From: a phage
Reading direction: 5' to 3' (one strand)
Length of the DNA stretch: 42,708 bases
Sequence record: QB031384.1
The notes under the pieces were generated by a model, which had not been told where the DNA came from, searched no databases, and worked only from the letters and a program-made list of their open reading frames with translations. How positions within the stretch are numbered: the stretch's first letter is position 1; each line of letters opens with the position of its first letter. This document shows positions 1-42,708 of this stretch, one piece after another. A program made the position numbers and the translations under genes.

Positions 1-2
1 TA

Positions 3-3000
3 TTACCCCTTATTATGTGCCAGCGATTTTACCTGCTCCTTTAGACGGGCAAGTTCTCTACGCTGGTACAGCATCTCAATGAAGAACATCTGATCAGGTC
101 GAATACCCCAACGACTACCTGCAGGAGTAACTACACTTACATTACCTTCCTCGTCATATTCCACCATCTCAGGGTACTCATCGTAGCACAGGAACCCGTA
201 CTTACATGAAGTAGCTTCAGGCTCCATAAGTCCGTTCGTAACGAGCACGTCACGTACCTGCTGTGCTATTACACCGAAGTGAGTACGAGCAGCATCCCCT
301 TTAGTAGCTAGACTGTCAAGCCACTTAAAGCTAATGATATGTACATCCTCCCAAGCATCTAACAGTGCCGATTCCACTTCCTCTGGAGCTGTTTTAAGAG
401 TACCGTCAGAAGTATTGATAGTGCCTGTAGCAGCGTACACCGTACTCCACCTATTAGATGCGCCTCCTAATGCTACAGAGGAGTCGTTATAAGGTAGCAG
501 GTTGTTTTGAGTGTAGACACCTCCCGTTGCGTACAGGACTGCCCTATTAGGCGTACTGTGATTAGATCCATAGAGTTGCACAATAGCGCCAGAGGCAGCG
601 GAGTTACCTGACCCTCCGCCCAGAATAAGCCGTTGCTGTGCTGGGTTATCAGTAGGCACTGACTTGTAAATCTGACCGTAATCCCCGTCCAGAAGTACTT
701 CAGACCGTACAGCAGGGATTCCGTTATGCCCAGTACCTGTAACACGCAAGGAGTTAACCTGTACGCTCTCATCAAAGACCATAGGCGCTGAAACATGACG
801 TAACCCATCTACCCCCATAGACACAGGTACAGTACGGTTAGGTGCTGCCCCGTATTTAAAGTCGCGAGACACATGCTGCTGCGGACCTACCTTAATACGG
901 TAGCTGTACAGGTCAGTAGGATGACCATCCTGCACGTACCAGCGCTTAGCAGAGTTACCTCCAATGGACCACGGGGATAAGAAATCCTCTCCGCCGAACA
1001 GATAGTACAGCCACCCATCCTTAACGCATACAGAACCTACCCCTACTGAGGAGTTAACTATGTTACCCTGATAAATCTGGTCGGTAACATTAAACCACTG
1101 CACCTCATCTAATGAGCTAGGCCAGTTACGGACGTTAACCTTGCACATAAAGGTGCGTGCGTAATTACCGTTGTAACGGTTATCAGGGGTATCCGCTTCC
1201 CACTCGTTTGCAGCCCGCTCACTCGAGAAGATATACAACTCGTCCCCCACCTTAGCAAAAGGTAGGTTACTGTTATGTACCTTGTTAGGGAAACGTAAGT
1301 ACTCCCAAGTCAAGCCTGAGTTAGTACTACGTGCCAAGGTAGAACCTGCGGAGGTGGCGGATGTTCCCCGAGTAGTAAGATACAACTCCCCGTCGTAATA
1401 GCGTATGCAAGGTTCGGAGGCATCGTTCGCGTACTCCTGAGACACTGTACGACGTTCAAATACTCCGGGATTGTTGTACACATCAGGGAAGTACAGGATA
1501 CCTAAACGTCTAGGAGAGACGTCACCGTTATGATAACCTACTGCAACTGCGTTACCTTCAAGGGCGGTAAAGCTATGGGTTTCAGTTACAGCTAAGTCAG
1601 CGTTAGTAGAGTATGCGATTCCCGGCAGTAAGGTCACTTCCCACTGGCAGTCCCAGAAACGTGTACCAAAGCTCCAAGTAACCCCGGCGTTGGTCAACGT
1701 TGAGGCAGCTGCGTTAGTTAAAGGTACTGTAATAGTATTAGCGTCAACTACGGTACGTACTACAGTATTACCTGAAACACCCGTAACCCCAGAGTTCGAG
1801 AAGTTAATAGTATCTCCTACCTTAAGCCCATGCATAGGAAGTACTACAGTAGCGAAGTTATCCCCAGCCACTGTGCTGATACCCCCAGTAGGCCTACGAG
1901 CATACGGCATTGGGCGCGACCACATCTCCGCCCGTACCATCCTAGCGTCAGATAGATTACGGGTCTCTACTAGCATGTACAAGCGGTTATTAGAAACACC
2001 CATGCTCATACAATGGTAGTTAACACCTGAGGCATAGTTAGGGTGGATAGGAGTAAGCCATTCTGGCATCGTCCACGTCTGACCATCGTCACCTGAACGT
2101 ACCCATGCTACATGCAGGTTCTGTACGCCATGCCGTTCACCTGCCATGAATGGTACGTATATTACATTATCATATACGAAAGACTTATCCTGAGTCCACG
2201 CATTGTAGAACGGGGTGTCTGTAATCTTAGTAAGACCTGCTTCGAAATAACCCTCCGATACATAAGTAAGAGGCTGACCCGCTAAGCGCTCATACTTAAA
2301 CGCGGCATTGCGGAAGCGGCTGAGGTCAGGTAAGGTAGTTACTTTAAAAGTTAAACCTTTACCGTCTATGTACTGATTATGGACCGCCGCTGCCAGCATG
2401 GCTTGAAGTGCTGCCGTATCATCCGTAACTGCATCACCTGCTACTCCCCATCCACGTACGTCAAAGGAATCTCTCCAATGAGGGCGGTAATACTCAGGAT
2501 TAACCTCAGGCCCGTCTATGCGAGTTAAGGCGTTACTCAGTGCAGCTAAACTCTCAGTAGTAGCATAACCTCCTTCCAGAACATCCTCACCTAGTCGCAT
2601 GAATACGTGAGTACCTGCGGGAACAGGGTCGGCTAGTATTACTGTATTGTCCCTAATGGTGTAACTGTACCCCGGAGTTTGACACACCCCGTTAATGTAC
2701 ACTGCTGCCTTTGTGAAGTTAAGGGCAATTCGGAACTCTTTAGTAGGTTCAGTAGTGTTGAAGTACATAGGGTAGCTGGAGGTAACACCGTTAAATGCAC
2801 CTTCGATGTTATCTACCCTGGTACTCACCTCATCCAGCTGTGACTTATTAACTGCATCCGTAGCGTCCTTACCTGCTGCCAGATTAATGATGCGGAAGCC
2901 GTTCATGTTGATAGTACCAAAGAAACCTTCGATACTGCGACCTTCTACCAGTTCCTGAGCTAAGTGCAGGAACTGGGTATTCTGAGTGTCTAAGTTCTCC

Positions 3001-3251
3001 TTAATAAAGGCAGCGCCTTCTGAGAACATGATGTAAAGAAACTCTTTAGCAGTGCGACGTACAATCAGTACAGTGCTCTCTGCATCGAGAGGCTTGTCAA
3101 AGCGGATGCGCGTATCACTGTCCCAAGTAAAATCAAATACCTCTTCACGGTTCACGTACAAGTAAATGTAGGAACGGTCGAGATAGTTGATCTCTACTGG
3201 GACAGTCTGTGCACCAGCTGGTAGAATTTGTTCTTGCCAGCTATAGGCCAT
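3..3251 (-). CDS. Tail fiber / tailspike: N-terminal T7 gp17-like adaptor, central Asp-box (BNR) beta-propeller glycosidase-like region, C-terminal intramolecular chaperone (peptidase S74-like)
   Basis: 1082-aa ORF. N-terminal region carries the tail-fiber motif FRIINLAAGKDATDAVNKSQLD. Central region has Asp-box-like motifs SGDDGQTWTM and STNSGLTWEY. C-terminus has TSDGTLK ... HFGVIAQQVRDVL, typical of autocleaving chaperone domains. Last gene of the structural module. Confidence 0.8.
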   Translation of the reverse strand: MAYSWQEQILPAGAQTVPVEINYLDRSYIYLYVNREEVFDFTWDSDTRIRFDKPLDAESTVLIVRRTAKEFLYIMFSEGAAFIKENLDTQNTQFLHLAQELVEGRSIEGFFGTINMNGFRIINLAAGKDATDAVNKSQLDEVSTRVDNIEGAFNGVTSSYPMYFNTTEPTKEFRIALNFTKAAVYINGVCQTPGYSYTIRDNTVILADPVPAGTHVFMRLGEDVLEGGYATTESLAALSNALTRIDGPEVNPEYYRPHWRDSFDVRGWGVAGDAVTDDTAALQAMLAAAVHNQYIDGKGLTFKVTTLPDLSRFRNAAFKYERLAGQPLTYVSEGYFEAGLTKITDTPFYNAWTQDKSFVYDNVIYVPFMAGERHGVQNLHVAWVRSGDDGQTWTMPEWLTPIHPNYASGVNYHCMSMGVSNNRLYMLVETRNLSDARMVRAEMWSRPMPYARRPTGGISTVAGDNFATVVLPMHGLKVGDTINFSNSGVTGVSGNTVVRTVVDANTITVPLTNAAASTLTNAGVTWSFGTRFWDCQWEVTLLPGIAYSTNADLAVTETHSFTALEGNAVAVGYHNGDVSPRRLGILYFPDVYNNPGVFERRTVSQEYANDASEPCIRYYDGELYLTTRGTSATSAGSTLARSTNSGLTWEYLRFPNKVHNSNLPFAKVGDELYIFSSERAANEWEADTPDNRYNGNYARTFMCKVNVRNWPSSLDEVQWFNVTDQIYQGNIVNSSVGVGSVCVKDGWLYYLFGGEDFLSPWSIGGNSAKRWYVQDGHPTDLYSYRIKVGPQQHVSRDFKYGAAPNRTVPVSMGVDGLRHVSAPMVFDESVQVNSLRVTGTGHNGIPAVRSEVLLDGDYGQIYKSVPTDNPAQQRLILGGGSGNSAASGAIVQLYGSNHSTPNRAVLYATGGVYTQNNLLPYNDSSVALGGASNRWSTVYAATGTINTSDGTLKTAPEEVESALLDAWEDVHIISFKWLDSLATKGDAARTHFGVIAQQVRDVLVTNGLMEPEATSCKYGFLCYDEYPEMVEYDEEGNVSVVTPAGSRWGIRPDQMFFIEMLYQRRELARLKEQVKSLAHNKG

Positions 3252-3253
3252 GT

Positions 3254-6200
3254 TTAATCTCCAAAGTTATTAATGATTGCACGGGTAGGCATGAACTCCT
3301 GCAAGAGCGGGAGACTACGGGACACGTCTTTAAGGTCTGCTTCTCCTGCTGCTACCTTCTGAATCAGTCCTAAGATGTTCATAGCATATCCAGTAGCGGT
3401 CAGGCTATGACGTGGGGACTGGTCGCTGAAGATATCAGTCACAAAGCTGAAGCCGCCTAGTATACTCATAGCTTTAACAGCTTCTGCGATAATCTTACCT
3501 TCTGATTCCTGCTTACCGTCAGCAGCGAAACGAGCTTGAGTAATAAGGTACATCAAAGGGAACTGATACGCAGCGAGATGGGCTAAGCCAATCCAGCCGT
3601 TATCACGGTATTCACGACGTAGAATCTTGTTAGTACCTGCTACAGCAAAGCTACCGTAACCAACTACTACGCGACCTACTGGACTGAACTGTGCAAAGTG
3701 AGAAGTCTCACCTACACGAATCTGCTGGATAACATGGTCCATTAGACGAGTACCAATAATCTCTAGCTGAAACTGTAAGTCATCTGGCAGTAAAGCATCA
3801 ACATCAGGACTAGCAGCAGCTTGCATACGCTTAGCAAGTTCAGGGTCAAGACCCCAACGCTGTAAACGCTTAGTAGCTTCTGCATCTCCGTTCAGCATGA
3901 GCTTAAGCTCATCCATTACGATACCTGCGTTAACGTTAGTCTGAAGACGATGCACCAGACCCATACCGTTTACGTGACGTGCAGCCTGACCGATGTTCTG
4001 AGTGATGTTAAACCAGCGGGAACTACGGGTAAGGTCTAAGTTATCATCAGCGTAAGAGTTCAACCAACGGAACCGAAGTTCCTTCTGAATGCTACCACGC
4101 AGGATAGAATCAAGACGAGCGGATTGACTAGCGTCTTTAGCGACAGCTGTAGCTTCCTTCCACCACTTTTCTTTCTTCATGCTGCGGAGTACTCGGGTCA
4201 TCCCGAACTCTTTCATAGCAAGCGCAGTATCTGCCAGCTGATACAAACCGGAGTTCTTAAGTACGGTGGCGTTGGCAAGGTTACCAGCAGCGCGGAATAT
4301 CTCCGGAACTTCTGAACCCTGAACAGGTGCGCCTACCATGAAGTCGATAGTATCATCTACATGCTTCTGATAACGGTCTGGGTCGCGTACTGTAGACTTA
4401 GCTGTGTTAATCATACCTTCCAGTGCATTCAAGTCAGTTACACCCGCGTATGCAAATGCTACACGACCTGATACACGGTTAGTATAACCTTGCATCTGCT
4501 TAGCTACGTCAGTATCCAGAATATCCGCCATACGCATAGCCTGGCCATTAACTATATACTCCTTCTGCAAGTCAAAGCGGTTACGAGTACGCAGGTTCTT
4601 AACCCGAGAAGTCTGAGTCGCTTCGCGTGCTACGTTAGTAGTAAGGAAGTTACGAATCTGGTCGTCTGCTACGCCTGCTGCACGCATTGCATCAACGATA
4701 ACTTCGTTGCCTACACCGCCCAGAATACTACGCCATGCCGGACCAGTCTGCTTAGACTTACCATCATAGATGCTTTCGAACATCTCACGAGCTACGCGAC
4801 CAGCAACCTCAGTTGTCATATCTGGGTAGATATCACGCAGGGCTTGACGGAACAGGTCGCGGTAGTCAGAAGCCTGACGCGCGCCAGTGTTAATCTGCTG
4901 ACGAATAGCATCGTAACTGTACGAGCGTGGGAAGTAGTAAGGACTACGCTTAATCTGAGAATCCACCTCAACCAGTCCAGACTTCTGGAGATGGTCATAC
5001 CATTTAGTAGCCCACTCAGAGTCTACATACGCCTTAACTAACGGGGCAATATCCTGAGGAGGGGTAGGAATCTCACGACCTGCTGTCTCCGCTGAGTATG
5101 CTTGGTCAAGGTATTGTGCAAGTTTAGACTCACGCTCACGACGAGCAGCTTTGAACTTGTTACGTTGCAAGAACGCATCCAGTAAACCAATACCATCTGC
5201 ACGCAGGGAATCAATAATGGCCTTCTCAACTACAGAGGCTGCACCATCAAGCTCTAACTGTAGGTTACGCTTATAGTCAGCTACAGAAGGACGACGTGCA
5301 CCTACTGCTGCGCCGTCAGCTACTAGCAGGTCTGCTAGGTCTTTAGAGCCTTCAGCAATGTTATCGTACAGGCTGAAGCTGCGAGCGAACGCCTTCTTAA
5401 AGCTATCTAACTGCTTAACTGCACCGTTAGCCGTATCGGCGAACTCACCATACTCAGATAATGCCTGAGACTTATAACGGGTAACACCACGCTCTTTAGC
5501 AGCTACATCCAGAAGCGCATCATAGGAATCAAGCACAGAGTTCAAGGCATTACCTTCTACCTTAGCACCTAATGCTTTAAGGATAGTTTGAGCAATACGA
5601 CGAATAGCACTAGCACCTTCTACTTCAGTATTACGCAGTAGCTTAACCAGACCTTTATCATCTGCAAGACCTGCAAGTAACTCTTCGTTACTGCTCAGGC
5701 TGTAGCGCATACGCGCATCAAGATTAGGACTAGTAAGAAGCTGCTCACGAATACGAGTAAGGTTAGTGGTAGCTTCCAATGCTTCTGGAGTACCAGACTG
5801 AATAGCGCGTACAGTAGCAGCATGTATAAGCTCATGCACAGCAATTTTAGCAGTATTAGAATCCAGGCCATTGATAGCATCTCCGTAGGTCTTCCAAGTA
5901 CGTGGGCCTTTCTTAGAGGCACGCAGGGTGACCGCATTGTTAACTAGGTTATAACGGCTAGAGATGTTAGTGTCACCTACGAGGTGTACAGGCACATCAT
6001 CTATGATACCGTCCAGTGAACGCAGCAATGCCTTCTGACCCTCATCCAGTACATCGCGTGCTAACAGGTTCTTAGTAACGTCACTTGCGCGTACACTTAC
6101 ACGAGCCTGCTGACCTTTCAGGATACGAATAGGTTTCTTAAGCGGGGTAGATTCTAAGGAATCAATCTTAGTAGTAAAGGCATCCGAGTCTGGAGCTGTA

Positions 6201-7024
6201 CGCTTAGTAGGAGCAGCTTCATCGAACTGCATTTCTGTACGAGTACTGCCACGAGTAGTACCAGTACTTGCATCTACAGCGTTACTAGCTGTGGTATCTG
6301 CTGCATCTTCCGTTGCACCTGCAACAGTACGCTGAACAGCACGGCTTGCATTAACTGCTTTGCGGATATCGAATAACTGGTCTACGCCTGATACTGCAGC
6401 TACTAATGCAGTGATACCTTCGGACTGTCCCAGCTGGTCCTGCGCATAGTACGCTGAACCTACGTCTGCTGCACGGATAGCTGAACGAACTGCTAAGCCT
6501 GCGCGACCTGCTACACCTGCGGCTGCAAACGGAGCTAACAGGGTAGGGGCGTCACCTAGAATAGAACCAGCGATACCAGACACGATGTTAGCGCTAGCAG
6601 TAGTATCACGCTCGCGCTGCTCCAGCATCTGTTCAATGCGGTAGTTATAATCATCCAAACTAACCGAAGTGCGTAAGTAATCAATTTCTTCCTGATTAGG
6701 GGTGTAAATTCTAGTCCGTGCATCTTTCTGGAGCATCTCCGTAGAGTTGAAGTCCAGGTCAGTTGGGAAGTCTGGAGAGAAAGCTTTGCGTAGACCTGCT
6801 GCGATAATACTGTTACCTGCACCAGCTATAAAGGACTGACCTGCAGTGATAGCAGCAGTACGAGCCTGGGCAGTATTAGATGCACGCTCAAGAGCGGAAG
6901 CACCTAAGTCTGTTGCATCACCCCAATTAACTGTAGCCTGAGGTTGTTGCACTTCAATGAGAGTATCTTGTTTAGCAGAATCCTTTATACCGGGACTAGC
7001 ATCTTGATTCAGGAACTGAGCCAT
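3254..7024 (-). CDS. Internal virion protein D-like (large ejection/core protein, T7 gp16 analogue)
   Basis: 1256-aa ORF between the gp15-like gene and the tail fiber. Size and position match T7/phiKMV synteny. No catalytic motif recognised by eye. Confidence 0.6.
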   Translation of the reverse strand: MAQFLNQDASPGIKDSAKQDTLIEVQQPQATVNWGDATDLGASALERASNTAQARTAAITAGQSFIAGAGNSIIAAGLRKAFSPDFPTDLDFNSTEMLQKDARTRIYTPNQEEIDYLRTSVSLDDYNYRIEQMLEQRERDTTASANIVSGIAGSILGDAPTLLAPFAAAGVAGRAGLAVRSAIRAADVGSAYYAQDQLGQSEGITALVAAVSGVDQLFDIRKAVNASRAVQRTVAGATEDAADTTASNAVDASTGTTRGSTRTEMQFDEAAPTKRTAPDSDAFTTKIDSLESTPLKKPIRILKGQQARVSVRASDVTKNLLARDVLDEGQKALLRSLDGIIDDVPVHLVGDTNISSRYNLVNNAVTLRASKKGPRTWKTYGDAINGLDSNTAKIAVHELIHAATVRAIQSGTPEALEATTNLTRIREQLLTSPNLDARMRYSLSSNEELLAGLADDKGLVKLLRNTEVEGASAIRRIAQTILKALGAKVEGNALNSVLDSYDALLDVAAKERGVTRYKSQALSEYGEFADTANGAVKQLDSFKKAFARSFSLYDNIAEGSKDLADLLVADGAAVGARRPSVADYKRNLQLELDGAASVVEKAIIDSLRADGIGLLDAFLQRNKFKAARRERESKLAQYLDQAYSAETAGREIPTPPQDIAPLVKAYVDSEWATKWYDHLQKSGLVEVDSQIKRSPYYFPRSYSYDAIRQQINTGARQASDYRDLFRQALRDIYPDMTTEVAGRVAREMFESIYDGKSKQTGPAWRSILGGVGNEVIVDAMRAAGVADDQIRNFLTTNVAREATQTSRVKNLRTRNRFDLQKEYIVNGQAMRMADILDTDVAKQMQGYTNRVSGRVAFAYAGVTDLNALEGMINTAKSTVRDPDRYQKHVDDTIDFMVGAPVQGSEVPEIFRAAGNLANATVLKNSGLYQLADTALAMKEFGMTRVLRSMKKEKWWKEATAVAKDASQSARLDSILRGSIQKELRFRWLNSYADDNLDLTRSSRWFNITQNIGQAARHVNGMGLVHRLQTNVNAGIVMDELKLMLNGDAEATKRLQRWGLDPELAKRMQAAASPDVDALLPDDLQFQLEIIGTRLMDHVIQQIRVGETSHFAQFSPVGRVVVGYGSFAVAGTNKILRREYRDNGWIGLAHLAAYQFPLMYLITQARFAADGKQESEGKIIAEAVKAMSILGGFSFVTDIFSDQSPRHSLTATGYAMNILGLIQKVAAGEADLKDVSRSLPLLQEFMPTRAIINNFGD

Positions 7025-7105
7025 TTATAAATCCTTAAAGGGTTGTGATAAAGAAGATAATAGAGCAGGGATACTGGAGGTGTATCCCGGCGCTGGAAGG
7101 GTTTT

Positions 7106-7134
7106 ATTATATCATGGATTTCATGATTCGTCAA
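7106..7134 (-). promoter_or_regulatory. Sigma70-like promoter (TTGACG - 17 bp - TGaTATAAT, extended -10) upstream of the gp16-like gene; copy A of an inverted duplicated element
   Basis: Minus-strand reading gives TTGACG (7129-7134), a 17-nt spacer, then TGATATAAT with -10 at 7106-7111. It sits in the 130-bp gap between gp15-like and gp16-like genes. About 40 bp is near-identical to 26624-26680 on the opposite strand. Confidence 0.4.
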
Positions 7135-7154
7135 ACCCTTTCTAAATATTTACA

Positions 7155-9851
7155 TTACTGACCAAGACGGACAGCTTGAACCGCTTGCCAATACTGAATC
7201 TCCAGGTACTGTTTACGCTTAGGTTGGGCTTGCTTATAAGCAGGCTGTTTCTTAAGTGTATCCAGCCCTACTAAAGACTGCGCTTGGAACGGGTCCTGCT
7301 GGTAGCCGTATGTCGCAGAGGAGCCTTGACCTTGTACTGATTTCAAGGTACGAAGAGCATCTGCTACAGGGGCGGAACTGCCGTTACCACCGTGATAGTT
7401 CAAGTCTACCAGAAGCTTCAGCCCAGAAGGGTCCTGAGTAATACCTTGCAGCTGTTTCTTAACCGCAGGGATGTACTGCTTCTCGAGAGAACCTTTCAAT
7501 ACCTCAATACCTTGTTCAGGAGTCAGGGATTCAGGAACTGGTAAGCCAGAGTTATCATGCAGACCAAAGCCTACGCTACCTTTCTTCTTAGTAGCACGGA
7601 AGCCTTCGAACTGAGCAGTAGTAGCTACGATGTCTGAGAAGAGGGCAGGTTGAATCCCAACACTGTTCTTGCCATTAACGTTCAGACTAATAGTACGTCC
7701 ATTATCAGCATCCCAGAATGTAGCAGGGCGAGAACCTACAGCCTTCTGACCAATCTCAATACCACCAGCTAGTGCTTCATCGTACCCAGCCTGAGCTAGC
7801 TGCTGAACCTGCTGCACGTCGATACTTACGTTCTGGTAGATACCGTCAGTAGTAAGGACAGAAGCAGTTAAGTTTTGACCCTGCGCACCAGCAGTACCTG
7901 CCTGCACGATTACACGGGAAACTTTAGAAGGGTCAGCTATGGCATCAACACTAGTTTGAATCTGCTGAGCAAGTGCAGTACGGAACTGTTCGGCATCCCC
8001 ACGATAAGAACCTTGAAGGTCTGCGAGTGTAGTACCAGCGGGAAGATAAACGTGACGCGGCTTACCTGATACTTCAACCTGCAACTGACGGGACTGGATA
8101 CGTCCCTTAAGAAGCGTGTTGATATCCTCCGGGGACTTACCTACCAGAAGTTCAGGGTTGCTACGGTACAACTGTTTATACTCTTCCTGTAATGCTACAC
8201 GTCCCTCCTGACGCTGCTGGTCCGCAGTATCACCAAAGCTAAACCAGTTAGCAGTAGACTCAGCATCAATAGCTGCTTCCGGAGGATTAGCTGGGAGGTT
8301 ATCATAGCGTCCGCTTGCACGGTTACGGGCTAAACGACGGATATCATCCAGAATGATATTACTAGCGTTAGACTGGCCCTGAGCAGCAGCACGTTGAATA
8401 ATACCACGGTACTCTTCAGGTACGTCACCGCTCAGTGCAATCTTATCTAAGTCACCGCCAGAGATGTACTGCTGTACCCAACCTGCGATAGCTGCGTTGT
8501 TCTCTGCACTAACTGTACCGTCCTCTGCGAGAGAGTCCAGCGAGGCTAAGGTGTTAGCCATTAAGCGTGAAGTACGCTGGTTAGCCTTCTGGATAAGTCC
8601 TGCATCTTTAGAGGTCTTACCGTACTGTAGAAGCGTAGCATTACCTACCGGAGTATCCGGGAACTGGTCCAAGATGAATTTCTGCGCTTTCTCTACATCC
8701 CCCTCGAACTGACCGGCAAGTACAGACGTAGGCTGACGATTATTAATCGCTATCTGCAACGCATACTTATCAGCTGCATCATCACGAAGCTTAGTAGCAC
8801 TGTTCCAGATATCAAGCTGAGTACCTGTGCTTAATACACCACTGCGCCCATACTGCTGTACTTGGGAGCGGATATTCTGTAAAGCTACTTCCTGCTGTTC
8901 CGGGGATGCACTACGGAGAGCTTCAAGCTGGTCAGCAATATCAAAGCGGACCTGTGCTTCCATCCGGGAGCCTGCACGCTTAAACTCAGTACGCAGTGCC
9001 TTAACGACATCTACAGAGTTAACACCGAGCTGCTCAGTTGCAATACGTTGAATACGGTCAATGACCAGAGGGTCAGTGGCATTCTGTGCAATAGATACAA
9101 GATAGTCCTGTACACGTGCAAACTTACTACTTTTATCGAGGTGCCCCGCACCTAGAATGGCACTCATACCAGATACTACAGCAGCGTCACCGGCAGGGAT
9201 ATTCCCGCTTTGGATATGGTTAAAGAACTCCTGACCGGAGGCACTTAAGTTCTGGTCTAATGCAGCATCTGCTCGCTGATTAGCAACTTTAGCGCGTCCC
9301 TCTTGGAAGGCGGCATAGTTAGCTGCGCTAGCTTGCTGCACCTGTGTAAGAGTAGCCGCAGCAGCCTGGCGGTCCAGCTGAGGTAGCCACTTGGATACTT
9401 GCTCAGAGAACTTAGCATTACCCTGTTGCTCTTGTAAACGAAACTCCTCATCAGACAAGCCTTGCGCTGCTGCGGAGTTAGCACGCTGAAGAGCGCCTAT
9501 ACGCCAGTCAGCAAGCTCACGACTTACTGCTGCGGAGGTGTAGCCTTGTGTATAAGAATCACGAAGGAATATGTTCTGCTGCTTAACCTTCTCATCTCTA
9601 GTAGCTTCTAAGTCGACAGCACCTTGAGCATCAAGCGCACCCTGTACAGCTGCCTTAGCGCCGTATACCTGGGCACGCTCAGAGAATCCTTCTACTGTTC
9701 CTTGAAGGAACTGACCAATAGCCTGACGCCTAGCTAATGCTGAGTCATCTACTGCTACTGCACCTACCGCCCCCTGTACTGCCTCAGTAGCCTGAAGCTG
9801 AACACCTTGAAGCTGCAAGCCTTGACGTTGTACACTTTGAGTAATAGGCAC
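7155..9851 (-). CDS. Internal virion protein C-like (T7 gp15 analogue)
   Basis: 898-aa ORF, Ala/Gln-rich and predicted helical, placed between gp14-like and gp16-like genes. Call is by synteny. Confidence 0.6.
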   Translation of the reverse strand: MPITQSVQRQGLQLQGVQLQATEAVQGAVGAVAVDDSALARRQAIGQFLQGTVEGFSERAQVYGAKAAVQGALDAQGAVDLEATRDEKVKQQNIFLRDSYTQGYTSAAVSRELADWRIGALQRANSAAAQGLSDEEFRLQEQQGNAKFSEQVSKWLPQLDRQAAAATLTQVQQASAANYAAFQEGRAKVANQRADAALDQNLSASGQEFFNHIQSGNIPAGDAAVVSGMSAILGAGHLDKSSKFARVQDYLVSIAQNATDPLVIDRIQRIATEQLGVNSVDVVKALRTEFKRAGSRMEAQVRFDIADQLEALRSASPEQQEVALQNIRSQVQQYGRSGVLSTGTQLDIWNSATKLRDDAADKYALQIAINNRQPTSVLAGQFEGDVEKAQKFILDQFPDTPVGNATLLQYGKTSKDAGLIQKANQRTSRLMANTLASLDSLAEDGTVSAENNAAIAGWVQQYISGGDLDKIALSGDVPEEYRGIIQRAAAQGQSNASNIILDDIRRLARNRASGRYDNLPANPPEAAIDAESTANWFSFGDTADQQRQEGRVALQEEYKQLYRSNPELLVGKSPEDINTLLKGRIQSRQLQVEVSGKPRHVYLPAGTTLADLQGSYRGDAEQFRTALAQQIQTSVDAIADPSKVSRVIVQAGTAGAQGQNLTASVLTTDGIYQNVSIDVQQVQQLAQAGYDEALAGGIEIGQKAVGSRPATFWDADNGRTISLNVNGKNSVGIQPALFSDIVATTAQFEGFRATKKKGSVGFGLHDNSGLPVPESLTPEQGIEVLKGSLEKQYIPAVKKQLQGITQDPSGLKLLVDLNYHGGNGSSAPVADALRTLKSVQGQGSSATYGYQQDPFQAQSLVGLDTLKKQPAYKQAQPKRKQYLEIQYWQAVQAVRLGQ

Positions 9852-9852
9852 T

Positions 9853-10404
9853 TTAGCCTCCTAAATAATTCTTCCACGCAGTTATAGTTGAACCTACTCG
9901 GCTTCCCCAGCTGTCGTAATCGAAGTCACCTAATACGCCATCAGCTGCTGCGGAGCCTGTAGAGGAGCCTACAGAGCCTAAGGCTGCGTTAAATATAATA
10001 TCCTGGCCTGACTGCTGAGAAGTATTGGCACGGGCATTATCAACCGCAGCTGTTGCTTGTTGGAAGAAACCTTCCTCACGAGCTGCTTGGTTTGCACGTA
10101 CACTTGCTTCAGCACGGCTGTTTACTACGTTGACTGTTGCGACTGCATCACGTACGGATGCACCTATAGTATCCGATGCCGCAGCTTGAAGGCCTACCTG
10201 CGATAAGGCTTGTTGCTTCTGCTGCCGCACGTTAAATAAGGCAGAGTTAGTAGCAGTACGGGACTGACTTCTCTGGAGGTTAATCTGACTAATGCCTTTA
10301 GCAAGCTGTGCCTGCGTAGCTTTAGATTGAGCTACATTAGCTTTAATCTGAGAGCCCGCCCCGAACAGCGATAGAGCGGCTTGAGCTGCTGCGAACTGCC
10401 ACAT
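9853..10404 (-). CDS. Internal virion protein B-like (T7 gp14 analogue)
   Basis: 183-aa ORF directly after tail tubular protein B. Call is by synteny and size. Confidence 0.5.
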   Translation of the reverse strand: MWQFAAAQAALSLFGAGSQIKANVAQSKATQAQLAKGISQINLQRSQSRTATNSALFNVRQQKQQALSQVGLQAAASDTIGASVRDAVATVNVVNSRAEASVRANQAAREEGFFQQATAAVDNARANTSQQSGQDIIFNAALGSVGSSTGSAAADGVLGDFDYDSWGSRVGSTITAWKNYLGG

Positions 10405-10417
10405 GGGCGGTCTCCTT

Positions 10418-12796
10418 TTAAATGCGTCTACGACGCTGATTGTAACGGAGGATATACGAGATATCCAGTATATTCATTTCCAACGTATCGTCAGTCATGA
10501 AAGTTACTTCTGTTGTACCTGAGTTAGTGCGGCAAGGTATAATTACGTTGCCAAGCTCATACCGAGGGGTAAGGCTCGGGGCTAAATCCTGAGAGTTCAG
10601 AATCAGTCCTGAGTAATCCCCTTCATTATTAACCCCGCGTGCCGTATCAAGTACCTGAACATTGAAGACACCAGACTTACGCGCAGCTACATCTAAACGC
10701 AGAAGACGTACATGTCCTGAGCCAACCAAGTTGTCGTTCTGGTCCTTAATCATTGGAGGGGTAATAGTGAATGAACTCGGAATACGGAAGCCACAATAAT
10801 ACAGGCCATCACGAACCCCGCGTACTACTGTACCTACGTCCCCGTCGTACGAGCGTACACCTACCGAGTCAGTTGCGATAGTAGAGGCCTCAGTAAAAGC
10901 TAATGCTAGCTTAGTACTGTAATCCCCACCCCGTAAGTGCTCTGGTACTGTGAACTTCCCGCCAGATACCTGCACAGCTATACGCGCATCCATATAAGGT
11001 ACGTCATACAACCCATCAGCTACGAAGCCCTCACGAGGGTCAATAGTCTGGACCTGTACTTGCCCTGAGCTAGGGTTACGTGTAAACAGGTACATTACCT
11101 CAGATTGACTATGTACGCTCAAGACTTCCTGCTGGAATGTCCACTGGTGCCAAGCAGCCTGTGACTTGCCTTCGTTATCCCATAAGTACTCATGCACAAG
11201 CAGCGCGTTACGATTACCGCTGTACTGGATAAATCCAATGTTAGTTACCGAGCTTAGTACCATCTTCATTATACGACCGGGTATATATCTAGGCAGGTGC
11301 GCTGTGGCATCTGTAGATGTATACTGCGATGACGTATAAGGACTTGGCACAAACTCAAGCACCCCTGCATAAGCAGAGTTGCGTCGGTTAGGGTAGAGGA
11401 TAGTCTGCCCTGCTACAATTGGCACAATCCGGCTATCACATGAGAATTCTGAGGTTAAGCTTACGCTAGCATTACTGGGAGTAAGGGCACCACTACCTGG
11501 AACTACTGCTTGCATACTATCACCGAAGACTACTAAGTCACGGTTGAACTGCAACGCTGTACGGAATACAGAATCCTGTGCAGATGCAGAAGCAATATCT
11601 ATACGGTCAGTATCGAGCAACGAGGTTACTGTACTGCGGTAGAACCTAGTGTACAAGCCGGACGCTGATAAGCTAATACCTGCACCTGATAGCAGTACAA
11701 GCCTGCCTTGGAATGCAGCAATACCAGTAAGGTACCCGTTATCTACAAAGTAAGGATTAGCGTTAGTATCATCGTCACCTGACAGACGTCCCTCGAAATC
11801 ACGTACAATGATGTTATCATCTGCTGCTAGTTCAAGCGGCATGTTAGAGATGCGGGAAATGCTATTATAACCGCCTACCTCTGTCCAAGCACGGGTGCTG
11901 TAATTGAACTGGTACCATGTACTATCTGAACCTGCGCGACCAACTGCGCATAGCGCCCCGTTAGCAGATGCAGGTAAGGATGCAGGAAGGTCAGATTCCT
12001 GACTTACTCGGGACTGGTTGGAAACAGATGCATATGTAGAGCCTGACGAAGTAGTTACTACACATCCCGGGAGGTTGTTGATAAAGATAGTCGTACCTGC
12101 GGCATCTATCTCTACAGTGCCACCAGCCGCTTCTACCCTACTACGAATACCTGCCACGGTCTGACCATCTACAGAAGATGCAGAACCATTTACCAGCAAC
12201 CCAATGATGCGACCAGAGGTAGCTTTGCTTGGGTCATCATTATTACCGGGTAAGGTGTACGAGGTAGATATAACCCCGCCGTTGTGAGTTACGGTAATAT
12301 TCCATTCCTTACCTGCAAGCACTGTCGTAATGAGACGGAAGAAACCACTGTTATTCGGATTCAGCTTACCTGTATTGTCACGGGTAATAACAGGCCGTTG
12401 CTCAGTATTCAGGATGTATGTCAATCCGCCTACGCTAGCTGTCTGGATAGATGTAGCGCCTATACTAGCCAGAAGGTATGCGTGATTGCCTGAGTTAACT
12501 ACCTGACCTGTATTCTTACCTAAAAGGTACCAATCGCCTGTAGCTGTATTAATTACGAGGTGACGCCCGTCAGTACCGCGCTCTACATAAGAGGTAAAGA
12601 GCTGACCTGATAAAGGTGCAGTGATACCTGTACTGTTATTAAGAAGAACAGCACCCGGGCGGCGTCGGATACTAGTTACAGGGTCAGAGAGCATGTTCAC
12701 CTGAGACCCTAATTGTCCCGGCTTACGCTCACGGGGAATCTGTTGCGATACTCCCTGCAATAAGCTAGGGATAGTTCCTTCCAAGGAATTAGCCAT
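10418..12796 (-). CDS. Tail tubular protein B (T7 gp12-like)
   Basis: 792-aa ORF (T7 gp12 is about 794 aa), immediately downstream of the tail tubular A-like gene with stop/start overlap. Confidence 0.7.
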   Translation of the reverse strand: MANSLEGTIPSLLQGVSQQIPRERKPGQLGSQVNMLSDPVTSIRRRPGAVLLNNSTGITAPLSGQLFTSYVERGTDGRHLVINTATGDWYLLGKNTGQVVNSGNHAYLLASIGATSIQTASVGGLTYILNTEQRPVITRDNTGKLNPNNSGFFRLITTVLAGKEWNITVTHNGGVISTSYTLPGNNDDPSKATSGRIIGLLVNGSASSVDGQTVAGIRSRVEAAGGTVEIDAAGTTIFINNLPGCVVTTSSGSTYASVSNQSRVSQESDLPASLPASANGALCAVGRAGSDSTWYQFNYSTRAWTEVGGYNSISRISNMPLELAADDNIIVRDFEGRLSGDDDTNANPYFVDNGYLTGIAAFQGRLVLLSGAGISLSASGLYTRFYRSTVTSLLDTDRIDIASASAQDSVFRTALQFNRDLVVFGDSMQAVVPGSGALTPSNASVSLTSEFSCDSRIVPIVAGQTILYPNRRNSAYAGVLEFVPSPYTSSQYTSTDATAHLPRYIPGRIMKMVLSSVTNIGFIQYSGNRNALLVHEYLWDNEGKSQAAWHQWTFQQEVLSVHSQSEVMYLFTRNPSSGQVQVQTIDPREGFVADGLYDVPYMDARIAVQVSGGKFTVPEHLRGGDYSTKLALAFTEASTIATDSVGVRSYDGDVGTVVRGVRDGLYYCGFRIPSSFTITPPMIKDQNDNLVGSGHVRLLRLDVAARKSGVFNVQVLDTARGVNNEGDYSGLILNSQDLAPSLTPRYELGNVIIPCRTNSGTTEVTFMTDDTLEMNILDISYILRYNQRRRRI

Positions 12797-13350
12797 TACA
12801 GTCTAAACCCTCTACGAATATTATGAGCGTTACGAGCACGCGTAGTACTGTAACGTTGATTACGAAGATGCTCACGCAATGTAAGAGCTTCGTACTGTCG
12901 TGCCTGAGCTTCCAGCACCTGGTAGTTAGCATCAGTACCTAAGTCGTTAGCATAGACCTGAGCAGCTGCTTCGTACGCAATCCATAAGGCTACGTGCTCC
13001 GGTAAGTCTTCGAAGTCGAAGTCCAGAATAACACGCAGAGTTACAGGATTCTCAAAGCGCTGAGTCTGCTCTACAAGGTCATATAAGTTACCATTGCGCT
13101 CACTGTACTTCTTACCATCCAAGCCATAGATAGCGACTTGCTTCCACGGAATAGTAATACGCTGTACAGTGCTCGGAGTAACTTCACGGGTAATAGTATT
13201 AAACCAGTAACCAGTACTAAGCGTCCCGCGACGGGTACGTTCAATAGCTGCTTTAGCTAGGCCCACTGAAGGGTTCTGGCTATTTAAATCAACAGCCCTA
13301 GATTCGCCCAGAGCTTCAAGTGTTACGTTTACAGCGTCGATGAGTCTCAA
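12796..13350 (-). CDS. Tail tubular protein A (T7 gp11-like)
   Basis: 184-aa ORF following the capsid terminator and preceding gp12-like gene. Call is by synteny and size. Confidence 0.65.
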   Translation of the reverse strand: MRLIDAVNVTLEALGESRAVDLNSQNPSVGLAKAAIERTRRGTLSTGYWFNTITREVTPSTVQRITIPWKQVAIYGLDGKKYSERNGNLYDLVEQTQRFENPVTLRVILDFDFEDLPEHVALWIAYEAAAQVYANDLGTDANYQVLEAQARQYEALTLREHLRNQRYSTTRARNAHNIRRGFRL

Positions 13351-13389
13351 CGTTTAGTCTCCTTTGTATTTTAAGCTCTGGGATAGAAC

Positions 13390-13420
13390 TTAAAAGACAA
13401 AGCCCCGCACAAGGCGGGGA
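13390..13420 (-). terminator. Rho-independent terminator downstream of the capsid gene (Tphi-like)
   Basis: On the minus strand: 6-bp GC stem (CCCCGC / GCGGGG, 13403-13408 paired with 13414-13419), 5-nt loop, then CUUUGUCUUUUAAGUU. Same position as the T7-group capsid terminator. Confidence 0.65.
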
Positions 13421-13424
13421 CAGT

Positions 13425-13619
13425 TTACTCAGCTTTCTTAGACTTAGTCTTTTTAACTTCTAAGTCTGTAGAGATGATTTCAATAACCGCTGGCAGAAGC
13501 TCAGCGGCTGTAATCTTATCATCAAAGTCATGGATACGACGCGCAACTTCTTTAAGGTTGCGCAGCACGATATCACGCGGGCCCTCAGGACCCGCAACTA
13601 CTTTAGCAATGATTGCCAT
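13425..13619 (-). CDS. Hypothetical small protein (64 aa) between capsid gene and terminator
   Basis: ORF starts 8 nt after the capsid stop, with an AAGGT SD overlapping the capsid stop codon, and ends just before the terminator hairpin. No recognisable motif. Confidence 0.4.
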   Translation of the reverse strand: MAIIAKVVAGPEGPRDIVLRNLKEVARRIHDFDDKITAAELLPAVIEIISTDLEVKKTKSKKAE

Positions 13620-13627
13620 TTTGTACC

Positions 13628-14620
13628 TTACGCAGTGGTGAAGCTAACGATAGCTGCGGTATCTGGACGACGGTTACCAACAGTATACATCGCATAGCAA
13701 TCCAGTACGTTAGCGAAGTTCAGTTCATCGTCCCAAATACGGGCGGTGAACGGTTGAGCTTCAACAGTTACCAGAGTCTTAGACTTGCTGAAGGTTACCA
13801 TACGGCACTTTGCATCAGCAGCAGTAACGGTATAAGCAGAACCCAGCGGATGCGGACCAGCGCCCGGGAACTCTACAGCCTCAACAACCGGGATACCGTT
13901 CATTACAACTACGCGACGCTGTTTGAAACCGTCATCGTTACTGTTACCAAAGTCACGGTCGAATAGTTTCGGGTGTTCCAGCAACTGAGAATAGATCTCA
14001 GTAGATACCAGAGTAACCATGTCAGACAGCGGAACCTTACGCTTAATCAGCTCGTCAACACCTTTACGGTGTGCTTCGTTGATTGCTACTGCGTTAGCTT
14101 CACGACCAGTTACGCCAACCGGGTTAGCAGTCAGCGAGGCAGCAATCTCAATACCATCAGAGAATGCAGGTTTCAGATGCTCAGGAGCAACCCAAGTACG
14201 GCCTTTAATCAGCTGAATCAAGTGTGCCTGGTCAAAGGTCTCTGCGAACTCATAACCGTTGTTCTGACCCATCTCGGTAAGGAAGTCTGGAGCAGTCCAA
14301 TCATCCTGATAGTCAATCGGGTTACGGATGTACAGCACGGTATCAACAACGATAATCATCTTATCGTTACGAACCGGAGTCGGAGCCAGAGCTTCACCAG
14401 ACTGACGGCCTTTAACTGAAGAAGTATTCAGGCGGTCAATACGATAAGTGTTAGACTGGTTCTGAGTAGAACGCTGAGAGGACAGGCCCAAGAACAGCGC
14501 TTGGTATTCGAAGCGAGAATCTACTTCTGATTGATACACTTCCAGATGGATGTCAGTATCAGACTGCGCGCCAGCCCAATGTGGCTTAGTTGAGTTACCA
14601 GTGTATGCAGTATTAGCCAT
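13628..14620 (-). CDS. Major capsid protein (T7 gp10-like)
   Basis: 330-aa ORF preceded by AGGAAA SD, located between the scaffold gene and the terminator. Call is by synteny and size. Confidence 0.8.
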   Translation of the reverse strand: MANTAYTGNSTKPHWAGAQSDTDIHLEVYQSEVDSRFEYQALFLGLSSQRSTQNQSNTYRIDRLNTSSVKGRQSGEALAPTPVRNDKMIIVVDTVLYIRNPIDYQDDWTAPDFLTEMGQNNGYEFAETFDQAHLIQLIKGRTWVAPEHLKPAFSDGIEIAASLTANPVGVTGREANAVAINEAHRKGVDELIKRKVPLSDMVTLVSTEIYSQLLEHPKLFDRDFGNSNDDGFKQRRVVVMNGIPVVEAVEFPGAGPHPLGSAYTVTAADAKCRMVTFSKSKTLVTVEAQPFTARIWDDELNFANVLDCYAMYTVGNRRPDTAAIVSFTTA

Positions 14621-14743
14621 GTTATGTATTTCCTATATATAGAGTGATTGAGAGTTTAAGTTTAGTTGCCGGAGGTGGGCAGGGAGTATTAAGCAGAAAG
14701 CCACACGGAGTGTACTGTGCTTCCACATCTCCAGCAGGTTTAA

Positions 14744-15568
14744 TTACAGCCCAGCACGCTTACCAGCAGCGCGACGGTCTAACAGGTCTTGGTAGCGACC
14801 AGCGAAAGCTTGAGACTGCAAGCTGCGGTTACCTACCTCTTTGCGAAGTTTAGAATATTCTTCGCTGAATGCCTTAGCACTAAGAGCACCAGCAGAGCCA
14901 GGTGCGCCTTGAAACTTAGGATTAATAGTCGCCATTACGCCGAGGCTTTGACAAGTCTCGATAACGAACTTAGCAGCCCCTGCGATATCGCCTGAATCGG
15001 CGAGTGCACGTGCAGCCTTACGGATGTGCTCGGGAGCCTTAGCATTAAATACCTGCGTCGCTGCATCCCATTGCTCTTTACCGCCAGCCATTTCATAAGC
15101 CGAATTAACTGCCTTCTGAACCCGACCTACTTGGTCTTCCAGATACGCCTTAGCTAGCATCTCTGCATATGCAGCATGTTCACCGAAACGTTCTTGGATG
15201 AATGCCTTATCAATTAAGTTAGCATCACCATACTCAATAGCCTTACCGATAGCACGGACCATGTCCGAGTCATTCAGTTTAGATACTTGTTTGAGCATAG
15301 CAATACCGGCATCAATTGCTGGATTACCTGTCTCTGCTAATTCAGTCTGAGCTGAAGCAGGAGTCGGAGCCTCTGATTTATTAAGTAGCTTAGACAGCGC
15401 TTCAATATCAAGCGTAGCAGGAGCAGGAGCTACTGCGACCTCAGGCACACCTTGCATGTTTGGTGCCTTAACGTTTGCGCCAGGGCCCGGAATCTTGGGG
15501 CCGTCGACATTCTCAACAACTATAGTTGCTGGAACTTCGCTTGGTACTGCTGAAATATCATCTGACAT
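14744..15568 (-). CDS. Scaffolding protein (T7 gp9-like)
   Basis: 274-aa Ala-rich, acidic, helical-looking ORF between portal and capsid genes. Confidence 0.65.
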   Translation of the reverse strand: MSDDISAVPSEVPATIVVENVDGPKIPGPGANVKAPNMQGVPEVAVAPAPATLDIEALSKLLNKSEAPTPASAQTELAETGNPAIDAGIAMLKQVSKLNDSDMVRAIGKAIEYGDANLIDKAFIQERFGEHAAYAEMLAKAYLEDQVGRVQKAVNSAYEMAGGKEQWDAATQVFNAKAPEHIRKAARALADSGDIAGAAKFVIETCQSLGVMATINPKFQGAPGSAGALSAKAFSEEYSKLRKEVGNRSLQSQAFAGRYQDLLDRRAAGKRAGL

Positions 15569-15577
15569 TTGTAACCC

Positions 15578-17134
15578 TTATTGAATTAAACCTAATTGTT
15601 GACCTGCTACAGTCGGGTCAGTAACTTGCAATAATGATTGCTGCTGCTGCTGGTCCTGCTGCTGCTGTGCTTGCTCTGCTTGCTGGCGTGCTTGCAATTC
15701 CTCTTCACTATAGAAGAAGGCACTGCTCTGAATGCCGAAGCTATCCATTACACTGTCAATCAAAGCATCAACGTTAGTACGTACAGTTGCCTGTTGCAGT
15801 ACCGGTACAATTAATTGAAGACTCTGTACTGCTTCAAGTAGTCTATCAGCCTGGGCTGACTTGTACAAGCTAGCGGTCCCTACCGTTACATCCAGCCCCA
15901 ATGCACCGAGCTCGAACATAGGTCGAATCTCAGGATACTTATTAAGAACGTACAGGTACGCGAGTTTACGAAGCCAATTATCTGCAAGTGTAGAGTAAGC
16001 GTCACCTAAGGCTGATTGTGCTTCTTGAGCATTCTGACGAATCTCATAAGCAGTTACACGCTCACCTTGACGAGTGTTACCGCCGTACATGAATGCACGG
16101 GATAGCTTCTGCTCGATAGTGCTAATCTCAGCTTGTAGCGCGGCAATCTTCTGAGCGTTCCCACCTTCATGGGACCATACTCCAGAACTGGTACCTGCGG
16201 GCTGGTTAGTCTGTACGAACTCACCTGTCTCTGCATCTTGCAATGCATCAATATCTACACCAGAAGCTGAGCTAACCATGTTAACTACTCTCGCTGCTTC
16301 CACCTCATACAAGGTTAAGCTACGGGAAAGCACAGATAAACGGGCGAAGTCACCAGCGTAATCCTCAACGAGGCTACGACCGTAGTGCTCACCATTAACA
16401 AGGTTCCATGCCAGTACTACGTACGGACATTGGTCCTCAGGATAATAGCTAGGCTCACCTACAGGGTAGGTTTCGACTTCCTGATATACTTTATATACAT
16501 AACCAAGCTCACGACGCTCACGCATAATTCCAGTAAATAAGCGCACATCATCGTACATCTCCTTATTGGAGAAGTGAGCTCGTCGGATATCATCTGGGAT
16601 ATCCGCAACGCTGATACGTTCACGTAGGATTGTAGTCAGTACGTTACCGGCTCCATCACGCTTAGTAGCATAATCGCGCACGCTGTATACGTAAGAACGT
16701 TCAGTTTCGGAGTCGAAGTATTCCAGAGCATTGCCAGTTACGAGTAATAGTTTAATAGCGCGTAGCTTTGCAGCATACCCGCCTTTAGTGAATACGATAC
16801 TAGATGCTACAGCTTCCATTTCAGCCTGAGCTGAGAAGACCGAACCTTGCAGACCTAATTGGTCAACAATCCCTGTAAGGTCAGCGGATGCCGCGAATCT
16901 AAAGAATGGACTGCCTTGTGGAAACAATGCATCTACAATCTTAGTAGCTGCTGAGTTGACAAGCAGCGCACCAGTACTCTGATAGTCATGCACCAGAGAA
17001 GTACGCTTACCGTCACTCGCTGTAATATCCTTAGTGAATACGTTAGGAAGTGTCCAGCGAGCGTATTGCTCAGCAGCGTCTAGTGTAGATGCATCCTTCA
17101 ATCGAACGAATAAATCTGCTAAACGCTTTTGCAT
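15578..17134 (-). CDS. Head-tail connector (portal) protein (T7 gp8-like)
   Basis: 518-aa ORF, first large gene of the structural module, with an acidic/Gln-rich C-terminus. Call is by synteny. Confidence 0.75.
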   Translation of the reverse strand: MQKRLADLFVRLKDASTLDAAEQYARWTLPNVFTKDITASDGKRTSLVHDYQSTGALLVNSAATKIVDALFPQGSPFFRFAASADLTGIVDQLGLQGSVFSAQAEMEAVASSIVFTKGGYAAKLRAIKLLLVTGNALEYFDSETERSYVYSVRDYATKRDGAGNVLTTILRERISVADIPDDIRRAHFSNKEMYDDVRLFTGIMRERRELGYVYKVYQEVETYPVGEPSYYPEDQCPYVVLAWNLVNGEHYGRSLVEDYAGDFARLSVLSRSLTLYEVEAARVVNMVSSASGVDIDALQDAETGEFVQTNQPAGTSSGVWSHEGGNAQKIAALQAEISTIEQKLSRAFMYGGNTRQGERVTAYEIRQNAQEAQSALGDAYSTLADNWLRKLAYLYVLNKYPEIRPMFELGALGLDVTVGTASLYKSAQADRLLEAVQSLQLIVPVLQQATVRTNVDALIDSVMDSFGIQSSAFFYSEEELQARQQAEQAQQQQDQQQQQSLLQVTDPTVAGQQLGLIQ

Positions 17135-17137
17135 AGT

Positions 17138-17368
17138 TTAAATCCCAAGTGCAGACGATGCTGCGCCTTGACGACGTCGCTTCTGGTCTGAGGTAATTGC
17201 AGTTGCAGATGCAGAGGCTGCGCCGCCTGAATCTACCTGAGTCAGGTTCTCACCAGAAGCATCGTTATCTAATGCAGCCTGTGCCGCGATGGCTTGCCGC
17301 TGTTGTTCAGCTGCTTTCTGCTGCGCTTCCAGTGCCGCAGTGTCAGTCAGTCCAACAAGGTCAGTCAC
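17138..17368 (-). CDS. Hypothetical protein (76 aa, GTG start)
   Basis: ORF-track ORF beginning with GTG (plus CAC at 17366-17368) and ending 3 nt before the portal ATG. Ala/Gln-rich, weak SD. Confidence 0.35.
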   Translation of the reverse strand: MTDLVGLTDTAALEAQQKAAEQQRQAIAAQAALDNDASGENLTQVDSGGAASASATAITSDQKRRRQGAASSALGI

Positions 17369-17427
17369 AGATGATAATGCTTTCTTAATCCCGCCGATGA
17401 TGCTACCCTCCGCCCGAAGGCTATATG

Positions 17428-17856
17428 TTAGTTGAGTTTGATTCCGCGCTGAAGATAGTCCTTATCCGACACCGCACGGGTGAGTATTAACCAGTCTGCA
17501 CCGTTCTCTCGAACAATACGTTTTAAATTCCTGTAGAGTGTAGCAACTGCCTGGGGATGATAAGGCTCAACTACCAAGAAGCCCGTAACCATACTCTTCC
17601 CAGGGTAATGTGAATTCTCTAGTAATTCAGGCAGGATACTTACCCCACCTACCAACTCATCTCCACTGAACACAGCTAAGACACTGTGCCCTTGTATCTC
17701 CTGGACAACCTTCTGGAAGTGCTCTTCCTCGTCCATACCTAGCTTAATGCCAATGCCCCAGATATGAAGCTGTTTTACAATCTTGATTATGTAATCACTG
17801 GAAGTATTCCAATTGTATAATCTAGTGTTGTAGAGAGTGTTGTTTTGTTTGCTCAT
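17428..17856 (-). CDS. Hypothetical protein (142 aa)
   Basis: ORF between the HNH gene and the portal region. A weak resemblance to an acetyltransferase-type fold (GFLVVEPYH...) is unverified. Confidence 0.5.
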   Translation of the reverse strand: MSKQNNTLYNTRLYNWNTSSDYIIKIVKQLHIWGIGIKLGMDEEEHFQKVVQEIQGHSVLAVFSGDELVGGVSILPELLENSHYPGKSMVTGFLVVEPYHPQAVATLYRNLKRIVRENGADWLILTRAVSDKDYLQRGIKLN

Positions 17857-17924
17857 GTTGGTTGCTACCCCTTACTATTACCTGTGGTTCCTCCATCCCA
17901 GAAATCGAACTACTGGGAGGAGAT

Positions 17925-18572
17925 TTAAGCTTCAGGTAAGTGATTGTATTTACCTAAGTAATGCCGTATATACTCGGCCCTTGCAGATAACATATCATCC
18001 GCTTGACCTAGATGTACTCCCGCTACTCGCACATAGAACTTACCTGCCGCGCTATTCCAAAAGAAACCTTTAGTTTGACCAGACTTACGATTCTGTGCAT
18101 TCTTAACTTGAGTAGATGCACGTAGGTTGGTTGGATTATTGTTTAGTGGGTTGTTATCTATGTGGTCGACTACCTCGGGCCAACTGCTATATGTCAGAAA
18201 GTACACCGCCCTACTAGCTGATAAAGTCTTGTTGAAAGCCCTGCCAGAATATGCTGTTCTCTGGCTACTCTGATACTTATGAGCACTAGTAACCTTACCT
18301 GACAGGGCAGGACTGCCTGCCTTAATCTTACTGGCAGGCCCGGTAGTCCCCACTAAAGGCCGTCTCCAGCTAACCCAGCTCTCAGAGGAAGCATCTACTT
18401 GAAGGTACACTGCAATAAGCTCTTCCGTAGATAGCCTGTTAAGCATTTCCTTATACTTAGGCATAGGTGGTCCCCAGTTATCTGGATTATCTAGGTACTC
18501 TTTTGTAGCATACTTCTGAACAGGAGGGTGCACGCACGCCATCCATATTTCCCAATCGGTCATCTTAGTCAT
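17925..18572 (-). CDS. HNH homing endonuclease with AP2-like DNA-binding domain
   Basis: 215-aa ORF. HNH-type motif VDHIDNNPLNNNPTNLR and AP2-like GFFWNSAAGKFYVRV...RAEYI. Free-standing between the RNAP gene and the structural module. Confidence 0.7.
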   Translation of the reverse strand: MTKMTDWEIWMACVHPPVQKYATKEYLDNPDNWGPPMPKYKEMLNRLSTEELIAVYLQVDASSESWVSWRRPLVGTTGPASKIKAGSPALSGKVTSAHKYQSSQRTAYSGRAFNKTLSASRAVYFLTYSSWPEVVDHIDNNPLNNNPTNLRASTQVKNAQNRKSGQTKGFFWNSAAGKFYVRVAGVHLGQADDMLSARAEYIRHYLGKYNHLPEA

Positions 18573-18581
18573 ATAACACCT

Positions 18582-21032
18582 CTAACAGAAAAAGAATCTG
18601 CTACCCAGTACCTGCTTAAGGTCCAAAGAACCTTTAGCTGGTAACTCCAGCCCTTCTAAGTCTGCCCCACAAGCTACTGCCGCATCAGTAATCTCCTGAA
18701 GTACGTCATGCTCTGTGTACAGACGTAGGAACTGTTCGCGGATAGCAGAATGCATTTCATCTACATCGCAAGCGTGAGTAGCTACCGAGTCGTGGATAGG
18801 CATAATGTCTCCTGAGAATGCAGAGATAGTCATACCTAAGTGAGTAGCGTCTAAGCTGTGCACCCAATTAGGGGAGATGCCTGACTTAGCCTTACGCTTG
18901 TTGTTTACATTGTAGTTACGGTTGTACACCAGCAGGTGTGTCAGGTTCATGCTCTTAACAGAAACCTTAGTCTCTTCTGATTCAGTGTATCGGTTGATAA
19001 CCAGCCCGCCTAACGGAGTCTTCCATTGAAGGTGGTTGGCTGCTGGTACACGATAGCACAGTGACTGTACATATTTCATCGCCTCAGTAGCTGCTGGGTT
19101 AGCGTCCTCTACTGCTGCCTTCATGCGAGTACTCAGATATCCTGCCAGCTTGAACAGGCTGTACTCTTCCGTTCCTTCGTAACCTTCTTCCTGTGCAGAC
19201 TGAAGGATGTACTCGGAGCAAGAGCGCACAGTAGCCGAGTATACGTGTGTCATGCATGGACGTTTAGCCATGCTGCGGGTAATCTCGTTCCCACGCCAGT
19301 AGTTAGCCTGCACTACGAAGTCAGGATTGTCCAGGTCCATGATGACCTTAGCATCAGTACGGCGCTTAACGTCCATGTACATATCTGCTTTCTCTTCGTT
19401 ACCCTCCCAGAACAGGTTAACTAAACGACCACCTACTGAGTCACGCAGTAACGCGGCGAAGTGCTGCTGCCCCGAGTTGGTTGCATCCATAGCCACCGGA
19501 ATGCGTGATTCGTATGTTTCCGGGCTGCCAGAGTCAATAGCAGCAACGAGGTCGATGCAGGCTGCCAGAAAACACCACGGGCTGTCTGCACTCCTGAAAG
19601 CTTCTGCATTAAACGGATTTGATGCGACAAGTCGAATCTGCTCGATATTAGCATCAGTCCAAGCTGCACGCTTTTCGAATAAGGCTTTATCATAACCATA
19701 GCAGGTAGCGACGTGTACCTTGAGCCAAAACAAACCCCGCTCTCCCAGAGGCTTTGCCCGACTGAAGGAGAGCAAAGCTTTCTGCATGTCAGGACCCTGA
19801 GGGTGCAGGCTTGATTTGAAGTACAGGCGGTAGCGCCAGTCAACGCAGGTTGGGAAGTACAGTTCTTTCTCATCCTTAAACTCCTCGCAGAGTTGAACCA
19901 GTGTCACCATGGAACGCAACTTACTTACGCGAGTACGCTCTTGGATGTACCAGTTACGCATATTCATCTTCCAAGTCTGGAAGTCATCCATCTGGCGCTC
20001 GGTGTAATCCTCTTTAGGTACACCGTCCAGATACCACTCAGGTCTAGGGGCTGGGTAGGAACTAGGCATACCTGTCGTTACACCTTCACGACGTGCTTGG
20101 TTAAGCAGATTAAGTACTTCCTTGTTGATAACGTAAGGCACTTCCTGCGCCTTGTTCAGCATATCCTTCAGTCCCTCTGCCTGCTTGAATGCCTCTGCTA
20201 CTTCACGTTTCATTGCACGAGTAATCTGGTGATTATGGTAAGTACCGCGCTTGCAAGTGCTGCTTAGAAGGTATCCACCTGAGAACATGTCTACATGCTT
20301 CTGCGGAGGTACAATCATTGGGGGTTTAATCTCTACGGTATCTGCGTCCAGTACTAAATCGCCTAGTACCTCAGCTAATACTTCAGACGGTGCCAAGTAT
20401 TGTAGCTGGGTTGCGTCAGTGCTCTTATCCCACGTGAACAGGCCTGTTTCCCACACAGGTTGTAGGATTAATTTACCTACTGCTACACACTGAGAAGCGG
20501 ACCAAGGTTCATGCCCGTAGTGCACGTTCTCTGCTGAAGCACGTAAGGTCTTCATAATATGCGACTGACTTGTAGTGTTACGTTCTTTCAAGTACTCAAA
20601 TACACGATTCATATATGCGGGTGCAACTACTTCTAGCTGTATGCTAAGGACCTCGGCTTGAACCTGGCGCCCTAGGTTAGCCAGCAAAGCTTGTGCAGAT
20701 GTACGGCTTCCACCAGACTCTTTAAGGAAGAGGGAGTCAATGCATTTAGTGAGTGCCATTACAGCGAGAACGTCAGTAGGGACCAGACGGATAATGCTGC
20801 GGTACTTACCGCCGACGCCTGCGGTCTTCTGTACCTTCATCTCGTCAATGCCTTGAGCAACAGTATCATAGGCTGCTGCAATCATGCGACTTACCTTAGG
20901 CAGGCTGCTTAAGTTACCTGCTGCCAGTGCCTTCTGCACCAGCTCACGCGACTTGTTCAAGCTGCGCGTACGGTAATCTTTCTCTAACTGTAACTGGCGT
21001 TCTACTTTCTGTTCTAATGTTTCGTGTTGCAT
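18582..21032 (-). CDS. DNA-directed RNA polymerase, single-subunit (T7-like)
   Basis: 816-aa ORF. Motif A DATNSGQQHFAALLRD, motif B RSMAKRPCMTHVYSAT, motif C IHDS. GAGGG SD 4 nt upstream. Sits directly before the structural genes. Confidence 0.9.
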   Translation of the reverse strand: MQHETLEQKVERQLQLEKDYRTRSLNKSRELVQKALAAGNLSSLPKVSRMIAAAYDTVAQGIDEMKVQKTAGVGGKYRSIIRLVPTDVLAVMALTKCIDSLFLKESGGSRTSAQALLANLGRQVQAEVLSIQLEVVAPAYMNRVFEYLKERNTTSQSHIMKTLRASAENVHYGHEPWSASQCVAVGKLILQPVWETGLFTWDKSTDATQLQYLAPSEVLAEVLGDLVLDADTVEIKPPMIVPPQKHVDMFSGGYLLSSTCKRGTYHNHQITRAMKREVAEAFKQAEGLKDMLNKAQEVPYVINKEVLNLLNQARREGVTTGMPSSYPAPRPEWYLDGVPKEDYTERQMDDFQTWKMNMRNWYIQERTRVSKLRSMVTLVQLCEEFKDEKELYFPTCVDWRYRLYFKSSLHPQGPDMQKALLSFSRAKPLGERGLFWLKVHVATCYGYDKALFEKRAAWTDANIEQIRLVASNPFNAEAFRSADSPWCFLAACIDLVAAIDSGSPETYESRIPVAMDATNSGQQHFAALLRDSVGGRLVNLFWEGNEEKADMYMDVKRRTDAKVIMDLDNPDFVVQANYWRGNEITRSMAKRPCMTHVYSATVRSCSEYILQSAQEEGYEGTEEYSLFKLAGYLSTRMKAAVEDANPAATEAMKYVQSLCYRVPAANHLQWKTPLGGLVINRYTESEETKVSVKSMNLTHLLVYNRNYNVNNKRKAKSGISPNWVHSLDATHLGMTISAFSGDIMPIHDSVATHACDVDEMHSAIREQFLRLYTEHDVLQEITDAAVACGADLEGLELPAKGSLDLKQVLGSRFFFC

Positions 21033-21071
21033 TTGATTCCCTCTAGCTAATCGTGGCTGTATGTGAGGTTA

Positions 21072-21191
21072 TTACTTGGACTCACGTCCCTTCCAAAACT
21101 GATAAAGCTCTTCGTAATCCTTAGCTGCTGCTGTGTCTCCCCGCTCAACAGCTTCTGACCACTTCTGCATTGCCCACTCTGACTGTAACAT
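21072..21191 (-). CDS. Small ORF (39 aa), not in ORF track
   Basis: ATG at 21191-21189, in frame after the upstream small ORF's stop; translation MLQSEWAMQKWSEAVERGDTAAAKDYEELYQFWKGRESK. Fills an otherwise empty gap upstream of the RNAP gene. Confidence 0.3.
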   Translation of the reverse strand: MLQSEWAMQKWSEAVERGDTAAAKDYEELYQFWKGRESK

Positions 21192-21194
21192 CAA

Positions 21195-21323
21195 TTACCC
21201 TTTTACAACTTTAATCATGAAGGTTGAAGTAATATCTAAATAGTAAGCTGCCCCATATTGCCATGCACGGTCTTCACTCTCAAACTCACCTACTACTTTA
21301 TGATTTACGATTAGTTTATACAT
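21195..21323 (-). CDS. Small ORF (42 aa), not in ORF track
   Basis: ATG overlaps the stop of the upstream gene as TAATG; translation MYKLIVNHKVVGEFESEDRAWQYGAAYYLDITSTFMIKVVKG. Confidence 0.3.
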   Translation of the reverse strand: MYKLIVNHKVVGEFESEDRAWQYGAAYYLDITSTFMIKVVKG

Positions 21324-21499
21324 TAGTGTAATATCTCCCCTGTAGACTCAGTACCTTCCATGAGGTAGAAGTCATAATCATGTTCTACTACGCCAGCTTG
21401 CTGCCCGGCCCAGAACAGGTCCTGCATGAACTCTTCAGCATAATCTAGGTCAGTAGTATCCAATTCAATAATTGCAATAATCTTATTAGGCTTATGCAT
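21323..21499 (-). CDS. Hypothetical protein (58 aa from internal start; the ORF track extends it to 21646)
   Basis: The 107-aa ORF-track ORF overlaps the upstream gene by 155 nt. The internal ATG at 21499 reduces this to an 8-nt overlap. Confidence 0.35.
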   Translation of the reverse strand: MHKPNKIIAIIELDTTDLDYAEEFMQDLFWAGQQAGVVEHDYDFYLMEGTESTGEILH

Positions 21500-21956
21500 A
21501 GCATTTATCCTTATGTTGTTCGAACAGCTCTTTGTAGAAATCGGCCTTCTTAAGGTCCTTCTCCATCGTAGCGAGCTCTGCTTTCTTACCAGCACGCAAG
21601 CGATATTTGAGCACGTTCCCCATGCAGAAGCCCTTGAACTCTGCATGTGTCATGCTGCGTGCAATAATCTCAATGCTCTCTACGTCAGGGAATACTTGGT
21701 AATGCGACGGCTTACGTACATCATCCGTAGAGCCCTTACTGCGTGCTTCCTCGTGAACCTCTTCTAATAGTTGCGCCTTCTCATCCAAATAACGGAAACC
21801 ACTATAAGTAGTAGCTTCCTTAATATGTGCTGCTGCCCTGTGCGGCGATAACCTAGTACTATTAGTGAGGCAATAAATTCCATCTTTATCGTAGATGTAC
21901 TCAAATACCCCACGTCCCCAAGTGTATTCACGATACATTTCTAAAGGATTACTCAT
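21492..21956 (-). CDS. Hypothetical protein, DUF3310-like
   Basis: 154-aa ORF with SHYQ ... GNVLKYRLRAGKK, recalled as characteristic of the phage DUF3310 family. Confidence 0.5.
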   Translation of the reverse strand: MSNPLEMYREYTWGRGVFEYIYDKDGIYCLTNSTRLSPHRAAAHIKEATTYSGFRYLDEKAQLLEEVHEEARSKGSTDDVRKPSHYQVFPDVESIEIIARSMTHAEFKGFCMGNVLKYRLRAGKKAELATMEKDLKKADFYKELFEQHKDKCYA

Positions 21957-22378
21957 TTCTTAATCTCCTTTGCTGCACGTTTAACTGCACGCTGCTTACG
22001 TGCCTTAGCGTTAGCTACTAGGCGCTTCTCTTCTTCGGTCTTATGCGTAGGGTAAATATACTCAGTGGGTTCACGGTCTAAGTAATCTGCCATATTGCGT
22101 AGAGCATTGGCGATAGCAGCACTACTACCCATGCTACCAACAATCCACCTACCACAAGCGGACGCCACTTTCCCCTCACCCCCATTGCATGACCTATGCA
22201 ATGCACCACGTATACGCCCATTATTATGGTCATGGTCACATACAACACTGTCACCTTTAGCCCCCTTAATTGAGAAATCTAGCGGCTTACCGCAGAGTAG
22301 GCAATTGCCACCCTGCTCCTTAGCAAGTTTCATTGTAATAGTTCTGAGCTGCGCTCTAGTAACCTTACGCATTACCAT
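21953..22378 (-). CDS. Recombination endonuclease VII (junction-resolving enzyme)
   Basis: 141-aa ORF with CLLCGKPL ... CDHDHNNGRIRGALHRSCNGGEG, matching the Cys/His-rich zinc-binding core of T4 endonuclease VII. Confidence 0.75.
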   Translation of the reverse strand: MVMRKVTRAQLRTITMKLAKEQGGNCLLCGKPLDFSIKGAKGDSVVCDHDHNNGRIRGALHRSCNGGEGKVASACGRWIVGSMGSSAAIANALRNMADYLDREPTEYIYPTHKTEEEKRLVANAKARKQRAVKRAAKEIKK

Positions 22379-22608
22379 AGGTCGAGTTCCTCGCCTTCAT
22401 CTAAATAGTGCTGCTCTGCAATCAAGTCCTCAAGCTGTACCTGCGCCTGCTTATACAATGCAGGGTCTTGCTTGTACAGCTCAGCCAGCTTGTCTTCCAT
22501 CTCTGCGAAGTTCTCTTGGAAGTACAGTTCAATTACTGCTTCTACTGCTGCGTTGAAAGTCGCCATGCCTTGTATTCCTCGTTGTATTGATGCAAGGCTT
22601 CCGCCCAT
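22372..22608 (-). CDS. Hypothetical protein (78 aa, acidic)
   Basis: ORF-track ORF overlapping the exonuclease 3' end. The true start may be the internal Met near 22566. Confidence 0.4.
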   Translation of the reverse strand: MGGSLASIQRGIQGMATFNAAVEAVIELYFQENFAEMEDKLAELYKQDPALYKQAQVQLEDLIAEQHYLDEGEELDLW

Positions 22609-23462
22609 TTCTGGAGGTCGCCCTCCAGTAGGGGGTGTATATAACTGAATGCCGAGTCATCTGGACTGCGACGAAGGAACAAGCATTCCATCTCAGCTAG
22701 GAAGTTCTGGTTAATCTCTGCGTAGGCCGCGACTACTTTGTTAGCCGCTCCCTTCTCCGTACTGCAATCCTTTAGGAACTCATACGCACCAGCTGGGCCT
22801 ATGTTCTTTCCCTTGTACTTAGTAAGTCCAGCAACGTGGTCAGCAGCGTCACCCATTAGCATCTGGGCGAACATGAAAGCTAAACCATGACCGACTACCT
22901 TACCTCTGGATTTATCGTACTCAATCCAGCCGTAAGCATCATCAATCGCATCTACAGTACCTAGCTCAGGGTTCCACTTAGGACCTCGGCAGAGGTTCAT
23001 ATCCTTATCGAAGCTACTTACTAGGCCTCGGTCACCGAAGGCCAAGCTGTCTGCAATAATGCAGTCGTCGGCTTCAGCTTGATAGTCGAAGATAATTTCA
23101 ATTCCTTGCACAGCATACTCGTGAGCATGCGCGATGAGATGAGCCTTAAGGGGTGCTTTGAGCGGTATCTCTTCTCGAGCTGCACGTTGGCCTTGGTACG
23201 GCTTAACGGTAGGCAGAAGGAACCTGCCGCATTTAAAGTTATCAGAAGGAGTAATGTATGCACGTACTTCCTTAGCGTTGCAGTAGAATTTCTCTTCGAG
23301 AACTAATTGATAGAAGCGCCGGACAGCTGTGTCCAAGCGCTTCACTGTACTCGCTGCCTTGTAGACTGCTTGGTCTGCGTCAAGCAGCAGCACAGTATCT
23401 GAAGGAGCAGGTGGCGCTAACTGAGCGCCAAGCTCATCTAAGTTAATGCCACCAATCTTCAT
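22542..23462 (-). CDS. 5'-3' exonuclease (T7 gp6-like, FEN/PIN-type)
   Basis: 306-aa ORF with an Asp-rich N-terminal active-site pattern (LLLDADQAVYKA, EADD). Position downstream of the DNA polymerase matches T7-group synteny. Confidence 0.65.
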   Translation of the reverse strand: MKIGGINLDELGAQLAPPAPSDTVLLLDADQAVYKAASTVKRLDTAVRRFYQLVLEEKFYCNAKEVRAYITPSDNFKCGRFLLPTVKPYQGQRAAREEIPLKAPLKAHLIAHAHEYAVQGIEIIFDYQAEADDCIIADSLAFGDRGLVSSFDKDMNLCRGPKWNPELGTVDAIDDAYGWIEYDKSRGKVVGHGLAFMFAQMLMGDAADHVAGLTKYKGKNIGPAGAYEFLKDCSTEKGAANKVVAAYAEINQNFLAEMECLFLRRSPDDSAFSYIHPLLEGDLQKWAEALHQYNEEYKAWRLSTQQ

Positions 23463-23834
23463 CTAGTAACCTGCTTCCTCAAGGATAAGGATTGTACCAA
23501 TCATCTCATTGATAACACCTACTGCGTGCAGGCCCTGCTCGATATCATAGATGATTGAAGCGATGTTGCTTACGTGAGCGAACAGACTACCAGTGATGCG
23601 AACATACACTAGCTCATCACCAGTCAGCTTACCAGCCTGGGCTGTAATGTCGTTGTTATCCTTCAGGACCTGTACGACCTCATCAGCCGTGATGCCAAAG
23701 TCTTCAGCGACTGCCCAGAGAGCAGCCTTAATATCACCTACGCCCAGACTTTCATCTGAGGTGTACAGGCTAACTACAAAGTCAGACACAGAGTTGCAGA
23801 GTTCAGTGTAATGGTTAAGTACTTTATCAGTCAT
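23463..23834 (-). CDS. Hypothetical protein (123 aa)
   Basis: ORF tightly packed between the 263-aa ORF and the exonuclease. No motif recognised. Confidence 0.5.
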   Translation of the reverse strand: MTDKVLNHYTELCNSVSDFVVSLYTSDESLGVGDIKAALWAVAEDFGITADEVVQVLKDNNDITAQAGKLTGDELVYVRITGSLFAHVSNIASIIYDIEQGLHAVGVINEMIGTILILEEAGY

Positions 23835-23848
23835 AGCCTAATCCTTAA

Positions 23849-24640
23849 TTAAAGTGCAGGAGGAACAACAGCGAATGTAGGTGCGGCTGGAGCTACTGGG
23901 GCTACTGGAGCAGTTGGGGCAGCAGGTGCAGCAGGTGCAGATACTGAGGCAGGTGCAGCCATAGCCGCCATGTCAGGAACATCGCCCATTAGCATCTGCT
24001 GAAGAGCCGAGCCTTCGAAGTTAACTGCGCTCAGAATGTCTTCCTGAATGAAGTTGTTCTTCTCAATATGCAGAGAACCCCAAGTTTCTTTAGTCGGGTT
24101 ATCAAACAGGAACAGACGAAGACCTGATTCGTCCAATGCTGGCAGCTCTACCGGAGCGCCAGTCTGCGGGTCAAACTTAGGTAGAGTACGCAGACTCAGG
24201 AAGTCGATGGTGTTAGAAGTCTTACCAGCCTTACTGGTGTACTGCTCAACCTCAAACATGAACGCTTGGCCTAGACGTTGTGCCATGTGCTTCAGCGTGC
24301 CGTCATAGTTCATCTTGTCGAAGACTTGTTTAAACTTAGCTTTCTCGAAGCTGCTAATGGCCATTGGGAACGGATTAATACGCTTGATAGAACCATCAGG
24401 GGTGTAAACGATGAAGCCTAAGCGCACGTTCATTACTGCTGGCTTGCCAGTCGGCTTACCCATGTGCATAGGAATCTTTTTACCTAACTCGATGTACTCC
24501 ATGAAGCGGCCGAAGTAGGTACCTTTTGGCAGCAGTACATCGGCGAAGTTACCGCCTGACTGCGTTACTGATTGGTCGATACCTTGCTCAGCTACAGTTG
24601 CGTTAACGAGGGAAGACAGTGCGCTCAGATTGATGGTCAT
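23849..24640 (-). CDS. Hypothetical protein (263 aa) with Ala/Pro-rich low-complexity C-terminal tail
   Basis: ORF in the replication module. The last ~45 residues are low-complexity (APASVSAPAAPAAPTAPVAPVAPAAP...). Confidence 0.55.
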   Translation of the reverse strand: MTINLSALSSLVNATVAEQGIDQSVTQSGGNFADVLLPKGTYFGRFMEYIELGKKIPMHMGKPTGKPAVMNVRLGFIVYTPDGSIKRINPFPMAISSFEKAKFKQVFDKMNYDGTLKHMAQRLGQAFMFEVEQYTSKAGKTSNTIDFLSLRTLPKFDPQTGAPVELPALDESGLRLFLFDNPTKETWGSLHIEKNNFIQEDILSAVNFEGSALQQMLMGDVPDMAAMAAPASVSAPAAPAAPTAPVAPVAPAAPTFAVVPPAL

Positions 24641-24667
24641 ATTTGAATCCTTATATAAGTTTAAGAG

Positions 24668-24832
24668 TTACTTAGAGATTAATGTATTAGCAATACCATA
24701 GAACGTGGCAAGCAATGCAATCAGTGCCATCCCTACTACAGCGACTTTACCATAGAGTTGTATAAGGCCTAGTATACTAAATCCTACCGAACTTAGTGCG
24801 GCTGTTAGGCCCACTACCTTTAGAGTGCGCAT
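24668..24832 (-). CDS. Small hydrophobic protein (54 aa), not in ORF track
   Basis: ATG at 24832-24830 with AAGGT upstream; translation MRTLKVVGLTAALSSVGFSILGLIQLYGKVAVVGMALIALLATFYGIANTLISK, consistent with 1-2 transmembrane helices. Lies in a 300-bp gap. Confidence 0.35.
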   Translation of the reverse strand: MRTLKVVGLTAALSSVGFSILGLIQLYGKVAVVGMALIALLATFYGIANTLISK

Positions 24833-24943
24833 AGTGAAATACCTTAGTTGGTTGATTCACGCAAGGGGAAATCCGTTTGGGGAAGAACCAGCTCGCGTGG
24901 CTAATGCAAAAAGAAGGTGTATATGTAGGGAGGTACGAAGAGA

Positions 24944-25924
24944 TTACTTCTTACGCCCTACCCAACGGCCGTCGGAATCCATCAGCATGGGGATGAGGCT
25001 CGGACAACCTTCGGTAATAGTCATGACACCTAAGATGGGCTTGTTACGTGAGAGCTTGCCGTATGCAAATGCCATTGCCTTATGATCAATCAAGCAACCT
25101 GCGTGTGCACCAAAGTACAGTGCTGTGCTGCTGGCCTTGTAAGTGATATCATACTTTCCATGCTCGTGGCCTATCACCATACTGGTACGTTCATGAGAGG
25201 CGTTCAGCATGAGGTCACCAGATACTTGATGCTGGAATCGTACAGGTCCGGTCGGAGTATTCAACACCCACGCATCCGACCAACTCCACTTCTTAGCCCC
25301 GTGCTCTGGGAACAGAATGTCACGGTACTTCTTAATGAATTGTACTGGTAAGCCATGTGCCTTAGCTCGACGATACACTAAGCTGCCGTGGTTGGAGTCA
25401 CACACCAGCAGGTTAGGGAAGAGGTCATGAATCTTAGCAAGATAAGCCTTAGCCTTCTCCAGTTCTACCCCCGCGCTATCTAGGTCAGGGTCAGAGTCGT
25501 GGAAGCTGATAGCGTGACCATCCGTCTCATCGCCTACCTGAACAACCATGTCAGGGCCGTAACTGTCTCTTACAGAACGAAGGAAAGCGAGAGCGTCAGG
25601 ATGTGTATAAGGAGCGTGCAAGTCTCCTACAACAAGGATGCGGTGGCACATATCAGGCACATTAGTATCGCCAATGTCGTCCGTAGGGGAAGGCTGAATA
25701 AGTTTACGAGCCTCGACCAAACCTTTGTTAGCTTTTGCTTTACTACCATTTGCGGCCTCATAAATTCTACGCCAGTACTTGACCAGCTGACGGTAAACTA
25801 CCGGCTCGCTCAGACCAGATGCTTCGTTATAAGCTGCTGCTGCCTCGACGTTAGATTTGTACTTGCTAAGAATCTCTTGATGTTGCTCTTTAGTGAACAG
25901 CTTAATAGCGTTAATGCGTGGCAT
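24944..25924 (-). CDS. Calcineurin-like metallophosphoesterase
   Basis: 326-aa ORF with metallophosphatase motifs in order: VVGDLHAPY, QVGDETDGH, CDSNHG, IGHEHG. Confidence 0.7.
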   Translation of the reverse strand: MPRINAIKLFTKEQHQEILSKYKSNVEAAAAYNEASGLSEPVVYRQLVKYWRRIYEAANGSKAKANKGLVEARKLIQPSPTDDIGDTNVPDMCHRILVVGDLHAPYTHPDALAFLRSVRDSYGPDMVVQVGDETDGHAISFHDSDPDLDSAGVELEKAKAYLAKIHDLFPNLLVCDSNHGSLVYRRAKAHGLPVQFIKKYRDILFPEHGAKKWSWSDAWVLNTPTGPVRFQHQVSGDLMLNASHERTSMVIGHEHGKYDITYKASSTALYFGAHAGCLIDHKAMAFAYGKLSRNKPILGVMTITEGCPSLIPMLMDSDGRWVGRKK

Positions 25925-26018
25925 TGTAATTCCTCAGTTGTCTGTGCCTAACGTTTCACTTCTACCCACCAAGTTTCACACTCAATGGAAGAAGTCAACA
26001 ATTTATTTAATTATTTGC

Positions 26019-26591
26019 TTACATTGCCCAATCAGGACGCTCACCCTTACCGCAGTAAAAGTCAATCAGGTCTAGTAAGCGCGGATAATACTTCAGCGAA
26101 CTCTTACCGTCCATTTCCGCAACCTGGCGCCTACTGAAGCTGCGCCACTCTGCTGCCGTATGCTGCTGACATCCTGCACGCACTATGTCCTTACAGATAC
26201 TAATGAAGTACGTTTCTCCGTATATAATGACAGTCTTGGCGCCGCGCAGGTCAGCGCGGCGCAGGTTAGCGCCGCGCAGGTCAGCGTAGCGCAGGTCAGC
26301 GTCGCGCAGGTCAGTACCGGTCAGGTCAGCGCCGCGCAGGTCAGCGATGCGCAGGTCAGCGTCGCGCAGGTCAGCGCCGCTCAGGTCAGCGCCGCGCAGG
26401 TCAGTACCGGTCAGGTCAGCGCCGCGCAGGTTAGCGTAGCGCAGGTTAGCGCCGCGCAGGTCAGCGTCGCGCAGGTCAGTGCTGCTCAGGTCAGCGTCGC
26501 ACAGGTCAGCGTCGCGCAGGTTAGCGCGGCGCAGGTCAACGCTGTGCAGTCTTCCTAACTTATATATTTCGCAGATTTCTTGATAGTTCAT
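26019..26591 (-). CDS. Pentapeptide-repeat protein 1 (about 21 tandem A(D/N)LxG-type pentapeptides plus 70-aa non-repeat C-terminal domain)
   Basis: 190-aa ORF with an unbroken run of [15 protein letters not shown] pentapeptides after the N-terminal cap [12 protein letters not shown]. Strand chosen because all flanking genes are minus-strand. Confidence 0.8.
26238..26549. repeat. Tandem array of about 21 copies of a 15-bp unit (CGCAGGTCAGCGNCG-like) encoding the pentapeptide repeats
   Basis: Periodicity is visible directly: gcgcaggtcagcg recurs every 15 bp, varying mainly at 2-3 positions per unit. Confidence 0.9.
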
Positions 26592-26623
26592 AGTTAACCT
26601 ATATGTAAAGAATTATTTATTAC

Positions 26624-26652
26624 TGGACAAATCCTGATATTCATGATATAAT
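26624..26652 (+). promoter_or_regulatory. Sigma70-like promoter on the plus strand (TGGACA - 17 bp - TGaTATAAT), antisense to all neighbouring genes; copy B of the inverted duplicated element
   Basis: Plus strand has TGGACA (26624-26629), a 17-nt spacer, then TGATATAAT with -10 at 26647-26652. Sequence is near-identical to the minus-strand element at 7095-7134. Confidence 0.35.
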
Positions 26653-26678
26653 AAAACCCTTCCTACGCAGGGCTACAC

Positions 26679-27182
26679 CTACTTCTCCACAACTTCATAC
26701 TCTCCATGATTAGGATGGAATCCATGTAACCGCTCGACAGCCTTTCTTGCTTTAACAGCAAGGGTAATATCTGTAAACAAGCCCAAGTGCATATAAATGC
26801 CATCTACCTTTATACGCGCACGCCACTTACCAGCATTCTTATCCCAGCCTACGCCGCATATGCCGCTGGTGTTGCTCGAGTGTAGCCTCATATTGCGGCT
26901 GTTAGTGCTTTGATTTACTAACCTTAGATTAATTAACCTATTATCATCTTTAATATGGTTAATATGGTCTATTTGCAAACCTGCCGGAATAGGTCCATTT
27001 ACCATCTCATAAATTATGCGATGTAATTTGTAAGTCTTACCCCTTACCATGACCTGCATGTAACCACGCTTGTTTAAGCAACCAGCTACCTCTCCTACCT
27101 TTGAAGCACTTCTAGGTAACCTAATCTTCCAAATCAAAGCCCCTGTATCTGGGCAGTAGTTGAATATACTATTCCAATCCAT
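26679..27182 (-). CDS. HNH homing endonuclease with AP2-like DNA-binding domain
   Basis: 167-aa ORF with HNH motif LQIDHINHIKDDNRLINLRLVNQSTNSRN and AP2-like GVGWDKNAGKWRARIKVDGIYMHLGLF. Second such gene in the genome. Confidence 0.7.
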   Translation of the reverse strand: MDWNSIFNYCPDTGALIWKIRLPRSASKVGEVAGCLNKRGYMQVMVRGKTYKLHRIIYEMVNGPIPAGLQIDHINHIKDDNRLINLRLVNQSTNSRNMRLHSSNTSGICGVGWDKNAGKWRARIKVDGIYMHLGLFTDITLAVKARKAVERLHGFHPNHGEYEVVEK

Positions 27183-27378
27183 AGTATTCCCCTTCTTCTA
27201 CTACAAGATATTCACAAGGTGCAAAAGTAAACTCCTCATCTTCATCTCCTAAATCAACCTCTCCTGTGTCAGGGAAGAACTCATATACTTCGTGAACACT
27301 GCCTACCGGGAATCTATCCATGTACTCGAACATCTCGCCTACACCATATGCACTGTAGTTAAGAATGCGAACTTTCAT
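27169..27378 (-). CDS. Hypothetical acidic protein (69 aa)
   Basis: First ORF downstream of the promoter-leader cassette at 27490-27638. Strongly acidic (DLGDEDEEF, VVEEGEYYGLE). Confidence 0.45.
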   Translation of the reverse strand: MKVRILNYSAYGVGEMFEYMDRFPVGSVHEVYEFFPDTGEVDLGDEDEEFTFAPCEYLVVEEGEYYGLE

Positions 27379-27489
27379 ATTGAATCCTCTTAAGTCTGCA
27401 ACCTCACCGCGAAGTTGCTTAACTAAGAGACTTCCTTAGCGAGTCTTATTTCTCTTAGACTCTCATCTGCATCGCACTGTATTACCTGT

Positions 27490-27638
27490 GCACGGGAGGA
27501 ACCGCTCAAGCTCGTACTATCTACCCAGAGCTTTCAGGAGGGCACCGGGATTAAAGTCCCCGGTGACTAACAAGCCGCTTTGCTATCTGCATCTCGTCTT
27601 GATGAAATGAATTCTACAGCATTCTAAAACTGTGTCAA
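27490..27638 (-). promoter_or_regulatory. Promoter-leader cassette R1: sigma70-like promoter (TTGACA - 16 bp - TAGAAT) plus conserved structured 5' leader
   Basis: -35 at 27633-27638 and -10 at 27611-27616. Downstream leader contains a hairpin (CACCGGG/CCCGGTG), GCCCTCCTGAA, a second hairpin with loop GGGTAGATA, and GAGCGGTTCCTCCCGT. Homologous to copies at 34406-34528 and 35943-36080. Confidence 0.55.
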
Positions 27639-27650
27639 CACTTATTTTAA

Positions 27651-28838
27651 TTAAATTACCTCTTCCTCTTTAAAGGATTTACCAATACCACATTCGGCGG
27701 GAAACTTAACTTCAGACAGTATGCCAAAGTTAGGCCACAACTGTAGCATCCTATCACGGGCTCCTTCCATAACGTTTTTGATGAGCTTACCCGCCTTACG
27801 GGCCGTCTCTTCGTCAGCACAATCTATGTACAAACAGTCATGGACGGTAACCAGCAAACACCATTTACCCCCCATCCAATTGTCAGCTATACCAGCCCTC
27901 ATAGCCATTCCGGTTGCAATAAGCATAAGCAGGGAACCTGATCCTTGAAACGGATAGTTAGCCATCTCTGTGGGCTTAAAGTCCATTACCTGCTTACCTT
28001 CGCGCCACACCGGCTTCTGACGGAAGCGGTAGCGAGTACCGCAAGGCGTAGTGAAGTAGCCCTCGCGATAGATACGCCAGCTGCCGTCATCTGCTTGTTC
28101 ACGGCGTATAGGCTCCAGCAGCGCAGTACGGTTTACTTCAGCTGCAATGACATCCCTGTACTTAATAGACTCAGGGAATAGTGCCTCCTCGTTAGCTAAG
28201 AACTTCTCAGCGTCGGCTAAGCTAGCACCTGAGGCGAACGCCAGTCCTTTAGCGGATGCTCCATATTGTGCTGCGAAGCTGAAGGTTTTGATGGCTGTTC
28301 GCTTCTTCTTCCATCCTTTATGGTCCGGTGCATCCGGGTTATGGCAAAGCTCGTAGACTTCTTCATAAGGCATACCTTCTTGGAATGCTAGACGATAGCA
28401 GTGCATATCCGTACCGGCTTCAAGCAAGCTCAGTAATTTCTTATCACCAGTGATTACACAGCCCATTACAACCTCCATAGCTGAGTAGTCACACTGTGCA
28501 ATCATACCCTGCTCACCATAGCGGCTACGCAGAATCTGCTTAACCTTAGACTCACGCGGCAGCTGCTGCATGTTCGGGTTAGATGTTGACAGGCGTCCGG
28601 TAGTAGTTGAGCAGTGATTCGACCTGTGGTGAATGATGCCAGAACCATCTGCTGATGTAGGGATGACGTACGGCAGCATGCCCGTCACCTTACGCAGACT
28701 GCCATCCTTATTAGTCTCACGTACTTCATAGAAGCCGAGGTCCTTCTGGCGTGTAGTCATTTCTTTGTATGCTTTGAAGAAGTCTGAAGCTAACTTAGCC
28801 ATCTTGTTCCATCCCAATAAAATAATGTGCAAGGTCAT
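27651..28838 (-). CDS. DNA polymerase, family A: polymerase (fingers/palm) part
   Basis: 395-aa ORF with TGRLSTSNPNMQQLP, motif A-like CDYSAMEV, motif B-like RTAIKTFSFAAQYG and motif C VHD. Overlaps the upstream exonuclease-domain ORF by 44 nt in a different frame. Confidence 0.85.
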   Translation of the reverse strand: MTLHIILLGWNKMAKLASDFFKAYKEMTTRQKDLGFYEVRETNKDGSLRKVTGMLPYVIPTSADGSGIIHHRSNHCSTTTGRLSTSNPNMQQLPRESKVKQILRSRYGEQGMIAQCDYSAMEVVMGCVITGDKKLLSLLEAGTDMHCYRLAFQEGMPYEEVYELCHNPDAPDHKGWKKKRTAIKTFSFAAQYGASAKGLAFASGASLADAEKFLANEEALFPESIKYRDVIAAEVNRTALLEPIRREQADDGSWRIYREGYFTTPCGTRYRFRQKPVWREGKQVMDFKPTEMANYPFQGSGSLLMLIATGMAMRAGIADNWMGGKWCLLVTVHDCLYIDCADEETARKAGKLIKNVMEGARDRMLQLWPNFGILSEVKFPAECGIGKSFKEEEVI

Positions 28839-29940
28839 TCATTGCGTCCGTTCCTGTGCTGTACACAGGGCTACCATCCGCTAATGTTTGAGCACCTTTG
28901 TATTCACCGCGGTCTCCGTACTTCTCACGTAGAGACTGAGGTAGGTCCTGAATATTAACCAGCCCGTCGAAGCGGTACAGGCGTTCACCCCACTTCATAG
29001 CTTGCTCGTCAGTGTCTACTTTTATGAACTTAGGCATACCCTTATTACGCCCAGACTTATACACCCCGTCCTGTACTTCCTTCTTAATGTATTTAGGTGG
29101 GTCATAAGGAACCTTGCACTTGTACTTAACCATGCCACCATACACTAAAGCGGACATATGATAACCGCTATTCCAGTTAAACTCGAAGCCCTCTGGCAAT
29201 TCTGGCAAGAATGTCTGAAGTAACTCCCGCAGATTCCGAATAGCGTCCTCCTGCTCCTTCTGGTTTACGCGTGCTGTAGGCATATCAACGTACACGCCAT
29301 TGAACTCACAGTATGCCAGAGCTGCGACTGCCTCCATCCTTTCCCAGACCATAGGCATCTGTCCACGTTCCGCAAATACTGCGCATTGCCCGTAGAAGCA
29401 CAGCGCTGTGTTGACTATGTCACCGTTAGGCCCTGTTAAGTATTCATGTAGTAGCATAGGGTCAATGTCTGCTGTCAGAACCCCTTGCTGCCATAGTAGC
29501 TTAACGCCGTCGACTTTGTGTGACCCGCCATACTTAGGGGCAGTCTCATCTAGTGACGGGTAAAGATTCTGGAAGTCGCTGGCAATGTACTCGCCCTGCA
29601 TAGTATCAAAGACTCGACCTCCTCGTCTAAGGAACGACTCGAACTGCTCACGGGCAAAGGTCAGCGCCCAGCTAATCTCGTACGCTGCGTTGTGCGCTAC
29701 GATTAACCACGTATCATCCTGAATAGGTAGCCACTGCTTAGGGTCAGCTGCTAAGAAATCAGTTCGGGATTCATAGCGTACACTCTGCACCTCGCTGCAC
29801 TGTACAGTCCCATCCGGCATAGTCCTATCAATGCGGAAGCCTGATTCTACGATGTAGTTATCAGGGCAGTACGGAGTTGCGACCCCGCCGTAGTACGGAT
29901 GATTTTGAGTTTCAATATCCCAAATTAGAATGCTACTCAT
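28795..29940 (-). CDS. DNA polymerase, family A: N-terminal 3'-5' exonuclease part (separate frame from the polymerase part)
   Basis: Exo I motif WDIET near the N-terminus. The ORF track starts it at a TTG (29946); the ATG at 29940 overlaps the upstream small ORF's stop as ATGA. Ends 44 nt inside the polymerase-domain ORF. Confidence 0.8.
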   Translation of the reverse strand: MSSILIWDIETQNHPYYGGVATPYCPDNYIVESGFRIDRTMPDGTVQCSEVQSVRYESRTDFLAADPKQWLPIQDDTWLIVAHNAAYEISWALTFAREQFESFLRRGGRVFDTMQGEYIASDFQNLYPSLDETAPKYGGSHKVDGVKLLWQQGVLTADIDPMLLHEYLTGPNGDIVNTALCFYGQCAVFAERGQMPMVWERMEAVAALAYCEFNGVYVDMPTARVNQKEQEDAIRNLRELLQTFLPELPEGFEFNWNSGYHMSALVYGGMVKYKCKVPYDPPKYIKKEVQDGVYKSGRNKGMPKFIKVDTDEQAMKWGERLYRFDGLVNIQDLPQSLREKYGDRGEYKGAQTLADGSPVYSTGTDAMNDLAHYFIGMEQDG

Positions 29941-30089
29941 TTCCAATTACTCCGACGTGATTTATTAATGGCTGCCCGTACAATCATCTCGCTACTGTCC
30001 AGCGTGTAGCGCCTAACCTGCTTACGATTGTTAGCAATTGCTCTGATGACTTCGTAGTCTGCCTCAGTAATATCACTTTGCTTTAGCAT
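29937..30089 (-). CDS. Small basic ORF (50 aa), not in ORF track
   Basis: ATG at 30089-30087 preceded by GGTGAGGTG; stop overlaps the DNA polymerase ATG. Translation MLKQSDITEADYEVIRAIANNRKQVRRYTLDSSEMIVRAAINKSRRSNWK. Confidence 0.35.
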   Translation of the reverse strand: MLKQSDITEADYEVIRAIANNRKQVRRYTLDSSEMIVRAAINKSRRSNWK

Positions 30090-30234
30090 TGTTATTCACC
30101 TCACCTTTAAGGCCAGCTAGATGGGATTTAAGGCACTCGACTAACTCAACAATAGTATCCTCATCCAGTTCGAACATTCCTGAATCCCCCTGCTCCAACT
30201 CTATTAATTTTAAAGCTGCTTCATGTAATGTCAT
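30073..30234 (-). CDS. Small acidic ORF (53 aa), not in ORF track
   Basis: ATG at 30234-30232 preceded by a near-consensus SD, AGGAGGT, at about 7 nt. Translation MTLHEAALKLIELEQGDSGMFELDEDTIVELVECLKSHLAGLKGEVNNNAKAK. Confidence 0.45.
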   Translation of the reverse strand: MTLHEAALKLIELEQGDSGMFELDEDTIVELVECLKSHLAGLKGEVNNNAKAK

Positions 30235-30287
30235 TGCCTTACCTCCTAGTTAGTTGACACTGCGCCCCTTGCGAGACGCAGTAGCTA

Positions 30288-31574
30288 CTACGCTAAGCCT
30301 TCTGAGAACCGACACGTACCTCCGTTAAACTCTACCTGAAATTGAACATACGCTGGACTGCCTGACAGTCCTAGCTTATTTTTTGGTGTCGAGATTCCAC
30401 GTACCGTAGCCATATCCGGCCTATCGTTAACATTCATGCGACCCATCATAATACACAAATCTAAAGCCCCTTGAATTCCTATCTTAGAACCTTTCAGCGC
30501 TGTCAGCGGGGGGTACATACAGTCATACCCTTCGACTGACAGCTGCACAGTTCCTAAGATTATACAGTCGTGTTCGCATCCTAAGATTCGTAACTGCTGC
30601 CACTTCTGCTCTAATGCCTGGTATTCAGATTCAGCGTTCCCGCCTTTGATGTTACTTACCATGTCCACCACCAGCACAGCCGGACGCATCTCTTCCAGAA
30701 GGGTAGAGATTTGCCCCAAGCTCATACTGTGGGCATCCTTAACGCGAATCTTATCCCACGTCCCGACCTTCTTCAGATACTTGTCCGCGAACTTACCTTC
30801 CTTATGCTGCTCAACAATCTGCTGCAACGTAAGCCCAGTAGCTGCTTGATAGATACGCGGAACAGTACGCTTAGCTAGTGATTCGTTCACTAACCAGAGT
30901 ATCGGTCTGTCAGAGTAGATGTCAGGGCTTTGATGCATCTGCTCTGCAAGCGAGACAACGGTAGCAGCAAGCAGACTCGTCTTTCCCGCGTCCACTGGCG
31001 CAGCAATAGCGACGCAATCACCACCACGCAGGCCGCGAATGTTCCGAGATAACTCAGAGAATACAGTAAGCTGTAACCCGCCGCTTTCATCAGTAGCTGC
31101 AAGGATATCATCTACACCTCCGTCTTCCCATTTCAATAATGAATCATTAGCAGCTGCTACGCCTGAGTACTTACGCTCAAGCGCTTTAGCTTCTTGTACG
31201 AAATCTATTTCCCCTCCTGCCTGATACTTACTTACAAGCGCAGCCATCTCACCTGAGTAAGCCAGCTCGTTCAGAGTCTTAACTGTACCAGCTACAAGCT
31301 CGTTAGGTACGTTCTGGATAGTCTTAAGCATATGCTTCAGGATATCCATCTGCTCTTTCTGAAGATGCGTACCGCGCATATCCAAGAGCGTATTCATCAT
31401 CTCAAAGTTAACTTCGTTAGAGTCAGGGTAAGTTGCAAAGTACAGTTGCAGCCAACCAATCATCGCTACTGTATCAGGTGCTAACAGAGACTTAGGTGTC
31501 TGCTCATACAACCTGTCCATTATCTTACGTTCACAGAAAGCGCGTAGTAAATTAAAGTCCATCAAGTGCTCCAA
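30288..31574 (-). CDS. Replicative DNA helicase (DnaB/T7 gp4 helicase-domain-like)
   Basis: 428-aa ORF with Walker A AAPVDAGKTS and Walker B-like VLVVDMV. Lies between primase and DNA polymerase. Confidence 0.8.
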   Translation of the reverse strand: MEHLMDFNLLRAFCERKIMDRLYEQTPKSLLAPDTVAMIGWLQLYFATYPDSNEVNFEMMNTLLDMRGTHLQKEQMDILKHMLKTIQNVPNELVAGTVKTLNELAYSGEMAALVSKYQAGGEIDFVQEAKALERKYSGVAAANDSLLKWEDGGVDDILAATDESGGLQLTVFSELSRNIRGLRGGDCVAIAAPVDAGKTSLLAATVVSLAEQMHQSPDIYSDRPILWLVNESLAKRTVPRIYQAATGLTLQQIVEQHKEGKFADKYLKKVGTWDKIRVKDAHSMSLGQISTLLEEMRPAVLVVDMVSNIKGGNAESEYQALEQKWQQLRILGCEHDCIILGTVQLSVEGYDCMYPPLTALKGSKIGIQGALDLCIMMGRMNVNDRPDMATVRGISTPKNKLGLSGSPAYVQFQVEFNGGTCRFSEGLA

Positions 31575-32322
31575 GTATTTGGCTGCATTGAGCAGCCTTT
31601 GGGTCTACGTTCAGATGTCTATCATGCACGGGCACGAAGGGCTTAAGTTGCTTAGTAATTGAAACCGTGCCGTTCCAACCTGCACGGTCATCGTCTAACA
31701 TACAGATTACTGGCTTACCTTCTTTAATAAGTTGGGCCTTAAGCCCAAGCGGAAGCTTCGTCCCAAGCAAAGCTATTGCCTGAGCAGTCTGTGAAGAATA
31801 CTTCTCCAAGACCTGCTGAACCTTCAGCGCTGAAAGGTAGTCCTCGGTCAGTATCGTTATGGTTCCAGTATTCCCAAGCTGCACCCACTGTAATGACTTC
31901 CCTAGCATCACCCACTTCGGATGCTGGTACTCGTGCAGTGCTCTTGCTATGTAACTTCCCGTTGATAATTTCCACACTAACCTCTTGTATTGTTCTGAGT
32001 AATAAACGTCGCCGACCATATCAGGCCAGATGCCTTTCTGTATTAAGAATCCGTATAGGAACTGCTGAAGCCCTACGTCCAGTTCAGGCAGCGGCTTCAG
32101 GTCCTGAGGGGCGGCTAACTCACGCCCCAGCACTTCTGGTACTGCTAATTGAGCGTACTGCTTACGCTCTGAATGATATGACTTGCATCTGAAGCAAGAG
32201 CAAGTCCACTTATCTGGCTCGTTCCTGATTACTGCTGCTGCTGTTTTACCGCAGCATCGGAATCTTTCAGTTTGGCCAACAGCCAATCTCTGTGCTGCTC
32301 TAAGCCATTGCTCGTTAGCCAT
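31552..32322 (-). CDS. DNA primase (zinc-ribbon + TOPRIM)
   Basis: 256-aa ORF with an N-terminal Cys cluster (CCGKT ... CSCFRC) and TOPRIM acidic motifs (LTEDYLSA, MLDDDRAG). Confidence 0.75.
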   Translation of the reverse strand: MANEQWLRAAQRLAVGQTERFRCCGKTAAAVIRNEPDKWTCSCFRCKSYHSERKQYAQLAVPEVLGRELAAPQDLKPLPELDVGLQQFLYGFLIQKGIWPDMVGDVYYSEQYKRLVWKLSTGSYIARALHEYQHPKWVMLGKSLQWVQLGNTGTITILTEDYLSALKVQQVLEKYSSQTAQAIALLGTKLPLGLKAQLIKEGKPVICMLDDDRAGWNGTVSITKQLKPFVPVHDRHLNVDPKAAQCSQILGALDGL

Positions 32323-32501
32323 GATTCTATTAACTCCTTAACGTTATCACTCGTAACGAATACCGTACTGCATGCAGGGTTATCCTCAAATCCGTGCAGC
32401 TGGTCTATACGGTAGATACTGCTACTCCCTGTCTTGATAGGGGAAATCTTTAAGTTGTGCTCAACGAAGTTCATTAGATACCTCTGTAGGATGTCTGCCA
32501 T
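32229..32501 (-). CDS. Hypothetical protein (90 aa)
   Basis: ORF-track ORF that overlaps the primase 5' end by 94 nt in another frame, which weakens the call. Confidence 0.35.
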   Translation of the reverse strand: MADILQRYLMNFVEHNLKISPIKTGSSSIYRIDQLHGFEDNPACSTVFVTSDNVKELIESWLTSNGLEQHRDWLLAKLKDSDAAVKQQQQ

Positions 32502-32803
32502 GCATAATACTCAATGCAAGCAGCCTTAAACGCCTGCTTAGCGCCTTCATACCCCAGCTGCTGCAACTGCCTTACTATATCGAAATTGATGCGTCGCAGG
32601 ACCTCTGAGGCCCTTTCAGCATCATACTTATAATAACCTACCAACAACCGCATACCTTCCTTAGTATCGTAGTCCCTGCACCATTTTAAAGGGCAGAGCT
32701 TACGCAGTTCAATCGGTACGTCCTTTAACGTCTTAAGGCCTAAGCTGCTCTGGCTCTCGAGCATACGCCAGTACTGCTCTGTTACTTCTTCTACTGGTAA
32801 CAT
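32474..32803 (-). CDS. Hypothetical protein (109 aa)
   Basis: ORF starting about 10 nt after the stop of pentapeptide-repeat protein 2. No motif recognised. Confidence 0.5.
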   Translation of the reverse strand: MLPVEEVTEQYWRMLESQSSLGLKTLKDVPIELRKLCPLKWCRDYDTKEGMRLLVGYYKYDAERASEVLRRINFDIVRQLQQLGYEGAKQAFKAACIEYYAWQTSYRGI

Positions 32804-32813
32804 GCCTAGCTCC

Positions 32814-33350
32814 TTAGATACTAACCCAATCAGCGACGCGCAGGTCAGCGTCGCGCAGGTCAGTGCCGGTCAGGTCAGCGCCGCGCAGGTTAGCGCCGCG
32901 CAGGTTAGCGCCAATCAGGTTAGCGTCGCGCAGGTTAGCGCCGCTCAGGTCAGTGCCGCGCAGGTTAGCGCCGCGCAGGTTAGCGCCGTGCAGGTCAGCG
33001 CTGCGCAGGTCAGCGCCGCTCAGGTCAGCGCCGCTCAGGTCAGCGATGTTCAGGTCAGCGTAGCGCAGGTCAGCGCCGCGCAGGTCAGCGCCGCTCAGGT
33101 CAGCGCCGCGCAGGTTAGCGCCAATCAGGTTAGCGTCGCGCAGCTTAGCGTCGCTCAGGTCAGCGACGCGCAGGTCAGCGTCGCTCAGGTCAGCGTAGCG
33201 CAGGTCAGCGCCGCTCAGGTCAGCGCCGCGCAGGTCAGCGTCGAGCAGGTTAGCGCGGCGCAGGTCAGCGCCGCACAGGTCAGCGCCGCACAGGTCAGCG
33301 CCTTCCAAGGATTCTAACTTGTATTTATTACAGATATTGTCATAAGTCAT
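32814..33350 (-). CDS. Pentapeptide-repeat protein 2 (about 32 tandem pentapeptides; paralogue of 26019-26591)
   Basis: Unbroken A(D/N)L(R/S/C)G-type run that ends at the stop codon. Preferred start is the internal ATG at 33350 (GAGGT SD 8 nt upstream; cap MTYDNICNKYKL matches [12 protein letters not shown] of protein 1). The ORF track extends it to 33401. Confidence 0.8.
   Translation of the reverse strand: MTYDNICNKYKLESLEGADLCGADLCGADLRRANLLDADLRGADLSGADLRYADLSDADLRVADLSDAKLRDANLIGANLRGADLSGADLRGADLRYADLNIADLSGADLSGADLRSADLHGANLRGANLRGTDLSGANLRDANLIGANLRGANLRGADLTGTDLRDADLRVADWVSI
32827..33302. repeat. Tandem array of about 32 copies of the same 15-bp unit (CGCAGGTCAGCGNCG-like)
   Basis: Same 15-bp periodicity and unit sequence as the array at 26238-26549, on the same strand. 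Confidence 0.9.
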
Positions 33351-33360
33351 ATTAGTAACC

Positions 33361-33597
33361 TCAGTTAATTTTAATATTAAAACGTGCACAATACCCTTCA
33401 AGGGTCATCCCTACTTTAGCTGCTTTAAGACTGTAAGCTAACTTAAGAGCTTCCTTAGCGTCATGCTCACGAGCCAGCTTCTCAATCGTTACTTCATCAT
33501 TACGCATCAGAATCATTTCGGGGTTCCGGTTAATCATTTCTGCATCTCCAGTTTGAAAAGGGCCATTGCAGCGTTCCAGGCGAAACGCGGGTTGCAT
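33361..33597 (-). CDS. Hypothetical protein (78 aa)
   Basis: ORF-track ORF in the early/middle region. No motif recognised. Confidence 0.45.
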   Translation of the reverse strand: MQPAFRLERCNGPFQTGDAEMINRNPEMILMRNDEVTIEKLAREHDAKEALKLAYSLKAAKVGMTLEGYCARFNIKIN

Positions 33598-33658
33598 TCA
33601 TTGTTAATCAGGAAAGTGTGATAAGCCTTAGCAATCTGCTGTGCTTTCTGTTGCTGTG

Positions 33659-33871
33659 TCATTCTAAATTCCTCTGTAAGTAATACATGTATACTTCACG
33701 AGCTCGCATTTTAGCGTAATCTTCGCAATGCCCTCTCTTAATCGCAGCAAGGTAAGTTTCGGTAGCCGCCTTCCGAGCGCATGTCTTTACATAAGAGTTA
33801 AACCAGTTATTAAAGCCCATCATTTTGTAATCCTCTGTAGAAGTAAGTTTGCTGACGCTGACGTTTCTCAT
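33659..33871 (-). CDS. Hypothetical protein (70 aa)
   Basis: ORF-track ORF. Its 5' end overlaps the SD-supported small ORF at 33800-33976, so the true start may be an internal Met near 33823. Confidence 0.4.
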   Translation of the reverse strand: MRNVSVSKLTSTEDYKMMGFNNWFNSYVKTCARKAATETYLAAIKRGHCEDYAKMRAREVYMYYLQRNLE

Positions 33872-33976
33872 TAAGGTAGGTGCTAGCTTCGTTAGCTGCC
33901 CCGCCTGTCAGGAATTCGAAAAGCTTGAACATCTCAGCTTCACGTTGACGCTCAACCTCAACTGTCTGGCTAGTTT
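33800..33976 (-). CDS. Small ORF (58 aa), not in ORF track
   Basis: ATG at 33976-33974 preceded by AAGGAG SD at 8 nt. Translation MVGQTSQTVEVERQREAEMFKLFEFLTGGAANEASTYLNEKRQRQQTYFYRGLQNDGL. Confidence 0.4.
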
Positions 33977-33985
33977 GACCGACCA

Positions 33986-34312
33986 TTATTTAACTCCTTT
34001 CGGTGTAGAAGACTTAGATTTAAAATAACTGTTAATGCGCTGGCAAGTCTTGCTACTAGGGCGGCAAGTGCGTTCACCACGTTCCTTGTACTCAGCGCTC
34101 TTAGCACTGCGCTGAGAGGCTTTATCTGACCAGTCATTACTAGGAATGGCTTCTGCTTTATAAGTATGCGTCATGAGCTTCTTAAGAGCTTTACGGGCCT
34201 CAGTACCCTCAGGCTTCTGTGCCAGCTGCACTAATTCACTACGATTAGCTTCTAACTTCTTAGCATCTTCAACAGAGATACCGAAACGACGTGCTTGAGC
34301 TTTAGCGTTCAT
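33986..34312 (-). CDS. Hypothetical basic protein (108 aa)
   Basis: First gene after promoter-leader cassette R2, with AAGGAG SD 6 nt upstream. Lys/Arg-rich, possibly nucleic-acid binding. Confidence 0.5.
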   Translation of the reverse strand: MNAKAQARRFGISVEDAKKLEANRSELVQLAQKPEGTEARKALKKLMTHTYKAEAIPSNDWSDKASQRSAKSAEYKERGERTCRPSSKTCQRINSYFKSKSSTPKGVK

Positions 34313-34405
34313 CTTAACTCCTTAGTGGTTTTATTAAAGCCCTCCGCAGAAGGCTTTGTAAAACTACTTTAGTTTCTTTCATCTCAGACCCACTGAATTA
34401 TCCGT

Positions 34406-34528
34406 GGACGGGAGGAACCGCTCGAGCCTGTTCTATCTACCCTAGGCTCTCAGAAGGGCAATCACTTAGCGTTGTTGATTAACGTCCTGCTATGAATCCA
34501 ACTATACTCCTATTTTATTTTGTGTCAA
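34406..34528 (-). promoter_or_regulatory. Promoter-leader cassette R2: sigma70-like promoter (TTGACA - 16 bp - TATAGT) plus conserved structured leader
   Basis: -35 at 34523-34528 and -10 at 34501-34506. Leader has a hairpin (AATCA/TGATT), GCCCTTCTGA, a GAGCC/GGCTC stem around GGGTAGATA, and GAGCGGTTCCTCCCGT. Confidence 0.55.
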
Positions 34529-34531
34529 CAC

Positions 34532-35197
34532 TTATTTTGAAATTCTTTCTGAAATATACACAAATCCCTTAGGAGTAAACTGCGCAGAGATGCGTGCAAC
34601 CTTTAATCTGTCAAAAGTAACCTTATGCTCCCCACGTTTAGCCTTTAGCCAGCCTGCACTGAATGTCCACGTACCATTCAATTTATACATATGCTTATTC
34701 TCTACCAGCCAACTTCTTACTTCAGCTTCAGTGTAAGATAAGAACTTACACATCTCACGGAAAGTCATAAGACCTGTAGTATCTACATAGTTACCTACGA
34801 ACTCAACCTTAGGCGCTGCTTCTTCTACCTTCTCTTGGAGCTTCAAGTTCTCTTCTGCGTAGTTCTGGAGAAGTCCCAGCAACTGCTTAGGGTCATGCAA
34901 GTTAATAGCAGGCTGACGTTGCTTACGCTCCAGCTCTTCCCAACGGTCAATGATACGGGCGCGCAGTTCTACATTGTAGCCAGAGATAATAAGTAATGTA
35001 TCACGTTTAGTTAAATGCCACTCGCGCTGTTGCTGATTATTATATCCGGCGTAAGTTACTGATTTACTTGATTGGCTCAAAACTGAGCCAATGCTTTCAA
35101 TGTCCCTAAGTACGTTCTTATGCAACTTACCAGTCAGCTCAGCAATCTCGCGGCTAGTCATGGTCTGTACATCAGTAGTAGTAGTTAAATCAAACAT
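34532..35197 (-). CDS. Rha-family regulatory protein with KilA-C/antirepressor-like C-terminal domain
   Basis: 221-aa ORF. N-terminal MTSREIAELTGKLHKNVLRDIESI matches the Rha signature as recalled. C-terminal half resembles antirepressor KilA-C domains. Confidence 0.55.
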   Translation of the reverse strand: MFDLTTTTDVQTMTSREIAELTGKLHKNVLRDIESIGSVLSQSSKSVTYAGYNNQQQREWHLTKRDTLLIISGYNVELRARIIDRWEELERKQRQPAINLHDPKQLLGLLQNYAEENLKLQEKVEEAAPKVEFVGNYVDTTGLMTFREMCKFLSYTEAEVRSWLVENKHMYKLNGTWTFSAGWLKAKRGEHKVTFDRLKVARISAQFTPKGFVYISERISK

Positions 35198-35448
35198 TAC
35201 ATAGTCCCCATAGAATCAACAAAGCAAGCAACAACGATAGTCTTATCTTCATAAGGCATAGCCTCGACACTGTTGAGAGTGTCTACAAGGTCCTTCAGCT
35301 CGATACCTTGTGTGTACGCCCACTTACCCCAGTTGCACAGCTCAATACTGTTAGGCGCTGCTTTAGACGGGTTACAGTACACCATAGCCGCAGTACCTAC
35401 CAGTGCCGCACAGAACCAGATTTTAAACGTATTCAGTTTCATATACAC
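35197..35448 (-). CDS. Small secreted/membrane-targeted protein (83 aa) with N-terminal signal peptide-like segment
   Basis: N-terminus MYMKLNTFKIWFCAALVGTAAMVYC is hydrophobic and signal-like. GAGGTG SD upstream. Confidence 0.45.
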   Translation of the reverse strand: MYMKLNTFKIWFCAALVGTAAMVYCNPSKAAPNSIELCNWGKWAYTQGIELKDLVDTLNSVEAMPYEDKTIVVACFVDSMGTM

Positions 35449-35543
35449 CTCAGGAGAACAGTTGAATTAAGCCGTAGATAGCTAAGAAAGGTGCTGCTAC
35501 CTGCAACAGCATTAAAGGGATGATGAATAGCATGTACAGTGTA

Positions 35544-35882
35544 TTACGCATTATGTGCATTCTCCTCACAATACTGCAACGCAAAGCGCAGCAATTCATT
35601 ATACAGCGAAGTAGTCAGAATCCCTTCATTGTAGTACTCAGCCTCATGCTTACGGAGAGTATCCTTAGCAGCGCATGCAACCTTCAAGCTGCACCCTGTA
35701 GCCTGCATAAGGCCGCGTACAAGCTGTGTATCCTTATAAGCTTTCTTAGCATGCCATTTAACAAAACTTACTGCTGCACCTACAACAACCATACCACCCA
35801 TCACGACAAAGCCAATTGCACTAGACATATCATATACCTTTAATTCTGTACCCTCGCAGCGAGGATACTTAACTAAAGACAT
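35544..35882 (-). CDS. Hypothetical membrane protein (112 aa)
   Basis: First ORF after promoter-leader cassette R3. Contains one clear hydrophobic helix (GFVVMGGMVVVGAAVSFV). Confidence 0.45.
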   Translation of the reverse strand: MSLVKYPRCEGTELKVYDMSSAIGFVVMGGMVVVGAAVSFVKWHAKKAYKDTQLVRGLMQATGCSLKVACAAKDTLRKHEAEYYNEGILTTSLYNELLRFALQYCEENAHNA

Positions 35883-35942
35883 CTTAGCGAAGCTCTTGTC
35901 TCTTCAATCTAGTGAGCTTCTCATCTATTCCCTCTGTATAAC

Positions 35943-36080
35943 CCGAGGACGCTAGGTAACGCTCAGAACCTGTTTATCTACCCCGATTCTTCAGGAGGGC
36001 AGCGGCTTTATGTTATCCGCTAACGTCTTGCTTATGTCTTGCTATGTGATGAAGTATACGCTTCAAAACAGGTAAGTCAA
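35943..36080 (-). promoter_or_regulatory. Promoter-leader cassette R3: sigma70-like promoter (TTGACT - 16 bp - TATACT) plus conserved structured leader
   Basis: -35 at 36075-36080 and -10 at 36053-36058. Leader has a hairpin (AGCGG/CCGCT), GCCCTCCTGAA, an AGAAUC/GGUUCU stem (one G-U pair) around GGGTAGATA, and a diverged GAGCG...CCUC segment. Confidence 0.55.
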
Positions 36081-36135
36081 CAACTATTTTCAATTATTTC
36101 ATTCAGCGTAGTAAAATCTCGCACTATTAATAACA

Positions 36136-36909
36136 CTAACAAACTTCAGTGTCCTTACCTACTGCCTCAGATTGTAAGCGGACTAGCTCAATCTCTATCT
36201 CCTCCCAACTCTTAGAAGAGTAATCAGAATCTTCATACTCATCGCTAGTCATCCACTTACTATAGCGCTTGATACCATACTTCGTACGCACTATAGGAGT
36301 AGTATCTAATCCTTCACAATGGTTATTAGGATACGCTACTGAGCAGTTTAACCCGCCTAAAGAACCTTCAGCTATATCTATAGCTAAGCCTAAGCGTGCT
36401 TCCTTACCTCCAACTATACCATCACTATAAGGATACTCTGCACCTGCATTAACAGTACGTATAAAGTTAAGCTCATAAGCCCATATCATGTCAGCAGCAG
36501 CGTAAGGTGCTATAACAGCAGCTACACTACGCAAAGCCTTACTGAGCCTCCTAGACTCTGTACCACTACAACTACAGTACTTCTTAATACTGGCAGGAGT
36601 ATAGTCTGGTAGAGTCTTAGAGAGCCATAGCAGTTGTTCTATCTTCCCAATGTCCTTACTACTCCAGTCCTTAGTAAGCGCTACGGCAGCTCCATATAAA
36701 GCAAGAACATCAGCAGGTACTGTATCTATATCCTTACCTGTAAGATACGCAGACAACAGCGTAGAGTCAGCCTGCCTGTACTCTCGCAGCTGCTTACGCT
36801 TAGCTGTTATCTCCTTAGAGCTTTGAACTACAGCACCAGTAACTTGATTAACCCAACCATTTCTTCCCTGCTTCCAGAGATTACCGTTTACATCTATCTT
36901 AGTAGCCAT
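36136..36909 (-). CDS. First early protein (257 aa from SD-supported ATG), function unknown; acidic C-terminus
   Basis: The ORF track starts at 36924, but the second ATG (36909) has a GAGGT SD 6 nt upstream. It is the first gene after the putative genome end; C-terminus is acidic (DEYEDSDYSS, EEIEIE). Confidence 0.55.
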   Translation of the reverse strand: MATKIDVNGNLWKQGRNGWVNQVTGAVVQSSKEITAKRKQLREYRQADSTLLSAYLTGKDIDTVPADVLALYGAAVALTKDWSSKDIGKIEQLLWLSKTLPDYTPASIKKYCSCSGTESRRLSKALRSVAAVIAPYAAADMIWAYELNFIRTVNAGAEYPYSDGIVGGKEARLGLAIDIAEGSLGGLNCSVAYPNNHCEGLDTTPIVRTKYGIKRYSKWMTSDEYEDSDYSSKSWEEIEIELVRLQSEAVGKDTEVC

Positions 36910-37093
36910 CCTATACCTCTGCATGTAGTAAAAACTCGCACTATATATATAACAGTACTTAGTTCATTGACTCACCTGATTGTTAAAGAACTACCTATAC
37001 TACCTATAATATCACAGCGCTAACCCTGCATCAAGCATTGCACAGCCTGGGAGCAAAAGAGGTAAGCCCGGAGGCATAGCAGCGGCATGCAGC

Positions 37094-37187
37094 AGAGATA
37101 CAGTAGAGATACAGTACTGAACAAGGTGCTGAACAAAATAGGCAAAAGCATCTCAGAGCATCTCCCTGTGCTCGACAAAATAGGCAA
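37094..37187. repeat. Cluster of short direct repeats in the non-coding putative terminal region
   Basis: agagatacagt is tandemly duplicated (37094-37115); ctgaacaa occurs twice; acaaaataggcaa occurs twice 42 bp apart; agcatctc occurs twice. Confidence 0.5.
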
Positions 37188-37354
37188 GACTAACCTCTCC
37201 CGCACCCTCAACAGAGAGCGCAGAGACAGCCAGCCAAGCCAGGTCCTGCCAGAGATACGCAGAGGCACCCCCTACCCTCCCTCCAGAAGATTCCCAGAGG
37301 CCGCCCCTACGGGGGGAACAGCGCGTTGGTCGGGTGAGGGAGGGCCTCGTGTGA

Positions 37355-37391
37355 GTATAATAAATTCAAGGTGCTTGTTTACACGAGCACC
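37355..37391 (-). terminator. Putative rho-independent terminator after the last gene (tailspike)
   Basis: On the minus strand: stem GGUGCU/AGCACC (37370-37375 paired with 37386-37391), 10-nt loop, then UUGAAUUUAUUAU. Stem is short and the U-tract is interrupted. Confidence 0.4.
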
Positions 37392-37416
37392 CTGATGCTT
37401 CTCAGGTACATCCCCT

Positions 37417-39162
37417 TTAGTTATTGCGTCCTGTAAGAAGTACTGCATGATCATACGTGTGCTGCACCCCATCCAGCTGCATGCACAGACCTATTAACTG
37501 ACCGTTACTGCTGCCGGAATAACTAGCAGGAGCATCAAACTGACCTGAGATACCGCGTCTATCCAGGGCATCTGCACGAGCAACCCAACTGTAGTTACCT
37601 GGAGCAGCACTACGCTGTACGCCCGACCCAGCGGGTAAAGTAAAGCTAAGCTGTTTAGGGAAGCTACAGCGTAAGTTCAGAGGAGGTGCACCGCCATCTT
37701 CGAAGAACAATGCATTCCCTGAGCTGGTAGCCCAGTTAGAAGGGAATACTTCTACAGTACAGTCGCTGAAGCTCGTGCCAGGACGAAAGTACATGAAGCT
37801 GTAAAGTTCTGAGCTAGGGTGGCGCATCCTGATACTGATGTTGCAGCGGGTCATGCTTGAGATACGTTGTGTTTCAAACAAGTTCAGTCCGGTACGAGTA
37901 CCAGTATTAGTATCGCCGATGATGTTACTTGCATCCCAATTGAAGCGTTCTACCTGAACAGTACGGGGAGACGGTAACTCCGAGACCATAGCTTGTTTAA
38001 CATCGAAGAAGTTATCCTGGAACACTATGCCCTGAATACTACCGTTCATAGTAATGGCTGCGCTCAGGCTACGGCTGCGGTCTACAATGAAGCTACAACC
38101 ACGTACAGTAACATCATTAATGAGATACTGGCTTGAGTCGGAGTTAGAGTCCTGAAAGAAGTCTACGAAGCTGCACATACCCGGGTGGTTACCTGAAGTG
38201 AACCGACAATTCTCTACAGTAAAGCCGTTAATATGCGTAGTAGCTACTGCATCTGGACCTGCTGCAAAGATAACAACCTGACCTGATACGTCCCCAGTTA
38301 CCCCGGACATAACAGAGTTGTAAAGGTACGTACCAGCACCCTCTGACTCTGCGCCGTGCAGTGCTACATAGCAGCCGCGGGTATATCCTGAAATGAAAGA
38401 ATCGCGATAGTACGTATTATGCTGGTGCAGTTCTACAGTAGCAGCAATTACACGTGCACGGGCAGAATTAGCCCGGAATGTACAGCCTGTGACACCACTA
38501 AATGGTGCGTTTACATATACAGTACTGTGGTCACGGTTTACATCGCTCTGAATCAGGTTAAGGAACCGGCAGTTACGTACATGCGTATCTGAGCCGTACC
38601 CGTTCCAGCCAATAGTAACGCCCCATGTAACGTCCCCGTTCTGGAAGGTAATGCCATCTACGCTACAGTTATACCCGCGTCCGAATGCGATACCATTGCG
38701 GAGATGCCCGGCGTTAGCGAAGTCGTAACCGCCAAAGTCAATAGTACCCTCGCCATAAATATGGCAGTTATCAAGGTTGCCCGAGTTAGCTGGGTTACCA
38801 TCAGTAAAGCCTACGAAGACTTGGAAGGAACTATTAGCTAAAGCAGGGCCTACTTTAATAGTACCGTCCAGTTTAATACTTACATTGCTTTTAAGCTGGA
38901 TAAGACCGCTATGCCCTGAAACTGGGCCAGTGCTAATGCTGTTCAGCGTCCATGTACCTTCCGGGATAACTAGTAAACCGCCACCTACTGACTCTATGTA
39001 ATCAATAGCTGCCTGCATACCTTCTCGGGCATCAGCTACGTCGGGAGTAATCCACTGGCGCAGGTTATACCCATTATCATTGAGGTAGGTGCTAAGCTGT
39101 AAACCTGAATGGTCTACATGCAGCGTATCCAGTTCGACTTCAACTAACTTTACTAAGGTCAT
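37417..39162 (-). CDS. Tailspike / polysaccharide depolymerase with right-handed beta-helix (pectate-lyase-like), no N-terminal particle-anchor domain
   Basis: 581-aa ORF with N-terminal REGMQAAIDYIESVGGGLLVIPEGTWTLNS, then Gly/Asn/Thr-rich repeats typical of parallel beta-helices. No gp17-like adaptor region. Last gene before the putative genome end. Confidence 0.7.
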   Translation of the reverse strand: MTLVKLVEVELDTLHVDHSGLQLSTYLNDNGYNLRQWITPDVADAREGMQAAIDYIESVGGGLLVIPEGTWTLNSISTGPVSGHSGLIQLKSNVSIKLDGTIKVGPALANSSFQVFVGFTDGNPANSGNLDNCHIYGEGTIDFGGYDFANAGHLRNGIAFGRGYNCSVDGITFQNGDVTWGVTIGWNGYGSDTHVRNCRFLNLIQSDVNRDHSTVYVNAPFSGVTGCTFRANSARARVIAATVELHQHNTYYRDSFISGYTRGCYVALHGAESEGAGTYLYNSVMSGVTGDVSGQVVIFAAGPDAVATTHINGFTVENCRFTSGNHPGMCSFVDFFQDSNSDSSQYLINDVTVRGCSFIVDRSRSLSAAITMNGSIQGIVFQDNFFDVKQAMVSELPSPRTVQVERFNWDASNIIGDTNTGTRTGLNLFETQRISSMTRCNISIRMRHPSSELYSFMYFRPGTSFSDCTVEVFPSNWATSSGNALFFEDGGAPPLNLRCSFPKQLSFTLPAGSGVQRSAAPGNYSWVARADALDRRGISGQFDAPASYSGSSNGQLIGLCMQLDGVQHTYDHAVLLTGRNN

Positions 39163-39171
39163 ACCTGTTCC

Positions 39172-39735
39172 TTATTTAGGCATAGCAGCTACTGCTGCTT
39201 GCATAGATTTAAATTCGTTGCCAATAGCTTTGGCTTCCCACTTACGGCGCTCCCAGAGCCCGTAGCAGACCTTATTAGGTTTACCCTTTACCAACATACT
39301 ACAGTCGTACTTAACCCCGTTACGGGTGATATAGCGCCAGCTAAGTACAGCCTTAGCTGCACCTTTAGTATCGCCTTGCATTAGCTTTCGCTTCGCGGTA
39401 CTGTTCTTGAAACCTGAGATACCGGTGTTATAGGTCATGTCCAAAGCACCAAGAATCTGTACGTCCGTAAGGGACATAGGAAGCCCGTCAAGAGCCTTAG
39501 CATGCTCCCCAGCTGATTGTATCAGTTGTTGCTTACACTGCGTCAGAGTGGCTGTATCGCCCATCCTAACGCCCTTAGTCTCACCATAGCAGATAGTAGG
39601 TACTCCGGCGGAGTCCTTGTATGCCTTAAGGGAGAGACCTTCGTTATGCTGTATCACCATAGCGATACTGGCGCCCAGCAGGGAAGTCCCTGCCAGCGCC
39701 GCCTTAACCTTGTTGCTTATGCTCATAGTATTCAA
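39172..39735 (-). CDS. Endolysin, lysozyme family (GH24-like) with N-terminal signal or signal-anchor-release segment
   Basis: 187-aa ORF with catalytic-region pattern EGLSLKAYKDSAGVPTICYGET (E ... D ... T) preceded by the weakly hydrophobic N-terminus KVKAALAGTSLLGASIAMVI. Confidence 0.8.
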   Translation of the reverse strand: MNTMSISNKVKAALAGTSLLGASIAMVIQHNEGLSLKAYKDSAGVPTICYGETKGVRMGDTATLTQCKQQLIQSAGEHAKALDGLPMSLTDVQILGALDMTYNTGISGFKNSTAKRKLMQGDTKGAAKAVLSWRYITRNGVKYDCSMLVKGKPNKVCYGLWERRKWEAKAIGNEFKSMQAAVAAMPK

Positions 39736-39952
39736 GGCCCTTCTCTAAGGCTCGCTCCTTGAGCTTGTACTCTTTGTGCCTGTAGTATGCGTTCCATGCA
39801 AAGGTCAGTACAGCTACAACCGTACCGACTATGAAGGAGATTGTCCCCCAGTTCCAAGACATTATGTTTGCCATCCAACCGCCGCCCATAGTAGCGACTG
39901 ACACATTCGTTCCTACACGGGTGATAGTTTCCCCGTTAATTGGTAGACTCAT
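39704..39952 (-). CDS. Putative holin (82 aa from SD-supported internal ATG; the ORF track extends it to 40027)
   Basis: Hydrophobic helix WGTISFIVGTVVAVLTFAW followed by a charged C-terminus, immediately upstream of the endolysin. The ATG at 39952 has AAGGA 9 nt upstream. Confidence 0.4.
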   Translation of the reverse strand: MSLPINGETITRVGTNVSVATMGGGWMANIMSWNWGTISFIVGTVVAVLTFAWNAYYRHKEYKLKERALEKGLEYYEHKQQG

Positions 39953-40361
39953 CGCTTTCGTCCTTAGTTCTTCCGAGTTTGCGGAACAACAGGACAATGA
40001 TGAGGATTGCGATTGGAACCGCTGCACCTGCCAGTCCTGCTAGAATTATGCTAGTACCGTCATTGTTAACAACCTGTACTCGCTCCGTGTTAATGGTTCC
40101 AGTAGTAACTGAACTGGACTGCTTCTTGGTAGAAGTATCCAGCGTGCCTACGTTAGAATCTTTAATTGATGTTTCATTGTCCGTGCTGGAGTCGGACTTG
40201 CCATTAAGGCCTACAGTTTGTTTCGTATTCTCTGCGCCAGCTTGCACGGACAGGTCTGGCTTAGAGCCAATAAGACCTGTCAATGCAGAGGTCGCTGAGC
40301 AGCCTACCAAACACCCTGTAAGAGCCGTAGCGAGGACTAACCCAGCGACCTTAGCCCGCAT
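39936..40361 (-). CDS. Lipoprotein with C-terminal transmembrane helix (unimolecular-spanin-like)
   Basis: 141-aa ORF. N-terminal signal with lipobox LTGC, a Ser/Thr-rich middle, then C-terminal TMD IILAGLAGAAVPIAILIIVLLF and a charged tail. Confidence 0.5.
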   Translation of the reverse strand: MRAKVAGLVLATALTGCLVGCSATSALTGLIGSKPDLSVQAGAENTKQTVGLNGKSDSSTDNETSIKDSNVGTLDTSTKKQSSSVTTGTINTERVQVVNNDGTSIILAGLAGAAVPIAILIIVLLFRKLGRTKDESDESTN

Positions 40362-40543
40362 CAGGCTGCTGCTTTAACGGCAGCGATAGCCGCTTCCAGA
40401 GCCGCTACTTTAGCATCGTATGCAGCGCCTACAGAGTTCACATCCAGAGGCTGGGTCATAATCTTATAAACCTCCTTAGCGTGAATAGTAAGTTGACGCT
40501 GAAGCTCAATCTTCTGAGCGGGGGTAGCTTTTGCAATTGCCAT
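40361..40543 (-). CDS. Hypothetical protein (60 aa, Ala-rich)
   Basis: ORF-track ORF between terminase large subunit and the lysis genes. No motif recognised. Confidence 0.4.
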   Translation of the reverse strand: MAIAKATPAQKIELQRQLTIHAKEVYKIMTQPLDVNSVGAAYDAKVAALEAAIAAVKAAA

Positions 40544-40569
40544 GTTATATCTCCTTAATTAATATTTAA

Positions 40570-42393
40570 TTAATATTTGATGCGTGCGCTCGCACCACGC
40601 TTGCGCTTGTGCACCATTGACTTCTTCCAGCCCATAGGGTTATCCATAAAGTCTAACGCCTTCTTAAGCTGGTCCTTCTCTGCTGCCTGCTTCTCATCCT
40701 CTACGAGGTGCGAGTTCAGTTCAGCTACGAGCATACTAATAGCGTCTGCCCGGTCATCCTTCGCTAGGCTACCACGGTCATAAGTAATACCAGATAACTG
40801 CTGGAACGCACTGTAAAGCCAGCGCTTATCACGACTGTACTGCATACAGTATTTGATATCGTCTTCCAGCGCCCTAGCGTGCACTACAAAGCGGTGACGA
40901 CGCGTAACAGGGGAGATAGTATCAATGATACGTTTCTCCTTCTGGGACGTGTTATAACCGCCCCTGACACCAATGCCGGGCATACTACGCTCACGCAGAC
41001 GGTTTATAATCAAAGATTCTACCGTGCCGTGACCCATGTTACGCTCGACAAAGATGTCAGTAATACCCATCTCGACCGCTAGGTCAATCAAGGTATCTAC
41101 GTTCTCTGTGCTAAGCCCACCCTGCAACCCGCCTACAGTAAAGAGGTGGATGTAAGAGCTAACTGCACCACCGGCTGCAAAGGATACTTCATCACCACCG
41201 TTACCAGCAGGGTCAAGTACCAGCAGCTTGTGCTTGTAGTTGAGCATATGCTCCCCTATGTGGCTCGGCACATACAGTTGCTGACCTCGAATACCTTCGT
41301 GTTCCTCTCCGTAGAGATAGCGCTTATCAGCCATGTAGTTCAGTCGGTCAGGTGCTGCATCATGCGAGCCAGTGTAAATCAAAGCGTCACTGAGTTTAAT
41401 CTTGGTACGTAGTGCATCGGACATGGTTGTGTCGAGCATATACTGTAATTGGAACCCTTCTGGGCCGAAGTCCAGTTCCTTCTCAATCAAGGCTTCCTCG
41501 TTATAACGTCCTTTATCGGTGCATTCACCTAACGTACCATCCAACCCAAAGCCTGTTTCTTTATACCCTGCGTCGATGAGGGTTTGAATATACGGGGCAA
41601 GGGTTTCTCCGTAACGCTCGCGCATCTCCTGATTAGGAATACGTCCAGGCCATACACGTACCTCGAAGCCACGACCCGGCAGTGTCTTGTAGATACTCTC
41701 CTTAGTCTGAGGAGTACCGAGGTACAGGGTATCACCGTGCGTACAGATAGCTGCAAAGTCTTTAGAGATGTTCAGTAACTGCTCACGCATTGTCTGCGTC
41801 AGGCCGTTCTTGGTTGTTTCAATATCGTCAGGAATCAGGAGGTCAGCACGTTTACCCTGAAGCTGCGCGGTAATACCAACACAAGCAATAGAGGCTGACT
41901 TATCCAGAGGTTTCAAATCGCAGTTAATGTCGTACCCTTCATAAGAGGTACGGTCACCACGGGTAGGGTCTGCTTTCAGGTAACAGAGCAGAGGCCACGT
42001 CTCAATCATACGAATGACAAGCGTAGCTACTTCGGATGCCTGCTTCTCACCGCCAGAGACGATAAGAATACGTGTACGCTGGTCTTGAATAAGCCGCCAT
42101 ACAGCGTACAGGGCAGCCAACGTGGATTTTGCTTCGCCTCGTTGTGCAGCTACCATGCGCTTACGCGGACCGTGCTGCATGAAGTCAGCAATATCACGCT
42201 GCATCTCCGTCAGGTCAAAGCCTAGGAACTTCATACCTAAGTATGCAAACTCCCGGAAGTCCTTCAGGGTAACAGCCATCATCAGTGCTACTTCCTCGCG
42301 CTGGTCCTTAGGGATAGTGCGGGGACTGTCATTCATTACTGTAGTGCGTTGAGATATTAGTTTCAATCGGTTCAGTGTAGTAGGACTAATCAC
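40570..42393 (-). CDS. Terminase large subunit (T7 gp19-like)
   Basis: 607-aa ORF (T7 gp19 is about 586 aa) with ATPase-like N-terminal half and nuclease-like C-terminal half, directly after the small-subunit gene. Confidence 0.85.
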   Translation of the reverse strand: MISPTTLNRLKLISQRTTVMNDSPRTIPKDQREEVALMMAVTLKDFREFAYLGMKFLGFDLTEMQRDIADFMQHGPRKRMVAAQRGEAKSTLAALYAVWRLIQDQRTRILIVSGGEKQASEVATLVIRMIETWPLLCYLKADPTRGDRTSYEGYDINCDLKPLDKSASIACVGITAQLQGKRADLLIPDDIETTKNGLTQTMREQLLNISKDFAAICTHGDTLYLGTPQTKESIYKTLPGRGFEVRVWPGRIPNQEMRERYGETLAPYIQTLIDAGYKETGFGLDGTLGECTDKGRYNEEALIEKELDFGPEGFQLQYMLDTTMSDALRTKIKLSDALIYTGSHDAAPDRLNYMADKRYLYGEEHEGIRGQQLYVPSHIGEHMLNYKHKLLVLDPAGNGGDEVSFAAGGAVSSYIHLFTVGGLQGGLSTENVDTLIDLAVEMGITDIFVERNMGHGTVESLIINRLRERSMPGIGVRGGYNTSQKEKRIIDTISPVTRRHRFVVHARALEDDIKYCMQYSRDKRWLYSAFQQLSGITYDRGSLAKDDRADAISMLVAELNSHLVEDEKQAAEKDQLKKALDFMDNPMGWKKSMVHKRKRGASARIKY

Positions 42394-42408
42394 CGCATAT
42401 TCCTTTTA

Positions 42409-42708
42409 TTATAAGATTCCAGCTAATGGGTCATCAGGGTCTGCACCAGCTTTCGCCAGTAGCCCCTGCGCCCGTGCCTTACGTTTCTCTGCTAACTCAT
42501 CTTGGAACTCATCACGTAGCTCCTGCATCTCCGTAGAGTCTGCATCTGCTGTAACGTCGTTGTCCTTAAGGAATTTAGCGATTACTGATTTGTCAGCAGC
42601 AGGCATAGGAAGCTCTTCATCCTGAGCCTGCTTTAATTCTGAGATGAGTACCTCGGTGAACATCTTGTGAAGTTCAGCGAGGCGACTCTTTGTAGCCGCC
42701 TTAGCCAT
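42409..42708 (-). CDS. Terminase small subunit-like protein (T7 gp18 analogue)
   Basis: 99-aa acidic, helical ORF immediately upstream of the large subunit. Its ATG is the last 3 nt of the window, so its SD would lie across the window junction. Confidence 0.55.
   Translation of the reverse strand: MAKAATKSRLAELHKMFTEVLISELKQAQDEELPMPAADKSVIAKFLKDNDVTADADSTEMQELRDEFQDELAEKRKARAQGLLAKAGADPDDPLAGIL

Follow-up and report, generated by a model that had tools for sequence, protein, structure and literature searches.

Two 15-bp tandem arrays in a T7-like coliphage are the codon-homogeneous repeat cores of paralogous pentapeptide-repeat protein genes

Tandem arrays of a 15-bp unit encoding pentapeptide-repeat proteins (PRPs) are found in the early left operon of P22-like phages, in a family of accessory early genes that includes orf-232 of Salmonella phage ST64T and its homologues ST104 orf19, epsilon34 gp42, g341c gp37 and phage L orf232. 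Unit number in this family varies in 15-bp steps. Phages L and ST64T, for instance, are >99.9% identical, and a 15-bp unit in orf232 represents one of only two differences between them (PMC8022706). Cellular PRPs include the topoisomerase-protecting proteins Qnr, MfpA, AlbG and McbG; McbG and QnrB showed no BREX inhibition in a published test (PMC7261183). In long-read viral data, a 26-fold enrichment of pentapeptide repeats has been published. In the literature we found neither a functional study of phage PRPs nor a description of their codon pattern. Near-identical DNA repeats with few variable codons, whose number changes by recombination or slippage, are also characteristic of TAL-effector repeats and of bacterial contingency/VNTR loci.

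The DNA analysed here, referred to as the window, is a phage sequence of 42,708 nt (record QB031384.1). It contains two arrays that constitute the repeat cores of two paralogous PRP genes of a Slopekvirinae (T7-like) coliphage. Tandem Repeats Finder located array A at 26239-26542 (period 15, 20.3 copies, 82% matches, score 391) and array B at 32830-33302 (period 15, 31.5 copies, 84% matches, score 596). Both are read on the minus strand and are thus direct repeats, with a spacing of 6,288 bp. When the whole window was searched for the minus-strand unit GCTGACCTGCGCGGC, allowing up to three mismatches, 51 matches were obtained, 48 of them in register inside the arrays (26241-26540 and 32835-33299), while in shuffled sequence 1.2 matches were expected, with a maximum of 5. 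Read in frame on the minus strand, array A is composed of 20 units (26241-26540) and array B of 31 (32835-33299), and both have the same master unit, GCT GAC CTG CGC GGC (ADLRG). The repeat search and the unit count bear out the first-pass annotation, which had described two direct-orientation arrays of one common 15-bp unit lying 6.3 kb apart. The GC content of array A reaches 71%, compared with 48% for the genome, and the arrays account for two GC-rich islands in the phage genome. An assembly artefact was rejected, since the arrays recur in the independent genome of P64441. In addition, the single-stranded array folds better than its shuffles (z = -4.85), which is compatible with slipped structures.

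In the 190-aa product of PRP-A (26019-26591, minus strand), an N-terminal cap is followed by 20 pentapeptide units, and these in turn by a C-terminal domain of 70 aa. PRP-B (32814-33350, minus strand) encodes 178 aa from an ATG at 33350 and consists of an N-terminal cap followed by 31-32 units. Both products match Pfam PF00805 (pentapeptide repeat) above the family cut-off, with E = 2.7e-37 for PRP-A and E = 4.3e-58 for PRP-B. The C-terminal domain of PRP-A (26022-26240, minus strand), which follows the array with the pattern GCQxH...EW..FS...MDG...FYPRLL...GKGERPDW, matches phrog_37032 (E = 3.8e-31) and is common to orf-232 of P22-like phages. For this domain a word-indexed protein search returned only 4 proteins, tblastn returned 43 phage records, and motif scans also widen the family. 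The AlphaFold2 model of PRP-A shows a pLDDT >90 over the repeats (mean 91-96 in 10-residue blocks across residues 21-90), and Foldseek matched the predicted model to PRP structures at E about 1e-10. In line with membership of the pentapeptide family, the predicted fold is a right-handed quadrilateral beta-helix.

PRP-A resembles orf-232 in having a cap, a codon-homogeneous 15-bp array and the phrog_37032 domain (about 66% identity). The N-terminal caps, on the other hand, differ (one begins MNSADLSKILEEHK), that of PRP-A not being of the orf-232 type MN.ADL.KIL.EHK.W, and the master codons are GCC..GGT in the orf-232 family and GCT..GGC in the window. Moreover, the orf-232 phages are temperate and carry the gene beside ral, whereas the window phage is lytic and T7-like, with PRP-A located after the DNA polymerase. 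PRP-B, which has no C-terminal domain at all, is in this respect unlike orf-232. With Qnr, MfpA, AlbG and McbG both window proteins share PF00805 and the predicted quadrilateral beta-helix; PRP-B is also acidic like these topoisomerase-protecting proteins (net charge -11), while PRP-A is nearly neutral (-2). Unlike the window genes, those of Qnr and MfpA contain no DNA-level tandem repeats, and cellular PRP controls show normal synonymous decay. DNA mimics of the Qnr/MfpA type that protect gyrase dimerise through the C terminus into strongly acidic rods of about DNA size, and Qnr has two loops in addition. No Qnr loops or C-terminal dimerisation helix were identified in PRP-A or PRP-B, whose repeats are uninterrupted by loops. 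Among solved structures, the best sequence match is to the designed consensus pentapeptide solenoids (PDB 4yc5, 5dra and the related 'beta1'; E = 6.5e-43). The phage PRPs are similarly near an idealised consensus repeat, whereas the designs are synthetic and have engineered caps, and the likeness shows only that near-perfect repeats fold. With respect to TAL-effector and VNTR loci, the window arrays differ in that the unit is only 15 bp and there is no phase variation (on/off switching).

Within arrays A and B, codon choice departs strongly from that of the phage. Arg is encoded by CGC in 34 of 34 cases (genome usage 24.5%), Gly by GGC in 25 of 27 (24%), Leu by CTG in 51 of 52 (29%), Asp by GAC in 48 of 48 (45%) and Ala by GCT in 45 of 45 (42%). 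Given the amino-acid sequence and genome usage, the log10 probability of this choice is -46 for array A and -73 for array B. Phage codon usage therefore cannot account for it and, because the choice lies so far from the phage's own usage, the units of an array are not independent of one another. Variation is confined largely to first and second codon positions: the minor-base frequency is 10-37% at unit positions 1, 4, 10, 11, 13 and 14, compared with 0-2% at positions 3, 6 and 9 and 4% at positions 12 and 15. Relative to the master unit, the variant codons of the window comprise 64 non-synonymous and 2 synonymous ones; among the non-synonymous codons, 51 can be reached from the master codon by a single step, and 61 retain its wobble base. 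The suggestion of the first-pass annotation that variation lies partly at wobble positions is thus refuted, these positions being nearly invariant. A diversity-generating retroelement region was also considered and rejected, as the master unit carries G or C, and not adenine, at all six positions that vary. No template copy of the repeat was found in the window outside the two arrays, and no reverse transcriptase is annotated in the 13 kb examined of P64441, a near-identical genome.

Codon homogeneity is a general trait of PRP genes in viruses, and cellular PRP genes lack it. In a codon-agnostic survey seeded with two adjacent ADLRG units, in which the cellular sample was drawn mostly from high-GC Actinobacteria, seed dimers with identical codons made up 98/120 of the viral and 20/120 of the cellular set, zero synonymous variants were found in 53/112 viral and 3/107 cellular arrays, and median master-codon use was 0.987 and 0.699, respectively (p = 1e-26). 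The expectation that old repeats diverge synonymously is accordingly satisfied by cellular PRP genes and, with the same probe, not by viral ones. The viral survey arrays have 75 different master units, and that of arrays A and B was found in only 2 of 112; on these grounds a universal nucleotide constraint, which the identical unit in Eggerthella phage PMBT5 might have indicated, was rejected. The amino-acid repertoire of an array tracks the one-step neighbours of its master codon: acidic codons are GAT in 171 of 178 cases in GGT-master viral arrays and GAA in GGA-master arrays, while CGG masters lead to Q and W and CGC masters to S, C, G and H.

Comparison of unit counts between related phages, a check proposed in the first-pass annotation, gave equal numbers in P64441 and different ones in PAS7 and the P22-like phages. 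P64441, the nearest genome, has the same counts as the window (20 and 20 in A, 31 and 31 in B), in register, so that no recent length change is seen in the window lineage. Array A has kept its count and register while differing from P64441 at 4.3% of nucleotides, and the PRP-A orthologue shows 93.6% protein identity; PRP-B differs from its orthologue at 3 of 537 nt, its flanks at 1.1%. Two paired changes separate the window from P64441, namely GGT versus GGC in both ADLTG units and GCT versus GTT in units 6 and 13, and from their sequence they look like conversion within the array. The PRP-A of PAS7 has 31 rearranged units compared with 20 in the window, the L258 orthologue has 3, and a PMBT5 relative contains a perfect 158-bp internal duplication at an offset of 9 units. 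In eight P22-like phages carrying PRP-A homologues, caps and C-terminal domains are 0-3 nt apart, yet the arrays range from 11 to 25 units. The claim that homogeneity reflects recent slippage or conversion therefore stands as regards the non-independence of units and the changing unit number of homologues, but not as regards recent length change relative to P64441. The master itself is stable: it is identical in A, B and PAS7, while 53% of the codons for the same amino acid differ in the adjacent C-terminal domain. Among seven IMG/VR members, flanks show a synonymous difference of 2-66% (about 40-66% in most pairs), whereas master-unit wobble differences are 0/5 in all 21 pairs. A helicase-anchored IMG/VR search recovered 6 relatives, 0 of 6 with arrays, and a scan of IMG/VR with a degenerate N-cap pattern gave chance matches only.

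The best explanation, to which we assign a probability of roughly 0.7, is that the arrays of these dispensable PRP genes are remodelled by in-frame turnover of units and blocks, combined with retained amino-acid changes. Single 15-bp units or multi-unit blocks would be duplicated, deleted and converted in frame, presumably by slippage during replication or by recombination of units that pair out of register. Every unit would thus be a recent descendant of one master, and there would have been no time for synonymous differences to accumulate. Differences between units would represent one- or two-step point mutations of master codons at residues expected to face outward (i-1, i+1, i+2, and A/T at i-2), and these outer-face changes would be kept and copied, with selection as the most likely cause. 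The products would be beta-helical rods of variable length, as predicted, encoded in the early/DNA-metabolism part of the genome and possibly binding a host or defence component. On the timescale that separates the window from P64441, turnover is not fast. In addition, under neutral concerted evolution the master should drift as fast as single-copy sequence, and an invariant master therefore calls for something more; array exchange between phages and selection on master codons are both candidates.

A single past burst of amplification per array, since inherited as single-copy sequence with no ongoing slippage or conversion, would agree with the equal unit counts and in-register positional orthology of the window and P64441, as well as with the low divergence of array B compared with its flanks. 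We consider such a frozen state unlikely, given the identical paired changes in paralogous units, the rearranged array of PAS7 and the P22-like arrays that change while their flanks stay identical; furthermore, an old frozen array should show synonymous differences, as cellular arrays do. It is still harder to sustain that translational or tRNA-supply selection on five reused codons acted alone, with no recombinational homogenisation, and we regard this as distinctly improbable. Every codon used in the arrays is indeed either C-/G-ending or a common major codon, master units are preserved across lineages whose flanks are synonymously saturated, and the strength of selection on a master codon would be expected to scale with copy number. 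However, the phage favours CGT and GGT, its capsid-like gene included, while the arrays use CGC and GGC; 75 different viral master units exist; no codon constraint is seen in the C-terminal domain of the same gene; and unit-number changes would be left unexplained. In GGT-master arrays, moreover, the Asp codon is GAC at the second position of the unit and GAT at the fifth, which points to mutational ancestry and not to optimality.

Two further alternatives would place the constraint outside the PRPs. The genes between the arrays (26679-32803, minus strand) comprise an HNH endonuclease, a 69-aa ORF, a DNA polymerase in two overlapping ORFs, a helicase, a primase and two small ORFs, an assignment that upholds the earlier statement that the arrays flank HNH, polymerase, helicase and primase genes. 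Direct repeats that flank the polymerase, helicase and primase genes and share identical stretches as long as 41 bp might act as DNA, as iteron-like or recombination sites set around the replication module to regulate, excise or amplify it, and by virtue of this longest match a deletion between the arrays would be possible in principle. Nevertheless, the same replication genes are retained in close relatives that carry a single array or lack both, so that, judged from these genomes, the bracketing is incidental and both PRP-A and PRP-B have proved dispensable. Homologous arrays elsewhere are single and in other positions, such as beside ral in P22-like phages; the arrays overall are coding sequence of 70% GC, and their variable positions coincide exactly with the amino-acid-determining ones. 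A function as DNA is thus very improbable, and iterons or origin repeats, which are non-coding and border an AT-rich unwinding element bound by an initiator, were rejected for the same coding nature, GC content and absence from relatives with the same replication genes. A scan of 25800-33800 against Rfam gave no matches, and a sigma-70 promoter/terminator scan gave nothing above chance except one hairpin upstream of PRP-A. The other alternative concerns the plus-strand AQVS ORFs over array A (26160-26558) and array B (32802-33317), which, as genes, would constrain the sense wobble position, since this is the antisense first codon position. These ORFs are long, start with ATG and match Pfam PF25296 'Decapeptide' above the family cut-off. 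On the other hand, 35 of 37 ORFs of at least 80 aa (non-overlapping, chosen greedily by length) lie on the minus strand, the Pentapeptide family matches the sense strand with much higher significance (E = 1e-37 and 1e-58), and the CTA-Leu viral arrays L052, L115 and L093 are equally homogeneous despite an antisense TAG in every unit. Dual coding is therefore scarcely credible. Both ORFs are antisense by-products and not genes, in agreement with their earlier attribution to the periodicity, and their frames lack stop codons because CTG is the only Leu codon and AGC the only Ser codon of the sense strand.

Genomic context suggests an early host-interaction or anti-defence role for the PRPs. PRP-A is flanked by the HNH endonuclease and a phosphoesterase and follows the DNA polymerase, in what we take to be roughly the position of T7 gene 5.9. 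T7 Ocr, gp5.9 and lambda Gam are small early accessory proteins that inhibit host nucleases by DNA mimicry; their relation to PRP-A and PRP-B is one of functional analogy only, with no sequence or fold relationship. In P22-like phages, the operon of the PRP-A homologue holds ral and abc1/abc2, and this proximity to known anti-restriction and anti-RecBCD genes marks the PRPs as specific candidates for a part in host interaction or counter-defence.

The viral/cellular contrast and the P22-like series of 11-25 units place PRP genes among the fastest-changing coding sequences of otherwise near-identical phages. More tentatively, and with what we judge to be somewhat less than an even chance, phage PRP genes as a class may be recombination-driven hypervariable loci, in which outer-face changes are selected in a host arms race and arrays are exchanged between co-infecting phages. 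If so, the short master unit would undergo duplication, loss and rearrangement at a pace well above the mutation rate of the remaining genome, the target would be a variable host component such as a defence nuclease, and the window arrays would be one instance. Array exchange would then explain how master codons remain identical despite synonymously saturated flanks of the same gene. PRP arrays also offer a tractable case for the birth and tuning of repeat proteins. Finally, they account for problems of annotation and short-read assembly, as illustrated by a scaffold gap inside an array, the enrichment of pentapeptide repeats in long-read viral data and a wrong-strand call in PAS7, where one antisense array ORF is named 'modular polyketide synthase'; the PF25296 match on an antisense AQVS ORF likewise shows that annotation can choose the wrong strand.

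It had been claimed in the first-pass annotation that two 15-bp tandem arrays flank the replication genes as direct repeats, and this is confirmed by Tandem Repeats Finder, the ORF positions and the unit count against shuffles. Array A (26239-26542; period 15, 20.3 copies, score 391) and array B (32830-33302; period 15, 31.5 copies, score 596) both code on the minus strand and lie as direct repeats with a spacing of 6,288 bp, with the genes for an HNH endonuclease, a DNA polymerase (two overlapping ORFs), a helicase and a primase between them. The consensus, or master, unit of both arrays, GCT GAC CTG CGC GGC on the minus strand (ADLRG), is found 51 times in the window when as many as 3 mismatches are allowed, 48/51 in register inside the two arrays, compared with 1.2 expected from shuffles; GC content is 70-71% in the arrays versus 48% in the genome. 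Array A is the core of the pentapeptide-repeat protein gene PRP-A (26019-26591, minus strand; 190 aa; Pfam Pentapeptide PF00805, E = 2.7e-37), composed of 20 A(D/N)LXX units and then a 70-aa C-terminal domain, and array B that of its paralog PRP-B (32814-33350, minus strand; 178 aa counted from the ATG; PF00805, E = 4.3e-58), composed of 31-32 units and no other domain. Within the arrays, exact repeats 39 bp long at an offset of 90 and 42 bp long at an offset of 210 are probably leftovers of block duplications. On the plus strand, Pfam PF25296 ('Decapeptide repeat region') matches the translations of the antisense AQVS ORFs (26160-26558 and 32802-33317) with 46 and 66 bits, against a gathering cut-off of 45; it also matches the sense-strand proteins, and the family may catch wrong-strand translations of pentapeptide genes. 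At 26655-26674 (minus strand), in the space separating the start codon of PRP-A from the HNH gene, there is a terminator-like hairpin with a T run after it.

Part of the variation between units had been placed at codon wobble positions, and the opposite was found. Among 51 units, positions 3, 6 and 9 vary in 0-2% and positions 12 and 15 in 4%; at positions 1, 4, 10, 11, 13 and 14 the figure is 10-37%. Relative to the master unit, 64 variant codons are non-synonymous and 2 synonymous, the synonymous share expected from random point mutation of this unit being ~31% (binomial p = 5e-11 for 2 synonymous among 81 differing nucleotide positions, in units that are not independent events). Most non-synonymous variant codons are one step from the master codon (51/64) and retain its wobble base (61/64). 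Arg is encoded by CGC in 34/34 array codons (24.5% in the genome, which prefers CGT, 51%), Gly by GGC in 25/27 (24%; the genome prefers GGT, 48%), Leu by CTG in 51/52 (29%), Asp by GAC in 48/48 (45%) and Ala by GCT in 45/45 (42%). Phage codon bias as the source of the array codons is ruled out by this departure from genome usage and by the capsid-like gene at 13628-14620, which likewise favors Arg and Gly codons other than CGC and GGC. Given the amino-acid sequence, the codon choice has a log10 probability of -46 in array A and -73 in array B; since it is so improbable under genome usage, the units are copies of one another, not independent solutions.

The C-terminal domain of PRP-A belongs to phrog_37032, which has tblastn matches in 43 phage records and whose carriers include ST64T orf-232, ST104 orf19, epsilon34 gp42, g341c gp37 and phage L orf232. 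In eight P22-like phages of the orf-232 type, there are 0-3 nt differences in the cap (78 nt) and the C-terminal domain (258 nt), and the arrays have 11, 13, 13, 14, 16, 16, 20 and 25 units, with different residue patterns and a codon homogeneity of 100% in every array. It has been reported that phages L and ST64T are >99.9% identical and that a 15-bp orf232 repeat unit is one of only two differences (Zaworski et al., PMC8022706). Similarly, L024, a relative of the Eggerthella phage PMBT5 gene, has a cap 98.8% identical to that of PMBT5, 28 units versus 23, and a perfect 158-bp internal duplication at an offset of nine units. The single-stranded array folds better than shuffles (z = -4.85), which is compatible with slipped intermediates. 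The locus belongs among phage pentapeptide-repeat genes with unit-number variation and is tied to P22-like orf-232 via its C-terminal domain.

In the nearest relative, Escherichia phage vB_EcoP_P64441, array A has 20 units in register with those of the window; 13 of its 300 nt differ (8 codons non-synonymously and 3 synonymously), as do 4/213 nt of the C-terminal domain. Both phages have 31 units in array B, and the PRP-B gene differs at 3/537 nt, all non-synonymous and two inside the array, with flanks differing by 1.1%; no length change is visible between the arrays of the two phages. The only two ADLTG units of array A (units 9 and 15) both have GGT in the window and both GGC in P64441, and units 6 and 13 both have GCT in the window and both GTT in P64441. 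Such paired changes, two events only, are a classical sign of conversion or parallel replacement inside the array. PAS7, a further relative, has the same PRP-A master codons in 31 rearranged units. In this gene (L002 2829-3359), unit 15 is 11 bp long after a 4-bp GGCG deletion that breaks the frame, representing either a real pseudogene or a sequencing error; in the record, the antisense ORF is named 'modular polyketide synthase' and the C-terminal domain is given as a protein of its own, of 75 aa. In a short Logan contig (L258), the PRP-A ortholog at the same position, upstream of the phosphoesterase, has three units only, which differ synonymously (CTA/CTG, CGC/CGT, GGT/GGC); in sequence this looks like an unexpanded array, with assembly collapse as a possible alternative. 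Units had been attributed to recent slippage or gene conversion. Codon choice and the homologs uphold the view that they are copies kept alike by repeat turnover, and the homologous arrays compared do vary in unit count (31 in PAS7, 3 in L258, 11 to 25 in the P22-like phages), but the recency was overstated for this lineage, as P64441 has the same counts as the window.

A codon-agnostic scan for two adjacent ADLRG units in any codons (pattern GCNGAYCTNCGNGGN twice) was applied to 120 loci from IMG/VR viral contigs and 120 from one genome per bacterial or archaeal species. Identical codons are found in 98/120 viral and 20/120 cellular seed dimers, a comparison limited to genes with two such adjacent units and, on the cellular side, rich in high-GC Actinobacteria, whose strong codon bias should, if anything, raise apparent cellular homogeneity. 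Arrays of at least 8 units lack any synonymous variant in 53/112 viral versus 3/107 cellular cases, the median synonymous share among variant codons is 3% versus 37.5%, and median master-codon use is 0.987 versus 0.699 (Mann-Whitney p = 1e-26). With 75 different master units among the viral arrays, there is no need for any one nucleotide sequence; the unit of the window is found in 2/112 arrays, and that it is identical to that of PMBT5 is unremarkable. In viral arrays, the amino acids at variable positions are one-step neighbors of the array's own master codon: GGT masters give Asp GAT in 171/178 acidic codons, GGC masters GAC, GGA masters Glu (GAA), CGG masters Gln and Trp, and CGC masters Ser (AGC), Cys, Gly and His. 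Overall, 64% of viral and 26% of cellular non-synonymous variants are one step from the master, and mutation from the master unit sets the limits of array variation. Asp in arrays with a GGT master is encoded by GAC at unit position 2 and by GAT at position 5, a sign of mutational ancestry and not of a preferred codon. Where the master has CGC, one-step non-synonymous variants outnumber synonymous ones ~15-fold, against a synonymous to non-synonymous ratio of 1:2 expected under neutrality; therefore, either amino-acid changes are favored or synonymous changes disfavored. Nucleotide-level repeats, conserved master codons and one-step non-synonymous variation characterize the viral arrays, and cellular arrays show none of these. 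No earlier description of the viral codon pattern was found in the literature, and the viral-cellular difference merits a proper study of its own.

Among other viral proteins of this type, that of Ralstonia phage DLDT_So2 (L004 2101-3009) has a different C-terminal domain (…DMGVWHTTCGTAHCRAGW…), an Ala codon that tracks the next residue (GCT before GAC; GCG before AAC or TAC) and a 45-bp higher-order repeat in three copies; at least two more distinct C-terminal domains occur elsewhere. An independent hint that the viral pattern is general comes from published work: long-read viral data had pentapeptide repeats 26 times more often than assemblies did, a difference put down by its authors to repeats breaking assemblies (PMC9238414). 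The metagenome scaffold L137 is an example, with a run of N inside the homolog's array upstream of 8001 and a truncated called protein (P0003).

Under neutral concerted evolution, the master unit would be expected to drift as fast as synonymous sites in single-copy sequence. Between the window and PAS7, 53% of same-amino-acid codons differ in the C-terminal domain, and five of five master wobble bases are shared. Likewise, among seven IMG/VR members 2-66% of such codons differ to either side of the array, most pairs falling at about 40-66%, with 0/5 master wobble differences in all 21 pairs, and another six metagenomic members are in agreement. The master unit therefore does not drift as the neutral model predicts. 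One candidate explanation is that phages exchange arrays by recombination inside them; L048 is a mosaic, with a cap like that of L076 (4% synonymous difference) and a C-terminal domain like that of L038 (3%). The other candidate is selection on the master codons, amplified by copy number.

The window is 98.8-98.9% identical to P64441 (Autographivirales, Slopekvirinae) across most of the region, ~80% to PAS7, S.Kent 1-2-1 and ECO104 4-5-2, and ~70% to KKP 3828. S.Kent 1-2-1 cleanly lacks both genes (it has 18 bp in place of window 26005-26610 and ~92 bp in place of 32818-33456), ECO104 4-5-2 lacks PRP-A in the same way in a stretch that stops short of the PRP-B site, and PAS7 has PRP-A only. 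No array was found in the 17-kb stretch of KKP 3828 or in the stretches of six IMG/VR relatives found via the helicase. Both genes are thus dispensable. The significance given earlier to the bracketing of replication genes was overstated, since relatives have the same region with one array or none; the bracketing is therefore peculiar to this phage and P64441, and not a designed feature. Arrays A and B have in common a 41-bp exact match and 14 exact matches of at least 25 bp, and recombination between them is physically possible. It would remove polymerase, helicase and primase, and its products would be dead; the two-array arrangement persists in two sequenced isolates.

The HNH endonuclease next to PRP-A (26679-27182) is missing from P64441, which has no counterpart of 26703-27207, and P64441 has a different HNH gene (L001 6407-6832) between polymerase and helicase that is missing here (junction 30301/30311); mobile HNH genes therefore set these two near-identical phages apart. 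The block 24962-26702 aligns to P64441 at only 86.7% identity, versus 98.8-98.9% on its far side. PRP-A inside it is 96-98% identical, and therefore the low identity lies mostly in the phosphoesterase gene (24962-26000), which places a recombination mosaic boundary beside PRP-A. The polymerase is encoded by two ORFs (27651-28838 and 28795-29946, 44-nt overlap), as also annotated in P64441 and PAS7, and S.Kent 1-2-1 has a 729-bp insertion (L005 5206-5935) in its C-terminal half, at 28575/28576. Possible readings are a split gene, a frameshift, and the site of an intron or homing element. The GenBank records 'Listeria phage LM 4-11-1 / 4-14-1' (UNVERIFIED_ORG, wastewater) are ~80% identical to the replication module, and their Listeria host attribution is probably wrong.

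The PRP-A repeat region is predicted by AlphaFold2 as a confident beta-helix (mean pLDDT 91-96 over 10-residue blocks, residues 21-90), and the solved proteins closest in sequence are designed consensus solenoids, cyanobacterial PRPs, MfpA and Qnr; the model of the C-terminal domain (pLDDT 79) has no informative structural neighbor. PRP-B carries a net charge of -11 and PRP-A one of -2. In P22-like phages the PRP-A homolog is part of the early-left operon: it comes directly after ral in ST64T, ST104, ST160, L and Salfasec13b, and is upstream of 17, c3, kil and erf, and also of abc1/abc2 wherever the stretch covered includes them. Other temperate contigs have it next to GamL, or with the immunity region on one side and a RecT/YqaJ module on the other, and in the window PRP-A follows DNA polymerase and PRP-B precedes primase. 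No functional study of phage pentapeptide-repeat proteins was found in the literature. By association of gene context, an early host-interaction or counter-defense role, possibly as a DNA-like rod, can be put forward tentatively, at somewhat less than even odds. In the structural region, a CTG/TGC-rich imperfect short repeat (15638-15695; periods 3 to 21, score up to 65) lies close to the boundary of two ORFs.

Follow-up and report, generated by a model that had tools for sequence, protein, structure and literature searches.

A duplicated and inverted pair of predicted host sigma70 promoters in a KP34-like coliphage, one of them antisense to all genes

The locus considered here raises the question of why a phage with all of its substantial open reading frames (ORFs) on the minus strand, according to an ORF listing of the whole window (the entire stretch of 42,708 nt that was analysed), should carry a strong promoter-like element on the plus strand, close to the end of an HNH endonuclease gene. 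An earlier note on this DNA had suggested that the element might produce an antisense RNA limiting the endonuclease, might be a relic carried in with the mobile HNH gene, or might be a duplicated terminator or origin-like element. The pacing and insulation of the host-promoter early phase are poorly known in phages of the phiKMV/KP34 type, and a conserved, backward-pointing, near-consensus host promoter in the midst of the DNA-metabolism genes represents a concrete and testable control point, as does its sense-oriented twin in the late region.

The phage and its inverted promoter pair

The phage is a Slopekvirinae coliphage of the KP34/phiKMV-like (T7-like) kind. Its nearest database record is Escherichia phage vB_EcoP_P64441 (Autographivirales, Slopekvirinae; P64441 below), with 96-99.9% identity over the regions tested, and its gene order, running from helicase/DNA polymerase through small genes, phosphoesterase, exonuclease and RNA polymerase to the structural genes, is of the KP34/phiKMV type. 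The window is a circular permutation in which, in gene direction, the early region begins near 36.2 kb. DNA polymerase is encoded by two overlapping ORFs of 395 and 383 amino acids (27651-28838 and 28795-29946, minus strand); since the same annotation is found in P64441, in phage PAS7 and in Logan contigs, the division is probably real and typical of the clade rather than due to faulty sequencing.

The longest inverted repeat of the window, identified using a repeat finder, is formed by two segments designated hereafter as copy A and copy B (Table 1), which are 77% complementary over 78 nt. An exact 22-nt core, GGAAGGGTTTTATTATATCATG, is common to both copies, at 7095-7116 (plus strand) and 26642-26663 (minus strand). 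A search for this core allowing up to three mismatches returned two matches only in the window, compared with none in 100 shuffles. The repeat finder and the core search thus confirmed that the element is nearly identical to the reverse complement of 7095-7134, including the run of 22 nt described previously.

Copy B is composed of an AT-rich upstream stretch, a -35 hexamer, a 17-bp spacer, TG, a -10 hexamer and about 28 nt of conserved initial transcribed sequence. The promoter scan scored it as TGGACA-17-TATAAT, with 11 of 12 hexamer positions matching and an extended -10 in addition; judging from this spacing, transcription would be expected to start at about 26656-26660. The spacing of 17 bp given in the earlier note was correct, its notation of TGGACA, 17 bp and an extended -10 was not, as the 17 bp already include the TGA (14 nt plus TGA). 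That note had also overlooked that copy A constitutes this same promoter in gene orientation. Its minus-strand sequence is TTGACG (7134..7129), 17 bp, TG and TATAAT (7111..7106); copy A is situated in a 130-nt gap between the internal-virion-protein genes 7155..9851 and 3254..7024, and as a predicted promoter it would fire with the genes, ahead of the large internal-virion-protein gene.

The window contains two promoters with at least 11 of 12 hexamer matches plus TG. In 300 first-order Markov resamples the mean was 0.07, and two or more occurred in 0.7%. At a threshold of at least 10 of 12, copy B was the sole promoter on the antisense strand, not only in the window but, at the same position, also in PAS7 and ECO104 4-5-2. 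Both copies fit the sigma70 extended -10 class (TATAAT preceded by TG, with a near-TTGACA -35 at 17 bp), and their prediction as strong host sigma70 (E. coli-type) promoters is well supported by the comparative evidence. The earlier description of copy B as a strong, extended -10 promoter-like element on the plus strand, directed against all of its neighbours, therefore holds as regards sequence features and selected determinants. Rfam 15 gave no match at gathering thresholds over the whole window and, around either copy at permissive E-values, chance-level matches only (E at least 0.88), and a literature search retrieved no relevant transcriptome for Slopekvirinae coliphages or PAS7. The idea that the element was borrowed from the host was rejected, as blastn found no match in 5,426 complete E. 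coli genomes.

Table 1. Coordinates of copy A, copy B and associated features in the window.
Feature	Position	Strand	Evidence or remark
Copy B promoter module	26603..26680	+	Antisense to all genes; inverted repeat, sequence, orthologue alignment
Copy B -35 hexamer, TGGACA	26624..26629	+	
Copy B extended -10, TGaTATAAT	26644..26652	+	TG 26644-26645, TATAAT 26647-26652
Weak sense-strand hairpin, AGCCCU-GCGUAGGA-AGGGUU then UUAUUAUAU	26645..26674	-	Terminator scan, folding
HNH endonuclease gene, 167 aa	26679..27182	-	PHROG/Pfam HNH matches; comparison with P64441
Small acidic gene (69 aa in this phage; 62 aa in relatives)	27169..27378	-	Follows DNA polymerase gene; predicted conserved target of the copy B transcript
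Sense sigma70-like promoter, TTGACA-16-TAGAAT	27611..27638	-	Predicted to drive the small gene; faces copy B
Copy A	7078..7155	-	Sense (gene) orientation; repeat finder, promoter scan, orthologue alignment
Hairpin GGGAUAC-ACCUCCA-GUAUCCC	7068..7088	-	Just downstream of copy A start site
Single-subunit RNA polymerase gene, 816 aa	18582..21032		

Conservation of the element and its independence of the HNH gene

Selection on copy B was assessed by comparing eight distinct orthologues, from phages with small proteins 57-94% identical to that of this phage. The 17-bp spacing, the TG and the TATAAT were unchanged in 8/8, and the TG and TATAAT were likewise invariant in all five copy A orthologues. 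The -35 hexamer of copy B conformed to T[G/T][G/T]ACA, varying only at positions 2 and 3; it was a perfect TTGACA in four of the eight orthologues, with TGTACA and TTTACA as further versions. Variable positions amounted to 12 of the other 15 in the spacer and 2 of 14 in the core (Fisher p = 0.0007, for sites that are not phylogenetically independent). As judged by this alignment, it is the promoter determinants of copy B that are under selection, rather than the whole sequence, and copy B is a clean natural case of fixed promoter determinants with a drifting spacer. The 20 nt upstream of its -35 were AT-rich in every orthologue, a stretch that resembles an UP element and may act as one.

Relative to PAS7, identity was about 93-97% in the promoter part of copy A, 81% in the copy B gap and 72-78% in the coding flanks (73-78% for the genes on either side of copy A), so that both non-coding modules are better conserved than their coding surroundings. 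Both copies were present in 6/6 complete genomes carrying the element; KP34 has neither copy A nor copy B. The two copies exchange sequence: in IMGVR_3300010266 copy B has a transcribed part of copy A type, and in this phage its 3' spacer matches copy A. About 17 nt following the -10 (AAAACCCTTCC), and then CGC-GGG-TACAC, are nearly invariant in both copies. This exceeds the needs of a promoter, indicating that something else is constrained too, be it the RNA 5' end, a protein site or a sense-strand hairpin. With respect to the genes the two copies face opposite ways, and the constraint therefore goes with the direction of the promoter itself; its source is more probably the 5' end of the transcript, or a site in the DNA, than the genes on either side. 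A scan of metagenomes for TATAATAAARCCCTTCC returned mostly chance matches, with one further orthologue (L085) among the matches listed.

The relation between copy B and the HNH gene became apparent from comparison with P64441. In that phage there is no HNH gene at the site; its 62-aa small gene codes for a C-terminus ...FAPSEYEVVEK, and immediately beyond the stop codon comes the element, as in this phage. In the phage studied here, the 3' end of the small gene has received the HNH ORF as an in-frame, lineage-specific insertion, and the end of this ORF lies 27 nt downstream of the copy B -10 hexamer. The HNH ORF took over the original last codons of the small gene (...HGEYEVVEK and stop), and the EY-VVE segment is thus duplicated at the junction. 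The small protein, predicted to form an SH3-like beta-barrel, has acquired a new tail, CEYLVVEEGEYYGLE, with the terminus ...FAPCEYLVVEEGEYYGLE before its stop codon, and the start of the HNH gene overlaps the end of the small gene by 14 nt.

The element occurs without an adjacent HNH gene in P64441, ECO104 4-5-2, PAS7 and the genomes or contigs L006, L007, L145, L146 and L147; relatives that have it after the small gene with no HNH gene next to it include two IMG/VR contigs and three Logan contigs. An HNH gene encoding 167 aa is found just after the DNA polymerase gene in PAS7 (L003 3649-4152), L145 (2125-2628) and L146 (1945-2448). By this comparison of genomes copy B is independent of the HNH gene, which moves while the element stays. 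Whether the element travels with HNH genes in related phages had been put forward as a check, and no co-occurrence was seen across genomes; the notion of a relic carried in with the mobile HNH gene is contradicted by relatives which have the identical element at this site but lack an HNH gene next to it. For the same reason, limiting HNH expression cannot be the conserved function of copy B, as had been proposed for its antisense RNA. An antisense effect on the HNH gene would at most be a side effect in this phage, with the transcript crossing the whole of that gene. The comparison thus corrects a tempting assignment of the element to the neighbouring homing endonuclease. As a separate observation, HNH genes of equal size, compared by length only, occupy different sites within a few hundred bp across the clade.

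The predicted antisense transcript and its proposed role

Transcription from copy B is predicted to start about 20 nt past the small-gene stop codon (that of the HNH gene in this phage) and to proceed into the gene. The transcript contains no ORF that begins close to its predicted 5' end, and the first plus-strand ORF (32 aa, GTG start) lies inside the HNH insert and is missing in relatives. The first 100 nt of the transcript contain 32-34% C and 12-15% G, and the predicted hairpin at its 5' end is weak (-2.6 to -7.9 kcal/mol). The terminator scan detected no plus-strand terminator-like site between 26660 and 27650, and no stable conserved hairpin with a U-run was seen downstream of copy B when the sequences were read by eye. 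A defined 3' end produced by an intrinsic terminator, as in RNAs of the OOP/sar type, was thus not recognised for the copy B RNA. Based on the C-rich, G-poor composition, which resembles that of a Rho loading site, and the lack of a recognisable intrinsic terminator, the RNA would probably be ended by Rho. A convergent sense promoter upstream of the small gene was present in 3/3 genomes scanned, with tandem promoters in PAS7 and ECO104. About 940 nt separate the convergent promoters in this phage, where they enclose the HNH gene as well; in relatives lacking that gene the distance is about 440 nt and only the 62-aa gene lies in between.

We consider it somewhat better than an even chance (probability about 0.55) that copy B is a functional host sigma70 promoter making a non-coding antisense RNA, with a role in cis-antisense control and transcriptional interference. 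These are the most likely modes of action because copy B faces the strong sense promoter at 27638. Transcription of copy B, the end point of the RNA and the effects of the RNA or of colliding polymerases are what we infer from sequence and position. Host sigma70 RNA polymerase would start at copy B near the predicted site, against the genes, and would produce an RNA fully complementary to the small-gene mRNA, in this phage reading first across the inserted HNH gene. Whether bound at copy B or launched from it, polymerase would lower small-gene expression and also the read-through of host polymerase into the middle genes, that is, those for the pentapeptide-repeat protein and the phosphoesterase and onward to the phage RNA polymerase gene; a weak sense-strand terminator on the same bases would assist in damping this read-through. 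In phages of the phiKMV/KP34 type the RNA polymerase gene is located downstream of the DNA-metabolism genes (PMC6834552), and the phiKMV-like phage LUZ19 relies on host-type promoters for its early transcription (PMC10914365). Active host polymerase would therefore have access to a promoter of host type that lies among the DNA-metabolism genes, and a phage-encoded inhibitor of that polymerase, if present, would restrict copy B activity to early and middle times.

A further-reaching proposal, which we regard as doubtful, is that the inverted, co-evolving promoter pair is a dedicated control device of the clade. In one form copy B would be a collision/antisense 'timer' that may set the speed at which host RNA polymerase reaches the phage RNA polymerase gene; in the other, the pair would constitute two host-polymerase-primed origins, both modules possibly firing outward. 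The conserved 30-nt transcribed leader would be a functional RNA or DNA part in either form. The class of element itself, a promoter plus antisense RNA, is unremarkable on present evidence.

Several other explanations were weighed against the antisense promoter. The conserved function might lie on the sense strand, in a 3' UTR of the small gene with an intrinsic terminator, the promoter-like appearance being a by-product of a T-rich tract; this seems unlikely to us. The terminator scan does flag AGCCCT-GCGTAGGA-AGGGTT plus TTATTATATC as terminator-like (a 6-pair stem with three G-C pairs and an 8-nt loop), the U-tract being the complement of TATAATAAAA, the -10 hexamer plus AAAA. The predicted folding energy is -7.5 to -9.9 kcal/mol in four orthologues (-7.5 in this phage), a single change in PAS7 (A to G) converts a G-U pair to G-C, and a terminator would account for the invariance of GGAAGGG and TTTTATTATA. 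The hairpin is marginal, however, reaching only -4.6 kcal/mol in IMGVR_3300010266, whose promoter is a perfect consensus, and a sense terminator leaves the conserved -35, the invariant TG and the fixed 17-bp spacing unexplained. Nor does it explain the conservation (at least 93%) of copy A, where the same strand is antisense. It is possible that the hairpin is a leaky terminator following the small gene or the HNH gene, and the duplicated terminator of the earlier note is weakly supported, in that a marginal sense hairpin and its U-tract overlap the copy B -10. The stable hairpin at copy A is 14 nt away from a U-run and hence no terminator.

We think it quite improbable that the two inverted modules are transcription-activated replication origins firing toward the genome ends, at which host-polymerase transcripts would prime replication or open the DNA as T7 RNA polymerase promoters do at the primary origin of T7. 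The joint occurrence of two oppositely oriented copies in 6/6 complete genomes carrying them would fit origins, as would the AT-rich stretch adjoining each copy, the conservation of the initial transcribed sequence beyond promoter needs and the position of copy B just after the DNA polymerase gene, the replication genes being upstream of the phage polymerase gene in this type of phage (PMC6834552). A C-rich transcript is nevertheless unfavourable for stable R-loops, KP34-like relatives replicate without either copy, and the GC skew, which is monotonic as a result of the one-strand gene layout, is uninformative. That the invariant block is instead a site for a factor other than sigma70, either a promoter of the phage single-subunit polymerase or an operator of a regulator, has in our view a very low probability. 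It would be consistent with the near-invariant contiguous block TGnTATAATAAA(A/G)CCCTTCC, which at about 20 nt has the size of a single-subunit polymerase promoter, with the fully conserved, perfect 6-5-6 palindrome in the copy A spacer, and with the antisense phage-specific promoter of LUZ19 (PMC10914365). Yet the palindrome is missing in most copy B orthologues, a phage-polymerase promoter would need no conserved -35 at 17 bp, and the element is unlike the experimentally defined KP34 promoter, T(A/G)ATGTTACAGGAGTA (PMC6834552). The sole match to the KP34 motif in the window (15545-15560, three mismatches) is at chance level, and no motif was common to the element and the region after the RNA polymerase gene. 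Directly after the RNA polymerase gene of PAS7 there is a KP34-like motif, ATACAGGGGTA, suggesting that the clade keeps KP34-type promoters; an analysis of repeated 13-mers did not define the clade's own phage promoters, and this motif was the only candidate to emerge. Finally, the element as a passenger of the mobile HNH gene or as a chance match is hardly credible and is refuted by the comparison of genomes: its distance of 27 nt from the HNH stop codon in this phage fits a passenger, but at least seven relatives have it at the same site without an adjacent HNH gene, three have the HNH gene elsewhere, and no exact 22-nt repeat is expected by chance.

Comparison with known systems and observations elsewhere in the genome

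The antisense promoter reading of copy B can be compared with several known systems. The OOP RNA of phage lambda, made from Po, is a cis-antisense RNA to the 3' end of cII, with a defined length of 77 nt and its own intrinsic terminator, in a temperate phage. Copy B is similar in being a predicted host sigma70 promoter just past a stop codon that points back and would give a non-coding RNA complementary to the 3' end of an mRNA; it differs in that no terminator was found, in belonging to a lytic T7-like phage and in having a second, sense-oriented copy 19 kb away. In P22, the short sar RNA arises from the convergent promoters Pant/Psar and targets the ribosome-binding site of ant. The arrangement of a small gene region between strong convergent host-type promoters, with the prospect of antisense RNA and promoter interference, is shared with Pant/Psar, whereas the antisense start is at the 3' end of the target gene here. 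Dunn and Studier reportedly described, in 1983, minor E. coli promoters inside T7 (B, C, E and the leftward A0/D), for which we know of no established role. Host-type promoters within the middle and late regions, one of them leftward, are common to both phages; unlike the T7 promoters, those described here show selection on their determinants by comparison and form two paralogous copies that include about 30 nt of transcribed sequence.

For the T7-like Pseudomonas phages LUZ19 and LUZ100, antisense RNAs without an assigned role have been reported, and their start sites were mapped (PMC10914365, PMC10134795). A block to unwanted read-through has been proposed; in the LUZ19 study the hypothesis was that elongation into the early genes is prevented by antisense transcription that starts at promoter P001 (PMC10914365). 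Like this phage, LUZ19 and LUZ100 belong to the Autographivirales and have all genes on one strand and yet an antisense promoter (mapped there, predicted here); unlike theirs, the element here is of the host sigma70 type, lies in the DNA-metabolism region and is duplicated. The phage-polymerase promoters of KP34 (PMC6834552) are also few, repeated and well conserved in a Slopekvirinae genome, with one in the structural region. Their sequence is unrelated to that of the element, and the structural-region promoter of KP34 is inside gene 48 and not in the gap between genes 47 and 48.

With regard to the surroundings of copy A, the hairpin downstream of its start site reads GGGGUAC...GUACCCC in PAS7 and ECO104, a compensatory change. 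KP34 and eight KP34-like contigs have a different hairpin at this position and no promoter; with these phages as reference, the copy A promoter amounts to about 85 nt inserted between stop codon and hairpin. The possibility that copy A yields a discrete small RNA was considered and rejected, since the U-tract after the hairpin is poor and differs among relatives, making a terminator unconvincing. The copy A spacer (7113-7129, minus strand) contains the palindrome ATCATG-AAATC-CATGAT, kept in all copy A orthologues, which could be an operator for some regulator; the corresponding palindrome in copy B of this phage, ATCCTG-ATATT-CATGAT, is imperfect. The contig L153 (IMGVR_UViG_3300010266_000002) carries about 80 nt of additional inserted sequence, located after the copy A hairpin and before the downstream gene starts, with an inverted repeat of its own (gtcaggtagtaaggtcag ... 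cctgactc), which is missing in other phages.

Pentapeptide-repeat proteins are encoded at 26019-26591 and 32814-33401 (minus strand) by DNA that repeats with a period of 15 nt (44 register copies). The PAS7 annotation places a 'modular polyketide synthase' on the opposite strand of the orthologous region, probably a mis-annotation, and ECO104, L006, L145 and L147 have no pentapeptide-repeat gene after copy B. A 215-aa ORF at 17925-18572 (minus strand) directly follows the RNA polymerase gene, where PAS7 has a gap of 59 nt only; its sequence (...DNNPLNNNPTNLR...) is HNH-like in appearance, it is probably another mobile insertion, and its site corresponds to that of the main phage promoter of KP34. 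Five UNVERIFIED_ORG records, four of them named 'Listeria phage LM ...' (OR847472, OR849530, OR847408 and OR848779) and one 'Salmonella phage S.Kent 1-2-1' (OR850875), have the same match coordinates and identity as Escherichia phage ECO104 4-5-2, and their host labels are probably unreliable, for example as a result of carry-over between samples.

An element of 85 nt occurs in three copies on the minus strand (27460-27544, 34376-34460 and 35917-36001), and PAS7 has two. Each copy is preceded, at a distance of about 65-95 nt, by a strong sense sigma70-like promoter (27638, 34528 and 36080). Rfam gave no match to this element. Among the paralogues, compensatory changes affect 6/6 pairs of the first stem (AGAATC/GGTTCT, GAGCCT/AGGCTC, AAGCTC/GAGCTT, ATCTTC/GAAGAT and AGTCTC/GAGACT) around a conserved loop, GGGTAGATA, and are seen in a second hairpin as well. 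The appearance of the element is that of a structured leader RNA carried by host-polymerase transcripts, for which a put-like role in antitermination would be speculation. The 85-nt element may be more novel than the copy B promoter.

Follow-up and report, generated by a model that had tools for sequence, protein, structure and literature searches.

The window, by which we mean the whole 42,708-nt stretch of phage DNA analysed here, comes from a Slopekvirinae coliphage and carries on its minus strand the HNH gene recorded by the first-pass annotation, which is a genuine ORF (Table 1). The leader cassette and the pentapeptide-repeat gene given as its neighbours are both real, but a 69-aa ORF that separates the leader from the HNH gene, and overlaps the start of the latter by 14 nt, had been overlooked; it is this ORF that is the key to the insertion described below. 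The promoter-leader cassette upstream is a true repeat, with three copies in the window, and its sigma-70-like promoter is the likely source of a transcript carrying both the small gene and the HNH gene. Folding of the leader RNA gave an unremarkable minimum free energy (z = -1.37). The antisense promoter-like element, which in the window phage points into the HNH gene from its 3' end, holds up as a pattern (11/12 matches), but does not belong to the insertion. Its sequence hardly varies whether or not the HNH gene is there; it is kept in seven aligned lineages, is absent from L018, and reads as a perfect TTGACA-17-TATAAT in three of those seven; an inverted second copy is found at 7078..7155.

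Table 1. Features at and around the HNH gene (coordinates of the window)
Feature	Position	Strand	Details
Pentapeptide-repeat gene, outside the mobile cassette	26019..26591	minus	Pfam Pentapeptide, 2.7e-37
Antisense sigma-70-like promoter	26624..26652	plus	TGGACA-17-TATAAT, TG extension, 11/12 matches
Weak terminator-like hairpin and T-run	26655..26674	minus	6-bp stem, 8-nt loop; just after the shared stop
HNH (I-HmuI-like) endonuclease ORF	26679..27182	minus	167 aa, ATG to stop
Displaced native tail (EYEVVEK and stop)	26679..26702	minus	Last 7 codons and stop of the HNH ORF
6-bp direct repeat, right copy (GAGTAT)	26697..26702	minus	First two codons of the displaced native tail
Inserted cassette, 505 nt	26703..27207	minus	BLAST break points and MAFFT gap
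Small early gene, host of the insertion	27169..27378	minus	ORF of 69 aa; PHROG 6862, unknown function
Substitute C-terminus from the cassette (LVVEEGEYYGLE and stop)	27169..27207	minus	Translations
6-bp direct repeat, left copy (GAATAT)	27208..27213	minus	Alignments, read from the sequence
Sense sigma-70-like promoter of the promoter-leader cassette	27611..27638	minus	TTGACA-16-TAGAAT, 11/12 matches

The closest relative, phage P64441, is 98-99% identical to the window, and the sequence flanking the HNH gene is 94-100% identical, yet P64441 lacks the gene: a MAFFT alignment of the two leaves a 511-column gap at the HNH site, corresponding to a 505-nt cassette plus one copy of a 6-bp direct repeat. 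BLAST break points tell the same story, falling at 26702/27208 in the window against 3804/3799 in L001, with an overlap of 6 nt. The cassette is likewise absent from PAS7, ECO104 4-5-2 and the metagenomic contigs Ga0129314 and IMGVR_3300001598_000577. The earlier suggestion that the HNH gene is an insertion is therefore upheld by its nearest relatives, and synteny, which might have revealed the same block in the same context in all of them, instead revealed five empty sites. The cassette lies in a conserved early gene of 62 aa, 21 nt short of its stop codon; the empty-site sequence in P64441 reads ...CCCTCTGAGTATGAAGTTGTGGAGAAGTAGGTGTAGCCC..., with the insertion point between CCCTCTGAG and TATGAAGTTGTGGAGAAGTAGGTGTAGCCC. 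Exact scans of IMG/VR for both junction sequences and for the target sequence returned no match. The HNH gene has its own start, is read in another frame than the small gene, and is free-standing, in no intron or intein; no Rfam family reached the gathering threshold anywhere in the window, which covers group I introns and other structured RNAs, and between 26550 and 27700 nothing appeared even at an E of 1 or less.

Base composition says little about foreign origin. The proposed GC and codon-usage profile did come out in the expected direction: the cassette is AT-rich (41.6% GC against 48.1% for the window, placing it at the 2.6th percentile among stretches of 505 nt), and no codon-adaptation value is lower. 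The test is nevertheless weak and not decisive, since the small gene already resident there has a GC content just as low (42%). Left of the cassette, three substitutions relative to P64441 are crowded within 8 nt upstream of or inside the left repeat while a further 170 nt upstream are identical, a pattern for which co-conversion is a possible explanation. To the right of the cassette all aligned lineages have the same sequence, and no tract of co-conversion can be seen there. A divergent patch of the phosphoesterase gene some 700 nt away (66-92% identity to P64441) was considered as a downstream tract and rejected, because 95-100% identical sequence intervenes.

In the window the tail of the interrupted gene is present twice. 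The small gene is 69 aa long in the window and 62 aa in empty-site relatives; it ends in EYLVVEEGEYYGLE and a stop, replacing the native EYEVVEK and stop. In an alignment of homologs the tail P-S-E-Y-x-V-V-E is invariant. The homologs fall into 38 protein clusters, 37 of them full-length, of which 35 have an SEY-type tail, mostly EYEVVE followed by E or K, without trace of the cassette. The cassette-type tail occurs in just one of the 38 clusters and in the window, or two of about 39 lineages. The substitute tail also contains a Shine-Dalgarno-like AAGGGG (27189..27194) positioned 6 nt ahead of the HNH ATG, which itself lies 14 nt before the substitute stop codon. Substitute and displaced tails agree in 12 of 21 nt, and of the 9 mismatches 6 are at third codon positions (P 0.002 including the repeat; 7 of 15 nt and P ~0.06 once the 6-bp repeat is left out), and on this alignment we regard the substitute tail as homologous to the displaced one, with the limited significance that so short a stretch affords.

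The native tail has meanwhile been moved to the far end of the cassette, where it agrees at 24/24 nt with the end of the small gene in P64441 and supplies the last residues of the endonuclease. HNH family homologs terminate 0-9 residues past the sequence HPNHG, and tblastn alignments stop at residue 160-161, while both phage copies run on past HPNHG into EYEVVE, a final K or E, and the stop codon. Because homologs in unrelated phages end after HPNHG, the EYEVVEK end of the HNH protein is captured host sequence; in the AlphaFold model this last block of residues has a pLDDT of 64. Scans of metagenomes and IMG/VR with the small-gene alignment gave just two further empty sites. Extended small-gene tails in metagenomic homologs were also considered as additional insertions; three were looked up and none adjoins an endonuclease gene. 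L018 has an allele with substitute-tail codons but no HNH gene, and its pentapeptide gene adjoins the small gene, while the small-gene homologs P0132 and P0152 resemble other rearrangements, judged from their sequences.

A second occupied site is found on SRR5452015_93944, a 1085-nt contig from a much more diverged phage, which carries the same cassette with identical junctions; these two are the only occupied sites known. The HNH nucleotides are 89.7% identical between the two carriers and the substitute-tail stretch differs by only 2 nt, against 66.9% identity for the small-gene body and 75% for the 112 nt downstream. Both HNH copies are full length, and they differ by 32.5 synonymous and 19.5 non-synonymous changes (dN/dS = 0.12). 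The cassette is far more conserved between the two carriers than are its flanks, and the substitutions indicate purifying selection on the nuclease gene.

The idea that the pentapeptide-repeat gene could have arrived together with the HNH gene must be abandoned: it is 95-98% identical in P64441 and is also present in PAS7, L017 and L018, all of which are without the HNH gene. The SRR5452015 contig ends 116 nt past the HNH stop, in a stretch that matches the pentapeptide-less arrangement of ECO104, and by this resemblance the pentapeptide gene is probably absent from that HNH-carrying phage as well. If so, all four combinations of presence and absence exist. From these distributions the pentapeptide gene and the antisense promoter-like element are both older than the insertion and vary independently of the HNH gene, and the former is no longer seen as cargo of the insertion.

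The 167-aa protein matches Pfam HNH_3 (PF13392; E 6.1e-18, 64.6 bits against a cut-off of 24.8), covering the profile end to end (1-46 of 46), and PHROG 99, 'HNH endonuclease', at 7.7e-69. D72, H73 and N94 align without gaps to D74, H75 and N96 in the PDB sequence of I-HmuI (1u3e), which we take to be the catalytic Asp-His pair and the metal-binding Asn of that enzyme. D72, H73, N81 and N97 are invariant in 49 homologs, while N85 and N94 are at least 90% conserved. The AlphaFold model (pLDDT 93.3) is predicted to have the beta-beta-alpha-metal fold of a solved HNH homing endonuclease, and the best Foldseek match in the PDB is 1u3e itself (E 1.4e-4, probability 1.00). In both catalytic residues and modelled fold the protein thus matches the nicking homing endonuclease I-HmuI, and we refer to it as a putative nuclease.

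Its C-terminal domain is AP2-like according to the predicted fold and not according to Pfam, in which AP2 (PF00847) falls below the cut-off (15.4 bits against 33.3, E 0.024) and matches just profile positions 2-23 of 54. In the model, residues 111-152 form three strands (111-114, 119-126 and 129-136) and a helix (139-152), arranged as a three-stranded antiparallel sheet packed on one helix in the manner of an AP2/ERF domain. After I-HmuI, the Foldseek matches are AP2/ERF domains (7et5, 7wq5 and 1gcc, including TEM1 AP2, WRINKLED1 and AtERF1) with probabilities of 0.98-0.99, although at E values of only 0.08-0.2; superposition on AtERF1 (1gcc) gives an rmsd of 2.1 A over 51 columns and a TM score of 0.59 on the target. 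Some homologs at 45-49% identity have a precomputed PF00847 match. HNH genes of T1-like siphophages supply the nearest database proteins, at about 50% identity, and phage records hold no relative above ~54% identity. The one close homolog in the protein collection is P0001 (89% identical), and a search of IMG/VR found relatives at no more than 45% identity, in unrelated contexts.

The neighbourhood had been described as an insertion hot-spot, and with respect to HNH genes this description is apt. Relatives have unrelated HNH genes at two nearby sites: directly after the DNA polymerase gene in PAS7 and ECO104 4-5-2, and, in ECO104 4-5-2, also between two polymerase ORFs. Because these phages carry them there, this part of the replication module can be said to host HNH genes repeatedly. 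They belong to the same Pfam family (HNH_3) as the window gene, but are only 26% identical to it, insert ~470 nt and 1.2 kb away, and none has a substitute tail; they are to be grouped with the 'genes in pieces' made by homing endonucleases. The window's other HNH gene (17925..18572, 215 aa) shares 31% identity with the 167-aa protein over 94 residues, in agreement with the little similarity first noted by eye, and since P64441 lacks both, the view that they are separate acquisitions is sustained. P64441 in turn has two different HNH genes at different sites, and the chief insertions and deletions separating it from the window are HNH genes.

We hypothesize, with good confidence, that the ~505-nt insertion is a free-standing HNH homing endonuclease cassette that invaded a small early gene of this Slopekvirinae coliphage. 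The HNH gene would be transcribed early from the upstream sigma-70 promoter, with translation coupled to that of the small gene. During co-infection with a cassette-less phage the enzyme would nick or cut the uninterrupted site, for which the AP2-like domain may provide sequence recognition, and recombinational repair would copy the cassette into the cut genome. The small-gene body would serve as one homology arm. The other would consist of the native tail, the hairpin and the antisense promoter; the hairpin lies within ~50 nt that vary hardly at all across the relatives, and this stretch probably serves as the right-hand arm. The carrier genome should be immune to its own nuclease, its site being split by the insertion and its substitute tail recoded.

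It could be argued that the HNH gene is ancestral, and that P64441, PAS7, ECO104 and others have deleted it. The flanking 6-bp direct repeat could in principle mediate deletion, and L018, with its cassette-type tail retained, does look like an HNH loss. However, as 35 of the 37 full-length small-gene clusters are SEY-type with no trace of the cassette, an ancestral gene would require many independent, base-precise deletions. In occupied genomes, moreover, the tail is present as two copies that have diverged, which marks an insertion arriving with a tail of its own; the two cassettes are 89.7% identical where their flanks are 67-75% identical; and the EYEVVEK end of the protein was captured at this site, given that homologs in unrelated phages end after HPNHG. 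Gain at this locus is hence preferred, and ancestral presence seems to us very unlikely.

That the protein has instead been domesticated, as a nuclease or DNA-binding protein serving the phage, is unlikely, though less so. Possible roles would include exclusion of competitors' markers, support for recombination or replication close to the polymerase genes, and AP2-mediated control of the early operon, and the gene does lie in an early operon beside replication genes, between converging promoters, with an AP2-like DNA-binding domain that appears intact in the model. Its intact catalytic residues mean that it is not a pure regulator, and it is dispensable, being missing from the 98-99% identical P64441 and almost all relatives. 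The low dN/dS (0.12) fits such service to the phage, but an active homing endonuclease is also expected to show purifying selection. A role as a packaging cofactor of the HK97 gp74 type was rejected, given the gene's distance from the terminase genes and its absence from relatives. Hardly any weight attaches, finally, to the gene being the decaying relic of a past invasion, its frame open by chance and its product inactive or immobile. Homing endonuclease genes often degenerate once fixed (PMC2248197), and a C-terminus fused to foreign codons and a weak Pfam match to AP2 would be in keeping with this common course, but both copies are full length, their 32.5 synonymous and 19.5 non-synonymous differences bear the imprint of selection (dN/dS 0.12), all conserved catalytic and structural positions are retained, and the fold is predicted with confidence.

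A selfish homing cassette at this site offers a base-precise case of a nuclease gene entering a compact phage genome while leaving the interrupted gene unharmed. Four HNH genes at four sites account for most of the difference in gene content between two coliphages that are otherwise 98-99% identical. In phage engineering and in the genomics of phage therapy, this HNH gene should be regarded as dispensable and as potentially mobile, and its empty site offers a ready-made candidate target for a new putative site-specific nickase.

In most respects this is an otherwise routine homing endonuclease gene, a known kind of element. HNH_3/PHROG 99 proteins with AP2 or IENR1 domains are exemplified by those of SPO1, T1, T5, Rtp, RB43 and Xp10/OP1/Xop411. 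Like the phage endonucleases of the I-HmuI/HNN-HNH-AP2 (or IENR1) type, the window protein has the catalytic module D-H...N...N; the gene for I-HmuI lies in a DNA polymerase gene, inside a group I intron, but that of the window is free-standing and intron-less. Endonuclease genes of the 'HNN-AP2' class are dispersed in phages, including those of Xanthomonas (PMC2248197), and share with the window protein a C-terminal AP2-type domain, here a predicted one. Lee et al. saw no conservation of flanking sequence and suggested that spread is independent of sequence; here, two lineages have identical junctions.

Free-standing endonuclease genes of the T4 type provide a precedent in intronless homing (PMC2993671; see also PMC2988022 and PMC2790892). 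Like segF, segG and mobE, the window gene encodes a putative nuclease, stands free between or within conserved genes, and is patchy in its distribution among near-identical phages. T4-type intronless homing proceeds by break-induced recombination in co-infection, with co-conversion of the flanks, and the same would be expected of the window cassette. The Seg enzymes are GIY-YIG nucleases and mobE is an HNH enzyme of a different subfamily, their genes usually lying in intergenic gaps. The window cassette, unlike T4-type genes, sits inside coding sequence and has a replacement C-terminus.

The closest architectural parallel comes from the fungal mitochondrial elements known as mORFs, found in atp6, atp9, cox2 and nad3 of Allomyces macrogynus, Glomus, Rhizopus and Mortierella, in which an inserted C-terminal segment is followed by an endonuclease ORF and the displaced native C-terminal segment, the displaced copy matching relatives without the homing endonuclease gene exactly and the inserted copy diverged in DNA while conserved in protein (PMC3630166). 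The window cassette has in common with these an in-phase foreign C-terminus, an endonuclease ORF and a displaced native tail, and, as in mORFs, the native tail is the one that matches the empty site (24/24 nt with P64441, against 12/21 nt for the inserted copy). However, mORF endonucleases are LAGLIDADG or GIY-YIG enzymes of mitochondria, while the window enzyme is an HNH protein in a phage genome; duplicated segments are 50-300 nt in mORFs and 21 nt in the window; and only in the window does the endonuclease itself end in the translated displaced tail. By this comparison we would call the cassette mORF-like in its architecture and not a member of the mORF group, because it is an HNH enzyme in a phage genome and the likeness is one of architecture. 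It is tempting to speculate, though somewhat against our own expectation, that phage homing cassettes can invade coding sequence without an intron or intein by way of a recoded replacement C-terminus, which would also supply the ribosome-binding site of the endonuclease and disrupt the cleavage site, with the endonuclease borrowing the displaced tail and its stop codon; such cassettes would be the phage counterpart of fungal mORFs, with the near-invariant hairpin and antisense-promoter element, which might also be an antisense brake on the nuclease, as a universal homology arm.

Megablast assigns the region to a coliphage of the Slopekvirinae (Autographivirales) whose genes all lie on the minus strand. 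Its nearest record is Escherichia phage vB_EcoP_P64441 (PQ847473; P64441 below), at 98-99% identity across most of the genome, followed by PAS7 (OQ921331) and ECO104 4-5-2 / S.Kent 1-2-1 at ~80%. Homology to P64441 reaches window position 26702 and restarts at 27208, and 6 nt of P64441 match both sides, so that the window holds 505 extra nt, flanked by a direct repeat (GAATAT/GAGTAT). Judged from this alignment, the HNH gene, a genuine ORF, is an insertion with base-precise junctions. Synteny comparison bears out the insertion proposed in the first-pass annotation: the 505-nt block is absent, at an intact site, from P64441, PAS7, ECO104 4-5-2, the metagenome contig Ga0129314_1000457 and IMGVR_UViG_3300001598_000577. 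At these five empty sites a small early gene of 62-65 aa ends in ...SEYEVVE(K/E) and stop (...SEYAVVGE in the last), and a nearly invariant hairpin and promoter stretch of ~50 nt directly follows.

Features of the window
Feature	Position	Strand	Remark
Inverted copy of antisense element	7078..7155		late region
Gene following the inverted copy	3254..7024
Other HNH gene	17925..18572		215 aa, after RNA polymerase gene
Replaced segment	21076-21953		after RNA polymerase gene
P64441-only HNH genes (173 aa, 141 aa)	near 23450/23480 and 30290/30311		junctions
Phosphoesterase gene region	24944-25924		mosaic patch
Pentapeptide-repeat gene	26019..26591
Shadow ORF	26160-26558	plus	AAQVS repeats
Antisense element with hairpin	26603-26680
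Antisense promoter-like element	26624..26652	plus	TGGACA-17-TATAAT
HNH ORF	26679..27182	minus	167 aa
Cassette	26703..27207		505 nt
Small gene	27169..27378	minus	69 aa
Promoter-leader copy	27375-27660	minus	sigma-70-type promoter, ~230-nt leader
Strong sigma-70-type promoter in a leader copy	27638..27611	minus	TTGACA-16-TAGAAT
DNA polymerase ORFs	27651-28838 and 28795-29946	minus	family A, 44-nt overlap
Promoter-leader copy	34290-34550	minus	sigma-70-type promoter, ~230-nt leader
Promoter-leader copy	35830-36100	minus	sigma-70-type promoter, ~230-nt leader

At the occupied site the small gene runs on into the cassette, terminating as ...CEYLVVEEGEYYGLE and stop. It overlaps the HNH start by 14 nt: the HNH ATG lies 14 nt upstream of the substitute stop and 6 nt downstream of a Shine-Dalgarno-like AAGGGG. 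The HNH gene had been placed between a promoter-leader repeat and a pentapeptide-repeat gene; both flanks are real, but the small gene, overlooked at the time, intervenes on the leader side. The HNH ORF itself finishes as ...HPNHG-EYEVVEK, its last codons and stop being the displaced native tail of the small gene. Homologs of the HNH family terminate 0-9 residues past HPNHG and the last block of the ORF is poorly ordered in the predicted model; the EYEVVEK tail is therefore host sequence captured by the HNH gene.

Among 5.8 billion proteins searched, one close homolog came up, 89% identical; it is encoded on a Logan contig of 1085 nt from SRR5452015, with left and right junctions identical to those of the window, the same substitute tail (EYLVVEEGECHGLE and stop) and a captured tail of the same type (EYEVVEE and stop). 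Identity is 89.7% in the HNH ORF, 66.9% in the small-gene body and 75% over the downstream 112 nt, values by which the cassette is flanked there by a much more diverged lineage. A dN/dS of 0.12 between the two HNH copies points to purifying selection on the protein. Counted over small-gene homolog clusters, the cassette is a rare element, its type of tail occurring in 1 of 38 (SRR5452015 only).

The protein matches Pfam HNH_3 (6.1e-18) and PHROG 99 (7.7e-69), and its sole PDB sequence match is the nicking homing endonuclease I-HmuI, whose D74/H75/N96 stand opposite D72/H73/N94 in a gap-free alignment; in a set of 49 homologs, D72 and H73 never vary and conservation of N94 is at least 90%. The AP2 label misses the Pfam cut-off (15.4 vs 33.3 bits) but agrees with the predicted fold: the confident model (pLDDT 93.3) has a domain of three strands plus a helix at residues 111-152, and its best PDB matches are I-HmuI and then plant AP2/ERF domains (1gcc, rmsd 2.1 A over 51 columns). 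The feature is a predicted member of a well-known class, the free-standing HNH(-AP2) homing endonuclease genes.

Cassette GC is low (41.6% vs 48.1% for the window, 2.6th percentile), and among 18 long ORFs the codon-adaptation index (0.616) sits at the low extreme, but the resident small gene is equally AT-rich (42% GC), which makes composition weak support for foreign origin. Over the first 21 nt of the cassette, 6-bp repeat included, 12 agree with the displaced tail, and third codon positions hold 6 of the 9 mismatches between the two tails (EY-L-VVE-E vs EY-E-VVE-K). On an HNH-free contig, L018 (ENA ERZ928929; 2640-2770), the small gene terminates in ...SEYIVVEEEFITQ and stop, with GTAGTAGAAGAAG codons the same as those of the substitute tail. 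Together, these mismatches and codons make the cassette 5' end look like a foreign allele of the C-terminus of the same gene, a suggestive likeness between short sequences. L018, without the conserved hairpin and antisense-promoter stretch, may represent a donor-type allele; alternatively, its lineage may have lost the HNH gene plus this element. Three substitutions relative to P64441 within the 8 nt left of the cassette, preceded by 170 identical nt, fit a short co-conversion tract, equally suggestive at this length.

The neighbours have other histories. The pentapeptide-repeat gene is genuine, but its supposed arrival with the HNH gene is contradicted by HNH-less P64441, which has it at 95-98% identity; PAS7, L018 and a further related sequence, L017, have it too, likewise without the HNH gene. 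It is probably missing downstream of HNH in SRR5452015, which stops 116 nt past the HNH stop and, after the hairpin/promoter element, resembles the pentapeptide-less ECO104 arrangement. A divergent phosphoesterase gene was rejected as a co-arrival, ~700 nt of 95-100% identical sequence lying between it and the cassette. Opposite the pentapeptide-repeat gene is a shadow ORF whose PAS7 counterpart (L002 2999-3502) carries the annotation 'modular polyketide synthase', apparently in error. The inverted promoter-like element reported at the HNH 3' end is present as a pattern match (11 of 12 consensus positions), with a small hairpin directly after. Almost invariant in seven aligned lineages and a perfect TTGACA-17-TATAAT in three, it did not, on this comparison, come with the cassette. 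It sits where the small early gene ends and points against all genes; the inverted copy (77% complementary) is in sense orientation ahead of a gene. Possible roles are antisense RNA, transcription interference or a replication primer. The promoter-leader repeat noted beside the HNH gene proved to have three copies with a common leader core (TGCCCTCCTGA...GGGTAGATA...GAGCGGTTCCTCCCGT...AGATGA), no Rfam match found and unremarkable folding stability (z = -1.37); the leader is possibly an RNA processing or regulatory site.

The two window HNH genes share little sequence, as the first-pass annotation had it (31% identity over 94 residues). Four indels against P64441 are HNH genes, two window-only and two P64441-only; the 215-aa gene is among those in the window and not in P64441. 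Immediately after the polymerase, a different HNH gene is found in PAS7 and ECO104 (69% mutual identity, 26% to the window's), and ECO104 has an additional HNH_3 gene between two polymerase ORFs, giving, with the window's, three distinct HNH sites within ~2 kb. The hot-spot idea is thereby upheld, and agrees with nuclease genes marking exchange boundaries in phages, as reported in PMC10448857. The observation and the insertion and hot-spot readings thus stand; pentapeptide co-arrival does not. The DNA polymerase is likewise annotated as two ORFs in P64441 and PAS7; in ECO104 4-5-2 (L014 3773-5331) the HNH_3 gene (180 aa) separates what are apparently the polymerase halves, which suggests that endonuclease insertion either left the split behind as a scar or uses it as a site. 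Elsewhere, the phosphoesterase region has 66-92% identity to P64441, and a DNA methyltransferase stands in P64441 in place of the replaced segment; 99-100% identity around both patches indicates recent exchange by recombination with other lineages.

The TTGACA-16-TAGAAT promoter probably drives early transcription of the HNH gene, and its translation is probably coupled to that of the small gene. If the enzyme acts like I-HmuI, it is probably a nickase with site specificity, its AP2-like domain serving target recognition. During mixed infection it would damage the intact tail of the small gene in phages that lack the cassette. Recombinational repair would then install a copy of the cassette there, the small-gene body and the invariant element downstream acting as homology arms; a split site and a recoded left copy would protect the carrier. 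More speculatively, the antisense promoter, now facing the HNH 3' end, could dampen HNH expression.

The one interesting detail of the cassette is its substitute-tail/captured-tail arrangement within coding sequence, which is like that of mobile ORFs. The fungal mitochondrial mobile ORFs have the same architecture, in which an in-phase inserted C-terminal is followed by an endonuclease ORF and then by the displaced native C-terminal, the latter identical to that of endonuclease-free relatives (PMC3630166).

Follow-up and report, generated by a model that had tools for sequence, protein, structure and literature searches.

A pseudoknot-containing leader RNA family linked to host-type promoters in Slopekvirinae phages

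Introduction

Why would a phage set the same structured leader behind several promoters of the type read by its host's RNA polymerase, and what could such a leader do there? The question is raised by the window, the whole 42,708 nt stretch of sequence record QB031384.1 analysed here, whose minus strand carries every long ORF. BLAST assigns it to an Escherichia coli podophage of the Autographiviridae, subfamily Slopekvirinae, with 98.6% identity to Escherichia phage vB_EcoP_P64441 and about 80% to vB_EcoP_PAS7 (PAS7 below). The record is circularly permuted, its physical left end and first promoter lying near 37400-37000; the gene order then runs through early and DNA-metabolism genes to the phage RNA polymerase gene (21032-18582, PAS7 annotation) and on to the structural genes. 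Because the RNA polymerase gene stands at the far end of the early/middle block, the host polymerase must, judging from gene order, cover many kilobases.

Some other features of this region deserve mention. The DNA polymerase is split between overlapping ORFs (28795-29946 and 27651-28838, minus strand), as in the PAS7 annotation, and HNH endonuclease genes lie nearby (26679-27182). Two pentapeptide-repeat proteins (26019-26591 and 32814-33401, minus strand; PF00805, E = 3e-37 and 8e-58), made of 15-nt tandem repeats of the ADLRG type, are possible DNA mimics; their homologous region in PAS7 carries the wrong-strand annotation 'modular polyketide synthase'.

Results

The three leaders emerged from a repeat finder and a reading of the minus strand, which located the promoter-plus-leader copies just where the original prediction had placed them. 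They form repeat family D2, with three 85-nt copies of 62-78% identity (R1, 27460-27544; R2, 34376-34460; R3, 35917-36001), in which GGGTAGATA recurs exactly at 27518-27526, 34434-34442 and 35975-35983. A near-consensus sigma70 promoter with a 16-bp spacer had been claimed for each copy, and a sigma70 consensus scan of 21-38 kb of the window bears this out: the top three minus-strand matches are exactly the promoters upstream of the repeats, all with 16-nt spacers. Since the number of promoter-like matches in this region is at chance level, the weight falls on the coincidence of rank and position. The R1 promoter (27638-27611, minus strand; -35 box 27638-27633, -10 box 27616-27611) reads TTGACA-16-TAGAAT, matches the consensus at 11 of 12 positions and is preceded by the A/T-rich tract AATTTAATTAAAATAAGTG. 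Those of R2 (34528-34501, TTGACA-16-TATAGT, 11 of 12) and R3 (36080-36053, TTGACT-16-TATACT, 10 of 12) lie on the same strand. The conserved leader, beginning GCCC, starts 42-68 nt past the -10 box, in agreement with the 40-70 nt proposed. We regard the three regions as copies of one portable expression cassette, in which an A/T-rich tract leads into a strong sigma70 promoter and this into a structured leader RNA of about 220 nt, about 90 nt of it core.

A separate 25-nt repeat, TAT(T/A)AATAGTGCGAG(A/T)TTTTACTAC, occurs on the minus strand directly upstream of the R3 promoter (36132-36108) and directly before the first early gene (36949-36925), with a weaker copy at 16689-16665; it may be a phage-RNAP promoter or some other signal.

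The core of the leader is an H-type pseudoknot, built from helix S1, loop L1 with the motif (G/C)CUGA, helix S2 and an A-rich loop L3, and followed by hairpins H3 and H4. The second hairpin of the original prediction is real and corresponds to the covarying S2, but its 'invariant loop' GGGUAGAUA holds the 3' strand of S1; the GCCC of GCCCUCCUGAA pairs with the GGGU of that loop and so makes the pseudoknot. Similarly, the C-rich block GAGCGGUUCCUCCCGU is in fact a 4-bp hairpin, H3. Thus promoter and covarying leader had been recognised, whereas the pseudoknot, H3, a covarying H4 and a structured tail had been missed, and the element, assigned to 27490-27638, continues well past 27490 to the start codon at 27378-27376.

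In R1 (minus strand throughout), H1 occupies 27565-27543 (CACCGGG gacuuuaau CCCGGUG) and its stem covaries between copies, with four of five pairs changing on both sides. The pseudoknot follows at 27543-27509: GCCC (27543-27540) pairs with GGGU (27526-27523) in S1, AGCUC (27532-27528) pairs with GAGCU (27513-27509) in S2, which covaries within the window lineage, and a single U links S2 to the 3' strand of S1. Its loops are UCCUGAA (L1) and AGAUAGUAC (L3), and a UGA junction precedes H3 (27505-27492), whose GCGG uuccuc CCGU covaries with GCGU uaccua GCGU; H4 is GCAC agguaauaca GUGC (27491-27474). R2 matches this plan up to and including H4, after which its tail differs, and R3 has the layout of R1 throughout. 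In R2 (minus strand), H1 (34480-34460, AAUCA acaacgcuaag UGAUU) is followed by a pseudoknot at 34459-34425, scored at 77.6 bits by the covariance model, with GCCC (34459-34456) and GGGU (34442-34439) in S1 and AGCCU (34448-34444) and AGGCU (34429-34425) in S2, then by H3 (34421-34408) and H4 (34407-34390, CCAC ggauaauuca GUGG). In R3, likewise on the minus strand, H1 lies at 36021-36001 (AGCGG auaacauaaag CCGCU) and the pseudoknot at 36000-35966 (64.6 bits), with GCCC (36000-35997) and GGGU (35983-35980) in S1 and GAAUC (35989-35985) and GGUUC (35970-35966) in S2; H3 (35962-35949, GCGU uaccua GCGU) and H4 (35948-35931) complete the core.

The compensatory stem changes noted at the outset stand up in every alignment. 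In nine copies from the window, PAS7 and two IMG/VR contigs (alignment A2, MAFFT), 99% of cells pair and 13 pairs change on both sides, a result matched by none of 500 shuffles and approached by slid partners only to 41% at most. S1 is invariant in the window lineage, so outgroups were needed to test it. Among seven Koutsourovirus copies (A3, MAFFT) pairing in S1 reaches 94%, with double-sided changes at two of its pairs; in a broad MAFFT alignment of 29 sequences (A4) it is 87.6% paired with all five pairs covarying, alongside S2 at 98.3% with six of six. Finally, 48 distinct sequences were aligned to a covariance model (A5), and since that model is built without S1, the S1 pairing there is not fitted: it reaches 90.4%, again with double-sided changes in all five pairs. 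Over the whole structure, 95.6% of the cells in A5 pair, compared with 67.6% after shuffling and at most 51% with slid partners, and 16 of 19 pairs show double-sided changes. Covariation therefore does not hang on one procedure, as it holds on structure-agnostic MAFFT alignments as well as on the model-based one; these counts were used in place of a helix permutation test on hand-segmented helices, which is biased by the choice of helices. Thermodynamics contribute little to the case, with MFE z-scores of -0.81 for the R1 leader (unexceptional), -2.6 for R3 and -3.6 for KP34. The leader is a real, well-supported structured RNA family.

Could the conserved block instead act as DNA, for example as a protein-binding site or an origin, with the RNA structure incidental? 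The cassette does include promoter DNA, and the stretch between R3 and R2 encodes a DNA-binding (KilAC/Ant-like) protein. Yet the stems vary while staying paired, the double-sided changes are those just described, and the orientation is always that of transcription. Moreover, G-U pairs are frequent (H3 pair 83-104 is G-U in 38 of 48 sequences) and would be C-A mismatches on the opposite strand, which shows that the transcribed strand is the one that folds. The covariation thus makes a DNA-level role very improbable.

How far does the family reach? The original prediction had staked itself on conservation in related phages, and covariance-model searches did find the element there. A first model picked up the Koutsourovirus phages KKP 3828 and phiKDA1, whose diverged copies show the same topology built from other S1 and S2 sequences. 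A second model returned exactly three copies in the window (64-78 bits), three in PAS7, one per complete Koutsourovirus genome and one per Drulisvirus-type locus. Scanning for the H4 motif led to about 40 further phage contigs; IMG/VR retrieval through the neighbouring DNA polymerase gave two close relatives only, and of 73 metagenome loci found with the tail pattern, three contain the element (L031, L045 and L080), the rest being chance-like. Members of the family occur in Drulisvirus (KP34), Koutsourovirus and the window's genus, usually with one copy per genome; KP34 carries its copy in the 5' UTR of gene 1, behind the one sigma70 promoter annotated in that phage. Close relatives of the window phage (ECO104 4-5-2, contigs L010/L080 and L031) have three cassettes as well, but with a rewired core, which we call E-type, where GGC and GCC enclose a local 6-bp nested hairpin while L1 (AnCUGAAG) and L3 (UACAAGGAAG) are retained; this variant is 96.6% paired on its own alignment.

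Beyond these phages, searches came back empty. Rfam gives no match at the gathering threshold across the window, and only noise at E values up to 10 for R1, R2, R3 and the phiKDA1 leader. A host origin of the sequence was rejected, as 5,426 E. coli genomes gave no match. Among 100,044 bacterial and archaeal species, each represented by one genome, there was no bona fide copy: all nine pattern matches are chance, the best of them lying inside a Psychrobacter ORF and lacking S1 pairing. Literature searches did not turn up a description of the element. Other identities were considered and set aside. No tRNA or tmRNA-like gene was found; a hammerhead or box C/D-like reading of CUGA...GAUGA does not fit the core and has no Rfam match; and a likeness to lambda boxB (GCCCU/AGGGC) appears in some members only and is a coincidence, given that S1 covaries freely.

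The pattern of invariant unpaired core nucleotides (L1, L3 and the junction), variable stems and swappable platforms is a classic one for riboswitches, and it brings up an aptamer that binds a small molecule, reporting the physiological or defence state of the host, and gates early expression through lineage-specific platforms. Several known aptamers, among them those of the SAM-II and preQ1-II riboswitches, are H-type pseudoknots with A-rich loops. Like SAM-II, preQ1-II and guanidine-III aptamers, the element is a compact pseudoknot with conserved loop nucleotides and variable platforms, and its A-rich loop likely lies in a helix groove as theirs does. Unlike them, it is found in phages only, matches no Rfam riboswitch or other family and lacks a strictly conserved topology. 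The E-type rewiring would hardly be tolerable for a tight ligand pocket, neither a terminator nor a clear switching helix overlaps the core, and the 100,044 species offer no bona fide copy; a riboswitch of this kind is accordingly improbable. We also think it quite unlikely that the core is a phage-specific aptamer of a broader sort, a riboswitch or RNAP-binding RNA of a new structural class that would gate or boost all early expression by the host polymerase in answer to a host signal, again through lineage-specific platforms.

If the genes and genomes vary, what does the module stay with? In 51 of 54 distinct contexts a promoter of the form TTGACN-N15-18-TANNNT lies within 350 nt upstream, while the distance from core to -10 box ranges from 25 to 260 nt and the distance to the next start codon varies too. 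The downstream genes differ by copy and by phage, including small proteins without assignment, an HNH endonuclease and others, and a single core is joined to three unrelated tails. The module, conserved across Slopekvirinae phages, is thus tied to host-type promoters and to no particular downstream gene. Because it travels with the promoter through varied genes, distances and tails, its role should be sought at the level of the transcription unit.

Promoter arrangements around the element show some variety. In PAS7 (L001 810-1093) 253 nt separate an R3-type promoter, TTGACTTACCTGTTTTGTAGAGGTATAGT, from the pseudoknot downstream of it, and a small ORF is annotated in this interval (875-1045), so the leader tolerates insertion there. 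Tandem sigma70 promoters are common at R1-equivalent and Koutsourovirus loci (L001 10225-10380; L002; L012 5493-5608; L005 1878-2010; L007/L009/L013). The first of the tandem promoters has a conserved leader of its own, CAUCRAnGAGGCAnGGAGCC..CCGG.AACGG..AGUAGCG..CAUACGAA, which in some contigs has a boxA within it; R1 of the window is without this first promoter and leader unit. The LIMElight contig (L091 1104-1260) shares its promoter and initial transcribed sequence with Koutsourovirus P-b (CTTGACAAGT...AACTTAGATAGCAAGCAA) and has a possible compact pseudoknot, GUGU-U-CCCG-ACAC-GUUAAUCA-CGGG followed by CGAACG, to which the covariance model gives no match.

Transcription from the strongest promoters as soon as infection begins, with three copies in the window lineage, would also suit a stability, processing or decoy RNA, that is, a leader that keeps RNase E or other nucleases off the 5' part of the mRNA, or an abundant small RNA that titrates a host protein. 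Small RNAs derived from 5' UTRs are common in virulent phages (PMC10914365), and the compact fold of stacked helices persists in the E-type despite its rewiring. However, nothing anchors the element at the 5' end, as the 25-260 nt to the -10 box and the ORF interposed in PAS7 make plain; past H4 there is neither a terminator nor an obvious processing signal; and simple protection does not explain loops of invariant sequence. RNA processing had been among the roles first suggested, but the core, with helices of 4-7 bp, contains no RNase III-like long duplex; such sites are imperfect duplexes with an internal loop and at least about 20 bp, a length that only the predicted R1/R3 tail hairpin approaches. 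We consider this explanation unlikely.

In R1 (minus strand) H4 is followed by a putative mini-ORF, AUG AGA GUC UAA (27466-27455; conserved as AGAUGAGA). The 3' strand of H4, which resembles a Shine-Dalgarno (SD) sequence, lies 5-9 nt before a conserved AUG. This 3-codon AUGAGA mini-ORF (AUG AGA NNN stop) recurs in most R1/R3-type copies of relatives, and 15-16-codon versions in phiKDA1, Entb_48 and one ECO104 copy stop inside CUUAG/UUAAG. The R1 tail (27462-27376) continues with H5 (27462-27441), GCUAAG, H6 (27439-27423, CUAAG..CUUAG), UUAAG and H7 (27418-27398) to the SD UUAAGAGG (27393-27386) of the gene that starts at 27378-27376. In R3, on the same strand, the corresponding features are the mini-ORF (35924-35904), H5 (35920-35889), H6 (35887-35873), H7 (35867-35849), the SD UUAAAGG (35843-35837) and a probable start codon at 35828-35826. 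The stems of H5 and H7 differ between copies in a compensatory manner. The predicted MFE fold of R1 hides the SD in a long hairpin (CUCUUAGUU : ACUUAAGAG), and that of R3 likewise. The predicted 5' end of the R3 transcript (GCAAGACAUA; 36045-36036) is also complementary to its start-codon region, UAUGUCU..GC (35832-35820), a pairing present in the MFE fold and absent from R1. The R2 tail (34382-34310, minus strand) instead contains a putative uORF of 22 codons (34382-34314) with a 9-bp hairpin (34357-34336; next bases AAUAAAA), whose UAA stands one base before the next start codon (34312-34310), with the SD AAGGAG upstream; in PAS7 and L003 this uORF has 19 codons owing to an in-frame 9-nt indel. 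A terminator scan, serving as attenuator test, found no terminator-like site in the three leaders.

Such tails invite the reading that the leader is a translational operator or enhancer, in which a host or phage RNA-binding protein or the ribosome recognises the pseudoknot and initiation at the first cistron is controlled through the tail. The tail has two alternative predicted pairings, CUUAGUU:AAUUAAG, which hides the SD, and H6 (CUAAG:CUUAG), which exposes it; the mini-ORF may sway the choice, and in the MFE folds of R1 and R3 it is the buried state that appears. The CUAAG, CUUAG and UUAAG motifs are invariant, which also means that neither alternative pairing can gain support from covariation. 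The placing of the SD-like H4 strand before the AUG, the long uORFs that end inside CUUAG/UUAAG and the R2 stop codon adjoining the next start all fit this reading. There is a precedent, too: in phage T4 a leader pseudoknot 67 nt upstream of the AUG of gene 32 nucleates binding over UUAA(A) repeats and, with these repeats, can be a translational operator (PMC3014915). On the other hand, the three tails are unrelated, the distance to the start codon varies, and the KKP3828, L008 and Drulisvirus copies have no AUGAGA mini-ORF. Nor are the downstream genes conserved, which makes autoregulation by a downstream product unlikely. On balance we see translational control as possible but doubtful.

What, then, of transcription itself? 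The leftmost early promoter of the window (37034-36978, minus strand) reads TTGATG-17-TATTAT and has an extended -10 TG. A perfect rrn-type boxA, GTTCTTTAACA(ATC), follows it after about 15 nt, at 36991-36981, and is the sole match in the window to a consensus given as GYTCTTTAANA (PMC5725501). It is conserved as (T/A/C)GCTCTTTAACAATC in L003, L010/L080 and L012 and lies between the tandem promoters of Koutsourovirus-type contigs. In all, 12 of 54 loci have a boxA, on the same strand and always upstream of the pseudoknot; the R1-R3 leaders themselves lack the consensus. The boxA after the leftmost promoter suggests Nus-factor antitermination in a virulent phage of the T7 supergroup, and together with the 12 loci it indicates that this phage group already uses control of elongation by host machinery. 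The need for it is less easily read from the genomes: terminator scans downstream in the window, KP34 and phiKDA1 found no convincing intrinsic terminators, their counts being at chance, so that any need for antitermination rests on Rho-dependent events, which are unpredictable.

Discussion

We tentatively prefer the possibility that the leader is a cis-acting RNA that alters elongation by the host RNA polymerase, following the logic of the put elements of phage HK022, or of boxA/Nus on rrn operons, with a fold unrelated to theirs. The nascent pseudoknot module would act in cis on the very polymerase molecule that has just made it, directly or through a host elongation factor, and elongation through the long early/middle operons would become faster or resistant to Rho-dependent termination. 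The variable tails would then set translation initiation at the first gene, through the SD-burying hairpin and mini-ORF in R1 and R3 and the uORF coupled to the next gene in R2. In KP34 a single strong promoter serves at least 14 kb; the long block that host polymerase has to cross and the boxA of this phage group are the circumstantial grounds on which we place this reading first.

A put-like role had been among the original suggestions, and the likeness holds for position and number: HK022 put RNAs, factor-independent processive antiterminators of about 70 nt, occur in several copies downstream of early promoters at variable distance (PMC9378689). Like putL and putR, the leader is phage-encoded, shares its sequence among more than one copy per genome (in the window, several copies downstream of early host-RNAP promoters) and follows early sigma70 promoters. 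Its promoter distance also varies, its structure is compact at about 70-90 nt, as for put (PMC9378689), and its action is proposed to be in cis. Membership by sequence or structure was not borne out: the covariance model of the element finds nothing in the complete HK022 genome, its best hit there reaching 6.2 bits (E = 6.3) and lying in a tail gene. Unlike our element, put consists of two long stem-loops and a triplex, without a pseudoknot, and it has defined downstream terminators and genetic links to the zinc-binding domain of beta'. Since the leader is not a put homologue and has no standout terminators downstream, our hold on the elongation reading stays loose. Two further observations weigh against it: in some Koutsourovirus contigs boxA and pseudoknot stand in series on one transcript, where they would be redundant, and the R1 and R3 tails resemble translational devices.

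Other systems resemble the leader in part. The boxA/nut and rrn signals, which bind NusB-NusE, are also RNA signals placed directly after a promoter, and boxA acts on host RNAP; boxA is, however, a linear motif of 11-12 nt and not a fold. The structured EAR (eps-associated RNA) of Bacillus, located in a leader or inside an operon, favours transcription past terminators far down a long operon. It belongs to an Rfam family without a match here, to another host group and to another fold. Like our element, the gene 32 operator of T4, T2 and RB69 places an H-type pseudoknot in the 5' leader of a phage mRNA, some tens of nucleotides ahead of the start codon, with repeated UUAA-like motifs that reach the ribosome-binding site (PMC3014915). 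That operator is autoregulatory and serves one gene, whereas the cassettes are tied to promoters and head different genes, which received no Pfam or SSB assignment.

The kind of element is therefore already known, a cis-acting leader RNA after phage early promoters, while its fold and family are new and apparently undescribed. Most plausibly it governs either how host RNA polymerase elongates or how early genes are translated; RNA-based control of one or the other is suggested by the pseudoknot and, in some lineages, by an rrn-type boxA as well. The Slopekvirinae comprise the KP34-like Klebsiella phages and related phages of E. coli, Enterobacter and Salmonella, widely isolated for therapy. 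In these phages host polymerase drives 15-17 kb of early and middle genes, and the promoter-linked pseudoknot provides a mutable handle on how this is done. Should it prove to be a factor-independent modifier of RNA polymerase, it would rank as just the second such structural class, put being the first; should it be an operator that binds a ligand or protein, it would be a new phage regulatory RNA. Either way, a candidate new RNA family has come to light, and expression cassettes gain a compact part.

Follow-up and report, generated by a model that had tools for sequence, protein, structure and literature searches.

The family A DNA polymerase of this E. coli phage is encoded in two overlapping open reading frames (ORFs), which raises the question of whether replication relies on one fused polypeptide or on two separate ones. 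A preliminary description of the window (the whole stretch of 42,708 nucleotides analysed, record QB031384.1) had named an assembly indel, a genuinely split enzyme and a recoding event as possible explanations and had chosen none of them. Our analysis makes it very probable that two neighbouring genes give rise to the polymerase as two distinct proteins, and that this arrangement is inherited.

Layout of the two polymerase genes

As described earlier, the two ORFs lie in different frames, the downstream one in the +1 frame; both are on the minus strand, and we likewise found no gene between the halves. The reported overlap of 44 nt is correct for the maximal ORFs (28795-28838). The genes themselves overlap by only 8 nt, ATGGCTAA, because the start conserved in the downstream gene is ATG 28802 (MAKLASDFF...); the ATG at 28838 is missing in relatives. 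For the upstream gene the most likely start is ATG 29940, since the protein read from it shows 100% identity to cluster P0121 (381 aa; 17 member sequences) and its length matches that of the counterpart CDS in phage P64441 (1146 nt, 381 codons). The resulting N-subunit ends in ...DAMNDLAHYFIGMEQDG (Table 1).

Table 1. Coordinates of the split polymerase locus and its neighbouring endonuclease gene in the window
Feature	Position	Strand	Remarks
Polymerase N-subunit gene	28795..29940	(-)	381 aa; start most likely ATG 29940 (MSSIL...)
Maximal upstream ORF	29946..28795	(-)	TTG 29946 start; ends ...YFIGMEQDG (stop)
Polymerase C-subunit gene	27651..28802	(-)	383 aa; MAKLASDFFKAY...
Maximal downstream ORF	28838..27651	(-)	+1 frame relative to upstream ORF
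Start/stop overlap ATGGCTAA	28795..28802	(-)	C-subunit ATG 28802-28800 and N-subunit TAA 28797-28795
Shine-Dalgarno-like GGGATGGAA (putative)	28807..28815	(-)	GGA 5 nt upstream of ATG 28802
WDIET (3'-5' exonuclease domain, Exo I)	29908-29922	(-)	N-subunit
TGRLS	28587-28601	(-)	C-subunit
Motif A, DYSAMEV	28470-28490	(-)	C-subunit
Motif B, KTFSFAAQYG	28260-28289	(-)	C-subunit
Motif C, VHD	27837-27845	(-)	C-subunit
Free-standing HNH (HNH_3/AP2-type) homing endonuclease gene	26679..27182	(-)	PHROG HNH endonuclease, E 7.7e-69

To assign the enzyme we considered profiles, motifs and fold. The C-subunit matched Pfam DNA_pol_A (PF00476) with 105.4 bits (cut-off 34.3) over profile positions 101-380 of 381 and aligned with residues 556-818 of Taq pol I; in this alignment motifs A, B and C are all matched, DYSAMEV, KTFSFAAQYG and VHD standing opposite DYSQIEL, KTINFGVLYG and VHD of Taq. 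The N-subunit alone gave no match in the Pfam search and matched PHROG DNA polymerase families with E 1.6e-106 and 3.9e-41. The D and E of its Exo I motif are invariant in 46 homologues, and Exo II and III were identified by eye only. An AlphaFold model of the fused homologue P0001 (63% identical) gave target-normalised TM-scores of 0.72-0.77 against the large fragments of Bst, KlenTaq and Klenow. Profile, catalytic motifs and exonuclease/Klenow-like fold thus identify a T7-like family A polymerase.

The break lies within the polymerase domain

Taken together, the two ORFs are collinear with the single polymerase of ~775 aa found in related Slopekvirinae phages. Aligning both to intact homologues, as the preliminary description had suggested, placed the junction at about residue 373 with collinearity on both sides: the N-subunit follows residues 1-~373 of the fused homologues, and an artificial fusion of the halves aligned with the ~775-aa proteins over 99-100% of the length. 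By this sequence comparison the pair is equivalent to one single-ORF homologue, with nothing missing and nothing duplicated.

Searches of PDB chains by sequence and by profile yielded an alignment only from the TGRLS region onward, so the junction was placed from AlphaFold secondary structure instead, using the model of P0001 and one of a second fused homologue, P0003. In both models the break falls in the turn joining two helices (residues 374-376 of P0001; MGKDD, residues 377-381, of P0003). Judged from these models, it would be the turn of the helical hairpin of the polymerase thumb, a surface loop, and not the boundary between exonuclease and polymerase. The assignment to the thumb uses model secondary structure together with a correspondence of motifs with Pol I, rather than a residue-level superposition. 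The earlier division of the locus into an exonuclease part and a polymerase part is therefore right in that WDIET lies upstream and TGRLS and motifs A, B and C downstream, but the break itself appears to lie inside the thumb, and the upstream protein is not an exonuclease alone, as it also holds ~180 residues of the polymerase domain.

Relative to fused homologues the junction contains only about 13 extra residues, and more distant outgroups, which are fused across it, have no 9-12-residue loop at this point. The break lies inside a loop expansion that is specific to the clade of this phage. A short 'LAxxFF' duplication flanking the break (DLAHYF / KLASDFF) was considered as a trace of insertion and dropped, the DNA similarity being too weak.

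The split is shared by many relatives

Two polymerase CDSs with the same 8-nt overlap are annotated in P64441 (99% nucleotide identity) and in PAS7 (79%); the paper on PAS7 does not mention the polymerase. In samples from Logan, ENA, JGI and NCBI, we found 54 protein clusters split at the same site, with 69-100% identity to the N-subunit and lengths of 378-416 aa. All 54 stop exactly 14 residues past 'DAM', and only P0003 reads through. The identical break is also present in a number of unverified assemblies in GenBank (OR844702 and related records). The dN/dS ratio of the N half was 0.04-0.08 and that of the C half 0.07-0.09, at dS values of 0.7-2.8, and a second disruption of either half was found in none of the split genomes examined. 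We conclude that the split is inherited and that both pieces are retained by selection.

In both the full-length and the N-half tree, the split genomes group as a single clade whose sister is the fused L004. The C-half tree leaves the position of L004 ambiguous, so the direction of change, splitting or re-fusion, is uncertain. With that proviso, the data suggest that the split of Cepavirus PAS7, P64441 and many metagenomic relatives arose once in their ancestor. The hosts of the clade, which belongs to the subfamily Slopekvirinae (Cepavirus and relatives), are enterobacteria.

The downstream gene has the features of an independent translation start

We read the DNA of the split junction in ten genomes (window, L001, L002, L003, L005, L009-L012). 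The compact junctions are all of equal length and keep ATGnnTAA: both ATG and TAA are invariant in 6/6 aligned sequences, and the bases between and beside them vary. This overlap of start and stop is kept despite 20-30% nucleotide divergence. At the protein level, the last two residues are [D/N][G/D/E] in 54/54 N-subunit clusters, as an ATG in the +1 frame would allow. In the window the ATG is preceded by the Shine-Dalgarno-like GGGATGGAA, which itself follows a U-rich tract, TATTTTATT. The calculated energy of the anti-SD duplex at the junction is -6.4 kcal/mol, compared with -2.6 at random positions; the median for 44 long-ORF starts in the window is -5.9 kcal/mol, so the junction value is typical of real starts. 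The window element is in itself only moderate, and some relatives have a weaker one (-4.0 in L011). GGGATGGAA putatively serves the C-subunit start, and its combination with an invariant ATG that overlaps the stop suggests, by computation from the sequence, that the C-subunit has a translation start of its own.

Some relatives carry whole genes at this position. In L003 and L010 a 65-aa ORF lies between the halves, and the same ATGnnTRA overlap is found at each boundary, one of them using TGA. A scan of the L003 ORF returned no PHROG family, and in the phage database the 65-aa ORFs had no relatives beyond one group of related records. In L007 and L008 the same loop holds a 153-aa free-standing HNH homing endonuclease gene, the 3' end of which provides GGAGGTG and the GTG at which the C half starts. 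With whole genes between them, the halves must act as separate polypeptides in these relatives, and a frameshift is unable to join them in those four genomes. A homing endonuclease gene at the break, which defines the subclass of splits caused by such genes, is thus present in L007 and L008 and absent from the window junction. The HNH gene that the window does carry lies ~470 nt downstream of the polymerase and is context, outside the split itself. It is absent from the 99%-identical P64441, and its product shares 31-37% identity (E about 1e-21) with the junction endonuclease of L007/L008.

Alternative explanations

An assembly or sequencing error of 1 nt, splitting one continuous polymerase ORF, would fit with most Slopekvirinae polymerases being single ORFs of ~775 aa and with the one close relative, P0003/L004, that reads through the junction. 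However, the difference in this fused relative amounts to a net 4 nt rather than 1, the start/stop overlap has been conserved through considerable divergence, and the identical break occurs in two GenBank isolates and in 54 clusters from many independent sequencing projects. Since so many genomes, independent and diverged, show the same break, and purifying selection acts on both halves, the assembly indel is excluded and this reading is effectively refuted. Nor does the interrupted frame, which is all that speaks for it, make a decaying pseudogene with replication by another polymerase at all credible: dN/dS is 0.04-0.09 in both halves at near-saturated dS, the catalytic motifs are all intact, and the frames of the split genomes examined carry no further damage. 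Restoration of a single chain at the junction by splicing of RNA (a group I intron) or protein (a split intein), or by translational bypassing, would have a precedent of sorts in the group I introns with HNH genes that interrupt the polymerase gene at other positions in relatives (L003, 51 bits; L004, 38.8; L007, 31.3). Yet the window junction has no spacer, ~13 extra residues fall far short of what intein halves need, bypassing would lack the matching take-off and landing codons, and an Rfam search of 27400-30200 gave no match at E<=1, which leaves this explanation with almost no probability.

A programmed +1 frameshift, or another form of recoding within the 44-nt overlap, would yield a polymerase of ~765 aa, either exclusively or beside the separate products, and predicts an ~87-kDa product with a junction-spanning peptide such as ...YFIGMEQDGKLASDFFK. 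Several features could be read in this way: in all split relatives the C frame contains no stop over the 12 codons that precede ATG 28802, slipping at the stop codon would produce a protein collinear with the fused P0003, and the upstream 9-mer TATTTTATT is invariant in six aligned compact junctions. We rejected this 9-mer as a slippery site, as it permits no re-pairing in the +1 frame and the fused L004 also has TATTTTAT, the conservation of which hence reflects coding (YFI). Indeed, no P-site codon of the overlap is able to re-pair in +1, and the earlier statement that the overlap has no classical slippery heptamer is correct. The codon before the stop is GGC, GAG, GAC or GAT among relatives, leaving no conserved shift site, and RNA structure is neither stable nor conserved (folding z = +0.62), so that both hallmarks of a prfB-like +1 site, a conserved shift codon and a stimulatory SD or RNA structure, were lacking at the junction. 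The GGA of the Shine-Dalgarno-like sequence lies 6 nt from the last sense codon; from what is known of prfB, we take this spacing to suit initiation at the ATG better than stimulation of a frameshift. Furthermore, both halves are kept intact in relatives that have 190-460 nt of additional gene sequence between them, and an invariant ATG with a Shine-Dalgarno-like element is what separate initiation would be expected to show. Because there is no shift site, the pre-stop codon varies, stimulatory RNA structure is missing and genes intervene between the halves in relatives, we consider recoding very unlikely; a low-level fused product may be formed at the compact junction through an unconventional shift. 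Thus, among the three explanations first offered for the two frames, the genuinely split enzyme is the one that is supported.

A model for the split polymerase

In the arrangement that we propose, the two genes would be broken in a 5-residue hairpin turn. The N-subunit (381 aa) would comprise the exonuclease domain together with the N-terminal region of the polymerase and the first thumb-hairpin helix, and the C-subunit (383 aa) the second thumb helix, the palm, the fingers and all catalytic motifs. The C-subunit would be translated from its own ATG 28802, overlapping the N-subunit stop, after a moderate Shine-Dalgarno-like sequence. Because of this position of the ATG, translational coupling would probably provide roughly equal amounts of both subunits. 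The two chains could then associate non-covalently and rebuild the enzyme; we infer this association from analogy with split phage polymerases that have been studied experimentally. As to its origin, the break could stem from a small indel (net 4 nt) within the loop expansion. Alternatively, it could be a scar left by an inserted element, given that other lineages have a free-standing HNH homing endonuclease gene in this very loop.

A bolder proposal, to which we give only a small chance, is that the thumb-hairpin turn is a recurrent, selectable insertion slot instead of a passive scar, in which ATGnnTAA serves as a module that can take up small genes, the compact split protects against HNH endonucleases, and the 65-aa ORFs are expressed stoichiometrically with the halves. 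If true, a compact split would evade an HNH endonuclease whose target in related phages is the loop in its unbroken form, and the unrelated 65-aa proteins of L003 and L010 might be, for example, accessory or processivity subunits acting at the thumb.

Comparison with known split enzymes

A close parallel to this arrangement is gp43 of the T4-related Aeromonas phages 25 and 44RR, likewise an essential replicative polymerase made from two adjacent genes (PMC2988022). The split gp43A/43B of phage 25 co-purify and are active (Petrov, Ratnayaka & Karam 2010, in PMC2988022). In that system, too, the split of one relative holds a homing endonuclease gene, another relative has a short junction free of it, and it is similarly ambiguous whether the endonuclease caused the split or invaded an existing one (PMC2988022). 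In contrast to the enzyme described here, gp43 belongs to family B, is broken at another point and has an untranslated intercistronic spacer in place of an 8-nt start/stop overlap. The same source describes the ribonucleotide reductase gene nrdA of Aeromonas phage Aeh1, which is split by mobE and gives a functional NrdA (Friedrich et al. 2007, in PMC2988022). There, a free-standing homing endonuclease gene sits in an essential gene and the two chains reassemble into an active enzyme, which matches the arrangement of L007/L008; the enzyme is a different one, and the window junction has no endonuclease gene.

Within family A, split T7-like polymerases have been reported from uncultured marine cyanophages and an island of Synechococcus WH8016 (bioRxiv 10.1101/325100), and from the OM43 phages MEP401/402, which have a small unknown ORF between the halves (PMC10580990), resembling the arrangement of L003 and L010. 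Like the clade described here, these are podophage family A polymerases in two genes, conserved within their lineage; the phage lineages and hosts differ. Two family B enzymes further illustrate that a stable complex of two chains can work as a DNA polymerase: DNAP-N/DNAP-C of PhiKZ, which form a stable 1:1 complex (PMC13648687), and an engineered split Pfu polymerase, whose two chains arise through translational termination-reinitiation at an internal break (PMC3061061). The Pfu split is artificial and located in the fingers, whereas the present one is natural and appears to lie in the thumb.

Altogether, the present polymerase falls into the known 'genes-in-pieces' class as an ordinary case, and its split opens no new category. 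It adds to that class an enterobacterial, easily cultivable family A replicative polymerase that is predicted to work as two chains. The thumb grips the DNA duplex, and the loop to which the processivity factor binds in T7 is part of this subdomain. In annotation and phylogenetics of Slopekvirinae and Cepavirus, both CDSs should be handled as parts of a single split polymerase, without a frameshift-error flag. Finally, the junction exists in close relatives in fused, compact-split, ORF-containing and endonuclease-containing form, which makes the clade a convenient natural series for studying how homing endonuclease genes and small indels split essential genes and how the pieces reassemble.

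Two overlapping genes encode the polymerase

The ORF listing of the window places the polymerase gene on the minus strand, in two maximal ORFs offset by +1 as the preliminary description had it, and every motif named there was found. The 44-nt overlap described at the time holds for the maximal ORFs, but not for the genes, which share 8 nt. In the upstream frame the coding-strand junction reads TAT TTT ATT GGG ATG GAA CAA GAT GGC TAA; GAT-GGC contains an ATG, and the octamer ATGGCTAA (28802..28795) combines the start of MAKLASDFF... with the stop of the upstream gene. The 381-codon upstream CDS in Escherichia phage vB_EcoP_P64441, the length of the N-subunit's own cluster (P0121: 100% identity, 381 aa, 17 member sequences) and a GGAG 5' of ATG 29940 indicate that the N gene begins at 29940 rather than at TTG 29946. 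The downstream ORF scored 105 bits against Pfam DNA_pol_A (cut-off 34), and in its alignment with residues 556-818 of Taq pol I the motifs A, B and C of the two proteins coincide.

Features at and around the polymerase genes (window coordinates unless a relative is named)
Feature	Location	Strand	Remark
Upstream maximal ORF	29946..28795	-	383 aa, C-terminus ...YFIGMEQDG*
Downstream maximal ORF	28838..27651	-	395 aa, +1 frame relative to upstream ORF
Beta-hairpin	~29000-29140	-	N-subunit residues ~268-325
9-mer TATTTTATT	28814-28822	-	codons YFI
HNH gene	26679-27182	-	insert 26703-27207
Pentapeptide-repeat protein gene	26019-26591	-	190 aa
HNH gene of P64441	L001 5889-6314		between helicase gene and polymerase
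65-aa ORF (198 nt), ECO104 4-5-2	L003 4175-4372	-	exact junction position
65-aa ORF (198 nt), metagenomic contig unrelated to L003	L010 3639-3836	+	exact junction position
Free-standing HNH_3 endonuclease gene, 153 aa	L007 5131-5592		in thumb-loop junction
Free-standing HNH_3 endonuclease gene, 153 aa	L008 5164-5625		in thumb-loop junction
HNH-containing insert after TGRLSASNP	L003 3278-3964	-	group I intron model, 51 bits (gathering score 50)
Insert in motif B	L004 1706-2330	+	group I intron model, 38.8 bits
Insert in motif B	L007 6093-6694	+	group I intron model, 31.3 bits

The region is 99.1% identical to P64441 and about 79% identical to vB_EcoP_PAS7, both Slopekvirinae, PAS7 being the exemplar of the genus Cepavirus (PMC12451628); the PAS7 paper makes no mention of the polymerase. 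Alignment to intact homologues, the check proposed at the outset, located the junction: an artificial fusion of the halves was collinear with single ~775-aa polymerases of Klebsiella, Enterobacter and Salmonella Slopekvirinae over 99-100% of the length (57-63% identity), with no segment absent and none duplicated, and compared with these fused outgroups the window's clade has 9-12 additional residues right at the junction (HYFIGMEQDG / MAKL). A single-gene polymerase is thus the usual arrangement.

Structural models put the break in a turn between helices, probably in the thumb

The AlphaFold model of a fused polymerase (P0001, mean pLDDT 80.9) matched Bst, KlenTaq and Klenow in Foldseek with target-normalised TM-scores of 0.72-0.77. 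Here the junction is the turn 374-376, flanked by helices 365-373 (GDAMNGLAA) and 377-391. In the model of the closest fused relative (P0003), whose loop is expanded, the helices span 364-376 and 382-400, and the window's break coincides with the turn MGKDD (377-381). The modelled turn falls between the STSxxxL helix and a long helix that precedes the TGRLS region, which in Pol I we take to be the final two helices of the thumb; the break therefore probably sits in the thumb. A break there makes the N-subunit more than the "exonuclease part" it had been called: it comprises the exonuclease and about 180 polymerase-domain residues.

In the models, the thumb region upstream of the break contains a beta-hairpin of two very long strands (P0001 residues 270-294 and 304-325), presumably at roughly the position of the thioredoxin-binding loop of T7 gp5; PAS7-type relatives, whose N halves measure 404-416 aa, have another ~23 residues inserted at this hairpin. 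Separately, in a fused homologue of 886 aa (P0017, from a 36.9 kb ENA contig), ~110 residues of low complexity are inserted in the EYNKDGS hairpin, about 25 residues past the junction; they could be an unrecognised inserted element read through, or an assembly artefact.

The split is inherited and under selection

With the N half alone as query, we recovered 54 clusters (P0121-P0174; 69-100% identity, 378-416 aa), many of them from near-complete 41-45 kb contigs in independent Logan, ENA, JGI and NCBI samples. In all 54 the stop lies exactly 14 residues past the motif DAM and the final two residues are [D/N][G/D/E], the sole combinations spelling xAT-Gxx and hence an ATG in the +1 frame. Junction DNA was read in ten split genomes (the window and relatives L001, L002, L003, L005 and L009-L012), and the spacing was identical in every one with a compact junction, that is, with nothing between the halves. 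Six compact junctions were aligned: all of them have the ATG and the TAA, but they differ in the two bases separating these and in the flanks; the overlap octamer occurs among junctions as ATGGCTAA, ATGAGTAA and ATGACTAA. Pairwise Nei-Gojobori dN/dS was 0.04-0.08 (N half) and 0.07-0.09 (C half) at dS of 0.7-2.8, which means that strong purifying selection has acted on both halves throughout a long divergence. Neighbour-joining trees of full-length and N-half alignments gave one clade of split genomes with the fused L004 lineage as sister; the C-half tree left the relation of L004 to the split genomes without resolution.

An assembly artefact is excluded by the recurrent junction in independent samples, the conserved ATG and TAA, dN/dS and the trees, and a pseudogene by the same evidence, since the split is inherited, widespread and selected in both halves. 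Thus, of the options originally raised, the assembly indel is ruled out by the same break in 54 clusters and ten split genomes, and the genuinely split enzyme is borne out as a conserved two-gene arrangement. Recoding, the third, would require a +1 shift, which would indeed join the frames, possibly as a minor fused product. We consider it very improbable: none of the overlap codons can re-pair in +1, the codon preceding the stop differs between relatives, the junction region has no stable RNA structure (z = +0.62), and TATTTTATT, though invariant, codes for YFI and recurs almost unchanged in fused L004.

Genes lodged in the junction

Further evidence for a split enzyme comes from relatives with a gene between the halves. 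The 65-aa ORFs are flanked on both sides by 8-nt start/stop overlaps (ATGAGTAA...ATGACTAA in L003, ATGATTGA...ATGAGTAA in L010) and are equal in length without sequence similarity. A PHROG scan of the L003 ORF gave no match, and neither ORF has a phage-database relative beyond one set of related records. As both genomes are nested in the split clade, the ORFs seem to have entered a pre-existing split. The junction endonucleases of L007 and L008, two more distant lineages, are 76% identical in otherwise divergent host polymerase genes. There the N half ends in DAMKGIA plus 9 residues read through into the endonuclease gene, and the C half has a new start, a GTG after GGAGGTG, both inside that gene's 3' end; intron RNA was not detected in this insert. 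Because junction genes bar joining by frameshift and both halves are intact in L003, L010, L007 and L008, the polymerase family appears, from sequence, to operate as separate polypeptides.

Introns and homing endonucleases

The group I introns of L003, L004 and L007 all carry HNH genes. The L003 site, between SNP and N, corresponds to an intron position already described in phage family A polymerase genes, site 674; the study concerned (PMC3428280) gives three sites (674, 676, 881), and the motif B site (between PSFA and AQYG) is none of them. Many distant clusters terminate 79 or 182 residues past DAM, at these two intron sites; about 60 terminate in motif B, so the motif B intron looks common in Klebsiella-type Slopekvirinae. 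The window polymerase carries neither of these introns: an Rfam search of positions 27400-30200 gave no match at E<=1.

Homing endonuclease presence varies between genomes otherwise ~99% identical: the window's HNH gene is missing from P64441, and that of P64441 is missing from the window (site 30301/30311). Identity between the window HNH protein and the L007/L008 junction endonuclease is 31-37%. Downstream of the polymerase module, the pentapeptide-repeat gene (ADLRGANLR-type repeats, which produce multiple offset self-matches) lies in a region where identity to P64441 falls to 92%, from ~99% in the adjoining genes.

Translation, assembly and origin

A Shine-Dalgarno-like GGA lies 5 nt 5' of the C-subunit ATG, with an anti-SD duplex energy of -6.4 kcal/mol (median -5.9 at 44 long-ORF starts in the window; -2.6 at random positions). 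Translation of the C-subunit may be coupled to N-subunit termination at the overlapping start/stop, and the subunits would then assemble non-covalently via the thumb hairpin and other inter-domain contacts. Precedents exist: split gp43A/43B of Aeromonas phage 25 are active and co-purify, and NrdA of Aeh1, likewise split, is functional (PMC2988022); in PhiKZ, DNAP-N binds DNAP-C in a stable complex at a 1:1 ratio (PMC13648687); and T7-like polymerases in split form have been described from cyanophages (10.1101/325100) and from OM43 phages, in the latter with a small ORF between the halves (PMC10580990). Across the six compact junctions TATTTTATT does not vary at any of three successive synonymous positions, in contrast to near-saturated synonymous divergence elsewhere; this may be a U-rich element that enhances initiation at the downstream ATG, or mere codon preference.

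The split junction and the fused sequence of L004 are a net 4 nt apart, so a small indel in a loop that had already expanded suffices to account for the split. In other lineages a mobile HNH gene occupies this loop, which makes insertion and then loss of an element just as reasonable a history. The GenBank records of P64441 and PAS7 already give the polymerase as two CDSs that overlap by 8 nt, so the split itself is not newly annotated; the window polymerase is a genuine family A enzyme encoded by two conserved genes, and it belongs to the known class of split phage genes.

Follow-up and report, generated by a model that had tools for sequence, protein, structure and literature searches.

Two tandem small open reading frames in the helicase–DNA polymerase interval of a KP34-like phage

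Described relatives and layout of the locus

Phage T7 carries genes 4.3, 4.5 and 4.7 upstream and genes 5.5, 5.7 and 5.9 downstream of gene 5, all of them small, non-essential and situated within the replication cluster. Several of these inhibit host factors: RecBCD is targeted by gp5.9, H-NS by gp5.5, sigma-S by gp5.7 and Lon by gp4.5. Closer to the locus considered here are Klebsiella phage KP34, with its gp18 (ACY66749.1, "hypothetical protein KP-KP34p18"), Escherichia phage vB_EcoP_P64441 (PQ847473; Autographivirales, Slopekvirinae), hereafter P64441, and vB_EcoP_PAS7 (PAS7), the proposed type of the genus Cepavirus (PMC11522302). Our literature search found no experimental work on KP34 gp17 or gp18 or on the small proteins of Drulisvirus.

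The window, by which we mean the whole 42,708-nt stretch of phage DNA analysed (record QB031384.1), has all of its long ORFs on the minus strand. Its helicase–polymerase region shares 98.5% identity with P64441 and ~80% with PAS7, and on this sequence similarity the window phage can be placed among the KP34-like Slopekvirinae coliphages, near P64441. Between the helicase stop (30288) and the polymerase ATG (29940) lie ORF53 and ORF50, which overlap by 17 nt, the ORF50 start falling within the end of ORF53. The original prediction had put two tandem ORFs of 53 and 50 aa in a helicase–polymerase gap of 340 bp; coordinates read from the sequence bear out the pair, and the gap itself is real with a length of 347 nt. 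The features of the locus are as follows.

30288..31562, minus strand: DnaB-like replicative helicase (Pfam AAA_25 and DnaB_C; "DNA helicase" in P64441), the upstream gene
30258..30283, minus strand: stem-loop UACUGCGUCUC-GCAA-GGGGCGCAGUG, then UGU, between the helicase stop and the ORF53 Shine-Dalgarno (SD) sequence, at the 5' edge of the small-gene cassette
30241..30247, minus strand: SD of ORF53, AGGAGGT, with a 6-nt spacer to the ATG, read from the sequence
30073..30234, minus strand: ORF53 (ATG start, 53 aa, TGA stop), a putative accessory gene limited to a small coliphage clade
30097..30105, minus strand: SD-like GGTGAGGTG of ORF50, inside the ORF53 3' end, with GAGGTG 7 nt before the ATG
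29937..30089, minus strand: ORF50 (ATG start, 50 aa), a member of the KP34 gp18 / PHROG 4548 family
29937..29940, minus strand: ATGA stop–start overlap of ORF50 (TGA 29939..29937) and the polymerase N-terminal ORF (ATG 29940..29938)
28795..29940, minus strand: DNA polymerase N-terminal ORF (381 aa), first half of a split family A polymerase, the downstream gene

Pfam agrees with the helicase and DNA polymerase flanks that had been proposed, with the refinement that the family A polymerase is divided between two ORFs. The N-terminal ORF carries the label "DNA-directed DNA polymerase" in P64441, and the second ORF matches Pfam DNA_pol_A. The two ORFs (27651-28802 and 28795-29940, minus strand; 383 and 381 aa) overlap by 8 nt (ATGGCTAA) and align with residues 394-785 and 1-395, respectively, of the single-chain, 786-aa KP34 polymerase. 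Since the same split occurs in P64441, PAS7 and three further loci (L005, L056 and L062), it has the appearance of a stable gene fission, not of an error. ORF50 was rejected as a displaced polymerase N-terminus, as the polymerase ORF itself opens with the conserved exonuclease-motif N-terminus (MSSILIWDIET) and its alignment to the KP34 polymerase starts at residue 1 of the latter.

Neither small gene is new. The description "unannotated" was true of the ORF track from which the original prediction was made and fails for PQ847473, where both are annotated CDSs: the hypothetical proteins XXQ42865.1 and XXQ42866.1 of P64441 are 100% identical to ORF50 and ORF53, with order and overlaps alike, and the exact sequences of both also occur, without names, in metagenome assemblies. 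ORF50 is the catalogued KP34 gp18 / PHROG 4548 gene, its residues 1-50 matching profile positions 1-53 of the 53 in phrog_4548 (E = 2.1e-14, 54 bits). KP34 gp18 shares 56% identity with it in a MAFFT alignment, having in common M-L-K, D-I, LDSS, IV..A.N, RR and WK, and is of equal length, in the same helicase–polymerase position and with a stop–start overlap with its next gene. That next gene encodes an HNH endonuclease in KP34 and the polymerase in the window, and the preceding small gene is gp17 in the former and ORF53, unrelated to gp17, in the latter. ORF50 has the traits of its family, namely the position between helicase and polymerase, a length of ~50-53 aa and a stop overlapping the next start.

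By tblastn, ORF50 was located in 230 phage records (211 Klebsiella, 9 Escherichia, 5 Enterobacter and a few others), and the helicase in 232 Klebsiella and 17 Escherichia records, so that, among Klebsiella phages with this helicase, roughly nine in ten records have kept ORF50 (211 vs 232). An ORF50 profile searched against 1.84 billion representative proteins returned two clusters, both of this phage family, and besides these only two repetitive proteins, apparently false positives. One intact ORF50 homologue (locus L014, ~3001) begins with ATA instead of ATG, which may reflect a non-canonical start codon, inactivation by mutation or an error in sequencing. ORF53 had already been annotated, as a hypothetical protein, and belongs to a tiny family; its relatives, confined to P64441 and to six metagenomic clusters, all occupy this helicase–polymerase slot. 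A diverged duplicate of ORF50 was considered as its source and discarded (hhalign probability 0.1%). Overall, the prediction was correct as an observation, and what it describes is not novel, being of a kind common among the small accessory genes of phage replication modules.

Coding status, translation signals and the upstream hairpin

Conservation of the two reading frames in related phages, the check proposed with the original prediction, was found for both, together with purifying selection. For ORF50, the median pairwise dN/dS was 0.20 across 51 distinct coding sequences from 55 loci, compared to 1.37 and 1.16 when the same alignments were read in the two other frames, and 16 alignment columns were invariant between coliphage and Klebsiella phage members. 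For ORF53, where few relatives are available for comparison, dN/dS was 0.06 against locus L059 (14 synonymous and 8 non-synonymous differences over 36 codons) and, against locus L058, 0.14 over the first 36 codons and 0.16 over 43 codons; the other frames gave about 0.6 to 4.8 where dS was non-zero. This frame-specific selection on both ORFs indicates more than chance reading frames, and on these sequence comparisons ORF50 and ORF53 are very probably real protein genes.

The near-consensus SD attributed to the first ORF is present at 30247..30241, and it is kept in all ORF53-bearing loci as TAGGAGG, or as TAGGAGA in L062. ORF50 has a good SD as well, and the corresponding position in other loci is taken by AGGAGG, by GGGAG or by purine-rich sites of lesser strength. 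As had been claimed, the second ORF terminates in an ATGA that also contains the polymerase start codon, and this overlap is also conserved in relatives. ORF50 terminates in TGGAAATGA in 41 of 44 distinct contexts, no matter which gene lies downstream, and the ATG embedded in this sequence is the start of that gene, be it the polymerase, an HNH endonuclease or another ORF. Stop–start coupling, proposed here from sequence for ORF50 and the polymerase, would therefore be a conserved property of the junction.

Taken together, both ORFs would be small genes of the replication (middle) operon. ORF53 would be translated from its near-consensus SD, behind a conserved stem-loop; ORF50 would start from the SD embedded in the ORF53 tail; and ribosomes terminating on ORF50 would be handed to the polymerase start via the ATGA overlap. 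A sigma-70-like match (ATGACA, 16 nt, TAAAAT; 10 of 12 positions) lies inside the ORF53 start (30234-30207, minus strand). Such matches are no more numerous in this region than shuffling would predict, and this one is therefore probably due to chance.

The stem-loop lies within a 76-nt stretch (30300..30225) with an RNA folding energy of -25.1 kcal/mol (z = -2.1). A hairpin followed by TGT occurs in nearly all loci, after the helicase, HNH or methylase gene (for example at 3306 in L003 and, on the reverse complement, at 4795 in L002), in 12 distinct sequences. When these were anchored on the TGT after the stem, the outer three pairs proved compensatory between clades (C-G/T-A/G-C, A-T/G-C/C-G and T-A/A-T/G-C), whilst the loops varied freely; this count was used in place of a MAFFT/RNAalifold alignment, which was out of structural register and uninformative. 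Even between P64441 and the window, one pair differs by a double change, G-C to A-T. The window holds no second copy of the hairpin, and no Rfam family matched within 29700-30500. The hairpin has no U-tract, is present also in genomes that lack ORF50, and may mark a transcript end, act as a processing site or serve as a stabiliser. It resembles the hairpin motif that Eriksson et al. termed a "putative phage promoter" and located at two early sites of KP34-like genomes (PMC4411677). A KP34-type promoter was excluded as its identity, given that the experimentally defined promoters of the KP34 RNA polymerase have different sequences (PMC6834552); a search of the window for those promoters gave no convincing match, the one 3-mismatch match being at chance level.

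Cassette exchange and natural absence of the small genes

The helicase–polymerase interval takes 25 gene arrangements in 54 complete loci. In the simplest, the helicase is followed by a 52-nt spacer, ORF50 and the polymerase; elsewhere, insertions on either side of ORF50 comprise HNH endonuclease genes, gp17-like genes and several other small ORFs. The content of the small-gene cassette does not track polymerase relatedness. For instance, the first 135 polymerase residues are 97% identical between locus L062, which has ORF53 only, and locus L005, which has ORF50 but not ORF53. Cassette content at odds with polymerase relatedness points to exchange by recombination and, from these genome comparisons, marks the interval as a recombination hot spot, with cassettes apparently being swapped along a seam formed by the ORF50 stop–start junction.

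P64441 carries a 426-nt HNH endonuclease gene (L001 4589-5014) between the helicase and the hairpin/ORF53 unit, which the window does not have. The gene directly follows the helicase stop in both P64441 and PAS7 and is absent from the corresponding site in the window (~30284-30290). The boundaries of the insertion are clean, with the helicase stop on one side and TAG-TAGCTAC, which precedes the hairpin, on the other, and a presence/absence pattern of this kind is typical of a free-standing homing endonuclease. In two metagenomic loci, a C5 DNA methylase gene (PF00145; L062 2128-2946 and L063 27-827) occupies the HNH slot; the hairpin comes next, then an ORF53 homologue and lastly the polymerase.

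Both small genes are also missing from close relatives. In L056/57, L058, L062 and L063, an ORF53 homologue of 46-48 aa stands directly before the polymerase and ORF50 is absent, as judged within the fetched loci of 1.4-6 kb rather than over whole contigs. These ORF53-only lineages differ among themselves by a dS of 0.4-1.6, and their helicase and polymerase are 87-92% identical to those of the window. Shigella phage SFN6B (Drulisvirus; L064 2782-2845) has the hairpin and an SD followed by the polymerase, with neither ORF50 nor any other small ORF, and is a natural ORF50-null phage. In L059 (1185-1428), a deletion takes the tail of ORF53, leaving a homologue of 40 aa, together with the first 20 codons of ORF50; an internal ATG there could still yield a 28-aa C-terminal ORF50 fragment coupled to the polymerase. 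ORF53, for its part, is absent from most relatives, including PAS7 and all Drulisvirus genomes. Because each gene is missing from viable close relatives, neither would be an obligatory replisome subunit, and the pattern argues for dispensable accessory genes that are selected in many, not all, lineages.

Possible functions of the two proteins

The two proteins differ in charge. ORF53 is acidic (pI 4.6, net charge -6.3) and was modelled by AF2 as a helix-loop-helix, or two-helix hairpin (helices 3-14 and 25-52; pLDDT 77), whilst ORF50 is basic (pI 10.3, net charge +4.5) and was modelled as a two-helix hairpin (helices 9-25 and 30-47; pLDDT 72); both models are of moderate confidence only and have shallow alignments behind them. 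Searches of Pfam, PHROGs, NCBIfam, PDB sequences and the 1.84-billion-protein profile database found no characterised family for either protein, and ORF53 had no match among PDB sequences at E <= 10. Residues 30-49 of 4 of 19 ORF50 members scored 14-17 bits against PaaX (maximum 16.6), below the 24.8-bit cut-off, and GntR scored 12.3 bits in one member only. The window ORF50 matched none of the PaaX, GntR and ribbon-helix-helix profiles, the last of which matched no member at all. With scores below threshold and no match for the window protein, assignment of ORF50 to a winged-helix (GntR/PaaX) family was not accepted.

The original prediction had also drawn an analogy with the small host-directed proteins of the T7 group. 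It holds for position and size: both T7 and the window phage have their own RNA polymerase, and in each, small dispensable proteins are encoded in the replication gene cluster. It does not extend to sequence, since profiles of ORF50 and ORF53 compared with 27 T7 small proteins (including gp4.3, 4.5, 4.7, 5.5, 5.7 and 5.9) gave a best E of 0.12, by which homology to this set was rejected; within it, gp4.3, gp4.5 and gp4.7 gave E >= 0.49 for both profiles. With no profile resemblance, the analogy is only positional. A physical counterpart is gp5.9 (52 aa, charge about -8 by sequence count), which ORF53 (53 aa, net charge -6) resembles in being small, strongly acidic and, by prediction, helical; there is no sequence homology between them (E = 1.4 in the 27-sequence set).

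The reading we favour, which we hold to be probable though far from secure, is that ORF50 and ORF53 are real accessory small genes in a recombination hot spot; with much lower certainty, their products would be small binding or inhibitor proteins. The idea of host-factor inhibition is plausible by analogy, as it fits the accessory, dispensable and hot-spot character of the genes, and acidic ORF53 especially. An inhibitory role for ORF53 is suggested by a hot spot shared with a methylase and mobile endonucleases, by its restriction to one clade and by its low GC content (40%, compared to 44% for ORF50 and 48% for the window). On this view, the target of ORF53 would be a DNA-binding or defence protein of the host, engaged much as acidic mimic proteins engage theirs, and that of ORF50 would be nucleic acid or an acidic partner. 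As a more specific and tentative assignment, possible yet short of an even chance, both would be small accessory binding proteins, with ORF53 most likely inhibiting a host DNA-binding or defence protein and ORF50 acting as a second host-directed factor or as a non-essential nucleic-acid-binding helper. A bolder version, which we regard as unlikely, would have the interval as an anti-defence or host-takeover island that swaps unrelated cassettes (ORF50, ORF53, gp17-like genes and the C5 methylase), with ORF53 a new, sequence-unrelated acidic mimic blocking a DNA-binding defence enzyme of the host, such as RecBCD or a restriction system, and ORF50 a second inhibitor of another target.

Alternatively, ORF50 could be a replication accessory factor, which either binds nucleic acid as a small basic protein or associates with the helicase or polymerase, and which is co-produced with the polymerase through coupling. 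Its constant place between the helicase and polymerase genes, the coupling to the next gene, its high pI and the weak likeness of residues 30-49 in four members to a PaaX/GntR recognition helix all speak for such a role, to which we nevertheless assign a low probability. Retention in about nine-tenths of the Klebsiella records would likewise suit a role linked to replication, beneficial without being essential.

Less likely again is that ORF50, or ORF53 in its place, is mainly a translated leader that delivers ribosomes downstream, its peptide being of little function. The near invariance of the TGGAAATGA junction whatever gene comes next is consistent with this, as is the placement of ORF53, where ORF50 is missing, directly upstream of the polymerase with an ATGA or a 2-nt gap. 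However, the amino acids of ORF50 are constrained over its full length, as its low dN/dS and invariant columns attest, the SFN6B polymerase has its own SD and no upstream ORF, and the polymerase start in the window has GGAG 9 nt upstream. That both frames are chance ORFs in a non-coding spacer is barely credible: they are very short, have no Pfam match and owe their standing as genes to sequence data, but selection specific to the reading frame, lengths and start positions conserved across more than 50 loci (the ATA start of L014 excepted), the SDs and an independent PHROG family all speak against it.

For the favoured reading of small accessory binding proteins, the natural presence/absence variants amount to natural knock-outs that would ease functional tests. 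The ORF50 family is kept in more than 200 therapeutic-candidate phages of Klebsiella, Enterobacter and E. coli, and if either protein were an inhibitor of a defence system or host factor, it would bear on host range in phage therapy.

Several other repeats were observed in the window. An 85-nt repeat is present in three copies (27460-27544, 34376-34460 and 35917-36001; 62-78% identity to the reference copy), which sit in gaps between long ORFs of the early/replication region, and a 47-51-nt repeat pair lies near them (27376/35826 and 27602/34492); both are possibly promoters or leader elements of the clade. Runs with 15-nt periodicity (32755-33390 and ~26239-26532) fall inside ORFs 32814-33401 and 26019-26591 (minus strand), which correspond to pentapeptide repeat-containing proteins annotated in P64441.
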